From Octopus sinensis (taxonomy: Eukaryota): a stretch of 64,000 nucleotides of DNA. Location: NCBI RefSeq assembly GCF_006345805.1, contig NC_043005.1, positions 92,504,001-92,568,000 of the forward strand, read 5' to 3'. Positions 1 to 64,000 of this stretch are shown here, in pieces. The position numbers were made by a program, and so were the translations under genes. The first letter of the stretch is position 1, and each line of letters begins with the position of its first letter. A model generated the notes under the pieces. It was not told where the DNA came from. It did no database searches and saw only the letters and a list, made by a program, of their open reading frames with translations.

Positions 1-1720
1 GTTCCATGCTTCAGCAACTCTCAGCGTGAAAAAATGTTTCCTGAAGTCATGGGAGCTGTGCTGTTTTCTGACTTTGTAAATATGTCCACGGGTGTTAGAC
101 GGGTGGAGTTTGAAAAGGTGCTCAGAGTTATTGTTTGTAAGATGGTTGATAATTTTATGGATGTCTGCCAAGTCAGCTGCCAGACGTCGGAGTTTCAATG
201 TGTCCATGCCCAGGGAAGTAAGGCGTTCAGAATATGGCAAATGCCTGATGGAGGGTATTCTTTTGGTTGCACATCGCTGAACGGCTTCCAGACGATTCAT
301 ATCCTGGGCAAGATAGGGGTTCCAGACCGGTGATGCAGATAGATAGTCGGAGAGCAGCTCACAAAGGATTTGGTGAGTGATGCCAAGACACCCTCAGCCT
401 TCTTGACAATTTTAGCGATTTGTTTTGTCCAACGCAAATCACTGTCGACAATAACACCCAGGTCACGTTCACATGAAGACTTTTTGAGATTAGTGTTTCT
501 CCTCCAAAAATGCATGGTGGTACATTTGCCCACAGCCAGCTTGAGTTGCCAGTCCATGATCCACTGCTGCATTGTGTCCAGGTCTGCTTGCAATAGAGAT
601 CTATAGTGTACAGGATCTGACCTCTTTATTTCGAGGTACAGCTTGATGTCATCTGCATATTTCAGCACTGTGGCATTCTTTAAGTTGGCATCTATGTCAT
701 TAACATAAGCAACAAATAAAAGGGGGCCAAGAACAGATCCCTGTGGTACACCAGATGTCATCTCATAGGGCGAAGAGTGCTGTCCTAGAACTGTGACAAC
801 CTCGTTTCGGCCGAAAATAAAGGACTTCAACCAGTTATAGAGTTCGACTCCTATGCCCAGCGCAGAGGAGCTTCACCATAAGTCTTTTGTGTGGCACAGA
901 GTTAAAAGCCTTAGCAAAGTTCAGGTAAACAACATCCACCCAGTATCCGCGATCAATGATTTGGGTAACGTCCTCAAGAAACTCAATGAGTTGATTACAG
1001 CAGCTGGAGCTAGGAATAAATCCAAATTGTGATGGCTGGATGAGGCTGTGAGACTTCCAGAAGTTCCAGAGGGTTTCCCTGATACAGGATTCCATCAGTT
1101 TGGTGATGCAGCTAGTAAGACTAACGGCGCGATAGTTGACAGGCGATGTGCGGTCACCTTTTTTGAACAGAGGGATAATACTGGCAGTTTTCCACTGCTC
1201 TGGAGTAACACCATTGTCAAGACAGAATTGGAAGAATAGAGAAAGTTGGCTTAGAAGAAAGTACCCACCGCGTTTGAGAAGTAGGTATGTAACACCATCG
1301 AGACCAGGAGAGGCATAATTGCGTTTATTCTTAAGGTGGCGTTGTAGCATTGCTGGTGTAAATTGCATAGTAGATATAGAGTCCGGTGTCAGTGGTGATG
1401 AAGATGGAACATTTTGGTCTTCGACAGTAAAGATGCCGGCATAGCATCCAACAATGATTTCTGCGCATTCTTCGGGATTGCCAGTAATCTGTCCTGTGTG
1501 GGGATTGCGAAGGGGACCAACTGGAGAGTGAAGTCTCTGCTTTGAGTGCACATACTTCCAGAACACTTTGCTGTCAGGGTTGGTTGCAATGTGTTGTTCA
1601 AATTCAAGTACTGCCTTTTTTGTCACCTGCTTGAGGTGGTTGGCTGACCTATTGCGCTTTTTCCTGTTGCTCTCTGATTTGTGCAATTTGTATTCCTGTT
1701 CAGCATTACGGCGTTCTTTC
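1..1720 (-). mobile_element. CR1-clade LINE fragment (reverse transcriptase region), 5'-truncated, runs off the window start
   Basis: Minus-strand ORFs 835..1686 and 297..830 carry RT motifs (NYRAVSLTS, QFGF, VYLNFAKAFNSVPH, GVPQGSVLGPLLF, YADD) and a CR1-type C-terminus; frameshifts and deletions; near-identical inverted copy at 7410-9230. Confidence 0.9.
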
Positions 1721-2259
1721 TTTCTTTCTTTATATATATACTTTATTATATATACTTTCTATATATACTTTATTAAAAAGCAGCATAAATATCATAAAAA
1801 CTGTTACTCATTGTTTTTAGTTTCCGTTCGTCGGACAGTCTTGTTTATATATATAATTTTGCTTGACAAAATATTTTTCTGCCTAGTCGGCTTTCATTAT
1901 GATAAAGCTTTTGAAAATTTTCATCCTTTTCGTTAATTTGATACTGAACACGAATACATTCCGAGAATAAAGAATGTAAAAGAATAAATTTTCGAACAAA
2001 AACAGAATAGCAGATCGGAATAACCGAATGATTCGGCTGCTTCATTCTTTAACTCTTGAATAACCAACAGACGGTGATGCTTTGTTGACGGTTTTCTCTG
2101 AGCATGTTTCTTCATTTGTTTTATATATTTAGTGCGTGAATGTTCCTGGTCAAACAGCTAACGAATTATAATTCCAGAGCTATCAGTAGACAACTGACAT
2201 TTCCTCGTCGACAGCTTATTTCTAAAGGATTTTCTTTATATTCTGTTGTTTTCACAGAA

Positions 2260-2408
2260 ATGGAAGACATCGCCACCATGTTTCAGAATGCTGAAGAACT
2301 GGCAAGTTTTGGCAGACGGGAAGAAGCAATGAATCGATACTCTCAGTTCATAGATCTTGTTGAGTGTAAGCTAAAGGTGCTTCCGAACGAACCAGTAAAA
2401 TTTAAACT
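2260..2408 (+). CDS. TTC32: TTC32 coding exon 1
   Basis: ATG at 2260; donor GTAAGA at 2409 is the only nearby donor giving the phase 2 needed for exon 2. Confidence 0.75.
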
Positions 2409-3589
2409 GTAAGAGTTCCTTAATTTTTTTGTCTTCTATGTTTACCAATCTTTTATCGTATAACTTCCTCCCTCTGCTTCATGTCTATGACCCTCTCAAT
2501 ATAGTCAACAAAATAGTTATAGCCAAGTAAATCACACACTATGCTCTTAAACGAAAGAACCAAAGAAAAAAGAGCTACGAACAGATTTCATAAGGTGACT
2601 CTAGAATGCTATATCTAAATATAAATAAATAAAATACAAGCAAAAGAGACGGAATGGTCACGAACGGAATGTCATATCATCATGGGACTGTTTCGATCAG
2701 CGCTTGTCTGTGACTGCGTTTACCATTATACTACCTACGTCTTTCATAGCTTAGAAAATCTGCTGCATTACTATTATATGCACCAGGTCAACCATGATCA
2801 AGTAGACCTATGGAGCAAAGGCGTTCCATTTATGGCTATCCCGCATTATATGTAGCGTTTTTAGGCCTACATTATCCAACTGTTCCTATGAAGACGGTAA
2901 TGTATTTCAGGTAACCTCTACGATAGTCGAGTGACTGCATAGAGCTTCCCCCTCTTTAAACCGACATCGTGTGTGTGTGTGTACATATTGGTAAATACGA
3001 GTATTTGTATAGATGACTGCCTTACCTATCCGTCCCGGTGGATCGTTAGGGTATCTTTGTTTTATTATGGCCCTTGTTCTAAATACCATCGCCCCCCGCT
3101 GCCATCGGAGATCAACTTCACCTTTCGTCTTTCTGGAGGGCGAAATAATATTTTCCGTAAAGTATCCTAGATGTGAATAGAATTAATTATAATGGAAGAC
3201 CAAGACTAAAAACACATTTGGCGAATTCCAGATTGGTTTTTCAACTAATCCATTAAACAAAACAATGTAACGGAGACAAGCCAACGTGGATACTTTTATG
3301 TGTTGCTATACCTGCTAGAAATAACAGTCAATCTTCAAATCACGCTCTACCATCTTTAAACGGATAGGAAGAGAAAGAAAGACACCTTGGATGCTGTAAT
3401 TCTTGATACAGTGTGCCTGGAAAAATGATGGGATGGTCATTGTTGGAAGGTTTTTGACCATACAATTACAAGTGACCTTGGGCTAAACAACAAAAGCTGT
3501 TTAAATCGAGCTTGGTTGGTTATATTATAGGGTAATTAAATGTTTTTAATTTTAAATAATCACCACGGACAAAAACATTTACAACGACT

Positions 3590-3643
<54 letters not shown>

Positions 3644-6600
3644 GGAACGAAAATACCAAAATCTTTTGACGCTAATTTCTGAAATTCTCGATCTTTATTC
3701 ATTTTTTAGTTCAGCACAAGTCATATAGTGGGAATCAACTCTACTATACTGTTGGAAATAATTTTATCTATCTTTTCACCCTCCGTCATATCAGTAGAAG
3801 ATACCGTTGTATCGCTTTTGAGCTCTACTAATTACATCGACTCTCAATGAAGAAATTTTAATTGTTGAAGTTTAGATCATCTCTGGTCGAACAAACTTCA
3901 GATCAAAGATATTCCAGCCATGGTCGTTTCGCCCCCCTCTTCCTGCTCCGGGCGGATAGTATATCCAGGCCTATTGTATTAGCCAAAGTTTAAAATATAA
4001 ATTTGGGCTTTATGTTAAACCCAATTTTATATAGATTAATAGATTTCCTAAATGAAACAGGCTATTGAAAAGCTTTCCCTTGCGAGACACTCATCTAACA
4101 ATTGCTTTCCTGTGTGTCGATCGAGTGGATGATATGGTTAAGGGCAGGGTTCATGCAAAATCAAATATTTTACCTGTTGTAATACGTAAATTGAAAGAGT
4201 GTTTGCTCTTTCTAACCTATTTCTATTGTTATTGTTCACTTACTTATGTTAATTGCCTTCACAGTGTTTACCGTTTTACAAAATTAAATTTGAAAATTGG
4301 ACAAAATACAGAACACAATTGAAACAAATTAAAGAGAAAAAAAGGAAAAAACCAAAACAATTCACCACCTTGGGTTGAAAAGTTGGAGGCGCTGATAAAC
4401 CTTTCTGGTGGCTATTGAGGCACACCAACATGCAGCGGTGCTGCGGGTGATGTCGAAGCTGATGTGCTGGAACAGCCAAGCGCCCTCACAAGCCTCACCA
4501 GTTACCTCTGCAAGACAAGTTGCCAGTGAAGACAGGAAACTCGCAGTTAGTGGTCTGACCCCACCAAACGTCTTGAATGTCACAGGATGGAAAACGCAGT
4601 TGGCTGACAGGTCGCAGTATTTCAGGATTTTGTTCCGCTCAGCCACAGCAGCTGTGGATCTCACCCTGGCCACAGCATCTAGGATGAGAAGAAGCAAAGG
4701 AGTCACTAACTGTGACATCCCAAATAAGGCATCTGCCTTGCAACCAGGGGCACAGGGTAGGCCGTCAGGTCTCTTCCCATCACATCTGGACAATCCAAAT
4801 GGTTCCAAGATGGAGGGAATGTTTGCCGTGGCCAAGCTCCTCTTGAGTATCAGGTTCAACTCTGTATGACACGCGAAGTGACCAACATTCAGGCAGCAAG
4901 AAAGGCCATGGAGGACTGTGGAGTTGAGGAGTTTGCCACAACAACAGATCAAACCCGTGCATATATCAGCTCCCACTCTGAGGGCAATGGAGACACAAAG
5001 TTCGTCCAAGCTGAGTAGGCCACCAACATTAGCCACAGGGATGACAACAACAATCCACTCACCTGAGTATTTGATGCTAGCAGACAGTAAATGGCACCAA
5101 AGTATTTTTCATTTTATTCAAACATTAATGTGGGATTCAAGGGAGATTTGACAGCTAAAACTCAGGAAAAGTTGTAGGATTAGGAAGTTAACTTCACAAT
5201 AACAGGTTTCCAAATTTGATTCCACTGGTAAGCAGCTTAACTTCTATTATAGGCTTGTGTGTGAAATTGGGTTGGTAGAGACTATACAAAAGCTCATCAG
5301 ATGGACTACTTGTCACCTGGTTCATCACTACTGCCTAACCCTTTATTCTGTCACAAGCATTCAAACTAGGTGTCCGGACTAAAGGCATCAAAATCTTTCT
5401 CCCTTTTTCTCAAGAGCTTTGGAAGCCCTGAAAATAGTTGTGGATGCTGTCCTTTTTCCTCAGACTAAACCACACAATAAATACATGAATATATAAAAAG
5501 GGCTTCCTCATTAGCTCAGGGCTACTTTTCATTGCTATTTTACCTGTTCAATTTAACAACTTACTCCCTCCCTACTAGCTTTGAAATCCTGCATCTCAGC
5601 CCAGATAAAATGTGATGACCACAGTTAGAAATGCCAATTGACTATTTCATCTGAGTTTACTGCTTCTGTGCCCATAGTCCTTGTGAAGCTAATTGCTACA
5701 TCAGGGACAGTTCTAATCCTTTATCTAAAATATGTAAATGCAACCTCCTGTTTGATTGTCCCTTGATTACCTGTGCTGGTGCCACATATTTTACAGTACA
5801 CTCTGTATAGTGGTTGGTGTTAGAAAGGGCATCTAACTGTGGAAACCATGCTATGTTAGGGCAGGGGAAATAAACACTGGTTGTCAAATGGAGAGAGACA
5901 ATCACAACTTCTTCCCTGCACCCACATGTAAGTGCAGTCTTCCAACTTGCCAGATCCTGTCAAACTATCTCACTCATGGCAGCATGGAAGGAGGATATTA
6001 AATGATGATGAAGATGTCATCTATATATGATGGGTGTTACACATACTCATGTCAAATTCATTCACAAGACATCAGTCAGCCTGGAGCAACAGTAAAAGAT
6101 ACTTGCCCAAGATGCCATGCAGTGGAACTGAACCTGAACCCATGGAATTACAAAACATACTTCTTAACCACACACCATTGTCTGTACCTAGATAAAGGAT
6201 ATTCAGAATCAATTAAAAATATTATTTTTCTCCACTTCAAAAGTAATTTTTTCTTTTTATTTCATATCTTTTAAATATAATATATTTTGTATTATTTTCT
6301 ACTCTTGTGCAAAGCTCTGAATTTTTCGGTAAGTTTTTTTTCTTGAATTGATTCATTTTGCAACTGTAATTTGATTTCTAGTTAAAACTTTCATTAATGC
6401 TCTTCAGAAATACATGATTGATACAACTTCCCATTTCCCTTTGCCTGACATAATTTCCATGTAAGGAATTGTCATTCATTTCCATTGTAGACAAGAACAG
6501 ATTGCTCTGGCATACAACAATCGTGGTCATCTTCGATATTTGAATGTTGACTTTCCTGAAGCTGTTAGTGATTATACAAAAGGTTTAGATCATACACAAC

Positions 6601-9600
6601 TTCCAGTAACCTATTATAACCGAGGACTTATTCATTACAGGCTTGGTGAGTTTATTGCACATTTTTTTTTTTTTTATCATTGTTACAAAATCTGAAGATA
6701 TATTAATTCTTCAGTTATCAGACTGGTGTTTCTTTATAAAACAAAAATCTTTCTGCAAACTGTTTTGGAGCTAATTTTGTTCAACTGAGCTTTGAATTTT
6801 AAGATTAATCACTCTAAAAAAATTTGTCATTTAACTAATCTAAGTCAGGTTTATATATATACTAGCTTTTGGACCCGATTTCATTTGGGTCTGTTCTTGA
6901 ACTGCCTCATTTTAAAAACATGAAAAGTTTTTTAAAATAACGAAAAGTTTATTAAAAAATTAATTGGATAAAGGCAAGTATGCAAATGGATAATAGTCTC
7001 TCAAAAAGCCATCACTCACATACAACTCAATTTCGCAGAATCAGTGTCGCAACGTGAATGCATGAGTCAATAGTTTGACTGGCTGAAGTGATCAGGTTGC
7101 ACATGCCAGTCCTTTTGAGACTACCACTCTTGTTTTTTCCAATCCTAAAAGACAAAATGCAAACTGAATGGTTTGGAAAAATGGGAAAGGAAAAATTTTA
7201 AAGGGAGGGTGGCGCATAGACAACTGGTGTTCAATAAGAAGAAAGAGTTGTGTAGCATTGAGAGGACGGCGTGGAATTTTTAAGGTGACTGTGAGTGAAA
7301 AAGGAAAAAAATGTTAAATACGGGTGAACAGTCTTCATCAAAATAAAAACACATAGCTTACAGTTGTATTTGAAATGACGCAACCATTGAAAAGGCAATA
7401 TAGATAGTTAGTCCCCTTCGCAATCCCCACACAGGACAGATTACTGGCAATCCCAAAGAATGTGCAGAAATCATTGCTGGATGCTATGCCGGCATCTTTA
7501 CTGTTGAAGACCAAAATGTTCCATCTTCATCACCACTGACATCGGACTCCATATCTACTATGCTATTTACACCAGCAATGCTGCAACGCCACCTTAAGAA
7601 TAAACGCAATTATGCCTCTCCTCGTCTCGATGGTGTTACATACCTACTTCTCAAACGCGGTGGGTACTTTCTTCTAAGCCAACTTTCTCTATTCTTCCAA
7701 TTCTGTTTTGACAATGGTGTTACTCCAGAACAGTGGAAAACTGCCAGTGTCATCCCTCTGTTCAAAAAAGGCGACCGCACATCACCTGTCAACTATCGCC
7801 CCATCAGTCTTACTAGCTGCATCACCAAACTGATGGAATCCTGTATCAGAGAAACCCTCTGGAACTTCTGGAAGTCTCACAGCCTCATCCAGCCGTCACA
7901 ATTCGGATTTATTCCTAACTCCAGCTGCTGTAATCAACTCATCGAGTTTCTTGAGGATGTTACCCAAATCACTGATTGCGGATCCTGGTGGATGTTGTTT
8001 ACCTGGACTTTGCTAAGGCTTTTAACTCTGTGCCATACAAAAGACTTATGGTGAAGCTTTCTGCGTTGGGTGTAAGAGATGAGCTCTATAACTGGTTGAA
8101 GTCCTTTATTTTCGGCCAAAAAGAGGTTGTCACAGTTCTAGGACAGCACTCTTCGCCCTATGAGATGACATCTGGTGTACCACAGGGATCTGTTCTTGGC
8201 CCCCTTTTATTTGTTGCATATGTTAATGACATAGATGCCAACTTAAAGAATGCCACAGTGCTGAAATATGCAGATGACATCAAGCTGTACCTCGAAATAA
8301 AGAGGTCAAATCCTGTACACTATAGATCCCTATTGCAAGCAGACCTGGACACAATGCAGCAGTAGATCATGGACTGGCAACTCAAGCTGGCTGTGGGCAA
8401 ATGTACCACCATGCATTTTGGGAGGAGAAACCCAGTGTCCACCTACTCCCTCCACAACACTAGTCTCAAAAAGTCTTCATGTGAACGTGACCTGGGTGTT
8501 ATTGTCGACAGTGATTTGCGTTGGACAAAACAAATCGCTAAAATTGTCAAGAAGGCTGAGGGTGTCTTGGCATCACTCACCAAATCGTTTGTGAGCCGCT
8601 CTCCAGCTATCTATCTGTGGCTTTATATAGCTATGGTAAGACCTCACCTGGAATTTGCATCACCGGTCTGGAACCCCTATCTTGCCCAGGATATGAATCG
8701 TCTGGAAGCCATTCAGCGACGTGCAACCAAAAGAATACCCTCCATCAGTCATTTGCCATATCCTGAATGCCTTACTTCCCTGGGCATGGACACATTGAAA
8801 CTCCGACATCTGGCAGCTGACTTGGCAGACACCCATAAAATTATTAACCATCTTACAAACAATAACTCTGAGCACCTTTTCAAACTCCACCCATCTAATA
8901 CCCATGGACATATTTACAAAGTCAGAAAACAGCACAGCTCCCATGACTTCAGGAAACATTTTTTCACGCTGAGAGTTGCTGAAGCGTGGAACAAACTGCC
9001 GGCATCAATTGTTAGTTGTTGGAGCACTGCATCCTTCAAAACTTCCATGCTTTCTGAGATTCGCCAACACTACATCTGATTTTCTCCCCTCCATACACAC
9101 ACAAGCATGTATCTGACTCATACATTGTTCGCTTTCCAAACATTTTTACATTACTGCATATACTCTATACGCACTTTCTGACAAGTTGTGGTGCACCTGA
9201 GCACTGTATACAATAATTTCATTATTATTATAGCATGATGGGGGCCACTAAGGATTCTAAAAAAGCATGGAAAATAAGTGAATTTAATAAGCTTAACAAC
9301 TAACAAAAACGTATTGGTTTACATAGAATGAAGTGTTAACCAAAAAGTGAAAAGATAATAAAATGAAGAAATATAGCTCATTGAAAAATTAATGTTCAAA
9401 GAAGTAGTAAACCATTGCAATTTTTTGAAGAAATCGAGAGGCATTTATTTCTATGACCATTGAATTAAGATCTCTAAGTAGCAATCGAATAAAAGTAATT
9501 CAGCTTTAATAATGGACCAATCTATCCATGCAAGTAAGATAAAGTAAAAATGTGATAGTATTGTATTGTGGGATACTATTGATGCGTCATTAATTAAAAA

Positions 9601-10950
9601 ATCAATAAGCCTTCTCGGTGAAACAGGAAAAAATCACGCCTGTCATCTCGTGCCACTAAATCAAGAAAATAAAATTAAAAATAACCGTAAACGTGATTAT
9701 TTTTGTACTTAGCGGCAGAATTTTTGAATGAATCAAAATCCCAAAACTATTTCTCATCAAATCCTACAGAGTGGTATAATTTTTATGTAGAACAAATCAA
9801 AGATGCAAGCAGTAACCACAGCTTTTGAGATGGATATTTCTAACCTAGTCCAGTCGCTTCCTCACCTCATTTTACATGTCCTTGTAAATCAGGTATATTA
9901 GGTTCTCCAAAGCACATGTGAAGCTGCTTTTCACTGTGAAATATTGCCTCTGTTTGAAGGAAAACTCTGTTCCCTCAATTAAATTAAAGCATATCCCACC
10001 GTTGGGTCTGCCGCATTTTTTTACTGACAGCTTCTGTGTTGGGATATGTGTCAATTTAATTGAGGGATCAGAGTTCTCCTTCAAACAGGAACAACATTTC
10101 ATAGTGAAAAGCAGCTTCACATGTGCTTCGGAGAACCTGATATACGCACTAACCTGCTCTGGGTGTCAAGAGCAATATATAGGCCAAACAAAAAACAGTC
10201 TACGTCAAAGGATGGCTCTGCACAGATCCCAAATCAAAATTCCCAGAAACAGAAAATTAGCATTCAGCCAACACATTGACATTTGCACCAATAACAAAAA
10301 TCCAAGCTTCAGAATTTTTCCCCCTAAATCAATTCAGGGACGATACAACCTGTTGCCAACAAATTAGTCAAGAGATTCTCTTTATTACAAAATACAGACC
10401 CCTTTTGAACACATCTACAACAAACAACATATCCCCCACAGCCTTAGAATAACACAAACACACACGCAAATATTAAAAATGTTACATTCAAAAGATACTC
10501 AAGAATTCATGGCTTGCCCACCTGAAAAGTGAGAAAGAGAAAGAGAGAGGTTAAGAAAAAGATATGACTACAGAATAGGATAGAAAAGCAGTAAAGCGGG
10601 AAAATAGTGTGACAGCAGATTACAGATAGGTAATGTGTGTGTGTGTGTGTTTTTCAAAAATCACTGATGGTATTTAGATATTTATTTGTATGCTGTATAT
10701 TTTGTAAATCTATAATAGATATTTTTCATTTTGTTTGTTTGTTTATTTTGACTGTTTGTTTGTTACTACTAAACTAGTTTTCTGAATTGCAGGTTATTTT
10801 GATGAAGCTATCAGGGACATGCAAGAGGCTCTTAATCTTGACCCAAATTTCGAAAGTGCAAAACATTGTTTGCACCAGTCAACAGAAGACAAAAATGTTC
10901 ACAATAATCATGAATTGATAGATGAGAGAACCCATAGTAATTTCAGTTGA
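2260..10950 (+). CDS. TTC32: Tetratricopeptide repeat protein 32, join(2260..2408,6491..6645,10793..10950), 153 aa
   Basis: Spliced product MEDIATMFQNAEELAS...QEQIALAYNNRGHLRYLNVDFPEAVSDYTKG...[40 protein letters not shown] matches my recollection of TTC32 (LATAYNNRG...VDFYEAMDDYT...[31 protein letters not shown]). GT-AG sites with phases 2 and 1 are consistent; 462 nt including stop. Confidence 0.9.
4420..5095 (-). mobile_element. CRE-clade-like non-LTR retrotransposon 3' fragment (zinc knuckle plus restriction-like endonuclease)
   Basis: ORF 4362..5036: LRVGADIC...CCCG...LHGLSC...H.ELN.ILKRSL..ANIPSILEP.GL.R.DGKRPDGL, the C-terminal CCHC plus PD-(D/E)xK region of RLE-type LINEs; frameshifted after RPDGL. 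Confidence 0.7.
6491..6645 (+). CDS. TTC32: TTC32 coding exon 2 (TPR motifs)
   Basis: Acceptor ttgtag at 6490, donor GTGAG at 6646; encodes AYNNRGHLRYLNVDF...[11 protein letters not shown]. Confidence 0.9.
6862..6900 (-). mobile_element. Probable Helitron 3' terminus
   Basis: Minus strand ends CTAG followed by T, with hairpin GACCCG-N8-TGGGTC (6872-6891) 10 nt from the end. The 5' end was not located. Confidence 0.45.
7410..9230 (+). mobile_element. CR1-clade LINE, 5'-truncated, with 3' end and (ATT)n tail, in TTC32 intron 2
   Basis: ORFs 7560..8054, 7976..8365 and 8369..9079 give RT and C-terminal domain; one frameshift near 7985 and a premature TAG at 8363-8365; ends aataatttcattattatta. 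Confidence 0.92.
9893..10520 (+). mobile_element. Penelope-like element fragment (GIY-YIG endonuclease) with inverted 5' duplication
   Basis: ORF 9918..10367 contains FTCASENLIYALTCSGCQEQYIGQTKNSLRQRMALHRSQI (GIY-YIG); 9893-9998 is an inverted copy of 10040-10145. Confidence 0.85.
10793..10950 (+). CDS. TTC32: TTC32 coding exon 3 (terminal)
   Basis: Acceptor ttgcag at 10792; [20 protein letters not shown]...NFS, TGA at 10948-10950. Confidence 0.9.
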
Positions 10951-11579
10951 AGACAATTAATTAAAGATAGTTGAAGTTATATAATTACTTATAAATGGGA
11001 CAATACTAGTGTACCTGTTTAATAATTATAATTCACCAAAGAAAGCAATTAAAAAACACACAGTACTTATAATTATTGCATGTCCCACACTCATCTGAAT
11101 CTCTTAATTTCAAATGGATCTTTCCAAATTTTACATTTATCTCATTTAATGGAGTATTTAAATGTCCTATGGTAATTCAGATATATCTCAGTATTTTAAC
11201 ATATCTAAATTTCCATTTGCTTGTAAAAAAATTCATATTGCAAGAACAATACTAATTACAAACATTGGCTGCAGAATATTTCATTAAAAGTGAAGAGCTA
11301 CATGATAAACTAATGCATTATACATCAATAAAAATGTGACTGACTCAAAATCAACACAAAAGAACTTTATAATGCAAATACTAAAAATTGTCTAATATAA
11401 TGCTGTAAAGACTGACTTCATTAAAGCATATATTATTTGTAAAAATTATAAAGACTTGATCTTTGTTATCTAGTTATATTTGATACATCTTATTACGAAC
11501 TGAGTTTTTTTTTTTTGATATGTTAAATGTGCAAACATTATGGTATTGTTAACCATGAATGATGGTATCTCAATATATA

Positions 11580-11775
11580 TGAATGGCAGTGAGCTGGCAG
11601 GTTTTACCATGCCACCTCAAATTCCGATGAGATCGACTTTGCCTTTCGTCCTTTCAGGGTCGATTAAATAAGTACCAGTTACGCACTGGGATCGATATAA
11701 TCGACTTAATCCGTTTGTCTGTCCTTGTTTGTCCTCTCTGTGTTTAGCCCCTTGTGGGTAGTAAAGAAATAGGTC
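11580..11775 (+). mobile_element. Octopod-type SINE body fragment
   Basis: gtcgactttgcctttcgtcctttcagggtcgattaaataagtaccagttacgcactggg motif, recurring at about 17970-18115 (+), 26380-26590 (-) and in degraded form elsewhere. Confidence 0.65.
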
Positions 11776-12099
11776 TTACCATGCCACACTAAATGCTTCA
11801 TGACATTTTTGTCTGTCTTTATGTTCTGAGTTCTAATTTTGCCAAGTTCAACTTTGCCTTTCATCCTTTCAGAGTTGATAAAAAATTTACTTGTTGAGAA
11901 CTGGGGTCAACTCACCCCCTTCCCTGAAATTGTTGGCTTTGTGCCAAAATCTGAAATCAATATATATGAATTGAGTTAACAAATATATTTCAACTGAAAT
12001 TTATTACTACATACAAGCAGGATATTATTAGAGAATATGTTTCTAATTCTAAAAATTAAAATGATCCAAAGTTGAGCATTGATATTAACATAAATTCAT

Positions 12100-12495
12100 A
12101 GGCGCAGGAGTGGCTGTGTGGTAAGTAGCTTGCTTACCAACCACACGGTTCCGGGTTCAGTCCCACTGCGTGGCATCTTGGGCAAGTGTCTTCTGCTATA
12201 GCCCCAGGCAGACCAATGCCTTGTGAGTGGATTTTGGTAGACAGAAACTGAAAGAAGCCTGTCGTATATATGTATGTGTGTGTATACGTTTGTGTGTCTA
12301 TGTTTGTCCCCCTAGCATTGCTTGACAACCGATGGTGGTGTGTTTATGCCCCTGTCACTTAGCAGTTCGGCAAAAGAGACCGATAGAATAAGTACTGGGC
12401 TTACAAAGAATAAGTCCCGGGGTCGATCTGCTCGACTAAAGGCGATGCTCCAGCATGGCCGCAGTGAAATGACTGAAACAAGTAAAAGAGAGAAA
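12100..12495 (+). mobile_element. tRNA-derived SINE, near full length
   Basis: A-box-like TGGCTGTGTGGT and B-box-like GGTTCAGTCCC, body, 3' end cagcatggccgcagt..aatgactgaaacaagtaaaagag; sister copies at 41245-41630, 56390-56700, 60890-61105. Confidence 0.8.
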
Positions 12496-12599
12496 AGAGA
12501 AAGAGAGAGTTGTTCTTTGTATACGAGCTTGATTAAGACGTCTAGTGTATTTTATTTATTAATGTTTCATAACTATTTGAATTCCCAATATATTTCTGT

Positions 12600-13225
12600 T
12601 GTAGCGAACTCTAGTGAGCTTCCTCTCTCTATTATATAACAGACATACGAACATAGCAGGTAACAGCTAACCTTTGGGCACTGTTTTGGACCCCGTTGTG
12701 TCTACCACTCTGATTGTTTGGTATTGGCGCAATTTGTCTCTTACTCTATCATGCGCCAATATACAACCCAACCAATCACAGCCTTCAAATAAGTCACATG
12801 AGAGTCTTTTCTAAACTGCATTTGAGCCACCCATCAGCTATAAAAGCTCACCCCTCTAGTCTCAATATCAATTGGTTTCAGACCTTCTAAGGTCTAACCA
12901 CTGACCACATTACAGCAAGCTCTATCTTCATCACCACCATGATGTCTCTCACCAACATCGTCGACAACATCTACACAGCACTGGTTCTAACATTGCTGTT
13001 CATGAGTTCTTCACCAGGGTTAACAGCTAACATACAACCCATGCAGATGCATGGAGAGATATGAATAAATGTACATCAACCACCTCCATTCAGCTTGTGT
13101 ATATATACATGTGATCACAATAAACGTATTTAAAGTTATCATCTTGTTCCGTGTATTTCTTTACCAGGTTACCAAACAACAACCTAACCATCTAAACTGT
13201 TATACTCTGATTGGGATATTTTACA
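12600..13225 (+). mobile_element. Possible solo LTR
   Basis: Starts TGTAGCGAA like the LTR at 36978(-), has CCAAT, TATAAAA and AATAAA, ends TTACA. No TSD found. Confidence 0.35.
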
Positions 13226-13329
13226 AAAGCAATAGCAAATCATTCTATATTAGCTGAGTAAACTTCACATGCAAAGTTCCATGTGACATTCTATCTAACT
13301 ACATCAAAAATTGGGCATGCACTGTATGT

Positions 13330-13545
13330 GTATGTATGTATTGTCATTCGATCCCATTCTCCAACCTTGAGAGCATGGAATATGAGAACTTTGATGGACC
13401 CGCAAACCACAAAGCAAACTGAAAGGTGTACTGCACTTGTCTTCCAAGAACTCACCCCCTTCAACATTGACATAGTCGCTCTGAGTGAGACTTTGTCTAG
13501 CGACAGCAGCATAAAGTAAGCTAGCTTTCTTTTGTAAAGAAAGTA
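13330..13545 (+). mobile_element. RTE-clade LINE 5' fragment (APE endonuclease N-terminus)
   Basis: ORF 13283..13519: LRAWNMRTLMD...ERCTALVFQEL..FNIDIVALSET. Confidence 0.75.
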
Positions 13546-13559
13546 TGCCAATCAGTGTG

Positions 13560-15000
13560 CTAGACAATTCAATTCCCAATTTGGCCTTCTGAATCATGTC
13601 AGGTATCATGGAGGCACCAGATGAACCAAACTTGGACACAAGTGGTGCCAATGTAATGACATAACTGTATCTGTAAGGGCTATTAGACTCATGGATGTTA
13701 TATCATCTTGGTATGCAAAAATAAATTGACTGAAAAATGAATTAGGAAGGAGAGATGATGAGCATGTTCCACATATGACACTGCCTTATGAGTATTAGGT
13801 CCGGCTGGTGCCAATGTTTGGAACATGGGTTCATCCACGATACTTTGTGCTGCTGTTTCAGCTGGAAATATGTGTTAGTTACACACAATCCATGGAGTTT
13901 GCATAGTTCCAGCAAGTGCTGCCCATTTTCATTCATCTTCCTGATCCCGTGTTTTCCTAGACCAGCCGGTCAAGTTGTAGATTTGACACCCACTCTAGCA
14001 TTGAAGGGTTTCTCTTGATGGTATCCTGCTTAGCTTTGATGACAATTGATTGTAGAACTCATTTTTCAAGTCCTGGTTGAAGTATGAGGCAGGTGCGTAA
14101 GCACTGACCAAGGTGGCCAGTTGCAGACATAGCATCCTCTCTGTCCCTTCATCATTGAGTTCCACCATCTTCAGAAGTGAGTTTTTCATTGCAAAGCCAA
14201 CTCCATGTTCTCTAACATCCCCATCACTTTTCCTTTGTCAGAAGAATCTATAATCCTGTTCGCGTAAAGTTCCTCTCTCTGACAGGTGCGTTTCCTGAAG
14301 AGCGGTGATGTTCACCTGGACTCTCAGTAGTTTGGTGTCGATGGTGGCTGTTTTGCATGCAGTTTCGATTTCTCAATAGTTGTCGGACAATCCTGGAAAT
14401 AGAGTCTGAACATTCCAGCAACCGAGTTTAAGGGCTGGTTGCCTGATTTACAATTTCTTGTTTTTGTTTGGTGCAAAGTTTACAGTCCATGTTTCAGAAC
14501 ATATGTATTCCTGAGCCCTATGCACCCTGTAAGGCAGACAGACTATGACAGGGCAGGACCTATCTGGCTGGGGACTGCCCAACTTGAGGCAGGCAGTGAC
14601 TATCCAGTAAGACATTGAGGTCTCTTCCACCATTGAAAACAGCTCTATGTCAGCTGAGCAAAGACTTATCACTGTAACTGCGGTTTACTGTGTTGTTCCA
14701 TCACAAATCACAAATCTAGAGCGTCCTCTCCAGGGCGAAGGCCTGGGCAGCTTTTGTGGAAGACTTGCAGTTGCCCATGTGACAGGTACCCCCTCTCCAC
14801 ATCACCGATAGTATCCAAGGGAAAGGCAGAGTCCAGTACAGCTTGGGATTGGTGTGTAGCATGAATTATCAGTGAGGTTGAGTATAACTTCAAAACTACC
14901 TTCAGGACTCCAGCTCCGGATTTCTTCTCAGGGTTTTCTCCCCAACAAGTCAATAGACCAATAACTGACCAGCCAGCATTGAATTGGTTTGGCATGCCCT
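13560..15000 (-). mobile_element. Second RTE-clade LINE 5' fragment (5' region plus APE endonuclease), 3'-truncated
   Basis: Minus-strand reading KLGCWNVQTL...VNITALQETHL...REHGVGFAMKN...ATLVSAYAP...NENGQHLLELC..HGLCVTNTYF..KVSW...HWHQPDLIL, with stops and frameshifts. Confidence 0.8.
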
Positions 15001-15141
15001 CTTTCTCACTCATGTACAAATTTTATCTGTCAGCCAGAGAGGTAATCAGGCCTAAACCATTACTAAGTTTATTCTTAGGTTCTTACCATCTGAGACTAAA
15101 TTTAAGACCATAAAGAGGCAATGTCTTTATCTGTTTGTATA

Positions 15142-16214
15142 CAAGGGGTACCCAAAGGTAACCAGAAAAATTCTCTGTGAGACAAGCCCATTATAGTTCA
15201 GGCTTCCATTACTAGAAGCCACTTGATGTGGCCCTCAGGCATCAGTCTGCTGACCAACAGCATCAAGTGAGGTTGTACTGCCACATGGTGTATCTTTGTT
15301 TTGCAGTGCTTCACCCGTTTGTTGATTTTTGCGATGGCTGAAATAAAGGGTAGCGTACTTCTCTGATATTTTGTTTTCTGCTGGGGAAAACCAGCAGCTG
15401 AAACAGTTCTCATGCTTCAAACAGCTTACAAAGACACTACCATGAGCAAAACACTAAGTTTATAAGTGGTTTTCACACTTTAGGAATGGTCACTTGAAGA
15501 CCAACCTCGTTCAAGGTAACCGTTGACCTCCTGAACAAATGAAAACATCACGAAAATTCACGAACTGATCTTGGAGGGCTGTCACTGAACTTGTTAATAT
15601 GACTGGTGTGTTCTGGAGCTCCTCTCAATGAATTTTGAATGAGGAACTGCAAAAAGAGTTGCAGCAAAATTTGTGCCTCAGTTGCTCACAGATCAAAAGC
15701 AGTCAGGACTGAATGTATATCGTGAACGGAAAGAACAGTTGGAAGTTGATCTGAAACTTTTTTCAAAGGTCATCACTGGTGATGAAAGCTGGTGCAATGG
15801 CTACGACCCAGAAACGAAGCAGCAATCAAGTCAATGGAAGCACTCAATATCACCATGCCCCCCTCCCCCCCAAAAGTGTGTCAAGTTCAATATCAAGACG
15901 ACGCTGATTTGTTTCATCGATGTGAAAGGAAATGTCCACAAAGCATGTTCCTCGTGGTCAAACTGTTAACCAGATATTTTACTTGACAGTTCTGAAACAT
16001 TTGCGAGACACGGCGAGATGAAAATGCCCCAGCCAGTGGCAAAGTGCAGAGTGGTGGTTTCATCACAGCATACACGCGATCACAAAAATATCAATTACAC
16101 AACTTGTGAAGTAAACAGTGATTTTACTCAGTACACTACCTCAGCACATGCAAGTGTGCTACCATCTGTTGGCACGCTACAAAACTAGTCCGGGAACTTT
16201 TTGATGCCCTTTCG
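15142..16214 (+). mobile_element. Degenerate Tc1/mariner transposon
   Basis: Transposase remnants FCFLLGKTAAETVLMLQTAY, FSKVITGDESWCNGYDPETKQQSSQWK, GQTVNQIFY; TA-flanked, weakly matching TIR-like ends. Confidence 0.8.
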
Positions 16215-16902
16215 TATTTCTTCACCCAATCGCCGGAATTGCATTGGTGATATGATTAATATTGTAGCATACTTATACAAGTGTACCCACCGACTTTGTT
16301 TACTTATAGCTTTCAGGAAAAACAGACAATTTTTATTGAAATTTTTTAAAGTTATCTTTCAAATATTGTAGATTACGATTAAATCGGAATTTAATATGAA
16401 AAAAAAACCCACCAAGAAACTTGGTATGTGAGCATGACTCAATTTTTTCAAAAGTTCGAGTTTCATTTTGTAGATATATGTTAAGTGTGACAGTATTAAG
16501 TGTGCGTGGTCACCAAGTTATATTTTTATTTTTCACATTAAAATAGGACACAGTCGTAATCACGAAAGGTATTTGTAAAAAATTTCACCGAAAAATATGA
16601 ATTTCTTTCTGAAAGTTATGAGGAAACCAAGTCGATGTATAGGATAAGGCTTTGAACGTTCAACGGAAGTCGTTTATATAAGAGTTGTAGGGAGTTATGA
16701 CTCATAGCAATGTTCATTGGCTAATTTGATAATATATATAATGACGTTCTTCTGATTTATAATTTTCAATTCAGTTGATAATCTATCGGATGATTTCTAG
16801 AATTAGATTTCCCAACATTTTTTTCCATTAAAAATTTCTTATTAATTTTTTTGTTATAAAATTACAACAAAGTCTAACTGACCTCTTGAAAAATCTAATA
16901 AA

Positions 16903-16950
16903 ATGGCGGACGAGACGCTACTAAACTTGTACAAATCTCAGCTTCAGCAG
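16903..16950 (+). CDS. SMNDC1: SMNDC1 exon 1
   Basis: MADETLLNLYKSQLQQ; donor GTAATT at 16951. Confidence 0.85.
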
Positions 16951-18392
16951 GTAATTCTTTACTTTCACATGTAAAGTTGATTATTTGTTGTATTTAATGA
17001 TTTATGTAGACTGTTCCGAAGTCATCTTTAACAATATAAATTGATGATTGTCTCTTCCTCATCTATTTGCTTTCTAAAATGTCACCATTTCTATTGTTAC
17101 CGATTCTTCCCCCAACAAACTGCAGGTCGCCAGTGCTTGCTTTATTACTCTCCAGTTTATATCTAATATCGTAAATTTACTGAAAAACAAAATAAGTTTA
17201 TATTGAACATCAATTCATGAATGTTCTATGAATATATTTGACTAACTAACTCCATGTATTCGACACGTGTATAATTTTTTTCCCTTTTGTCCTCAGCTTT
17301 GTTCTTTTATTCATATTCTTTCCTGTTCCACTAAAAGACATTTACAAGGAAGAAGATGACTTATTGCTTTAATTTTTACAATAATTTGTTTATATTTGGA
17401 ATTGATTTCCATTTTGGAAACTAGCTTTTAAAATGTAACATTGACATAATGAAACTTGTCCTGTTCCAAGCAAATCTTCGTGTAGTATATACACAATTAT
17501 TATGACAATTATTTCCGTTTTTCTGTGTTAAAACCCCGCTGAATTATTCTGTCTATTATTCTTAAGTTGATTCAATCGATACAGTCACCTTCATAAAAAA
17601 ACAAAATGTGAATGCTATGAATATTTTAATTTCTGAAATGACTGATTCTTAAAAAAGTAGGCAGTAAGAAAATGGAGAAAAATAATTAAAACTAGATGGA
17701 TGTCTCCCGTGGCAATTACAAGTCGCTTAAGGAAAAATTTCTCATTCCGTTGTGAAAAACCTTGTTGTCCGCAGAGGTAATTCCCTGTTTGGAAATTAGT
17801 AGAATGCCGTCGATGAAATTTACTCAGGCGTCTTCATTTACTACATTTTCGTGGGGCGCCAAAAAAATTGTTACTATCATTTTAAAGATCTTCCTAACTC
17901 CACATAAATCTTTAAAAAATCTGTTACGCAATCCTGATTTGTGTTCAGAGATCAGAGTTTGTGATTGAGTCTGAGTTCAAATTCCGCCGAGGTCGACTTT
18001 GCCTTTCACCCTTTCGGGGTCGATAAATTAAGTACCAGTTACACACTGGGGTCGATGTGATCGACTTAATCCGTTTGTCTGTCCTTGTTTAGCCCCTTGT
18101 GGGTAATAAAGAAATACATAGTTTGTGATTTGATTGCCTTAGTTTCTCCCTGTTAACACAATGTATTAAACTGAATATCTTTAAAACCTCTTTACTGCTG
18201 CTATTGTAATAAATCATTATTCCCGCATTTCTCCCTTCAGGCAACTTAATTTAAATAACAGCTTTGTGAATTTTCTTTCCTCTTGCGCAATGTTCGTTTA
18301 AAGCAAGTTCGTCTATAAACAGTCTCTTTTAAAGGTTCCTCTCTGAGTGGGCGTTTTTGTGATGTAAACAATTGTTTTATATCGTGTGGGTG

Positions 18393-18428
<36 letters not shown>

Positions 18429-21400
18429 ATTTCAGATGGTGTATTATTTCGATTATATGGGAATGTAATGGGCGGAGGGGAAATTGATGGGCTTATACAA
18501 ATACATATTACAATTTTTCTCAAAGTTTCAAGTTTCATTTTATTTGTATATGTGTATGTATGTGTTTTTGTTACACATTATATTCCGATATGATCGTTAT
18601 CTACCGCCGTCTGAAAGGTATTTGTAGAAAATTTTTCCTGCCCGGCTGTACTTGTAAACATTAGCTAAAATTGGCCTAACTACAGATTTCTGCCCCCCCC
18701 CTCCACGATTTGGACGATCATAACTTTCAGAAAAATGGATATTTTTTAATGAAATTCTCTACGAATATGTGTCATATCGTCTTAATAACATATTTCGGTC
18801 AAACTAAATGGTTTGACCCAATATTCTATGTACCAGACTGTTAGCTGTTATTTTTAGCATAACGAGTTTTCTGGTGGAGCTTCATTGCCTGTTGCACAAA
18901 ACGGAGAAAATAAAACAATTATGGACAACTTGTTCAGAAGCACCCCCAAGTGGGGAACGGTTCTTAAAAATAACCTCCAATTGTTCCCCCCCCCCCCCAA
19001 TTCCTATATCCTCGGAATTTACATAGTCCGAGGTATATTTGTAGATAATTTCGTTAAAAAAATATCCATTTTCTTGAAAGTTAAGACGAAATGGACTCCG
19101 GTGAATTTTCCAAAATCCCACAAGTTTGTATATTCGGAATTGGAAAGATTTCCTCCCCTCCCCCATTTTCTCGCAAATTTTTTTTTCTTGCCAAAAACCC
19201 ACGTTTTCGGATACGGAGATTCCAGAAATTTGCCAAAAATCGGAATTTTGAAATTGCTTGCAACCCCACTTACCCCATATTTATTCATTGTTTACTTTTT
19301 TCCGTAACCTCAACCCTAAGTAGAGAAATTTTTGGAAATTTTTTTCAGAATCATAATCTCCGTATTTTTGCGCATATTTTGACAAAAAAAAAAATTTACA
19401 AAAGTAAGTGAAAAGTAACACTTCGTATGATCAAAGCTTACTGATTTTTTAATTATTATTTGTATCTTGTTTGCCCTGTGCAGATTACTAATTTAATGAT
19501 TTTCATGCAGGTTGAAGCTTCCTTAACAAGTGATCCTGATAATTTGGATCTTCTGAAGTTGAAGAAAGATTTACAGGTTAGTACAGCTGTTTCTGACCAC
19601 TTTGCCTTCATTGTAAAACTAGTTGCACTAATAAATATTCTACCATTGCCAATTATATATAGTCAGTGTATTAATTAATTACTTTAGAAGTATGAAAATA
19701 TTGTCTATATCTTAGATAAATTTTATTTAGATGTTTTTTAGTTTATTCAAGTAGATGTTTCCCTTTTGAATAAGAAAGTTATAATGGAATGTATTGTTGT
19801 CCTAAGATGAGAAAGTTATGATATTACATCAGAAAGTCATGAAAGTTGTTATTTTTTGAGTATGACTGAAAAATTGGGGCTTTTATTCTTGCTAAAACTA
19901 GAAGTTTGGTCTTTATATTATGACTTAGGAATAGTTGGTTTGTATTTTTGTCTTCAAACCTTTCAACCATCAATTAGTTTGGGGTTTTAGTTCTTTGACT
20001 TGGCATATATTACTGTTTCTTTATTTAATCGCACATGATTTGAATTAAGAGTATAATTATTTAATTCTTGCTTAAAATATTGTATTATGTCATACTGGTT
20101 CTTTCAAAGAAGTTCTTGTTTTGCTAAAAACTTTCCAGATATTTTGAACTCCTGACATATTACTTGATTGTTTGGAAGTGGTTCTGTTTACATTGTTGGA
20201 TTTTGAGTTTTAGTCTGTTATGATAGTTCTTGTAACATACAAATACAGACACAATTTCATAGTCTTTGTAGTCAGTTTCTTAATTTTTCAAAAAATTATC
20301 ATCAGTAAATGCTTTTAGTTATGTTAATCAGTTAATGAAATTTTACCCCCAAATAGTGCTCATTGTAAGTAATTTGGTAGAGTCTATCTAAATCCTAGTG
20401 GATTTTTAAAAAATGGGTTTTTTGTGAAAGTTAGAATCTTAGGAAATTTGTGATGGTCTATGTCATGCAAAAAAAAATTCTAATGTATTATAAATTTTAT
20501 GCTATGAAGAAGAAAAATTTTAGATTTTCTCCAACAAATTTGTCAGACTTCTTTCACATAACAAAATTTATTCCACCAAACATTTTTAGTTATAATGAGT
20601 CTTAATTGATAATTTCAAATACTTAATTCATAAGTACTTAGTGTTTTATTGATATTTATATATTTATAGTAACATGCATTTATTAAATGCTAGATTTCAT
20701 ATATTTGGCATTGGTATGTTTTATGGGAGCAATGTGCCTGTGATATCTCCTTTACTCTATTTTACCATTCATTTTATAACAATTCAGTCTATTTTGATTG
20801 TAAGAAATATATTTAATGGCTATGAGCAATGTTAGTTAATTTAAATATGAGGCGATTACAATATATATATATATATTTTTTATTTGCATCTTAGCATGAT
20901 TCTAAATTAAATTATTTGGCACTTTCATTTATGAGATCTTCTGAAGTTAAAAACTTTGAAGAAAAGTATTTGTACCTCCTTCATTTAGTATTAATCATTC
21001 CTCCTTTTTATTGCTTCCTATAGATTTGTCTTGTGCTATTGTATGAAATATTGCAAATGAATTCAGTTTCACTTCATGCTAAATTAATCCTTGACCACTG
21101 TTTTTATTACTCACGCTGTATTGCGATCCTGGTCAGAGGGTCATTCTCCTGCCTTTGGTGTGACAACAGAAACACAACCAAGTGTTTCTTCTTTGAAAAT
21201 GTTCAAATGGCCTTCAACTTTTTTTCCTCACTTTCTTCTTTGCCATTCTTATTACTGTTTCAAGTGAAATACATGGATACTTCAGCATAAAGTAATGTTT
21301 TAGCAAAGGCATCATTGATGCACAATGAAAAGAATTCTGTCAGTGTTGTTCATTGACAGCCATATATATCCTCATTATTTCTGAGCAATATTCTTTGTTC

Positions 21401-24400
21401 ATCTGGTAGGTGAACTTGCAGTTTCACTATTGCAGGTGCTCTCTCATGAATTGAAATTCTTAAAATGGATGCAACTGCTTTGGACGGACCAAAATGCCTA
21501 CCCATTAAATATTGACTAATTTTGTTATCATTGAACAGCAACTTGGTCATTTCATTTCAAGGTGTACTTGATGACATACTTAATTTACCTCGCTGAGGCA
21601 ACGATTTCAATGTTGCAGTGGCATTTGAATGTTCAAATGGCGAGTTTCATTATAAAGTACAACCTATTTGTTGTTGTTTGTTTCTCCTTTCTTATGAGAT
21701 CCAACTCCTCCCATTGCAACTGATCTTTGTCTATAAAGAGATAGTCTCTCCGTCTGTTTTTCTGCCTTTTGATTAACATGATAAAGATTAATATTTTATT
21801 TGAAATAAAATAGTAATTTTCCCCTTTAAGAAAAAAACAATAGAGTACCCGTGGTTCAAAAAATATCCCATAAAAATATTGGGAGAATTTCTATCTTTCA
21901 GTCCACAGAACTTGAAAGTTGTATAAATGCTTAAGGGTAGAAATTAGAAAGTAAGAAAAAAAGAATGGACAGTGTTAGCTGGGACAACTCAGTGTTGACA
22001 TTTTCAACTTGGTTATTTTTCTTTTTTTCTCTTAAAGTGGGAAATGACTATTTTATTTGTAATCTTTATCATTTTAATCAAATGGCAGGAATGGAGCAAT
22101 GTGAAATGAAGTGTTTTGCTCAAGAACATAATGCGTTGCTCAGTCTTTGAACTGAGCCAGTGATCTCGCAATCATGAGTCCAATAGCTTGACCACTATGT
22201 CATATGTGCCTTCACTATATCTATTCAAATACTTATTTAAATTGTAAGATATGTTTTTTTTTTTTTTTCCTATTTTAGAATAAGCAAAAGAAATACACCT
22301 AAATGGAAACCTTTTTAGAATTGTAAATTGTATGTAATTTTATCTCATAGTAATCTATTTATATAGATTGTACTCGCCTCATATTCATTTTTGAATTATC
22401 TGAATGCGCGTGTATGGTTGCTTTTCACATGCAATAATGGCAATGCTGTTGTTGTTATGTTGTATGAATGCCTTCTGCTCCTCCTAACCTAGTCCTCTAA
22501 GTCCATATTGGTTGAGTCAATCTAATTTGTTCTCAGACTCTTGTATTTCTAGATGAAGGGGCGATACACGCTCTTCGTATGTTTTGAAAGACTCACAGAC
22601 GGTGATCCTTGAGTAGTAAGTATACTCTCCACAGTTTGAATACTTGAACTAGTTACACTTCTGTGGTGGGATATTGACACAAACAACACCATGTGAAAAA
22701 TGGAACGTTTTTCCATCTTTTTTTTTTTTTTTTTTTGCCTATTTTATATACTTTTAAAATAGAAAATTTTAATCTAAATTAAATTTAATCTTGTTTATTC
22801 TGTGTTTTCATGTGTTTTGGAAACATGCTGGCATCTACAAATGTTCCTCGACACTTCTAACTTGGAACCTATTTCTCTTCATATTGTTAAAGCATATCTC
22901 AGCATATATTGAAGAATGCCGATAGATTGCCTGCCCATTAACACAGTCCTCTTTCAGTTACTTTTTCTCCATTCACAGTACTTCATATATGTACTTACGG
23001 TTTTGCTATGAAGTTGCCTTTTAAAATTTAAACTTATGTTGCTATATTATGGTATATAAACAGAATTATTAGATGTTTGAAAATATTGATTATCTATTAG
23101 AGCTTAGAAGAATTAAATAGTACCTCATGTTTAGAAACGTGTAAACAGACTAATTTTGATACCTGGATGCCCCATCAAAATTCACTATTGTAATTTAAAT
23201 GTGTATTGTTTAAAAATCTTTTTTTAAATTTTTTTTACACCAGCTAAGTCTCATGGAAACACAATAGGTATAACTTAAATTTCTCATCCAGCTGTAGCTT
23301 AGTACTAATAAAAGATCATAAATTGACAGGATAGAAGCACACAAAACAAAAGACTTTAATATTTTTGTTCTACTACATTTTGAGTTCCAAGAAATTGATA
23401 AAATAAGTGCCTTGACCTATTCAGTTGATTTCCTTGAAAAAATAACCTCTGTACCTTATCAAAGGAAATTTTCACCAATATTGTAGCATTAGCTATTTCT
23501 GGCTTAACATCCAAAGAAAAATTGTCTCTTGGTTATCCCAAACACATCTTTACTAGTGAAGTTTGATTAGTGAAATATTAAACTCATAACTCTTTTTTTG
23601 AAGCTTTTCATCCCCTATGGTTAGCTCAACTAACACTGACTGGTAAATATTCTTGATATTTGTACACATTTTTGTAGGTAGCTGTTAAATATTTGCTATC
23701 ACAAAGTATTGTTCATCATGAGCAAAACCACATTATTGTGTGAATATCTTCAAAATTTGAGCTTTTTTGAGTTGAGTTAATCTAAATTAGTTTTCTCCTT
23801 ATTTGACTACTAGGTGTAATTGAGTCAAACACTATAGAGAATTCTTAACCCTTTCGTTACCAAACCGCCCGAAAAAAATTTTGGTTAATGTGACCAAGCC
23901 GCCCAAAACCGCCCGAATTTACCTATTCATATTTAAATGAGAATATCAGAGCAAATCTCTTTAGTACATTCGTGAAAACACGTATTATACTTCGTAAAGA
24001 GTTCAACTACAGTTTTGTACAAAAATCGAAGTGTAATTTTAATTCCGTGAATTTTGGGAGATATTTTTCCGAAATTTGTTCCTATTGTGTTTTCAAAATT
24101 TGTAATTCTGACAAAAAATGGATACGAATTTCATATCAAGCAGCGAGTCAGAATTCAAAGGATTTTCTACTGAAGACCTTCATAAATCTAACTCTATGAC
24201 TGAAAAAAAAAAGCACGTGGTATTTGATAATGAATCTGATGTTTCATTTTCCGAATGTGAAAACAGTGAATCCGAGAGCTCCGACAGCGATAAAGAAAAT
24301 GAATTGGCACCTGAATGGAGTGAAAATTTAAAAACTGTTTCTTTCGGTGATTTTTCTGAAGAAACTGGACCAAGTCACAATCTTTCCCAGAAGAGTAAAG

Positions 24401-27400
24401 CCTTAGACTATTTCTTTTTACTTTTTCGAATGAGCCTATTTGAAATCATTACGGCGGAAACGAACCATTACGCTAAATGTAAACAAAACGAAAGAAAGGA
24501 TAGTTAGTGGTTTCCCATAACCTTAAATGAAATTAAGACTATTTTGCCATAAATATTTTTATGGGTATCAGAAAGTTACCCAGAATAACAAATTCTATCG
24601 TGAAATTTTGTTGTATACCCAATTGAATATTAGCTAATAACCCATTTTCTATAGCGATGTTTGAACAAAATTTTAATAATTTTATATTTTGTTGAATTTA
24701 CCTGTATCTACCTGCAATTAGAGTCACTTTGTGACAAAAATTATAGTATAGAATTGGTTGAGAACATTTCATTAAATTATCTTCCAAAATTCACGTTAAT
24801 ATATTAATAAATAAAAAAGTTATAGTTGTTTAATGAAACCAGACTAAATTTATGATTACGTTAGAAATTAATTGAAACACATAAGGGGTGTATTTTGGTC
24901 AGAAATATAGTAACGAAAGGGTTAAATGCACCAGGAAAGAATTTGTTTCAGAAATACTTTTGTAAAAACTTTATAGCTTCCGTTTTAATTAAAAAGAATT
25001 AGAAATTCTGAATAGAATAGATCTTTATAGTTTATTGAAATATGGTAGGGAAAAAAAACCCCAGCTAGTTTACAAATTGTTTTTTTCTTTACTTTTAATA
25101 ATTCCAATCATTAAAGTCAATGAAAGAAATTTTAGTAAATTTTATCTTTGTAAATTGGAGAATGTCTGTCTGTTAAGACTTGAGGTGATATATTTGTTTT
25201 ATTTTAATGTTGTGGACTCTATTTTAAAAAAGAAAACCAGTTTTGGGGCCTTGTTGCTGGGATTTTAATGACTGCTTTCAGTGATTTCAGTCCTTTCTTG
25301 TAACATTTCCTTGTCTCTTTTATCTTTTTGGTTTATTTGATCTAACACAACCTTTTGTCTCTTCAGGAGGTGATAGAACTAACTCTACAGCTGCTGAACA
25401 TTGGCCCAACTTCAGGAAGTTCTAATGCTGAAGAAGGCAATGGTGAAGAAGTATCAACAAACAACACAGAAGCTGCAGAAGCAGTTCAGACAACCTGGAG
25501 TGCTGGAGATGCTTGCCAAGCTCTTTGGTCTGTAGATGGACAGTAAGTATGAAATCAATTCATTTCAAATTGCTGTAGAAACAAGATAAATTGTGTGTGT
25601 GTGTTTATATATCTATCTATCTGTCTGTGGTTGATGATGCACAGACATTCTCTCTCACTCTCTTTCTCTTTTACTTGCTCTATGAAACATTTACTAGCAC
25701 AAAACAAACACTGTCACCACTAATGTCTCTCACTCTCTCTCTCTCTCACTCACTCTCTCTTTCTATAAGAAGCAGTATAAAAGCATTTTTTCAGCCTATG
25801 ATGGTGAGCCAGACAAATTGACATTGTGGGCCGTAGTTTGGTGACCCATGATTTAGATGGTAAGTTACATGCTAATACGCTGAATGGTATACCCAAATAG
25901 TTCCTAATGAAGAATTTCTAGTTGAGACTTTGAAATGGGGGGGGGGTGATTTGAAGAAATTAAACAGTTCACAGAAAATTGGGTTTTTTTTATTGCTTGA
26001 GTGGTGTCTAATGTTGATTGTAGGAGACACAACATATTTCAGTCTTAGTAGGCTTCATCAGCTAAGTCTTCTTACACCTGCCTTGCTTAGTAGGCAGAGA
26101 TATTTACAATTAGAAAATTCATTTGACAAATTTAAGCTGACCTAATTTTTCCTTTGTAGGTATTATGAAGCAAAAATTGATGAGATATTACTTGACGGAA
26201 CATGTACTGTAACATTTGAGGGTTATGGAAACACAGACATTACACAGGTAAATATTTTGCAGAGAAAAATGAATATTCATTTGGTTTATACAAAATTTCT
26301 CATGAAATAATTTGTATCTTCTTGGATTTTCTGGTGATTTTTTTTTTTTTTATGTTGTGCTTTCTTATTTCTGTATTGCCCACAAGGGGCTAAACATAAA
26401 GAGGACAAGCAAGAACAGACAAAGATGTAAGTCGATTATATTGACGCCAGTGCGTAACTGGTACTTAATTTATCGACCCCAAAAGGATGAAAGGCAAAGT
26501 TGACCAGAATTTGAACTCGGGACATAACAGCAGACGAAATACTGCTAAGCATTTTGCCCGGTGTGCTTACGTTTCTGCCAGCTCACTGCCTTCTTTTGTA
26601 CTTTCTACAATTTGAAATTAATATTAGCTCAGCTTTATTGCTTAGCTGTATATTTATAACCATAATAGTTTATTCACAAACACTAGATTGCTGAATTTTT
26701 TCTCTAATTTTTGTTTCCCAATGCTCTAGGCAAATTTATTAAAACCATCTGATGCTGATAACGATCATGGTGTGGATGGATTGGGTCCCGAAGCCAAACG
26801 ACTTAAATCAAAGTAAGTTTATAATTATCAATCACAATTAAATTAAGATAATTAATACAATGATATTTCCTGGTAATTCTAGGTGAATAGTAAAATTCTT
26901 TGTATTGGTTTGCATTGGAATAGAGCCACTTTCATTACAGAGTTACCGGGTTGGCAAAAATGCTATTTCGTTTTTCGTAAATAGTTACGATTTTTTGTAA
27001 TGACTTTTGTCAATGTCATGATTTTTTCCTTTTGACATTTGATAGCCATTACCTCTAGCTTACATTAGAAGCAAATTGCATGTAATTTTCTTTACAGCTG
27101 TTAGTCCAGTGTCATTTTTAACATGGAGTGCAAAAACAAATATTTTCACTATATTTTGCTTTTTTATTTCCTTAAAGGCAAGAAAGCTGCTGAATCTCAC
27201 AAATATGTGGAGTTTTTAAGGTTAACAGAATGCACATATCAGAAATGGTTTTAAAATTCCATTCTGGAGATTTTTCACTCAAAGTTGACCAATGTTCTGT
27301 TCTAGTTGACCTACTGAAGTTGATGATGACCGAATCAAAGCCATAATTGAATCTGATTGTCATATAACATAATTGAATCTGATTGTCATTGCAGAGAGGT

Positions 27401-29430
27401 TAAATGTATCACACAAAACAATTGAAAATCACTTAAAATGTCTTGGACTCGTTAAGAAGTTTGATATTTGGGTTCCACATAAATTGAAAGACATTCACTT
27501 AACATAATGAATCAATATTTGTGATATGCATCTCAAATGCAATGAAATTGCCCTTATTTTTAAAGGAATCATCATTGGTGATGAAAAATGGATTGTCTAC
27601 AATAACATCAATCGAAAGCGATCATGGTCCAGGCTGAATTGCATCAAAAAATGGTTGTGCTGTCAATTTGGTGGGATTACAAAGGTGTTGTTTATTTTGA
27701 GCTGCTTCCAAGGAACCAAACAATCAATTTAGATGTTTACTGTCAACAACTAATGAAGCTGGAGGAAGCAATCAAAGAAAAATGGCCAGAATTGGCAAAT
27801 CATAAAGGAATCATGTTACAAATTTTAACATAAAGATAGGTTTTCATTTCAACTTCAGTTTTAACCCTTTTGTTAGCAAACCGCCCGAAAAAAGTTTTGG
27901 TTCATGTGACCAAACCCGCCCGTAATTACCTATTCATATTTAAATGAGAATATCAGAGCAAATCTCGTTAGTACATTTGTGAAAACATGTGATTATACTT
28001 CGTAAACAGTTCATCTACAGTTTTGTACAACTATCAACGTGTTATTTTAATTCCCTGAATTTTGGGAGATTTTTTTTTTCCACATTTTTTTCGGCATCGA
28101 TTTTTCTTCAACTTTGAAAATGGATAGGAGTTTCATGTTATCAAGCATTGATTCCGAATTTAAAGCTTTTTCAACGGAAAATAGGGAGATATCGAGAAAA
28201 AGAATGAATGAGATCTTAAAGCACGTGGTGTACAAAATAATGAATAGAATATTTTTTTATCCGTTAACCGAAAGCAGCAATTCCGAAGAAACAAATCGGA
28301 ATGAAGTAAAAAACTTTTAAAATGTTTTTATTAGCAATTTTTCTGAGGAGATAGAGTTTATCTATAGTCTTTCTTAGGAAGCGAAACCATTAGACTTTTA
28401 TTTTTTTCAGTATGCTTGTTTGGAGCGATCACTGTGGAAGCAAACTGTTACGCAGAATGTAAACAAACACAAAATCGGGGATCAAAGTTTGGAAAATTTG
28501 TGAAGCAAATACTGGGTACTGTGTGGATTTAGTTTTTATACAGGGAAACTAATGTTATTGAGCATGGCTTAGGGTACGATGTGGTCTGGAAGTTATTGTT
28601 TGAAGCGATCAATGCGGAAACAAATTTATGCAGATTGTAAACAAACACAAAATGGGGGATCAAATTTCGGAAAATTTGTGAAGTAAATACTGGGTACTGC
28701 ATGGATTTAGTTTTTATACAGGGAAAATGGTATTAGTCAGCATGGCCTAGGGAACAATGTGGTCTGGAATTTATCACTTCCATACCATAACCAGGGCCGT
28801 ATATTATTTTATGACCGATTTCTTTAGTTCAGTCAAACTTGCGGTGGATTCCAGTATTTCACTTTATTCCACCTTTATGGTACACCTGTTGTGCATAGTG
28901 ATGTGCACAATTCTTCTTTATCAAAATTTTGTTGCATACCCATTTGAATATTAGCTGATGATTCATTTTCTATGGTGATGTTTAAACAAAATTTTAATAT
29001 TTTTACCTTTTGCTGGATTTACCTGTAATTAAAGTCACTTTGAGACAAAAGTTATGCAATAGAATTGATTAAGAACCCTTTCTTTAATTATGTTCCAAAT
29101 ATCACATTAATATGTTGATAAGTAAAAAAGTTACAGTTATTTAATGAAACAAGCCTAAATTCATGATTATTTTAGAATTTAATTGAAACTCATGAGGGGT
29201 GTATTTTGGTCAGAAATATAGTAACGAAAGGGTTAAAAGAATGTAAAATGTGATATAAAAGTTGGGAATGTGCTTTCAAAATTTATATTTTGAATTTCTT
29301 AAATGTTTCACTTTATTCCATCACTTTGTTTAAAAAAATGTGGGGGAAAAATAAGGGATCAATTGTAGCATTTGCTGTAGTTTGATGTTTGATTTAAAGA
29401 AGTTGGAGGCAAAAAATCAGGTTTATATAT

Positions 29431-29462
<32 letters not shown>

Positions 29463-31269
29463 GTTGACAATAGCATTTTTGAATATAAAGATTATTCTGT
29501 ACTGATTAAATTATTTCCCAAATAGGAAAGATCTGATTGCTGAAGAACGTGAGAAAAAACGGAAAAAGGCACAAAAGAAAGCCCAGCGCATGAAACAATT
29601 AGAAGAGGAGAGGGAAACTGAGAAAAATAAATGGCTTGATTTTAATGCAAAGGTAAGATATAATTCTTTTAGGTACATTTCACCTTTTGATGACTGCAAT
29701 TACTGCACCCCCCCCCCCCAAATACTCAGTTTTATTATTCATAGTACTAAGTTGTTTTTATTGTAATACTAAGTTGAAACAACATGAAGATAGCGCATAT
29801 TGTTGTTTCATTTATGAACTCATGAGCAGATTCAAAAATCTAAGTTTTCTGAACGAGACTCTTCCATTATCAACACTCTACGACATATGCTAAGTTTTTT
29901 TAAAGAAATAAAAAAAAACAATTTTTTTCACTAGTTTACTTCAGATTTTTTAAATAACAAAATTGATAAGCTTGGGAACCCCTACTCTGTATTTGTTATT
30001 TTTAATTTTCTTGCATGTCGTTAGTGACTAGATTGGACAATATAATTTTTATGCACTTAAGCCTTAACTGATCTTAGAGCCAATATAGTCACTTATTAAA
30101 ATCTTTATAGCTCTATTGATGACACTTTTCCATTCATCTTGAATAATTCATTTGTGCAAAAGATATGCATACCTGCAGATTAGCTTTGACTGGTGACACT
30201 TCTTATTTGCACTGCCTTTATCTTTGATTTATTTAATAAACTTTTGTTGCAATTAGAGAATTACCTGGAAATAATTAAGAGAATTTATTGCTCAGAAAGT
30301 CTTACAAGCAAATCTAAAAATGGTAATGCTACTACTGCTAATAATAATGATGGTTTGTAATAAAGACACAAGGCCTGAAGCTTGGGAGAGGAGGAGTTGA
30401 TTTCATTGATCCTACAGTACATAAGTGGTATTATATTGTCAACCCCAGCAGGATGAAAGGCAAATTTAACCTAAGCAAGACTTAAATTCATAATAATGTC
30501 ATTAGAAATATGATGAATGCTAGTGGAGCGCTAAGAGTACCATACAAGTGAGATCGTTGCCAGAGCAACAAGCTGGCCTCCGTGCCGATGGCACGTTAAA
30601 AACACCATTCAAGCGTGATCGTTACCTGCATCGCCTTACTAGCACTTGTGCTGGTGGCACATGAAAAAACATTTGAGCGAGGTCGTTGCCAGTGCCGCTG
30701 GACTGGCTCCTGTGCAGGTGGCACATAAAAAGCACCATTTGTGAGTGGCCGTTGCCAGTACCACCTGACTGGCCCCCGTGCCGGTGGCATGTAAAAGAAC
30801 CCACTACGCTCTTGGAGTGGTTGGCATTAGGAAGGGCATCCAGCTGTAGAAACAATGCCAGATCAGATTGGAATCTGGTTCGCCAGACCTCAGTCAAATC
30901 GTCCAACCCATGCTATCATGGAAAGCAGACGTTAAACGATGATGATGTAATGAAAGGGTTAAAGAATCTACCAATTTGTTGTTCCAAATCTAAGAGAATC
31001 TAAAATTTAAAAAAAAATTTATGTATTCTTTAAATAGCATGTTATTTTTCTTTGTCATGTTCTGATTATAAATGTATGAAAAACGTAGAAAATATGAAAA
31101 CATACTTTGAAATTATTTTCAGACATTTTCCAAGACAAACAAGGGAAAAGTGAAGAGGTCTATATTTGCTTCTCCAGATAATATCAATGGAAGAGTTGGA
31201 ATTGGTACATGTGGAACTGGTGGCAAACCTATGACAGAGTACCATCCCCAAGAAAAGTGGAAAAAGTGA
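16903..31269 (+). CDS. SMNDC1: Survival motor neuron domain-containing protein 1 (SPF30), join(16903..16950,19511..19576,25367..25542,26160..26247,26730..26812,29526..29652,31123..31269), 244 aa
   Basis: Spliced product MADETLLNLYKSQLQQVEASLTSDPDNLDLLKLKKDLQEVIELT...WSAGDACQALWSVDGQYYEAKIDEI..DGTCTVTFEGYGN (Tudor)...KKAQKKAQRMKQLEEERE..KNKWLDFN...KVKRSIFASPD..NGRVGIGTCG. All junctions GT-AG and in phase; 735 nt. Confidence 0.95.
19511..19576 (+). CDS. SMNDC1: SMNDC1 exon 2
   Basis: VEASLTSDPDNLDLLKLKKDLQ; cag acceptor, GTTAG donor. Confidence 0.92.
21080..21680 (-). mobile_element. Helitron Rep/helicase pseudogene fragment in SMNDC1 intron 2
   Basis: ORF 21350..21550 (ISQYLMGRHFGPSKAVASILRISIHERAPAIVKLQVHLPDEQ) with flanking frames TFKCHCNIEIVAS..IKYVIKY and TTLTEFFSLCINDAFAKTLLYAEV, typical of Helitron RepHel. 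Confidence 0.8.
23849..24921 (+). mobile_element. Internally deleted piggyBac element, copy 1
   Basis: TTAA on both sides; perfect 12-bp TIR CCCTTTCGTTAC/GTAACGAAAGGG; ORF 24118..24507 is an acidic N-terminus plus LDYFFLLF...FEIITAETNHYA, continuing W.PITLNEIK...IFMGI..LP. Confidence 0.88.
25367..25542 (+). CDS. SMNDC1: SMNDC1 exon 3
   Basis: EVIELTLQLL...WSAGDACQALWSVDG(Q); donor GTAAGT. Confidence 0.92.
26160..26247 (+). CDS. SMNDC1: SMNDC1 exon 4 (Tudor core)
   Basis: YYEAKIDEILLDGTCTVTFEGYGNTDITQ. Confidence 0.92.
26730..26812 (+). CDS. SMNDC1: SMNDC1 exon 5
   Basis: ANLLKPSDADNDHGVDGLGPEAKRLKS(K); phase 0 to phase 2. Confidence 0.85.
26946..27830 (+). mobile_element. Degenerate mariner transposon in SMNDC1 intron 5
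   Basis: 5' TIR-like ta-ccgggttggcaaaaat; transposase remnants IIIGDEKWIVYNNINRKRSW and VVLSIWWDYKGVVYFELLPRNQTINLDVYCQQL. Confidence 0.85.
27865..29232 (+). mobile_element. Internally deleted piggyBac element, copy 2, with internal 180-bp duplication
   Basis: TTAA on both sides; left TIR CCCTTTTGTTAG (2 mismatches), right TIR perfect; ends shared with copy 1; carries a catalytic-core fragment (K..GIK.W..CE.NTGYC.D) twice. Confidence 0.85.
29526..29652 (+). CDS. SMNDC1: SMNDC1 exon 6
   Basis: KDLIAEEREKKRKKAQKKAQRMKQLEEERETEKNKWLDFNAK. Confidence 0.92.
30530..30950 (+). mobile_element. Interspersed SINE-like repeat with RTE-type 3' tail
   Basis: Internal ggcacgtaaaaagcacc units, core ggagtggttggcattaggaagggcatccagctgtagaaac, tail ggacgttaaacgatgatgat; copies at about 39505-39990 (-), 43190-43465, 45915-46155, 48720-49015. 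Confidence 0.7.
31123..31269 (+). CDS. SMNDC1: SMNDC1 exon 7 (terminal)
   Basis: TFSKTNKGKVKRSIFASPDNINGRVGIGTCGTGGKPMTEYHPQEKWKK, TGA at 31267-31269. Confidence 0.92.
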   Translation, partial: TFSKTNKGKVKRSIFASPDNINGRVGIGTCGTGGKPMTEYHPQEKWKK

Positions 31270-34200
31270 AACTGCTTTCATTCCCATCCCAAATATTTTC
31301 TTTTTCTATGGCCTCGCAGATTTGTATATAGATTATTGTTGAGCTCCATCAGTTTTTTCTTTCTTTTTTTTCTTTCTTTCTTTGACACATAACCCTTAAC
31401 TTTCAACTTTATCATTAAACTTGCTCTTGAAATTATTCATTTATACAATATTTTACATATTGTCATTTTCATTTCTTTATCTCATTGCTTTCTTTTTTAA
31501 TTAAAAAAATTTTTTTTTTCAAAAATTAGGTAACAGATATATTTATTTTTAAAAAATCAGTAAACCAAATGATTTAGGAACTATCATTGTAACAGATTTT
31601 TTTCAATGGTGCTGATAATATTCTGTTGCTATATTAAGTATCTTCGTTGGTCAAAAATTTAATTTCTTTTAATTCCTCAAAGTTCTTCCTCTGTTGATCA
31701 GGACTTTTGTTTTAAAAAAATGGAATATTAAAAGAAAGCTTACTTCCTTTTACTTGAAAATTTTAAATAGTGCGATTTCTTAGATGTTGCCAAATAACTT
31801 TTATGTACAGGTCTAATTATGTGTGTGGCTGTGTTTACAAACCTTGAACGGTGATGTTTTATAATACTTCATGATATAAAGCTATTGTTAGGTTTTTTTT
31901 ATGTACAAGTCTTGCATACAGTAATGAATGACTTAATGTTTAATATTTGCATGGAATATATCACATAGCTGGTGTATTTCACCTTTTAGATAACTTGTTG
32001 TGCAAAACTATATTCTTCAGAAATTTTTAATATGGTGCTGTCCTATCTATAACCCTTTTTATACCCTTCATCCTCCACAAACTGTCCATGTCTATATGAG
32101 TTGTTTTTGTGTCTGAAGAGACATTTAGATTTTCATAATTTTTAGATGGTCTATTACTAGTTTTTGCATATATATCTAATCTAACTTAAATAGTTGTTTC
32201 GTTAGCTTTTTGCTAACCCAAATCTACACACATACAGTTCTTACTTGAAGGAGCAACTTGTACTATATTTTATTCTTGAGCATAAGCAGTTTGCAATTAT
32301 GCCAATATAATAGGTTTCTAATAGAACATTTGTTGGATATATTTTGTAAGGATTAGTTTTCATCTGTACATAGTCCACAACCTGGGTGTATCTAGGAATA
32401 TGTTTGGTGTAACTCAGATTTTGATATGCTCTTCTAGTAGAATAAGAACAGCCAGTTTTGATTTGGAATTGGTGATAGTGTGGGAAATTCAGTAGTTTTT
32501 GATTTTGACAATTGTAATACTAGTGAATATAGGCACCTGTTGTCTGTGATACGGGGTAATTATGTCGGTTCCAAGTTTCTGAAGTCAGTTTTCTCTTTCT
32601 TTAACACTTCAATTTTCATTTCAGTATTTATTTTTGTTTTTGAAAGTCCTTATATTTTCAAAATGACTGATAAAATCAACATTCTTATTTGTACTTATGT
32701 TTTTAATTTCTAAGGGGTGTTTACTATTTCTGTAATTCAAATGAAGAAAAATGCTACAATAAAAAGTAAATAGAAATTAGATATTAGTAAGTTGAGATTG
32801 AGGACAACACCTTTCTTACTGATATCTTTATCAAAATAGAAATCGGTTGAAATTATGTTGGGATAACTAGATACTGGCTCTCTTATGAAGACATGAGAAT
32901 TAGCACTGCTTGCGCTTTGAAGCTAATTACCTAGCCATTAGTCTCTTGCTGCTAGATAGTGACATCAATTCCAGTATATATGAATTTAGTATCGAAAAAA
33001 ACAGTTCAATTCATGATTCTATAAATTGCCACTGCATTGCAATGCATATAGCATATTCATAATTTAAACTTTGGCTTGATTCTCCCTCTCCAACTTTCTG
33101 TTGTAAAATTCTTAAACTTTTACAAAGTAATCTCACAAAATTGGGGTTTTTTTTTCTCCCGCTTCAATTAAAGAACTCCAAAACCTTTCTGCATTACTTT
33201 TGTTTTTTACCTTTTAATTTATTTTGGTTATGTCCCAGATATTAAATTCTGCTGGATTTAAGAAAATTCATTTGTCATCTTAAATTCAAAGAGCAAGCTT
33301 GTGTACTCCATTGTATGTTGTTCATGTATAAAGCATAGTCTTGTTGCACTTGTAGAAGCTATACTGTGTTTTGGCAGCTCACTTGTGTGACAGACTGAAA
33401 TAACATGTTTGGCCTTCATTTTCTATTTAAAGGAGCTGTTGTATATAAACAAATAGTCAACAGAAGTGAATAAATTTGTTTTCTTCAGATATGTTGACAT
33501 GTGTTGTTTTTTTTCTTTTCTTTACATTTCTGTTTGAAAATCAAAACTCGTTTCTCGAATCAGTTTGCTACAAAACTTTTTCTATAAACTTTGACCCTTT
33601 AGCATTCTGATTATTCTATCAAATGCTTATCTATTCACATTGTTTTGAATTAATCGTGCCTTATCTCTGTAGCTTGGAGCTTTGCTGATGTGATTGTTTA
33701 TTTTTAAAATGAAAATGTAGGATAGGCAGAGGTGGCCAGATCTGGCTTGTCTGAATGTAAAACAGGTTAAATATTTTGACCAGATATGGTCTGTTTAAAT
33801 ATTAAAGGGTTAAAGCAGTATGTTTCTGTTCTGAAATTATATTGATCAAAATAACCATTAGAAAGTTGGTATTTTTGCTACTAAAAAACAAGTTTATTTT
33901 TTCTAATAAATTATTTGAAAATCACCTTCATCTGAGGATATCATGCAACAGGTAGACAGCGAAACATAGCTGTCTCTATATACACATATGAATATATATG
34001 TATTTATATAGAAACCTGGTTGTGCCCCTTGGTCTCAACAGATCCTGTCAAGCCATAACAGCATGGAAAATGGACATACAATGATGATGTGTATGTATAT
34101 AAGGTTCTAGGTAATTTCACTCCTAATATTAGAAAAAATAAATAAATATAACATTGAAATTCGTTGTTGTTGTTGTTGTTGTTGACAATGATGGTTTACA

Positions 34201-34919
34201 GTTTATAGGTTTACTCATGATCCATCCCTGCTTCATTCCTTGCTGTTGTGGAAGGATTCCAACCACCCCCTTATGATTAAAAGTGGACTGTCACATTTGC
34301 TATAAATATAGAACTGTTGATTGGTAAGCAGTTCACTATGAGCCGTGTAACCTTGTATAACATTAAACCTTGTGCATTCGTGTAAATACTTTGTTAAATT
34401 ATTTGTCCAATTTACAAGGATATCAAAGTTACTTAAAAGGGTAATATACATACATCATGCCTCAGGTTTTTAACAGTATCTGCAGAATGAAGAAATGTGT
34501 GGATGACATGAATCTATACATATAAATTTGACATGGGTGATTCTTTCTTGTCTGGGGATTCATGATCAAACGGCTGGGTGGGATTGTGCGAAAAATTACA
34601 CAGATGCATAGAATGATCTGGTGGTGTTTCTGGGCTTTGTATTTTTTCATAGCTCCCTTGGTTACCGAGATAATCTACTATAATAATACACTTGTGTCTT
34701 GAATTAGAAAAGAAGGGGTGATAGATGAATAAGAAAGGAAGGACTGATGTCATATTTGGTAGTGAGATGATGAAAATTGTACGGTGAAAAAATAAATCAA
34801 ACAGCGTTTCAACTCTGTGTGTGTATGTAAAAGGGGGGTATGTGAATGTGTGTATGTATGTGTGCGCGCAATGGAAGTGGGATTTTTTGTGAAGTCTTTC
34901 TTTATACACTTCAGCCATG

Positions 34920-35710
34920 ATTGATGAGCCAAGTTTAATGAAATAATGGATCACTACTGCGCCAGACCACCAAACACATCATCAGCTTCTTTTGACAAAT
35001 TTTGCTTTTTGGACTGTATTTCGGTGGCTCATCTTTGTCCAACCATTGTGCTGAATGTTTACAGTTGTTGTATTGGATCCATTTCTCATCACACGTTGCA
35101 ATTTGATGAAAAAATGATTTACTTTTATGACAAGAGAGCAGCATAATGCAGGCTTCCAAATGTTGCTGTTTCTGATTTCCATTGAGTTCATGTGGAACCC
35201 ACTTATCCAACATTTTCACTTTACCAATTTGTGAGTCAATATTATTTGCTTGCTAACACCAAACAACAATAATTCACGGGCACTTTGAAATGGATCTCAC
35301 TCGACGGTGGCTTTCAGTTAATCATTATTCACCTTTGTTTCTGGTCGACTGCATTGCTCATTTGTAAGGTGAAAGTTACCAGAACGAAATTTTGCAAATC
35401 AATTTGATACTCTCTTCTGAATAATAACATTAGAATGAAATGCTCCATTAATATTCCAAGCTGTCTGTGATCCTGTATTTCCAATAAAGAACTCGTATTT
35501 CAAAACTACGAATTTCTGACTTATATATTCCTAAACAAGAATATCAGAAAACAATTTATGAATACTTTATAAAGCGCAAAATAAGTTAGAATAACGAAAT
35601 AGATGTGTCAGTTTTCTTGCAAAAAATAAAGATTGCCCAAATATAACAATGGCACAAAATGAGCAGCTGCCAAAGTTTACCTTACTACAAATTTCATATT
35701 TGATGACCTA
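34920..35710 (-). mobile_element. Degenerate mariner transposon (5' part)
   Basis: ORF 34935..35219 KWVPHELN...IATCDEKWIQYNN...WLDKDEPP; TIR tattaggtcatcaaatatgaaa at 35712-35690. Confidence 0.8.
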
Positions 35711-36069
35711 ATATATATATATATACTGTACCCCCGCTTATTCGCTGTTTGACATTTGCAGTCCTGGTTATTCATGGAATTGTAAATATCGCCCGCAAGT
35801 TTTTACGACTTCTTTTGTGACAATCTCTCTCTCTTTCACTCTCTATTATTATTATTATTATTATTATTATAGTATATATAACTGTATCTAGTTACATATA
35901 TGAAGCACAGAAACAAAATGCCAATTGATCTAAGAATTACTGGAAAGGCAAAATTCAGTCCTGTAAAACTCAAGTCCATGCAATGAAGATTATACCATAA
36001 TTAAGCACATTGGTGAGCATCATCATAGTTCATGTGCTTTGAAACCCAAAGTTTAATTTTCACTTGGTA

Positions 36070-36978
36070 GACACTGAGATGCTGAAAATGTTCCTCCTTG
36101 GTAGAACTGGCGACGAGTAAGTCATCGATATAAGCATTGACAAAGTCCAGACCACGAATGACCTCGTCCATAAACCTCTGGAATGTGCTAACAGCATGGA
36201 AAGAAATTCAAAGGAACCAAAAGGTGTAGTGACAGCAGTTTTTGGTATGCCTGGATGAGGTCAACTTTGGAAAAAATGGTGCATCCATGCAAAATGGAAA
36301 GCAAATCCTGCATAGCAGGATAGGGCATCTATCCGGAATTGTTATAGCATTTAACCTGCTGTAGTCCCCGACTGGATGAGAATCAGTAGATTCTTTTTGA
36401 ATTAAATGAAGAAGTGAAAACCAGGGGCTAGTCGAAGGATGAATAAGTCGCAGCTTCAGCATGTGGTTGAATTCAGCTTTCACAGCCTTGAGTTTGTCTA
36501 GGGGTGAATATTCTCACGTCAGGGTCACCACTTTAATGAGGTAGCCGGCATGTGGGTTGTCCGAATGGCGTGTTCTATGTTGTGGGGCTATGCATGGCAA
36601 GCAATGACGTTAAGATAGGTTCTGAATACGATATATTTATATCAACTTGAGTGGTACAGAGGCGAATGCAGGGTAGATATATACAAATATGTTATTTTGT
36701 CTGAAGGCTGCTTATATAAAACTCGTCACTGCAAGTCCAAGACATCAGGTTTGTGTGACCGTACAAGTTGAGCGTTCAGGCAAAGTGCTAATATGCCAGA
36801 GAAAGCCAGGTAAGAAGAGAGAGAATTTCGTGGTACTTCGTTTTTTATATCAACCAGCGGTAAATGCCAGCTGTTGGCATTCCTACCGGAAGTTACAGCA
36901 TATTCAGAAAATCCTGAAGCGAAGTCGGAAACACAACCTTCCTTGATCTCCCTTTCTCTCCTGTAGGGTTTCGCTACA
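36070..36978 (-). mobile_element. Ty3/gypsy remnant: putative 5' LTR, tRNA-Trp primer-binding site, RT N-terminal half
   Basis: ORF 36208..36483 KAEFNHML.L.LI.PSTSPW.S.LH....GDY..LNA.TIPDR.PI plus downstream RT frames; PBS TGGTGACCCTGACGTGAG at 36530-36513; LTR-like segment 36978-36533 starting TGTAGCG. Confidence 0.8.
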
Positions 36979-37191
36979 GTTTTTGGGCACTCAGGGATGG
37001 CATGGAAATAAAAAGAGATTCATACACTTTTTGTTAAAGACACTGTCTTTATTGTCTGCGGTAGGTATGTCATCAGAGGATCTTCATGACCCAGGCTGTC
37101 AACCAATGACGCTCTAAATACAGAAATGCGATAAGCTTTAACAAATTCCTATCATTATCTCACTTATCACGTCACAACCAAATCGACAACA

Positions 37192-37720
37192 CTACTTTCC
37201 TTCTCTTTCACATTCTCAGGCGATAAGTAAGGATTTAAAACTTTAGATTCTTCACTTTTCATTGCAATCAAACTTATAGAACCTTACAAACGAACTTTTG
37301 GTACTACTAGCAAACAGTGGTCCCGGTACACGCACTTGCGCATCCGCGCTAGCCAGTCGTAAGTAGTCGATCCTACGACTTTTTAACCCTAAACCTGACC
37401 CTAACCCTAACCTTAGTTTGTTTATAAAAATAATTTATTTACTTAGTTTAAAAAATTATTTACTTTGTTCGAAAAATATTATTTAATTTTTTTTTATATG
37501 TATTCAGCCTTTAAATACAAACATATGCGCAAGTCGTAGGATCGACTACTTACGTCTAGCTTGCGCGGATGCACGAGTGCGCGCACCGGGACCACTGTTC
37601 GCTTGTAGTACCCTACTTTCCTTCTCTTTCGCATTCTCGGGCGAAAAGTAAGGATTTAAATCTTTAGGTTCTTCACTTTTCATTGCAAACGAACTTATAG
37701 AACCTTGCAAACGAACTTTT
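37192..37720 (+). repeat. 108-bp direct repeat (37192-37299 and 37613-37720) flanking the MITE
   Basis: Ungapped alignment with 8 mismatches; both copies abut the TIRs exactly. Confidence 0.92.
37300..37612. mobile_element. MITE with about 82-bp terminal inverted repeats and internal CCCTAA-like repeats
   Basis: Arms 37300-37381 and 37531-37612 align with 9 mismatches (GGTACTAC...GTAGTACC); internal aaccctaaacctgaccctaaccctaacc. Confidence 0.85.
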
Positions 37721-37830
37721 TAACTACAAACTATAGACACATAAACATTTTCTGTTTATTGTTTTTCACTCGCCTCAAAAACAAGGGAAGTCACTCGGTT
37801 TGCGTGGCAGCAGTTACTTCCCCTACAATC

Positions 37831-37941
37831 ATGGCCACGATACAAACAGCGAAAGCTGTGATGAGAAAGAAATGCAGACACACTCTGTCTTTAATACCAG
37901 ACGAAGACAAAATCAAACAATCAGAGATCATTTCGAGAAAG
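37831..37941 (+). CDS. MTHFS: MTHFS exon 1
   Basis: ATG at 37831; 37 codons; donor GTAATA at 37942. Confidence 0.88.
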
Positions 37942-39426
37942 GTAATATTGTTTTTATATCTATGTTAGTCTCAGTTTCATAGTAATCAATAATTCTTTCG
38001 GATATTTTGCTTCTGCCTTAGACTCCTATCGGAAGAAAGAAATGGGTTTTAGTAAATCTCAAAGTCTTATCTGTTTGTTTGTTCCACTTATTTACAACAT
38101 AAGACGTGTATTGAATTACTACTACACACAGGCTTTCTTACCTCATTCCTCTCTATTTGAGATATTTTGTATTCAATTTTCTTACAATATCAATAACAAT
38201 TTCCAATTTTAATATTTAATATTTTGAGTGAGTGAAAGGGAGGGTGATTATTGTATCAGATCGTTTAGAATTTGTTTTAGTTGTTCATTTTCGCTTTGTT
38301 AAGCCTATAAAATTCTAAAATGAAAACAAACAAAAAAAAAACCAAGGATCGTCCCTAACATTTTTAATGCGAATCAAAATACCACCTGCCATCTCACTCC
38401 CCGCGAAAAAAAAAAAAAAGACATTTAGAAATATATGAATAAAACTAAAACTTCTTCGGTCGTCAAACGACGTTTACTAGATGCTGATTGATGGAGGTAA
38501 ATGTGTAGTCATGAATTCAAGGCTTACCAAGTGCAGGTTATTTCCAGTTGGTGGCGCACTTCAATAATAAAGTTTTCCAATTAGCATGGAGTGCGCGTCA
38601 AGGCTAGCTCGTATGAACTATAGGTACAGTATAGCAGACAGATTTTCATAGTTTCCGGTAACTTAATTTGACTTACAGAGTTTGGATGAGAACCTGAGAC
38701 TATTGTAGAAGCTATCTAACCAAATTACTGTGCTGTGGGGATCTACCCCAGGATGCTATGATAGCAAGGCGACGTTTTTAACTTGTCAGCTATATAATTA
38801 CATCAGTGGTTGTCAGTATTCTTTACTCTGTGGCGCATTCAGGATCAAACAAAAACATTACTGACGCACTTAACAAAGAAAGTTAAAAAGAAAAATAACT
38901 ATTTTAGAGTTAAAAATTTAGGAAAACATTTGTCTATTTGTTGGGTGTAATCAAGATTTCGTTTTAAATAGATTCTTAATAAATTGGATCCACTGTTAGC
39001 CGTCTAATTTGCAGTAAACACAAAATTAGAACGTTTGATAATAATTGTATTTGCATGTTTAGCTGAGCCTTTCGAACACTTTGTAGTTTATGCTGTATAC
39101 CTGGTTTTATTAATTGTACTTGTGTATAGCAAAATTGTGAAGAAATACGTCTTTTTCAAGACACTTAAGTATGGAATTTCTAAACTTTAAATTAAATAGT
39201 TTTTTTTAAAAATTGCAGTGCACCACTACCCTACACGACTAGATACATCAATGTAAGGAAATAGCAAACAAATAATTCTTAAACTACAATCTGTCATCGT
39301 CGTCGCTGTCGTCACGGCTGCAGAATATTGGATATGAAAGCCACAATTATTTACAACTATCACGCAATGTTAAGACAAGGAGACATAAACACTTATAAAC
39401 ACATACACATATATGCGTTTATATAT

Positions 39427-39487
<61 letters not shown>

Positions 39488-40016
39488 TATATATATCAAA
39501 TATATCATCATCATCATCGTTTAACGTCCGCTTTTCATACTAGCATGGGTTGGACGATTAGACTGAGGACTCGCAAACCAGATGGCTGCACCAGTCTCCA
39601 ATCTTGATCTGGCAGAGTTTCTACAGCTGGATGCCCTTCCTAACGCCAACCACTCCGAGAGTGTAGTGGGTGCTTTTACGGGGGCCAGTCAGGTGGTACT
39701 AGCAATGACCTCGCTCGAATCTTTTTACACATGCCACCGGCATGGAAGCCAGTTGGCTGCTCTGGCAATGATCATGCTCGGATGGTGCCCTTGGCACCCT
39801 ACTACCACGGGGCACAAGTGCCAGTAAGGCGACACTGGTAACGATCACACTCAAATGGTGCCTTTTATGTGCCACTGGCACGGAAGCTGGTTAGCCGCTT
39901 TGTCAATGATCAGACTCATATGGTGCTCTTTGCACCCCGCTAGCATGGATGCCAGTAATCGAATTTGATTTTGATTTCACCTGCCTCAACAGGTCTTCAC
40001 AAGCAGAGTTTAGTGT

Positions 40017-40066
<50 letters not shown>

Positions 40067-43000
40067 GACAGGCATCTTTCGGTTTCCATCTCTCAAATAC
40101 ACTCACAATGCTTTGGTTAGTCGAGGGCCACAGTAGAAGACACTTACCCAAAGTGCTACTCAGTGGGACTGAATCTGGAATTACGCAGTTGGGAAGCAAG
40201 CCTCTTGCCATACAACTACATCTGCACCTATCATCTTTAATAAATGGAAGGATACTGAATAATTTGGTTCTGGATAGATTATGCTAGTGTGAGGGGAAAA
40301 AAAAGAAAAAGTGGTAGTCACAATATGAACATTAACTTGCCTATCCCTATATGATAGGTCTATTTGATCAAAGTCAACTTGAAGCTTATTAATAAAAACC
40401 TGTGTCCTTGAGAGACCCATTTGATTGTCATACAACCTGCTAGAAGTAGCAGCTAAATTTATTTCAAATTACACCCTACTATAATATAAAATTAGATTAT
40501 GTAGTTCTAGATAGTCCTATAAAAAAATGGTTATCACATGTGGCATTCCTTTGGTTATAAATCTTTTCAATAAGAACTACAGCAATAATAACGACTGCAT
40601 TGGTGTTACGAGTAATAAAAATAAGTCTTAGTAATATATTACAATACATTTTATGTAAGAGTGGAGGATTGACAAGATTGTTAATGCATCAGACAAAATA
40701 CCTTGCCCTATTTAATTAAGGTCACTTATATTCTGACTTCAAGTGCCATTGATGTCAATTTAGCTTTTCATCCTTAGAGTGTCTATAAAATTATTATTAT
40801 TATTATTATTAAAATGAGGTACATGCACAAGGTCTTTACAATTGAACTGTGGAGTCTTGTGCCATTGCACAAAATTGACATATTACATTTAACAAGTCAT
40901 TGGTCTAACAGAATCAGTGGAACAGCAGGATATGCAGTGTTTAGTTACTTCACTCTGTGTTCTTTGTTCAAGTCCCCTCTTTATAGGGTTGACTTTACCC
41001 TCCCTCTTTACAGGGTTAATAAAATGTATTGGTTCAGTACAAGTGTCGGTGCGATTGACTATATCCTGAACCTAAGATTTGTGGCCTTGTCAGAGACCTA
41101 TAAAGCACATTCAGGTTAAAACATAACAATATCTAACTTTGGGTGTGTCTTTTCAAAAGAAATCAATGTTCTGTTACTGCAACCAGCTTCTTATTGTACT
41201 GAGTTCAAAATGTACCAAGGGTGATAAAAATTCCTGTGCAGGGGGGGGGGCTGTGTGGTAAGTAGCTTGCTTACCAACCACATGGTTCCGGGTTCAGTTC
41301 CACTGTGTGGCACCTTGGACAAGTGACTTCTAATATAGCCTCGGGCCAACCAAAGCCTTGTGAGTGGATTTGGTAGATGGAAACTGAAAGAAGCCCATCA
41401 TATATATGTATGTGTGTTTGTGTGTCTGTTTTTCCCCCCAACATCGCTTGACAACCAATACTGGTGTGTTTACATCCCCGTAACTTAGCGGTTCGGCAAA
41501 AGAGACCGATAGAATAAGTACTAGGTTTACAAAGAATAAGTCCTGGGGTCGATTTGCTCGACTAGAGGTGGTGCTCCAGCATGGCCGCAGTCAAATGACT
41601 GAAACAAGTAAAAGAGTAGAGTAAAAGAGAGTATATCTGTTTTGTTTTTTGTTACCTTGGTACACGTCCAAACTATATTGCTTAGGTAAGCAATATAGTT
41701 GATCCCAGTATACGGCAGATACTTATGTTATTGCTCTTAAAATAATTTGGCACAAGGCCAGCAATTTTTGAGAGGAGAGGCAAGTTGATTGCATCAACCC
41801 CAGTACTTGATTGGCACTTCATTTTTATCATCTCACAAAAGGATGTAAGTTAAAGTTGATATTGATAGCTTTTGAAGTCAGAATATAAAGAGCTGAGAGA
41901 AATGTCATTAAGAATTCTGTCCAGTTCGGTGATAATTCTGCCAGTATGCCACCTTGTTTGCTCTTAAAACAATGGTTTCAGATTCTGGCACAAGGCCAGC
42001 AATATTGAGGGTGCAGATTTCTTCGACCCCCAGTGCTCAACTAGTACTTATTTTATTGACCCCAAAAAGATTAAAGGTAAATTTAACTTTGGCAGAATTT
42101 GAACTCAGAAACAGAGACTCAGATAGAATGTCATGCCACTAAGCATTTTGCCTGACATGCTAATGATTCTGCCAGCTCACCGCATTTGTTTGCTCTTAAA
42201 ATAATAAAAGGCAAATGTGACAGTGCCTTGGCAGGATTTGAACTCTGAACAGATGGAGAGAGAAGTAAATGGTTTAAAGTAATTTCTTACTGTTTCTACC
42301 TCTCCGTCATCTTAATACCAGTAATGTAGTGTGAATTATTAATTCAGATGTACTCACTTCCTTTCCAGAAACTGACTTTGTGTCATCATCATTTTAACAT
42401 CCACATTTCCATGCTTGCATGACTTGGACAGAGTTTATTGAGGCAGATTTTCTATGAACAGATGGTCTTCTGTAGCTAACTCTTATCAGTTTCCAAGCAA
42501 GATATATTTCCCCATGGTCAGACATATTTTTTTCAGAATATGGGAAGTAAATGGCATCCATTTACAACAACCAAGACAAGTAGACACAAACATACACTTA
42601 CTCATACACACACACATGTGCATGCATGCATGTAGAGAGAGGGGCTTCTTTCAGTTTCTGTCTACCAAAGCTTCTCACAAAGCTTTGGTCAGCCTGGGGC
42701 TATAGCAGAAGACACTTTCCCAAGGAGCCACATTAACCTGAAACCATGTGGTTGGGAAGCAAACCTTAACCGCAGTCACTCCTGCAGCTATATTTGAATA
42801 AAAATCATCATTGGTTATTGGAAATGGTCTAGAGCAGTGGTTCCCAACATGTGCATGTATATATACACATATATATGTGTGTGTATGTATATGTATAGAG
42901 TGTTAGAAGTGGTGTACAGATATTGAATATTGAGAAAAGAGGAGGTTGTCAGAATTTTGGAAAAAGAATATTTTTATTTAGTCATTAGCATTATTGCTTT

Positions 43001-43947
43001 CCTTCATCTTCAGACTTATCAAATAAAATTGTGAATGTGCAAACAGGTGCTTTGCTTTGTTTTGTTTAGAAGAGGAGAACATTGTTTTTGTTTCTTTGGG
43101 TGAGGTTCCAGGACAATGGAGATAGATAGATAGATAGATGGGTAGATGGATAGATAAATAGATGGGTAGATGGATAACGTGGCAGATACTAGTGCCGCCT
43201 GACTGGTGTCCGTGTCGGTGACACGTAAAAGCACCAACCGAACATGGCCATTTGCCAGCCTGCCCTGGCCCCTGTGCCGGTGGTGCGTAAAAAACACCCA
43301 CTACACTCACGGAGTGGTTGGCGTTAAGAAGGGCATCCAGTTGTAGAAACACTGCCAAATCAGACTAGAGCCTGGTGCAGCCTCCATGGCTTGCCAGACC
43401 CTGGTCGAACCGTCCAACCCATGCTAGCATGGAAAAACGGACGTTAAATGATGATGATGATGATGATAGATAGATAGATGGGTAGATAGACAAACAGACA
43501 GACAGATACATAAGTAGAGAGAGAGAGGGGGGAAGGGATTTTTCAATTTTGAATGTTTTTTTACCATTTATTTAGTTATTTTTTTTTTTACTGTTGTATA
43601 GCTGCTGGCATGAGACATAAGTTCAAGGATGGGAAAATAATGTAAAAAAGGGTGGGATACAGTCATCACTAAAAAAAAACATTTTTTTTTTCTTAAGGTG
43701 CCAAGAAGGAAGATAATCTGTGTGTGTGTGTGTGTGTGTGCCTGTGAGTTCATGTGTTTGGAAATATGTCTGTGTCTACGCTGCGTCATTTCGATGTTTT
43801 GCATTGAAAAATGAAGTCAGGTTTCTCTTATTTTCATGTTTTTGCATGAACAAACATTAGCACAATATTTACAAATTAGAAAAATAAAACCCACTGGTAT
43901 AGAGATGAGTATCATGTTATAAAATATTGGGACAGAGACAACATGTG

Positions 43948-43979
<32 letters not shown>

Positions 43980-44135
43980 ATATATATATATTTGTGTGTG
44001 TGTGTGTGTGTGTGTATGTATATATATGTGTGCGTATTAAAAAGTGATAGTGTTCAGTATGTTGGCAACAGGAATTTCTATCAAAGCGACAGTTAAACAA
44101 AGTTGTACATCATCTCCCTCTTTTTCTCATATACC

Positions 44136-44223
<88 letters not shown>

Positions 44224-47200
44224 TCGTCACTGCCCTCACCGTTTCTATGCCAACTATTACTCTCACCCCAACACACAGAATAGTAGAAGTGTCATTGAAT
44301 AGTGAGAGAAGGGGTAAAAGTGTGACACACTGACACACAGAAATTAGTTTTTGCATTTATTATATTAGATATATTCCCACTGCATGGCATCTTGAACAAG
44401 GTGTATGTGTTAGATTCTATTAGTTGGACAAATGCTTAAAATTTTTGCCATCCACAAAAGATCTTTGAGTTGAAATGTCATGCAGTCGTTTTTATTTTCT
44501 TTCTGTCTTTCATCTTCAAAGTGTAAATAAAATCAAAATCTTTCTCAATTATTGATGTTGATGTGGAGGGGTGGGGGATGATTTAAACAACTAAACTCAC
44601 CTTAAAATTAACAGCCCCTTGCTATTTGTAGCTGTTGTACAAATCAGTATTACCAGCTAGAGAGACAAGCATATAATTAGAAATTAAATACCAGACCCTC
44701 ACAGCTAAGAGTTAAAAGAAAGAAAAAAAGAAAATATTTGGCACTGTATCTAAAAGGTGTAAATCAGTTATGATTTTCATTTATTATCTGATATGTTAAA
44801 AAAGACTTAACATGGTAAATTGATTATTAACTAAACAATTAGTTATTGATTTATGTGTCTATTCTGGAGTGCAATGCAACAGAAACGAAAGTAAGGTTAT
44901 GTTAGGGTAGTACTATAAATGGTCGAACACCATGCATTATTTACTCACAGCTTGCTGGTGTCAGTACATTATGTGTTTACAAACAGAACACACTGCCAAG
45001 GACAGAACACAAAGCACTAACATCTCAGCCAGTTTTATTCTTACTTTTTATATGTTTTTGTGATCAGTTGCATTGCACTGGGTACCAAAATTATTGCTAT
45101 TTGTCTTTAGTCAATAACTGTTATTTGATTTGCTTCTATCTAGAAATCAAAGGAAGTGACTACTATTCCCTTCAAACTTTGCTTTTGTGACGTGGACATC
45201 AATGTTTTGAGACTAACCTGTTTTCCATTACATTTCAGAGTTGCTGAAACAGAACTATTGTTGTAGCAAATATTTTACTCAATACCACAAATTTGCTTGT
45301 CAGTTGTTTGACCTTGTCCACTTGAGAATGTCCTTTACTGGCTAGCAATATGTGCTTTTCTGATCATGAGCAGGAGTAGTGGGGGAGCATCGTAGCTATG
45401 TGTTGGGCGGGATTCATTAGGGTTTGAATAAATGTAACAAAAGCAAAGTTTGAAGGAAATGTTAGCCATTTTTCATACTTTCTAGGGATAAGCAAATAGG
45501 AAATAACAGTTGCTACCCAAGGCCAAAAATCATGTTATGCATTTTAATGAGCCAAAGTTTGGTCCATTGCATTTACAATGGTGTCTACAGTGCCAGGTGG
45601 TGATGTTAAACTGGTTGATGGATTAATTCTACCACTCAAGTAGGATATGACAGGATTTGAACTCAAAAATACAAAGAGCTAGAACAAATACCACAAGGCA
45701 TCTGGTCCAATATTCTTTACGTTTCTGCCAATGCACCATCCTGGATTGGTATTTTTTTATCAACCACAAAAAGATGAAAGGCAAAGTTGACTACAACCAG
45801 ATTTGAACTCAGAGCAAAGTGCATTGACACAAATATTGTAAGGCATTCTATCTGATGCTCTAATGCTCCACCAGCTCAACCTCGTGTGTGTGTGTGTGTG
45901 TGTAAGCAATGTCAGAAAGGTTTGCGGTGGCACGTAAAAAGCACCAACCGATCGTGGTCGCTGCCAGCCTCCCCTGGCACGTAAAAAGCACCCACTACTC
46001 TCACGGATTGGTTAATGTTAGGAAGGGCATCCAGCTGTAGAAACACTGCCAGATCAGACTGGAGACTGGTGCAGCCTCCTGGCTTCCCAAACCCCAGTCG
46101 AACCATCCAATCCGTTCTAGCACGGAAAACGGACGTTAAACGATGATGATGATGAAAATGTATCATTATAACATGCATTCTATATATTTGCTATAGACTT
46201 GTGTAAAAAGAGCGATTAAACCTCTCTTGAAGATATTTTGAATGATTGGACCTAAAAAGTGTTATATACAAAGAGAAGTTCTACATGAATTGTTTTAATA
46301 TTTTATTGAGGTTAAAACATTAAAAACTTCTTCGTTTATTATTGAAGATTTCTTCATTTACTATTTTATTAAATCAATGATGAGCCTCTGCTATCTATAA
46401 TGGCAGTGACTCACACATATTTTAAAAGTTATTTATATGGCCTATACCAGGAATGAGAAAAAAGACTGCCATCTTCCTAGTTAGACAGTTGCAAGAAAAG
46501 TATTTGGCCAAAAGTAAACCATTGTTCTTAGCTTTCATCAACCTGGAGAAGGCTTTTGACAAGGTTCCCCAGTCTCTTATCTGGTGGTCTCTAAGGAAGC
46601 TAAGAGTAGAAGAATGGTTTGTTAGAGCCATACAAGCCATGTACAGCGATGCTGTCAGTGTGGTGAGGGTCAACCTTGAATATAGTGATGAATTTAACGT
46701 ACAAGTTGGAGTTCACCAGGGATCAGTCTTAGTCCACTCTTATTCATCATAGTTTTCCAGACCATTACAGAGGAATTCAAAACTGGATTCCCATGGGAAC
46801 TGCATTATGCTGACAACCTTGTTCTTATTGTAGAATTTGAAGCAGAATTGGAGAAGTTCCAGGTTTGGAAGCAAAACCTGAAATCAAAATCCTTTACATT
46901 AACCTTAGAATGACTAAAGTTGTCGTTAGCAAGAAAGCAGCCAAGACTCTCTTTCCGTCAGGTAAATGGCCCTGCTCAATAAGTAGGAAAGGAGTGGGAA
47001 GTAATTCCATTTGCTGCACCCAGTGTAAGCTATGGACACATAAGAGATGCAGTGGAATCACATGTAGGTTAACAGATAAGATCACTTTCGTGTGTGGAAA
47101 ATGTGCAGAAACAATAAGCACTAAGATCATGTGGGACTTAGACTCTCTCAAATGTCCAGGAGGCCCTCTTGAGGTAGTAGATAGTTTCTGCTACTTAGGT

Positions 47201-48642
47201 GACCAAATTAATAAGAATGGTGGATGCTCTGAAATAGAATAAGCATTGGATGGAGGAACTTCAGAGAACTTCTGCCTCTGTTGGCAACAAAAGGACTCTC
47301 TCAATCAGAGTGAAAGGTAGATTGTATGATGCTTGTGTACAAACGGCTATACTCCATGGTAATGAGCCATGGGCTCTGAATGCAGAGGACATGCGTAGAA
47401 TGGATTTGTAACCTTAGTGTCCATAACCAACAAAGCACAACTTTGTTGAGAGATATTAAATATGGCGTGCAAGAGAGGAGAATGCATTTGTTTGGACATG
47501 TGATGCATATGAGTAAAGACAGCTGTATACTGAAAGTGGATGGTACCTGTGGAAGAAGGAGACTGAGGAAGATATGGGATCAAGTGGTGAGGATCGATCT
47601 CAGGATGTTAGGGATCATAGGGGAAATGACAACGGACCAAGATGTTTGGGGATTTGAGGTTCTAGAGAAGACCCCCCACCACCACTACCACATCAGCAAA
47701 ACTGAGTGTTAGAAGTGTTGTGTCCCACCCACATGTAACAATAAACTTTTCACTCACCCTACCCCCATCAAACCAAACTACATCTCCTCTCCTAAACTGC
47801 ATCTTCCTCTTCCTCAGATTTCCTCTTCATAAACTATAATTGTCTTCCAATCCCCTCACTGCCCTTACTGCCCCGTTCACTGTATCACTGCTTTCCCCTT
47901 CACCATTTTTCTACCCAGCTAGTCACTGCAATCTCCACTCCCTACTCGCGCCTTCTTGGCAGTACCTGACCATGTATATTATGACCTCCATACATTGAGG
48001 GCATATCCTGACAATTGCCACCATTTATCTCTCTCCTCCTCACTCTACCATCACATCTATGCTCTGATCCTTGTTACTTGTGATTATACCCTGGCACTTC
48101 ACCACTATCTCTCTCATGCTCTCTCTTGCATTTTTGCTGTTTCCCACTCTCTCTCTCTCTCACCTGTTCTTCCCTCTGGTTAGGTAACCAAGTATCTCCT
48201 TTACATCAGCACACCTGCTTCTGTTCTCTTTCTTGGACTGCTTTTCTACCTCCTTCTCTCTTCCTGTCACTCCCCTTCTCTTCTCTCTTTCTCTGGCTGT
48301 CTTGCTAGGTAACCATGTACATTCTCTATAGCAAGACACCTGTTTCTGCCTCCCTGTTTCTCTGTCATATTGTAACCTTCCATCATCTGACACAAGATCC
48401 CCTCCCCCAATGCTCCCACCCCTCTCAAAATTCCTTTCATTGAAGTGAATATCCTTGGGAAACAGAAATTCCTTCTGCCTTGTTTACCTGGTTTGTATCT
48501 GTGGAGAGCTTCAGGTAAGGATGCTTGGTACCCTTTAATTTCTAACATCTTGAGCAGCTGCATGATTTAGTGTCACTACATCTGTCTTCAATACAGGGAA
48601 TTTTATTCTGTATGTAGCCAATTTTGGCTACATATATACATT

Positions 48643-48673
<31 letters not shown>

Positions 48674-49019
48674 CACACCCTCCAATGCCCTCCTCCCCTC
48701 TCAAAAGACTTTTGTCTTGCAAATTACTTGATAACCCTGTGAGTGCTGGTGCCACATAAAAAGCATCCAGTCTACTTGTGGTTGGTATTTGGAAGGGCAT
48801 CCAACTGTAAAAGCCATGCCCAAACTGACCCCACCTAAACTGGTGTCATGTAAAAAGCATTCAGTCCACTCTGTAGGGTGGTTGGTGTTAGGAAGGGCAT
48901 CCAGCCATAAAAACTCTGCCAAAACAGACACAAAAGTCTGGTGCAGTCTTCTGCCTGGCCAGCTCCTGTCAGACTGTCCAACCTATGCCAGCATGGCAGG
49001 TGGACGTTAAACAATGATA

Positions 49020-49050
<31 letters not shown>

Positions 49051-51307
49051 TCAAATATGAATTAGAAGTAGTGCTAGTGTTGTAAACATTATTAAACACA
49101 CATACTCAACATACAAGCTATGCTTCTTAGCTGGTAGGCTGTGATTTAGCATGGTGAGGATGACTCCCTCAAAGCACCAGGTGTTAAAACATTCAATGTT
49201 TTGAGGGAGTCATCCCCACCAAACTAAATCACACCCTACCAGCAAACAATCACAGCATGTACAGGTGAGGTGTTTGGGACAAGTTGTCTCACCTGTCTAT
49301 GACTTTCAGATGTTTTAACAGTCAGCACTTTGAGGGAGTCATCTCCACCACACTAAATCGCAGCCTACTGGCATACAAGCATAGCATGTACATTGAGTAT
49401 GTGTGTTCAATAATGTGTGTGTGTGTGCACATGTATTCCTTGCCTTGCCTTGTGTTGCCTTGGGCCCTTAAATCCATGATGGAGTCCTAAGGGCATCTCC
49501 AGGTTTGGACACAGCCAATTTCTTCCAGAAACTGAGACATACAAGCAAACTGAAATAAAAACATGTGAGAAAGGAAAGATTCTACCCCTGATACTTTATT
49601 TTTTTAACTCCTAAAAGAATGGATAGCAATGTTTACCTATGTTGGATTTGAGACCAGGGGCCCCTATGCATCAACACATGTGTACAGGCCTAGGCAAGAG
49701 TTTTTGGGGAAGACTGGCAGTTGTTCATGCATGCAAATCTCTCCACTCCACAACATTGATGTTTATTCAAAGGAAAGGACATGGGCAATGTAGCTGGCAA
49801 CTGTTAGAACAGATCAGCTCTGGAGGAACAGGTTTGTAATGAAAAGTGTTTTTGGTTTGACTGTCCAGTCTTTTCTTTTGGGAGGAGGAGCAGCAGCACA
49901 GTGTATCTAGGACTACATTATCCAGTGAACCCTTTCTTTAATAAGACAGTTGCTTGTTACTTGAAGAGGTATATGGCTTCTAAGTTTAGACGATTGAATG
50001 ATTTACATAAAAGCTTCATTGTCTAGAAGCAAATTTGAGACTAGAAACAAATTTGTTTGGATTCTATATAGATATGCCAAAAACAACAATAACAAAACAA
50101 AAAAAAATTACCAAAAGAACTTGATGTTCTTGCATTAATCAATTAATGCACTCATGTTCTCCTCTCTTCTTAATCTCCCACTTTCTCTCTCTCTCTCTCT
50201 TTTTGCTCTTCTCACTTATTCTCCTTTCTCTATTTCATGTTCTAAAGTTGATGAATCTACCAGAATTTGAAGCCAGTAAACGAATCTCAATCTACCTGAG
50301 TACTTCTGATGAGGTGCGGACAGAATCAATTATGAAGAAAATACTGGCTTCCAATAAGACTTGTTTCATTCCACATTATAGTGGCACAAGCATGAAAATG
50401 GTAGCACTAAAGTCTCTAGAAGATTATGAAAATCTTCCATTGACTAATTGGAATATAAAGCAACCTAGTGATGATGATGTTCGCACTGATGCTCTAGAAA
50501 CTGGTAAGAATGCCATTTAGATTATTATTATCATTTTATGGAAAATGTAATTTATGTAATCGATCCATCTATCTTCTTAGCCCACTATTTGTGCAAGGGC
50601 CTTGTGGATAGAGCCCTCAGGCACCTCCTCCACAGGATCCTATCAGAAACAGCCATCATTAGACTTTCCTGCTGGATTTCTAAGAGTGACCAGCTATGGA
50701 TATTATATAACCATCTTGCTTTTGGTCTACCCCTAAATCTCCTGTCACTTGGATTGGCTTGAAGAATCCATATTGCAATTCTTTCCTGTGACATTCTAAT
50801 AATCTATATATAAGTGTGTATATGAAATAAGATATATATATGTATGTGGCATGATATGATGTGTATAGCCATAAATTTTCTGTATTTATTAATCCATTTG
50901 CTACCATATGTCCATCAAAATGCCTATGCTTCAAATAATTTTGAAAATACGAGGAATTTTGTCGGAAATTTAAAAAAGTTTAGATGACATTAAAACAGGA
51001 TACTTTGTATCATAGAACTAGAGGTGGTCTCTAATGAATATTTTCTTCTTTTCCAGGTGGCTTAGACCTAATTGTGATGCCTGGGCTTGCATTCTCCTTG
51101 GCTGGAGCTCGTCTTGGGCGAGGCAAAGGCTACTATGATGCCTACCTGAAAAAATGCTATGAATATGGTAACAAACCTATTACAATTGCTTTGTGTTTCC
51201 ATCAAATGTTATTTGATAACATCCCTGTTATACCAGGTTCCGATATGTTTGTCAACAAGGTTATTTACCCAGATGAAGCAGATCTCATGGAGAGCAGAAC
51301 TAGATGA
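37831..51307 (+). CDS. MTHFS: 5-formyltetrahydrofolate cyclo-ligase, join(37831..37941,50248..50503,51057..51307)
   Basis: [14 protein letters not shown]...[11 protein letters not shown] / [24 protein letters not shown]...L...KTCFIPHY....MKMV.L.S...[10 protein letters not shown]...R.DALETG / [28 protein letters not shown], the family ATP-binding signature; phases 0 and 1 consistent. Confidence 0.95.
39419..39496. repeat. (TA)n microsatellite
   Basis: Directly visible; similar tracts at 40017-40064, 51350-51675, 61590-61790, 63880-64000. Confidence 0.9.
41245..41630 (+). mobile_element. tRNA-derived SINE, near full length, in MTHFS intron 1
   Basis: Same head, body and tail as 12100-12495. 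Confidence 0.8.
44139..44219. repeat. (CT)n microsatellite
   Basis: Directly visible; a (GA)n tract is also at 3596-3639. Confidence 0.95.
46430..47700 (+). mobile_element. RTE-clade LINE 3' fragment (RT plus C-terminal region)
   Basis: ORFs 46453..46752 ([12 protein letters not shown]...[13 protein letters not shown]...VGVHQGSVL), ELHYADNLV, 46865..47242 with a Cys-rich insert ([15 protein letters not shown]), and 47380..47712. Confidence 0.85.
49130..49372. repeat. Foldback: one left arm, two right arms
   Basis: 49130-49192 is reverse-complementary to both 49200-49243 and 49310-49372. Confidence 0.8.
50248..50503 (+). CDS. MTHFS: MTHFS exon 2
   Basis: Long pyrimidine tract, acceptor ctaaag at 50247, donor GTAAG at 50504. 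Confidence 0.9.
50560..50790 (-). mobile_element. RTE-like LINE 3' end relic in MTHFS intron 2
   Basis: Minus frame [11 protein letters not shown] and [18 protein letters not shown] resemble an RTE C-terminus. Confidence 0.5.
51057..51307 (+). CDS. MTHFS: MTHFS exon 3 (terminal)
   Basis: Acceptor ttccag at 51056; [10 protein letters not shown]...[10 protein letters not shown]...ESRTR, TGA at 51305-51307. Confidence 0.93.
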
Positions 51308-51374
51308 AAGCTTTGGCCCTTGTCCATTCCACCTAGGTTTCACCTGTGATTGATATGTGTGTATGTATGTGTGC

Positions 51375-51440
<66 letters not shown>

Positions 51441-51506
51441 ATACATACACATACATATACTCACACATGTATGCATGTATTTTGTGTGTATATATTTGTG
51501 CGTGTA

Positions 51507-51561
<55 letters not shown>

Positions 51562-52035
51562 CATATATATATTGACTACATATATATGTGTGTGTGTGTG
51601 TATGTAATATATATACATGTGTGTATGTTTACTACATATATATATATACATATATGTATATGTATATATATATATAAAGGAAAGAATAAATGGAGTCTAA
51701 AGGAAGAGGGACAGCTGTTTAGTGACCACTACACATGCTTTGATACAACATAGATCTACATATTATACAGGATTTAAATTAAGTAACAGTTTACCTGTAT
51801 AGTAAGACCTAGTTGTATCTCTTCAGGTGATATACAATTGCTGTCTCTGTAAGTAAATGTTTGATTTCGATGCTATTACATCCAAGTAGCTCTTTTTTTA
51901 TTTTTCACACACGAGGAATGCCTAAGCCTAGAATTGGTAGTATACCATAATACTGCTGGCTATCTGGTAATTCTAAGGGTGAACGAGCTCTATTTTGTAC
52001 CCTAATGCATTCTTAATGGAATACACCTCAACTAC

Positions 52036-52070
<35 letters not shown>

Positions 52071-52178
52071 GGTATACATATATATGTATATGTGTGTAAA
52101 TGTGCTTGTATGTAAATGAGTATCCATATATCTGATTACATGTATGTGCATGTCTATATATGTGTTTGTGCACATATG

Positions 52179-52219
<41 letters not shown>

Positions 52220-52256
52220 GTATGTATATGTATAGATATGTATGTATGTATGTATG

Positions 52257-52288
<32 letters not shown>

Positions 52289-52675
52289 TATAATATATAT
52301 ATATTATATATATATATATAAGTATATATGTGTGTGTTTGTATATATATGTGTGTGTGTGTGTATATGTATATATATATATATATATAGTTTTTGTATTT
52401 GGTTTGCAAGATTCTTTATGTGAATTTATGTGTTGAAGTATATTTTGTTGTATCTGAGGAGAATCGTTCTGTATGCACATGCACACTGACACACACAGAT
52501 GTGCACAAACAAACAAAAAGAACGCAGCTCTGATAACTGACAGAGTCAAGGACTATTGGAGAGGTTGCAAGAAGCAACAAAAATTTTAGAAAAAATAAAT
52601 AAGTAAATGAGTGGAAATCAAACTGGTGAGTGTGTTAATTAATAAGGCACTTAAAAACAGAATGACTCCCAAGAC

Positions 52676-52718
<43 letters not shown>

Positions 52719-52805
52719 TATTAGAGACAAAACCACTATTTTGCAAAACAAACAAGGAAAGACTTAATCAATACATAAAATTTTAATAAATAGTCAAAAA
52801 AACCG

Positions 52806-52848
52806 CCACTACAATCGTTTCTTGTCTTGATCGACAATCTTCAGGTGG
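52806..52848 (-). ncRNA. Minimal type I hammerhead ribozyme motif
   Basis: Minus strand CCAC-CTGAAGA-TTGTC(gatcaa)GACAA-GAAA-CGATTG-TA-GTGG: stem I 4 bp, intact CUGANGA and GAAA, 5-bp stem II, near-palindromic stem III, GUA cleavage triplet. Confidence 0.75.
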
Positions 52849-53541
52849 ACTATGCATATGTATGTGTGCATCAGTATGTACTTGTATAGGATATATGCAG
52901 GCATACATACATACCTACATGTGTGTGTATACATACATATACATATGTATATATATATAAAGGAAAGAATAAATGGAGTCTAAAGGAAGAGGGACAGCTG
53001 TTTAGTGACCACTACACATGCTTTGATACAACATAGATCTACATATTATACAGGATTTAAATTAAGTAACAGTTTACCTGTATAGTAAGACCTAGTTGTA
53101 TCTCTTCAGGTGATATACAATTGCTGTCTCTGTAAGTAAATGTTTGATTTCGATGCTATTACATCCAAGTAGCTCTTTTTTTATTTTTCACACACGAGGA
53201 ATGCCTAAGCCTAGAATTGGTAGTATACCATAATACTGCTGGCTATCTGGTAATTCTAAGGGTGAACGAGCTCTATTTTGTACCCTAATGCATTCTTAAT
53301 GGAATACACCTCAACTACGTATATATATATATATAATATATATATATATATATGTAGGTATACATATATATGTATATGTGTGTAAATGTGCTTGTATGTA
53401 AATGAGTATCCATATATCTGATTACATGTATGTGCATGTCTATATATGTGTTTGTGCACATATGTATGTATATATATATAATATATATATATATATATGT
53501 ATATGTATGTATATGTATAGATATGTATGTATGTATGTATG

Positions 53542-53595
<54 letters not shown>

Positions 53596-53975
53596 ATATT
53601 ATATATATATATAAGTATATATGTGTGTGTTTGTATATATATGTGTGTGTGTGTGTATATGTATATATATATAATATATATATATATAGTTTTTGTATTT
53701 GGTTTGCAAGATTCTTTATGTGAATTTATGTGTTGAAGTATATTTTGTTGTATCTGAGGAGAATCGTTCTGTATGCACATGCACACTGACACACACAGAT
53801 GTGCACAAACAAACAAAAAGAACGCAGCTCTGATAACTGACAGAGTCAAGGACTATTGGAGAGGTTGCAAGAAGCAACAAAAATTTTAGAAAAAATAAAT
53901 AAGTAAATGAGTGGAAATCAAACTGGTGAGTGTGTTAATTAATAAGGCACTTAAAAACAGAATGACTCCCAAGAC

Positions 53976-54018
<43 letters not shown>

Positions 54019-54105
54019 TATTAGAGACAAAACCACTATTTTGCAAAACAAACAAGGAAAGACTTAATCAATACATAAAATTTTAATAAATAGTCAAAAA
54101 AACCG

Positions 54106-54148
54106 CCACTACAATCGTTTCTTGTCTTGATCGACAATCTTCAGGTGG
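54106..54148 (-). ncRNA. Minimal type I hammerhead ribozyme motif (identical second copy)
   Basis: Same sequence as 52806-52848, offset 1300 bp. Confidence 0.75.
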
Positions 54149-54404
54149 ACTATGCATATGTATGTGTGCATCAGTATGTACTTGTATAGGATATATGCAG
54201 GCATACATACATACCTACATGTGTGTGTATACATACATATACATATGTATATATATATAACTAAAAATAAGGGTGTCTGAGAGACACCACCATGCCGAAA
54301 TAGCAGTCAAATCCCTGACTCTAAAAACCACCTTAAATGTTCATATCGCACCATGAGATAAGACAGATGGACAAAATAGACTAGCAAAAAGATATTACTG
54401 AATA

Positions 54405-54463
54405 ATTCAAGATCCTGGATTTCTAGCTTTGCTTTAAATAAGCTTTGCCGTCATCAGTTGAAT
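54405..54463 (-). ncRNA. Type I hammerhead ribozyme motif with intact core
   Basis: Minus strand ATTCAA-CTGATGA-CGGCAAAGCTTATTTAAAGCAAAGCTA-GAAA-TCCAGGA-TC-TTGAAT: 6-bp stem I, palindromic stem III, AUC triplet; base of stem II is imperfect (C.A). Confidence 0.65.
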
Positions 54464-54818
54464 ATATCAGAGCACATAAATACAAATATATATATGCAGA
54501 ACAAACGTTATACTTACATATACGAACGTCCATACATACATATATATGCACGTATGTACACGATATGGTCAAAATAAACACCGCAGTGAATATAGTGACG
54601 AATTATATAAATTTATAAATAAAGATAATATCGATATTTAAATATCGATATTATCAAGTGGCCAGCATGGGAAAAAATACCATACAAAGGTAATAATTTT
54701 TTATAACTAAAAATAAGGGTGTACATACGTGCATATATATGTATGTATGGACGTTCATATATGTAAGTATAACGTTTGTTCTGTATATATATATATTTGT
54801 ATTTATGTGCTCTGATAT

Positions 54819-54877
54819 ATTCAACTTATGACGGCAAAGCTTATTTAAAGCAAAGCTAGAAATCCAGGATCTTGAAT
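54819..54877 (+). ncRNA. Hammerhead motif with core substitution CTTATGA (probably inactive)
   Basis: Inverted copy of 54405-54463 with G5 changed to T. Confidence 0.55.
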
Positions 54878-57800
54878 TATTCAGTAATATCTTTTTGCTA
54901 GTCTATTTTGTCCATCTGTCTTATCTCATGGTGCGATATGAACATTTAAGGTGGTTTTTAGAGTCAGGGATTTGACTGCTATTTCGGCATGATGGTGTCT
55001 CTCAGACACCCTTATTTTTAGTTGTAAAAAATTATTACCTTTGTATGGTATTTTTTCCCATGCTGGCCACTTGATAATATCGATATTTAAATATCGATAT
55101 TATCCTTATTTATAAATATATATATGTATATATAACTGTATGTGTATATAACTGAACCATACTAGTAATAGAATAGTATATATGGAATTTTTGTTGTTTT
55201 TATCTTTTTGAATTTATTCTAGGTTTTGTTTAATTTTCCTTTTTAAATTTATTTGTTTTAATTTTTCACAATGAAAAAGAAAATCAAAACAACCAGCAGT
55301 TTAGCAGAACATTTTTTTTAATGGAGAATAATTTGGATAAATAAATTGTTTTTTTTTACTGCATGTATGATCAATTCATTGTTTAAAATATTGTATGTTT
55401 AATTATGTATATTGCATTAGTCTGTGTTTATGTAAGCATGCATCACTCCTGCTAATGGTTCTTTAACCCTGTGTAATGTGAGGATGTTAAAATGATGTGT
55501 TGTATCAAACCATTCTCGATGTCTCACAAAGTGATGTAATCAGCTGCATCAAGTGTAACTTTTGTTCTTTGTTTTTTTTTTCTTGCCATCATCATCAGGT
55601 GGGTCTGTGGTTTTAGCCTGATGGAGCAGAGCTATGATCAAAAGCTTACCTGCCATGCCCACCCTTTCTCTTTTTCTTCAGGTATTGTATATCTAATGAT
55701 ACGTTATAGGTGCAGATATAACTGTTGGCTTCTCAACCATGTGTGGGTTAGTTTCACTGTGCTACTAATTGGGCTAGTGTCTTTTACTATAACCCCAGGC
55801 TAACCAATGCTTTTTGAGTGGAGTTTTAAAGACAAATCTGTAAGCGGCTGAGATTTGCTGTTGAGCTTTCGTTTTAGTTCTCAAAAAATCTGCACCTGTT
55901 GAGGGATAACTCTGTCACTGAACAGGATGCTTGTCCCTTGTAGAATTTGTCATCTGTAGAAATTAAAGTCACCACATGGTACAGTGGTTAGGGTGTAGGG
56001 TTCACAGTTGTTAGGTTGTGGGGTCAATTCTTGAACCTGGCTGTGCATTGTGTTGTTGAGCAACACACTTCATTTCATGTTATGTCAAAATACTTAGCAG
56101 AAAATTAGTATCTGCAGGTTAAATCTGCTACAGAATGGTGTTCTGTTCAGAGGGCACAGGGGAGTAGTCTTGTATGTTATACCTAAATACCTTCTAAATC
56201 TGGACATGCTCCAGTGTCATGTACCTGTAGGTATGAGGGATGCAGACTATATGCAAAAGTAGATGACAAGGGACCACAACAAGTTGCAAGCTACTTTTCT
56301 TTAGAAATTCTGTGTAACATATGCAAGCATGGGAAAACAGACATAAAATGAGGCTGCTGTTGCTGATGAGAATGATGGCAACTGCATGGCACCTGGGGCA
56401 AGTGTCTTCTACTATATATATATACCCTCGGGCCTGCTAAAGCTTTGTGAGTGGATTTGGTAGAAAGAAACTTAAAGAAGTCTGTCGTATATATGTATAT
56501 GTTTGTGTGTCTGTGTTTGTCCCCCTGCCATCACTTGACAACCAATGTTGGTATGTTTACGTCCCTGTAAATTAGTGGTTTGGCAAAACAGACTGATAGA
56601 ATAACTACTAGGCTTATAAAGAATAAGTCCTGGGGTTGATTAGTTCGACTAAAGGTGGTGCTCCAGCATGGCCATAGTCAAATGACTGAAACAAGCAAAA
56701 GACTTTACATACGTACATATGTATATATTGTAGAGTACTGTTGTAATTCCAACATTGAGAAAACTACAAATTCTAAGGGGAAACAGAGGAGTTGTCATAG
56801 GACTCTGGCTGGGAATATTCAAGTTGGCAGATGTTGTAGAGTCAGGTGAAAGTTGGTAAGTGGGAGATGTGGACAGAGTGACGCAATACAAATATATATT
56901 CTTCCTTCTTTTCTCTTTCTCTCTCAAAAATACACACACACACACACTTTCTTAATGTTCCTCTTTTACTACACATTGAAAGTTTTTGATATGTTTATCA
57001 CTATATAGTGAAGCTACAAAATTAATTCAAAACAATGTGAATAATTATAACAATATTGGTTTCAGCACATAATTTCAAATCAAAATTCTTGCAAAACAAA
57101 TTATAAAAAAGGATGATGTTTATTTTTGGAATATCTTTTTTAAAAAAAATTTTCTTTGATTTCTTATGTATTTCATTGATTTAGTAATTTTTCATTGCAA
57201 AAGTTTTATTTTAATTTTCATCTTTATTTTTAGTTCACTTTTTCTCCATATTTTTTCTTCGATGCTGAGTTTTTGTAAAAGAAATTCATATAATTCCAGC
57301 CTTTAGAACACTAAAATTAGAATACTGTAATAAATATCTGTCACTCAAACAGTGAACTAATTTCTTTAGTTAATTTGCATGCTTAGAGACTGATGTTTCT
57401 TCGCAGGCAAGAGAGGACAACTATAGGCATGTCATGGTTTATTAAATCTCATCAGTGTAACAAAGCCTAACTAAGCCTGCAGATCAAATAACTAAGAGAC
57501 TATGAGCGATGGCTAAAAGAATATTGAGCTTTATTTGATAACCAGTTGATCTAGCAAGCGGGTACTCATATCAGTGAGGGGGGGCTGGTGTGCATTGATG
57601 CTGTCGAGAGGTAGGCCCCGAAACGGCGTGCATTCTTTCCTGATGACCCCATACAATTGCTGGCTTCCAGTATGCGGAGTTTTTGACTGTTAGCACTTGC
57701 ATGTGCAAGTTGTTTGGAAGACATCTAAATTGAAAAGATAAGAAGATACAACAAAGACGGCTTTCAATCTAAAGGGATCTTAACAGACAAAGGCATAGCT

Positions 57801-58532
57801 TCAACAGTGTCCTTTTTATCCCAACCTATATACAAGCTATATAAGCTGATCTTCATTAGATAGCTGCCTTCATAGCATGAAATTACATGTCATATATTGA
57901 CTTGAGTCTGAATCCCTTATCTATTGAACAAGACTCTCTGCTACTCATCTACTTTTGCTCTGCTGTAGACATGAGATCATGTGATCTAAGAACTGTAGAA
58001 TAAGTGTTTTTTCAGATTGTTGACACCTTTCACTTGTAATGTATTCTTCATGCTTATTCAAGTTTGAGAGGGAGAAAAACAAAAACAAAATCAAAAAGGA
58101 AAAATCCCAACATCCTTTGATTTCACTCTTTGAGTTATCGTCTAATTATAGTTGAAAGAAGACCTGATGGTAAATAAACTGATGTTGGTGCCAAGAATAT
58201 GGTACAGGTAAATCTAAAAACCCAATCTTTAGTGACATGACAGTGATAATAATAAATAATGGTATATGTAGATATGTAGAAATAAATTTGTGTAAACAAA
58301 ATTGACACCAAATGGAGAATGTAACTACAACACAGAGTCTATACATGATGGAAGAATTTTGGTGTGTTTCTGGACAAGGAACTTTGAGCTGTTTTCTTAG
58401 ATACTTTACTTGGTTTTATCTGTTGGTAATTGTGAATCAGAGCAATGTTACCTGTGATAGACAAGCTTGACATTCCTTTCATCATGCATTGCTTCATATT
58501 AAAAGCTTGTATTGTATCTTCCACCTTTGTTG

Positions 58533-58566
<34 letters not shown>

Positions 58567-59237
58567 AATGTATACCCAAGAAAAATCCATAAATGTAGAC
58601 TCTTATATTTGTAAAACATATCATCAAGTCCAGAAAATGATGAAATTCTCGATGCATTTTTTTAATATATCTTTTAAGCTGCCATTACAAGAAAACATTC
58701 AAATAATGGAATTTTGGAAATTTGATTCTGTTTAAAGTAAAATGTATAAAAGACACATTAAAAATTTTGTATTTTGCAAAATAAAAATAAATACTAAAAA
58801 AAAGAAATGCTTTTAAATTGATGTTGTAGTTATTTATTTCCCTTTATCTGTTGCTCTCTATTTTACTTTATCCGTGTGATTAAGAAGTTTACTTTCAGGT
58901 TTGTTCTCATGGCATGGCTCTGTGGATAGGCATCTTCTACATGTTCTGATCCATGGCTCGCTTCCTGTGCTTGTGATGCTTCACCAACCAAGAGACAGTG
59001 GAAGCTTCAGTGAAGGAATTCTTCATCTTGAAGGACAAGAACTGGCATCAGCATGGGATCAAAGAACTAGCAGACAGTGCAACATGGTGGCTTCTACTTT
59101 GAATGCTAGGTTGTTTTTGTTGTAACTTGATGAATAAAGCAAATTAGTTACAAAAATATTGCAAAACTTTTGACTCAACACAATACGTGTTTGTGTGTAT
59201 GCATGTATATATTGCATATATGCATACATTATATATA

Positions 59238-60116
59238 TTCGGTCATCCTATAAATAATGCAGTTTTTCAGTTGTATGAACTAAAAGTCGAATGGGGGATG
59301 GGATAAACTACCTGCATCAACTTGCTATAAAAGCAGGTAGTAATTTTACCTTCTACTTATTCTTTAGCACATGTTTTGAAAAATGCAGTTCGATTTTAAC
59401 AGTTATTTTTTCAAAGCTATAATGGAAGTGACAAAAGCATATTTTTAAGGCAACAACGCAACGGAAAGTGCAAGAAATATTAATGCAGTATTTGGGGATT
59501 GGACAATAAGCTGTATCAATGGTGGTTCTAGAAATTCTGAGCTGGAAACTACAGCCAAGAAGATGAGCCCTGGTGGGACAAAATCCCATCGTAACTGAGA
59601 AGCTTGGATTTGGTCATTCAACCATTCATCGATACCTGCAGCAAATTGGGTCAATGGGTTCTTTTGAACTTTTAAGCCCAAACCAAACAATAACGAAGGA
59701 GATCTACCGTGAGTAGATTGAGTGGCCTAAGTCAGTGCTAAAAATGTGTTCTTTCATCAGGATAATGCTTGGTCACATACGGTAATGATGACATTTGAAA
59801 TGCTGAAGCAGTTTGAATGGGAAACAATGCCCCACCCACCATATTCAATGGGCATTGTCCCATCTGATTATCATTTATTCTGCAGCTTTTAGAATCATTT
59901 GGATGGAAAAAGTATGAATTCTGTTGGTCAGAACAGTATCTTTCATCATGGACAAGTGAATTTTGGAAGAGGGCCCTTGCAAGTCTACCAGATAGATGGA
60001 AGAGCATTGTAGAAAATGAAAGAGAGTATATTTCAGATTAAAAAAAAACTTTGCTTATCTTAATTTTGAAAAATAAAACAAGTATTAAAAAATGCATTAT
60101 TTATTGGATGACCTAA
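59238..60116 (+). mobile_element. Internally deleted mariner with both TIRs
   Basis: TA-flanked TIRs ttcggtcatcctataaataatgca / tgcattatttattggatgacctaa; remnants of HQDNA, WE.MPHPPYS...PSDY.LF. Confidence 0.85.
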
Positions 60117-60333
60117 TATTTATTCTTCTTAAACAAAAATATTGCCAGTGACTTTGAAGTTTTGGCCAGCTAAGCTATCGTAAGACTGCCCGGATGTAAA
60201 ATTGTTTTTTAATAACTAAACATAAAAACAGACATTAATATATATATATATATATATGCATACATACATATATATATTTCGGAGATGTACTTGCATAGTG
60301 AGTGACTTGATCTGAGATCGTGTGCTGGAACAA

Positions 60334-60476
60334 AAACAATTGCAGCGTGGAAGGTGTTTATAAGCCATTTAAGAAACACACAAAACCGTTAGATTAAATT
60401 TAAATGTTGAAGTGAATCTAACAGTTTTGTGTGTTTCTTAAATTGCTTATAAACACCTTCCACACTGCAATTGTTT
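60334..60476. repeat. 62-bp inverted repeat with 19-bp spacer (MITE-like hairpin)
   Basis: 60334-60395 versus 60415-60476, 3 mismatches. Confidence 0.85.
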
Positions 60477-60711
60477 GTTTATATATATATATAAATAAGA
60501 AAATGGAGAAACAAATTCAGTTTGTTCATCAACTTACAGATATTATAATGTTAGATTATTTATTCATTTTACAAATGAGAACATCAAAAGCATACAAAAT
60601 ATTATATAAATCAATAGATAATATAATAATACAAATACAGTTTTTAAAAGTCATATAAATTATTGAAATCCAGAAATTACTTCTTACAGCTGTTTCAGCC
60701 TATATATATGT

Positions 60712-60761
<50 letters not shown>

Positions 60762-61888
60762 ACACACACAGACATGACAAGTAAATAGATACCTCATAAA
60801 ACATCGATTTATGTTTATTTTGACATGAAAAGGTTTGTAATTTTTATTAATTGACATCTTTATATACACAGATGTATATATGTATACGTATATATATATA
60901 TGTGTTTGTGTGTCTCTGTTTGTCCCCCAACATCGCTTGATAACCGATGCTGGTGTGTTTATATCCCTGTAACTTAGCAGTTTGGCAAAAGAGACCAACG
61001 GAATGAGTACTAGGCTTATAAAGAATAAGCCCTGGGGTCGATTTGCTCGACTAAAGGCAGTGCTCCAACATGGCCACAGTCAAATGACTGAAACAACTAA
61101 AAGAGATGTGTAGAATGATCCAGTGGCTTTGTATTTTTCCATAGCTCCCGTGGTTACCATGATATTCTACTATAATAATACTCTTGTGTTTATGAATGAG
61201 AACGGATGGGGTGATAGATGAATAAAGAAGGAAGGGGGTGATGTCATATTTGGTAGTGGGATGATGAAAATTGTACGCGGAAAAAAATAAATCAAACTGC
61301 GTTTCAACTCTGTGTATATGTAAAGGGGGGTACGTGAATGTGTATGCATGTGTGTATGTGCATAAGCACGCACAATGGGTGTGGGATGGTTCATCTTTGT
61401 TCACTTAGTTTATTTTTTGATTTGGTTGAATATTGGTTGGTTTTCTTTTTGTTAGCCAGTTATTTTTAGCATTTTGACAGAAAAAAGCCATTCTAAAATT
61501 GTTTTTTAACGTGTGCCCAAACAAGTCAAATGCTTACACAGAGCAGGTTTTATACAGCCACATCATCCAAACTGACCAGGCTTAGCTACTAGTGTGTATA
61601 TATATATATGTATGTATATATATATATATATGTATGTATATATATATATATATTATATATATATATGTATGTATATATATATATATATATATGATGTATA
61701 TATATATATATATATAGTATATATACATATATATATGTATGTATATATACATATATGTATGTATATATATATACATTATATGTATATATATATAATGGCG
61801 GTGCCCCAGCATGGCCACAGCTCATAAGCTAAAACTGGAAAAATCAAATCATATATGTATACATACATATATATATATATATGTATAC

Positions 61889-61934
<46 letters not shown>

Positions 61935-62019
61935 ATAAAACGGTAAGATAACAAAAGAAAGAAAGAGACCTCAATATTATGTAAATAGAGGAAATTTATC
62001 TATACAATATGTTACATTA

Positions 62020-62574
62020 CTCGGTAGTCAAGATAAAACTCTGAGTTTCAGATGCCGAAGTGGAAATCCACAACACCATCTCTTCGGTTATCTGGCTATT
62101 TGAAAACGTTATGAAAAAATACCGTTAAAAATGAAGGGAAATTACTCTGTTATAACTCTGCTTTGCCTGCGTACTTATACATCGCTCGCATTTTTCGTCA
62201 TAAAAATTATATAAAAATACATAAAAATATATAAAAATATATAAAATCTTCTTGGGACATAACACAGAAAGCATGTTCTATCCGTTTTCTTTAGGGGACC
62301 AAAAACGTAACAGAAATTTAGTCACATGTGGGCATGATCCGAAAAGCTCTGTCCTTGTATTTAGACATGTGGTAGGGTCTAAGCTGCTTTTCCAGATAAG
62401 CCATCTCTCCATGTCGCATAAACCGCACCTTCCGCTGCCGTTAGTATAGGGCTTACATCTGGCCAAAATCTTCCATTGTATGTTATAATCGACACCTTTA
62501 TCTCTTAAAGACCATATATATATATATATACATACATACATACCATATATATATATATATACATACATACATAC

Positions 62575-62607
<33 letters not shown>

Positions 62608-62740
62608 GTATATACAGGGAAAAACTAGTTTTAGGATTAAATCAAATTTCACAGTATAAATATAAATTAAATTAGAGATAAAACCACTATTAGGCAACTC
62701 AAACAGTGATAGACATAAACCAAAACATAAAAAACAATAA
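62020..62740 (-). mobile_element. Penelope-like element 3' fragment (GIY-YIG C-terminus) with downstream degenerate hammerhead
   Basis: ORF 62278..62697 part WSLRDKGVDYNIQWKILARCKPYTNGSGRCGLC..E..LI......LNTRTELFGSCPH..KFLL; hammerhead-like motif at 62031-62093 on the same strand. Confidence 0.8.
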
Positions 62741-63908
62741 ATACATTTTTCTATCTGTTTTTTTACCTTAAAAATTTATATTCAACATAATAAATGGGTT
62801 GCATGACATAATCCTAATGTTTTAAGTTTCTAATTTGATAATAGAGTTTTTAATAAGAAAAATTATTATTTTATTTATTTCTTAAAAAATATTGCTTAAC
62901 TCTATTTGCTTATTTATTTAACTATTATCATTAACCTGAAGATTGACTATAATTTTAATTCGAATTTTTAATTGAATTTAAACTTAATTGTAATTCGAAT
63001 TGAATTATAGCCATGAAACGTACGTAGTGTTTTTACTTATTATATCATATTAAACTTTTTAATACTTTTTGATTAGTTTAAAAAAAAAGTTAGAAGTTTA
63101 AAAGTTTAAAAATTTATAAATTTAAAATTAAAATATAAAAATTTATAAATATAAATTTAAAAATTCCAAATTTCAATAATTTAAATTTTATATTTTATAT
63201 ATATTTTGTATATTATATTAATTATATTTATCTTTTGTTTTTTATGTTTTGGTTTATGTCTATCACTGTTTGAGTTGCCTAATAGTGGTTTTATCTCTAA
63301 TTTAATTATATATATATATATATATTATATATATATATATATATATATTGTATATGTATATATACATATATATATATACATATATATATGTATATATATA
63401 TCTATTGTTTTTTGTAAGTTATTAATTAGCCAATGAGATATATGGATTGTTAATTAGTTATAGCGTTCTTTTAAAATAGTTTGTTTGTTTGTTTACAGTT
63501 AGCTTTTTCATCTTTAATCTTTTAATATATTTATAAGTAATAATGAATAATTAATTTATTAGGTCTTTATTATACGTGCATATATATTTATTGATAGAGA
63601 TAATTTTAGATCTTAATTCTAATATTTATATACACTTATATATATTCATTGATAATTTAGTTATTATTCAAATATTATATAATTATTTGACTTGAAATTA
63701 AATTTAATAATATGAATAGTGATTTTTTTTTGTTAAATATTTAGGTAATTAGTTATTGACTATAGCTGAGATAAGAAGTACACATGTGTTGTTCTAATGT
63801 GACTAGAACTTCTTTAAGGTAAAAAAATAGAAAAATGTATTTATCTATTTATTATTTGTGGGTTTATTATGTTTTTATGTATGTATATATATATATAATA
63901 TATATATA

Positions 63909-63956
<48 letters not shown>

Positions 63957-64000
63957 TATATATACATATATATATGTATATATATATATTATATATATAT

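What the first reader, a model, noticed from the sequence alone, without database searches (positions are those of the whole stretch)
37192..37720. Long-TIR MITE flanked by a 108-bp direct duplication immediately upstream of MTHFS
Seen: DR(108)-TIR(82)-core-TIR(82)-DR(108). The DRs (8 mismatches) abut the TIRs exactly, there is no short TSD at the junctions, and the second DR ends 110 bp before the ATG. Established: cut-and-paste TSDs are about 2-11 bp; very long TSDs are known from some non-LTR elements such as rotifer R9. Inference: either an unusual transposition mechanism with a very wide staggered cut, or unequal crossover between two offset insertions. Either way the likely proximal promoter was duplicated.
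Basis: partly seen in the sequence, partly recalled or inferred. Interest (0 to 1): 0.7.

Follow-up and report, generated by a model that had tools for sequence, protein, structure and literature searches.

The report
Foldback insert with 108-bp flank duplication
Upstream of the octopus MTHFS gene, a 313-bp hairpin-shaped DNA insert sits between two copies of a 108-bp host segment that is single-copy in a related octopus; this is most likely an old one-off transposition accident of a kind already known, not a new mechanism.

Summary
The DRs match at 100/108 and the TIRs at 73/82. Both junctions abut exactly, there is no short TSD, and the ATG lies 110 nt after DR2.

The window is Octopus sinensis. 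O. vulgaris, an independent assembly, has the same structure. O. bimaculoides has the two flanks joined through a single copy of the segment and no insert, so the 108-bp unit is host DNA and not part of the element. Duplication and insertion are present or absent together.

DR-DR divergence (7.4%) roughly equals O. sinensis-O. bimaculoides divergence (about 7-8.5%), and TIR-arm divergence outside CpG is similar. The event is therefore old and fixed.

No second copy of the insert could be found, but no octopus genome is searchable with these tools. "MITE family" therefore remains untested.

Best explanation: one aberrant insertion whose two ends joined target positions 108 bp apart, either as a wide stagger or as a hybrid-element event between sister or homologous duplexes. 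Precedents include HERV-K long TSDs (61-450 bp) and flanking duplications made by P and Ac/hAT elements.

The only block conserved with Argonauta (52 nt before the ATG) was not duplicated. Interest is low to moderate.

The parts
37192..37299 (+). DR1, upstream copy of the duplicated 108-bp host segment
   Evidence: 100/108 identical to DR2. Orthologous to a single-copy segment in O. bimaculoides, L002 ~5789-5890.
37300..37381 (+). Left terminal inverted repeat (82 nt, tip GGTACTAC), CpG-rich
   Evidence: 73/82 complementary to 37531-37612. 4 of the 9 mismatches are CpG transitions (read directly).
37382..37530 (+). AT-rich core (loop) of the insert, non-coding
   Evidence: No significant similarity to the reconstructed empty site.
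37385..37414 (+). Telomere-like hexamer tract (AACCCT-like x5) next to the inner end of the left TIR
   Evidence: (CCCTAA)4 with up to 3 mismatches matches only here in the window (37387-37410, 2 mismatches); 0 of 100 shuffles give a match.
37531..37612 (+). Right terminal inverted repeat (82 nt, tip GTAGTACC)
37613..37720 (+). DR2, downstream copy of the duplicated host segment; ends 110 nt before the ATG
37779..37830 (+). Proximal upstream block conserved from Octopus to Argonauta; not duplicated
   Evidence: Only part upstream of the ATG that aligns to the Argonauta hians locus L003.
37831..37941 (+). MTHFS exon 1 (37 codons, phase 0, GT donor at 37942)
50248..50503 (+). MTHFS exon 2
   Evidence: tblastn and splice sites.
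51057..51305 (+). MTHFS exon 3, including the stop codon

Best explanation
A single old insertion event occurred in the common ancestor of O. sinensis and O. vulgaris, at about or soon after the split from the O. bimaculoides lineage. A 313-bp foldback (MITE-like, cut-and-paste type) element was joined by its two exact tips to target positions 108 bp apart.

There are two ways this could have happened:
(a) Both strand transfers hit the same duplex with a 108-nt stagger, and the two single-stranded stretches were filled in.
(b) It was a hybrid-element (alternative) transposition. One end stayed at its original junction and the other end, taken from the sister or homologous copy, inserted 108 bp away.

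Both routes give flank-DR-element-DR-flank with exact junctions and no visible short TSD.

Shown: the architecture, the single-copy empty site, the age, and the absence of local templating. Inferred: that a transposase made the joints, and that the element belongs to a mobile family.

Since then the copy has drifted neutrally. It pushes everything upstream of DR2 a further 421 bp from MTHFS and places a very stable hairpin 219 nt before the ATG.
For: - Exact abutment of DRs and TIR tips, with no filler and no loss of tip symmetry.
- O. bimaculoides has one copy of the segment, no insert, and collinear flanks on both sides.
- At all 8 DR1/DR2 mismatches O. bimaculoides carries one of the two states, in interleaved order. 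Three substitutions plus a 15-nt indel separate it from both DRs. It therefore looks like the unduplicated ancestor and not a DR1xDR2 recombinant.
- O. vulgaris shares the structure, so it is real and fixed.
- DR-DR divergence is 7.4%, and TIR-arm divergence outside CpG is 6.1% against 5.6% for the DRs outside CpG. The arms and the DRs therefore started to diverge at about the same time.
- The insert is not copied from the neighbourhood.
- Precedents: HERV-K insertions with validated 111-bp and 250-bp TSDs and pre-integration alleles (PMC5488345). Alternative transposition of Ac/hAT and P elements makes flank duplications that start exactly at element ends, including repeats of 116-118 bp (PMC3744419).
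Against: - No second copy of the element was seen, so its mobility is unproven. The family's normal TSD, transposase and superfamily are unknown.
- The TIR tip GGTACTAC matches no superfamily signature I can name.
- The TIR arms appear to have been nearly identical at the time of the event. That also fits a palindrome made de novo during repair.
- The ancestral right edge reads GAACTTTT/TAAC, a LINE-endonuclease-like nick site. That hints at a different source for one of the nicks.
- The event is about as old as the O. bimaculoides split, so loss in O. bimaculoides by early DR-DR recombination cannot be excluded.
Confidence: 0.55

Rival explanations
1. Break repair, not transposition. Two nicks on opposite strands 108 nt apart gave a double-strand break with long complementary overhangs. 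Both overhangs were filled in and the ends were ligated by end joining to a free 313-bp palindromic DNA fragment, either an excised element or a snap-back product.
For: Nearby opposite-strand nicks followed by fill-in and NHEJ are an established route to tandem duplications (PMC8355091). The insert is not locally templated. The arms seem to have been near-identical at the time of the event. A telomere-like tract inside the core hints at an earlier break-repair history. The same 600 bp also carries independent rearrangements in O. bimaculoides.
Against: End joining usually nibbles ends or adds bases. Here both junctions are exact and the two tips are symmetric to the last base. The experimentally documented duplications are mostly under 100 bp and lack a 313-bp insert.
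Confidence: 0.15
2. Unequal crossover between two alleles or chromatids that each carried the same element, inserted 108 bp apart in the same orientation.
For: It gives exactly DR-element-DR with exact junctions and hides both short TSDs (inference from the geometry). The ACTAC pentamer of the TIR tip also occurs at the left DR edge and 2 nt past the right DR edge. Both occurrences are absent from O. bimaculoides. They could be traces of earlier insertions at both positions.
Against: It needs two independent insertions within 108 bp, a heterozygote, a crossover within 313 bp, and fixation. The ACTAC observation is post hoc. No footprint structure is recognisable in the 15-nt lineage-specific segment.
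Confidence: 0.1
3. Replication template switching (FoSTeS/MMBIR). The nascent strand left the locus at the right DR edge, copied an ectopic palindromic sequence, and returned 108 bp upstream.
For: Duplication-insertion-duplication is a typical product of this process. A possible 2-nt microhomology (AC) exists at the right junction, since repeat finder extends the DR to 111 nt. Palindromes stall forks.
Against: Entry into and exit from the ectopic template would have to coincide exactly with the two symmetric TIR tips. The microhomology is at chance level. No source locus was found.
Confidence: 0.07
4. Target-primed reverse transcription of a hairpin RNA by a LINE or Penelope-like machinery, with second-strand cleavage 108 nt away. 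This would resemble R9 or L1 long TSDs, or the 'retro-DNAs' of primates.
For: The reconstructed target reads 5'-GAACTTTT/TAAC-3' at the right DR edge. The T-run is on the 3'-OH side and the geometry is right for TPRT. Penelope-like copies (RT plus GIY-YIG) lie in the window. O. bimaculoides has a retroposon-like insertion with a 13-nt TSD 500 bp away. Retro-mobilised DNA-transposon sequences are described (PMC11195612).
Against: There is no poly(A) or 3' tail and no 5' truncation. Both TIR tips are intact and symmetric, whereas retro-DNAs lack TIRs. No ribozyme or known RNA family matches; only sub-threshold long-hairpin MIR models hit, and they hit any palindrome.
Confidence: 0.05
5. Coincidence. 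An older 108-bp tandem duplication existed, and an ordinary insertion later landed exactly on its junction.
For: Nothing specific. It cannot be excluded by dating, because all parts have similar divergence.
Against: It requires a hit on 1 of about 216 positions and an element that makes no TSD. O. bimaculoides shows neither the duplication nor the insert.
Confidence: 0.03

Closest known systems
Flanking duplications from alternative transposition of cut-and-paste elements (P-element hybrid element insertion; Ac/Ds and hAT reversed-ends or sister-chromatid transposition)
   Same: Host sequence is duplicated in direct orientation, starting exactly at a transposon end. The length is arbitrary and no extra short TSD is visible at the junction. 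Small natural examples (116-118 bp) are reported in maize (PMC3744419).
   Different: The maize RET products carry an element copy at the start of each repeat, whereas here a single element lies between the repeats. That is the hybrid-element-insertion geometry, which I state from my own knowledge of Preston et al. 1996 and Gray et al. 1996; those papers are not held in the library. Transposase, family and activity are unknown for the octopus insert.
Rare long TSDs of HERV-K (HML-2) insertions
   Same: An element that normally makes a short TSD is flanked by duplications of 61-450 bp. A 111-bp case has a pre-integration allele, and there is the same caveat that TSD x TSD recombination can recreate an 'empty' site (PMC5488345).
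   Different: That is a retroviral integrase with LTR ends. Here the insert is a 313-bp non-coding foldback with 82-nt TIRs.
MITEs and foldback elements
   Same: Small, non-coding, long TIRs, strong hairpin, inserted near the 5' end of a gene, with a presence/absence difference between related species.
   Different: There is no short fixed-length TSD, and multi-copy status has not been demonstrated.
Long TSDs of non-LTR elements (rotifer R9, occasional L1)
   Same: TSD on the order of 100 bp, and a T-rich nick-like site at one edge.
   Different: No RT or EN, no 3' tail or poly(A), and TIRs are present. R9 makes its long TSD at every copy, in a specific rDNA site (my own knowledge of Gladyshev and Arkhipova 2009).
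KolobokP LTDR-INT-LTDR elements of molluscs
   Same: Direct repeats flank an internal region in a mollusc genome.
   Different: The LTDRs are 450 or 660 bp, belong to the element and have their own TIRs (PMC9587614). Here the repeat is host sequence that is single-copy at the orthologous site.
Tandem duplications from adjacent opposite-strand nicks
   Same: The inter-nick segment is duplicated by fill-in of both overhangs (PMC8355091).
   Different: Those products are plain tandem duplications with little or no insert.

Membership tests
MITE (non-autonomous cut-and-paste DNA transposon) | Terminal inverted repeats reaching the exact ends of the insert | tested here: met
   82-nt TIRs, 73/82 complementary, from the first to the last base of the insert.
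MITE (non-autonomous cut-and-paste DNA transposon) | Small and non-coding | tested here: met
   313 bp. Every frame has stops. No protein hit at E<=10.
MITE (non-autonomous cut-and-paste DNA transposon) | Short TSD of superfamily-specific length or sequence | tested here: not met
   The bases flanking the tips (CTTTT| and |CTACT) are not a repeat. The only flank repeat is 108 bp.
MITE (non-autonomous cut-and-paste DNA transposon) | Many related copies in the genome | not testable with these tools
   No copy in the window, L001-L003, JGI metagenomes, IMG/VR, plasmids or phages. No octopus genome is searchable by DNA. ORFs of this locus are not in the protein collection. A bona fide retroposon-like insert in O. 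bimaculoides also has no second copy in the sample.
MITE (non-autonomous cut-and-paste DNA transposon) | Empty orthologous site in a relative | tested here: met
   O. bimaculoides L002 ~5705-5925: flanks joined through one copy of the segment.
Insertion with aberrantly long TSD or flanking duplication (HERV-K long-TSD type; hybrid-element or alternative transposition type) | Direct repeats of host origin abut both element ends exactly | tested here: met
Insertion with aberrantly long TSD or flanking duplication (HERV-K long-TSD type; hybrid-element or alternative transposition type) | Pre-integration state has a single copy of the repeat | tested here: met
   O. bimaculoides. The interleaved ancestral states at the 8 DR1/DR2 differences argue against a late DR x DR recombinant. 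An early recombinant cannot be excluded.
Insertion with aberrantly long TSD or flanking duplication (HERV-K long-TSD type; hybrid-element or alternative transposition type) | Other copies of the same family have the normal short TSD | not testable with these tools
   No other copies are accessible.
Non-LTR retroposon inserted by TPRT (R9-like or L1-like long TSD) | 3' tail or poly(A), or LINE-derived 3' end; frequent 5' truncation | tested here: not met
   The insert ends in symmetric TIR tips with no A-rich or microsatellite tail at either junction.
Non-LTR retroposon inserted by TPRT (R9-like or L1-like long TSD) | T-rich first-strand nick site at the TSD edge | tested here: inconclusive
   The ancestral right edge reads GAACTTTT/TAAC with the correct polarity. 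This is a single site in AT-rich DNA.
LTR/TRIM-like or KolobokP-like element whose direct repeats belong to the element | The direct repeat is element sequence, found with the element elsewhere and absent from the empty site | tested here: not met
   The repeat is present once, in place, in O. bimaculoides without the insert. There are no TG..CA ends, no purine tract before DR2, no TSD outside the DRs, and no TIRs within the DR.
miRNA or other known structured RNA | Score at or above the Rfam gathering threshold | tested here: not met
   The best hit is MIR7723 at 71 bits against a gathering score of 200. The unrelated O. bimaculoides palindrome gets similar hits, so these reflect any long hairpin.

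The most novel reading that the evidence does not exclude
The insert belongs to an octopod foldback-element family whose integration machinery regularly joins its two ends about 100 bp apart, roughly ten helical turns. One possible way is by acting across a nucleosome, or by two independent nicking events. Every copy would then carry a TSD of about 100 bp. That would be a new class of TIR-element integration.
Probability: 0.05. Interest if true: 0.75.

Novelty: new member of a known kind. Interest (0 to 1): 0.28.

Why it matters
This is a clean, datable natural example in a cephalopod: filled site in two species and empty site in a third. It shows an element insertion that duplicated about 100 bp of flanking host DNA right next to a gene start.

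Such events show how mobile or palindromic DNA can create small tandem duplications of regulatory sequence. If other copies had the same long duplication, it would point to an undescribed integration mode. As a single case it adds to known aberrant-transposition products.

For MTHFS itself the effect is probably small. The deeply conserved 52 nt before the ATG were untouched.

Tried and rejected
1. Looking for other copies of the element:
- Sensitive blastn of TIR, core and DR against the window and the three orthologous loci found only the element itself and its O. vulgaris orthologue.
- Two exact-pattern scans of JGI metagenome contigs found nothing.
- A 15-mer scan of IMG/VR gave 18 hits, none extending beyond 15-24 nt, so they are chance matches.
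- Plasmid and phage collections gave no match.
- A six-frame 'peptide' query built from both TIRs, run against the 5.8-billion-protein collection, gave no hit at E<=10. That negative says nothing about copy number, because ORFs of this very locus are not on record there.
- A LINE/Penelope RT query meant to collect many octopus loci for sampling returned only one octopus protein, so the sampling was abandoned.

2. Local templating of the insert. The apparent 17-nt similarity between the TIR/core junction and the DR2/flank junction (D3) is at chance level: 79 of 500 shuffles scored as well.

3. Known RNA. Only sub-threshold long-hairpin MIR models hit, and they also hit the unrelated O. bimaculoides palindrome.

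4. LTR/TRIM or KolobokP reading of the direct repeats. Rejected because the repeat is single-copy host sequence at the empty site.

5. Reading TA, GTAC or TWA as a hidden short TSD inside the TIR tips. None gives matching direct flanks.

6. Replitron and Helitron variable-length TSDs. I read the paper and it is not relevant: those elements have no TIRs and make only short variable-length TSDs.

7. Argonauta as an outgroup for the DR. Nothing aligns upstream of 37779, so the 15-nt indel at the left DR edge could not be polarised.

Full report
**Observation**

Reading 36900-38100 and running the repeat finder and blastn against the whole window confirm the structure exactly.
- A 108-nt direct repeat lies at 37192-37299 and 37613-37720, with 100/108 identical (E=4e-42).
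- It flanks an 82-nt inverted repeat at 37300-37381 and 37531-37612, with 73/82 complementary (E=1.6e-26).
- The inverted repeat encloses a 149-nt AT-rich core.
- The direct repeats touch the inverted-repeat tips (GGTACTAC / GTAGTACC) with no spare base. The bases next to the tips do not form a short duplication.
- Folded as single-stranded DNA, the insert gives -85 kcal/mol, z=-15.
- Neither the repeat nor the insert occurs anywhere else in the 64-kb window.
- I scanned 33 inverted-repeat structures in the window, the O. bimaculoides locus and the Argonauta locus. This is the only one with abutting flank repeats of 12 nt or more.

**Gene and species**

tblastn with a remembered human MTHFS sequence, used only as a lead, located exons 2 and 3. 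Splice sites give exons 37831-37941, 50248-50503 and 51057-51305. The 205-aa product is identical to O. sinensis XP_029640695.1, differs by one residue from O. vulgaris, and is 92% identical to Argonauta hians. The window is therefore O. sinensis.

**Orthologous loci**

I fetched the MTHFS loci of O. vulgaris (L001), O. bimaculoides (L002) and A. hians (L003).
- O. vulgaris has the same DR-TIR-core-TIR-DR with 3 differences in 561 nt. That matches the 0.56% substitution divergence of the surrounding region. The structure is therefore real, shared and drifting neutrally.
- O. bimaculoides has no insert. Its forward sequence runs from the left flank through one copy of the segment into the right flank.
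- Argonauta aligns only from 37779 to the ATG and into exon 1.

**Polarity and age** (alignment A1)
- At each of the 8 DR1/DR2 mismatches, O. bimaculoides has one of the two states.
- Three changes are on DR1, two of them CpG decay. Five are on DR2, one of them specific to O. sinensis.
- The order along the segment is interleaved. O. bimaculoides therefore looks like the unduplicated ancestor and not a late DR1 x DR2 recombinant.
- Three substitutions and a 15-nt indel at the left edge separate O. bimaculoides from both DRs.
- DR1-DR2 divergence is 7.4%. O. sinensis-O. bimaculoides substitution divergence in collinear non-coding HSPs is about 6-9%, pooled 8.5% including a few repeat HSPs.
- The duplication is therefore about as old as that species split, with a wide error on 8 events. 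An early loss in O. bimaculoides by DR x DR recombination cannot be formally excluded. The HERV-K literature raises the same caveat (PMC5488345).
- The TIR arms differ at 9/82 positions, and 4 of these are CpG transitions. Outside CpG the arms differ by 6.1%, against 5.6% for the DRs. The arms were therefore near-identical when the DRs were identical.

**What the insert is**
- It is non-coding and not copied from nearby sequence.
- It matches no Rfam family above threshold. The sub-threshold plant MIR hits are generic for palindromes, because the unrelated O. bimaculoides palindrome gets them too.
- It matches nothing in metagenome, viral, plasmid or phage collections.
- Its core carries a telomere-like (CCCTAA-like) tract that is unique in the window.
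- Whether it is one copy of a repeat family could not be tested. No octopus genome is searchable by DNA here. The protein-space trick is uninformative because ORFs of this locus are not in that collection. A classical retroposon-like insert in O. bimaculoides likewise has no second copy in the roughly 140-kb sample.

**Mechanism**

The exact, symmetric tips and exact junctions point to end-defined joining, that is, a transposase-type reaction. They do not look like ragged end joining or template switching. Two established routes give flank-DR-element-DR-flank with no visible short TSD:
1. The two ends join the same duplex with a very wide stagger, followed by fill-in. Rare long TSDs of 61-450 bp, including a validated 111-bp case, are documented for HERV-K (PMC5488345).
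2. Alternative transposition uses element ends from sister or homologous copies. This is hybrid element insertion in P elements and reversed-ends or sister-chromatid transposition in Ac/hAT. It produces flank duplications that begin exactly at element ends, with natural maize examples of 116-118 bp (PMC3744419). The single-element geometry of P-element products is from my own knowledge of Preston et al. 1996, which is not held in the library.

I give these two together about 0.55.

Rivals:
- Capture of a free palindromic fragment at a break made by two opposite-strand nicks with fill-in (PMC8355091): 0.15.
- Unequal crossover between two offset insertions: 0.10.
- Replication template switching: 0.07.
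- TPRT of a hairpin RNA: 0.05. This is suggested only by the GAACTTTT/TAAC target edge and by nearby Penelope-like elements.
- Chance insertion at the junction of an older duplication: 0.03.

**Promoter claim**

The TSS is unknown. The only upstream block conserved as far as Argonauta is 37779-37830, downstream of DR2 and not duplicated. The duplicated segment differs from O. bimaculoides at about the background rate (6-8 of 93 positions), so there is no sign of constraint on it. A transcript starting in DR1 would carry a -85 kcal/mol hairpin in its leader. By inference, the working start is more likely at or after DR2.

**Comparison and verdict**

The structure works like known aberrant-transposition products, and I file it as a new example of that kind. 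Membership in a MITE family fails one tested feature (short TSD), and the decisive feature (copy number) could not be tested. It is not an LTR/TRIM or KolobokP-type element (PMC9587614), not a recognisable retroposon, and not a known RNA. The reading that would make it novel is a family that always makes duplications of about 100 bp. The evidence does not exclude this, but no data support it (probability 0.05). Interest: 0.28.

Noticed in passing
L002 5490-5911 (O. bimaculoides, orthologous MTHFS upstream region): There is a perfect palindrome here: 209-nt arms, 100% complementary, 4-nt spacer. The forward arm is the normal upstream sequence, including the single copy of the 108-bp segment. 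The inverted arm replaces about 19 nt of upstream sequence. It is either a very recent fold-back duplication or an assembly artefact. Either way, the same 600 bp is rearranged independently in two lineages.
   Followed up: partly
L002 ~5147-5460: This is an O. bimaculoides-specific insertion of about 300 bp with an A-rich tail, flanked by a 13-nt duplication (TATTKTCCGCGGK). It looks like a SINE or retroposon. ARAGORN finds no tRNA, and there is no second copy in the sample. The site is single-copy in O. sinensis at 37049-37062.
   Followed up: partly
window 37385-37414: A telomere-like hexamer tract (AACCCT AAACCT GACCCT AACCCT AACCTT) lies inside the insert core, right after the left TIR. 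It is unique in the window, and 0 of 100 shuffles give a match. Its origin is unexplained.
   Followed up: partly
window 37191-37195, 37303-37307, 37723-37727 (and its reverse complement at 37605-37609): The pentamer ACTAC of the TIR tip also sits at the left DR edge and 2 nt beyond the right DR edge of the reconstructed target. Both target occurrences are absent from O. bimaculoides: one lies in a 15-nt lineage-specific segment, and the other reads ACAAC there. This is a post-hoc observation. It could be chance, a target preference, or traces of earlier insertions.
   Followed up: partly
window ~37185-37199: A 15-nt segment (GACAACACTACTTTC or a shifted equivalent) is present in O. sinensis and O. 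vulgaris at the left DR edge and absent from O. bimaculoides. Whether it is an insertion or a deletion could not be polarised.
   Followed up: partly
window 7560-10367 (+) and 297-1686 (-): Two copies of a retroelement with RT ORFs lie here. The forward copy is followed by an ORF with a GIY-YIG nuclease domain (Pfam E=5e-5), which marks it as Penelope-like. A 106-nt inverted repeat (89%) lies at 9893-10145.
   Followed up: partly
window 54256-55124: A complex inverted duplication (A-B-A'-B') lies here, with 240-nt arms 99% complementary and 119-nt arms 97% complementary. It has no flanking direct repeat.
   Followed up: partly
window 51632-53973: A tandem duplication of about 1.3 kb lies just downstream of the last MTHFS exon, in TA/TG microsatellite-rich DNA. 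It shows 300-nt blocks at 100% and 97% identity, spaced 1283-1300 nt apart.
   Followed up: no
window 23845-24926 and 27861-29237: Two copies about 4 kb apart of a repeat that starts TTAACCCTTT (81-93% identical). An adjacent ORF at 24118-24507 has no Pfam hit. The TTAA+CCC start suggests a piggyBac-like element, but that reading rests on memory and was not tested.
   Followed up: no
window 34935-35219 (-) and 36001-36483 (-): A mariner-type transposase fragment (Pfam Transposase_1, E=1e-7) and a weak RT fragment (E=4e-4, below the Pfam cut-off) lie within 2.5 kb upstream of the insert. The MTHFS upstream region is TE-rich.
   Followed up: partly
L002 whole locus: In O. bimaculoides the MTHFS gene range is 49.5 kb, with several annotated isoforms. 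A 1247-aa gene model on the same strand spans the entire 61-kb locus, so MTHFS may be nested in a larger gene or fused to one in the annotation.
   Followed up: no
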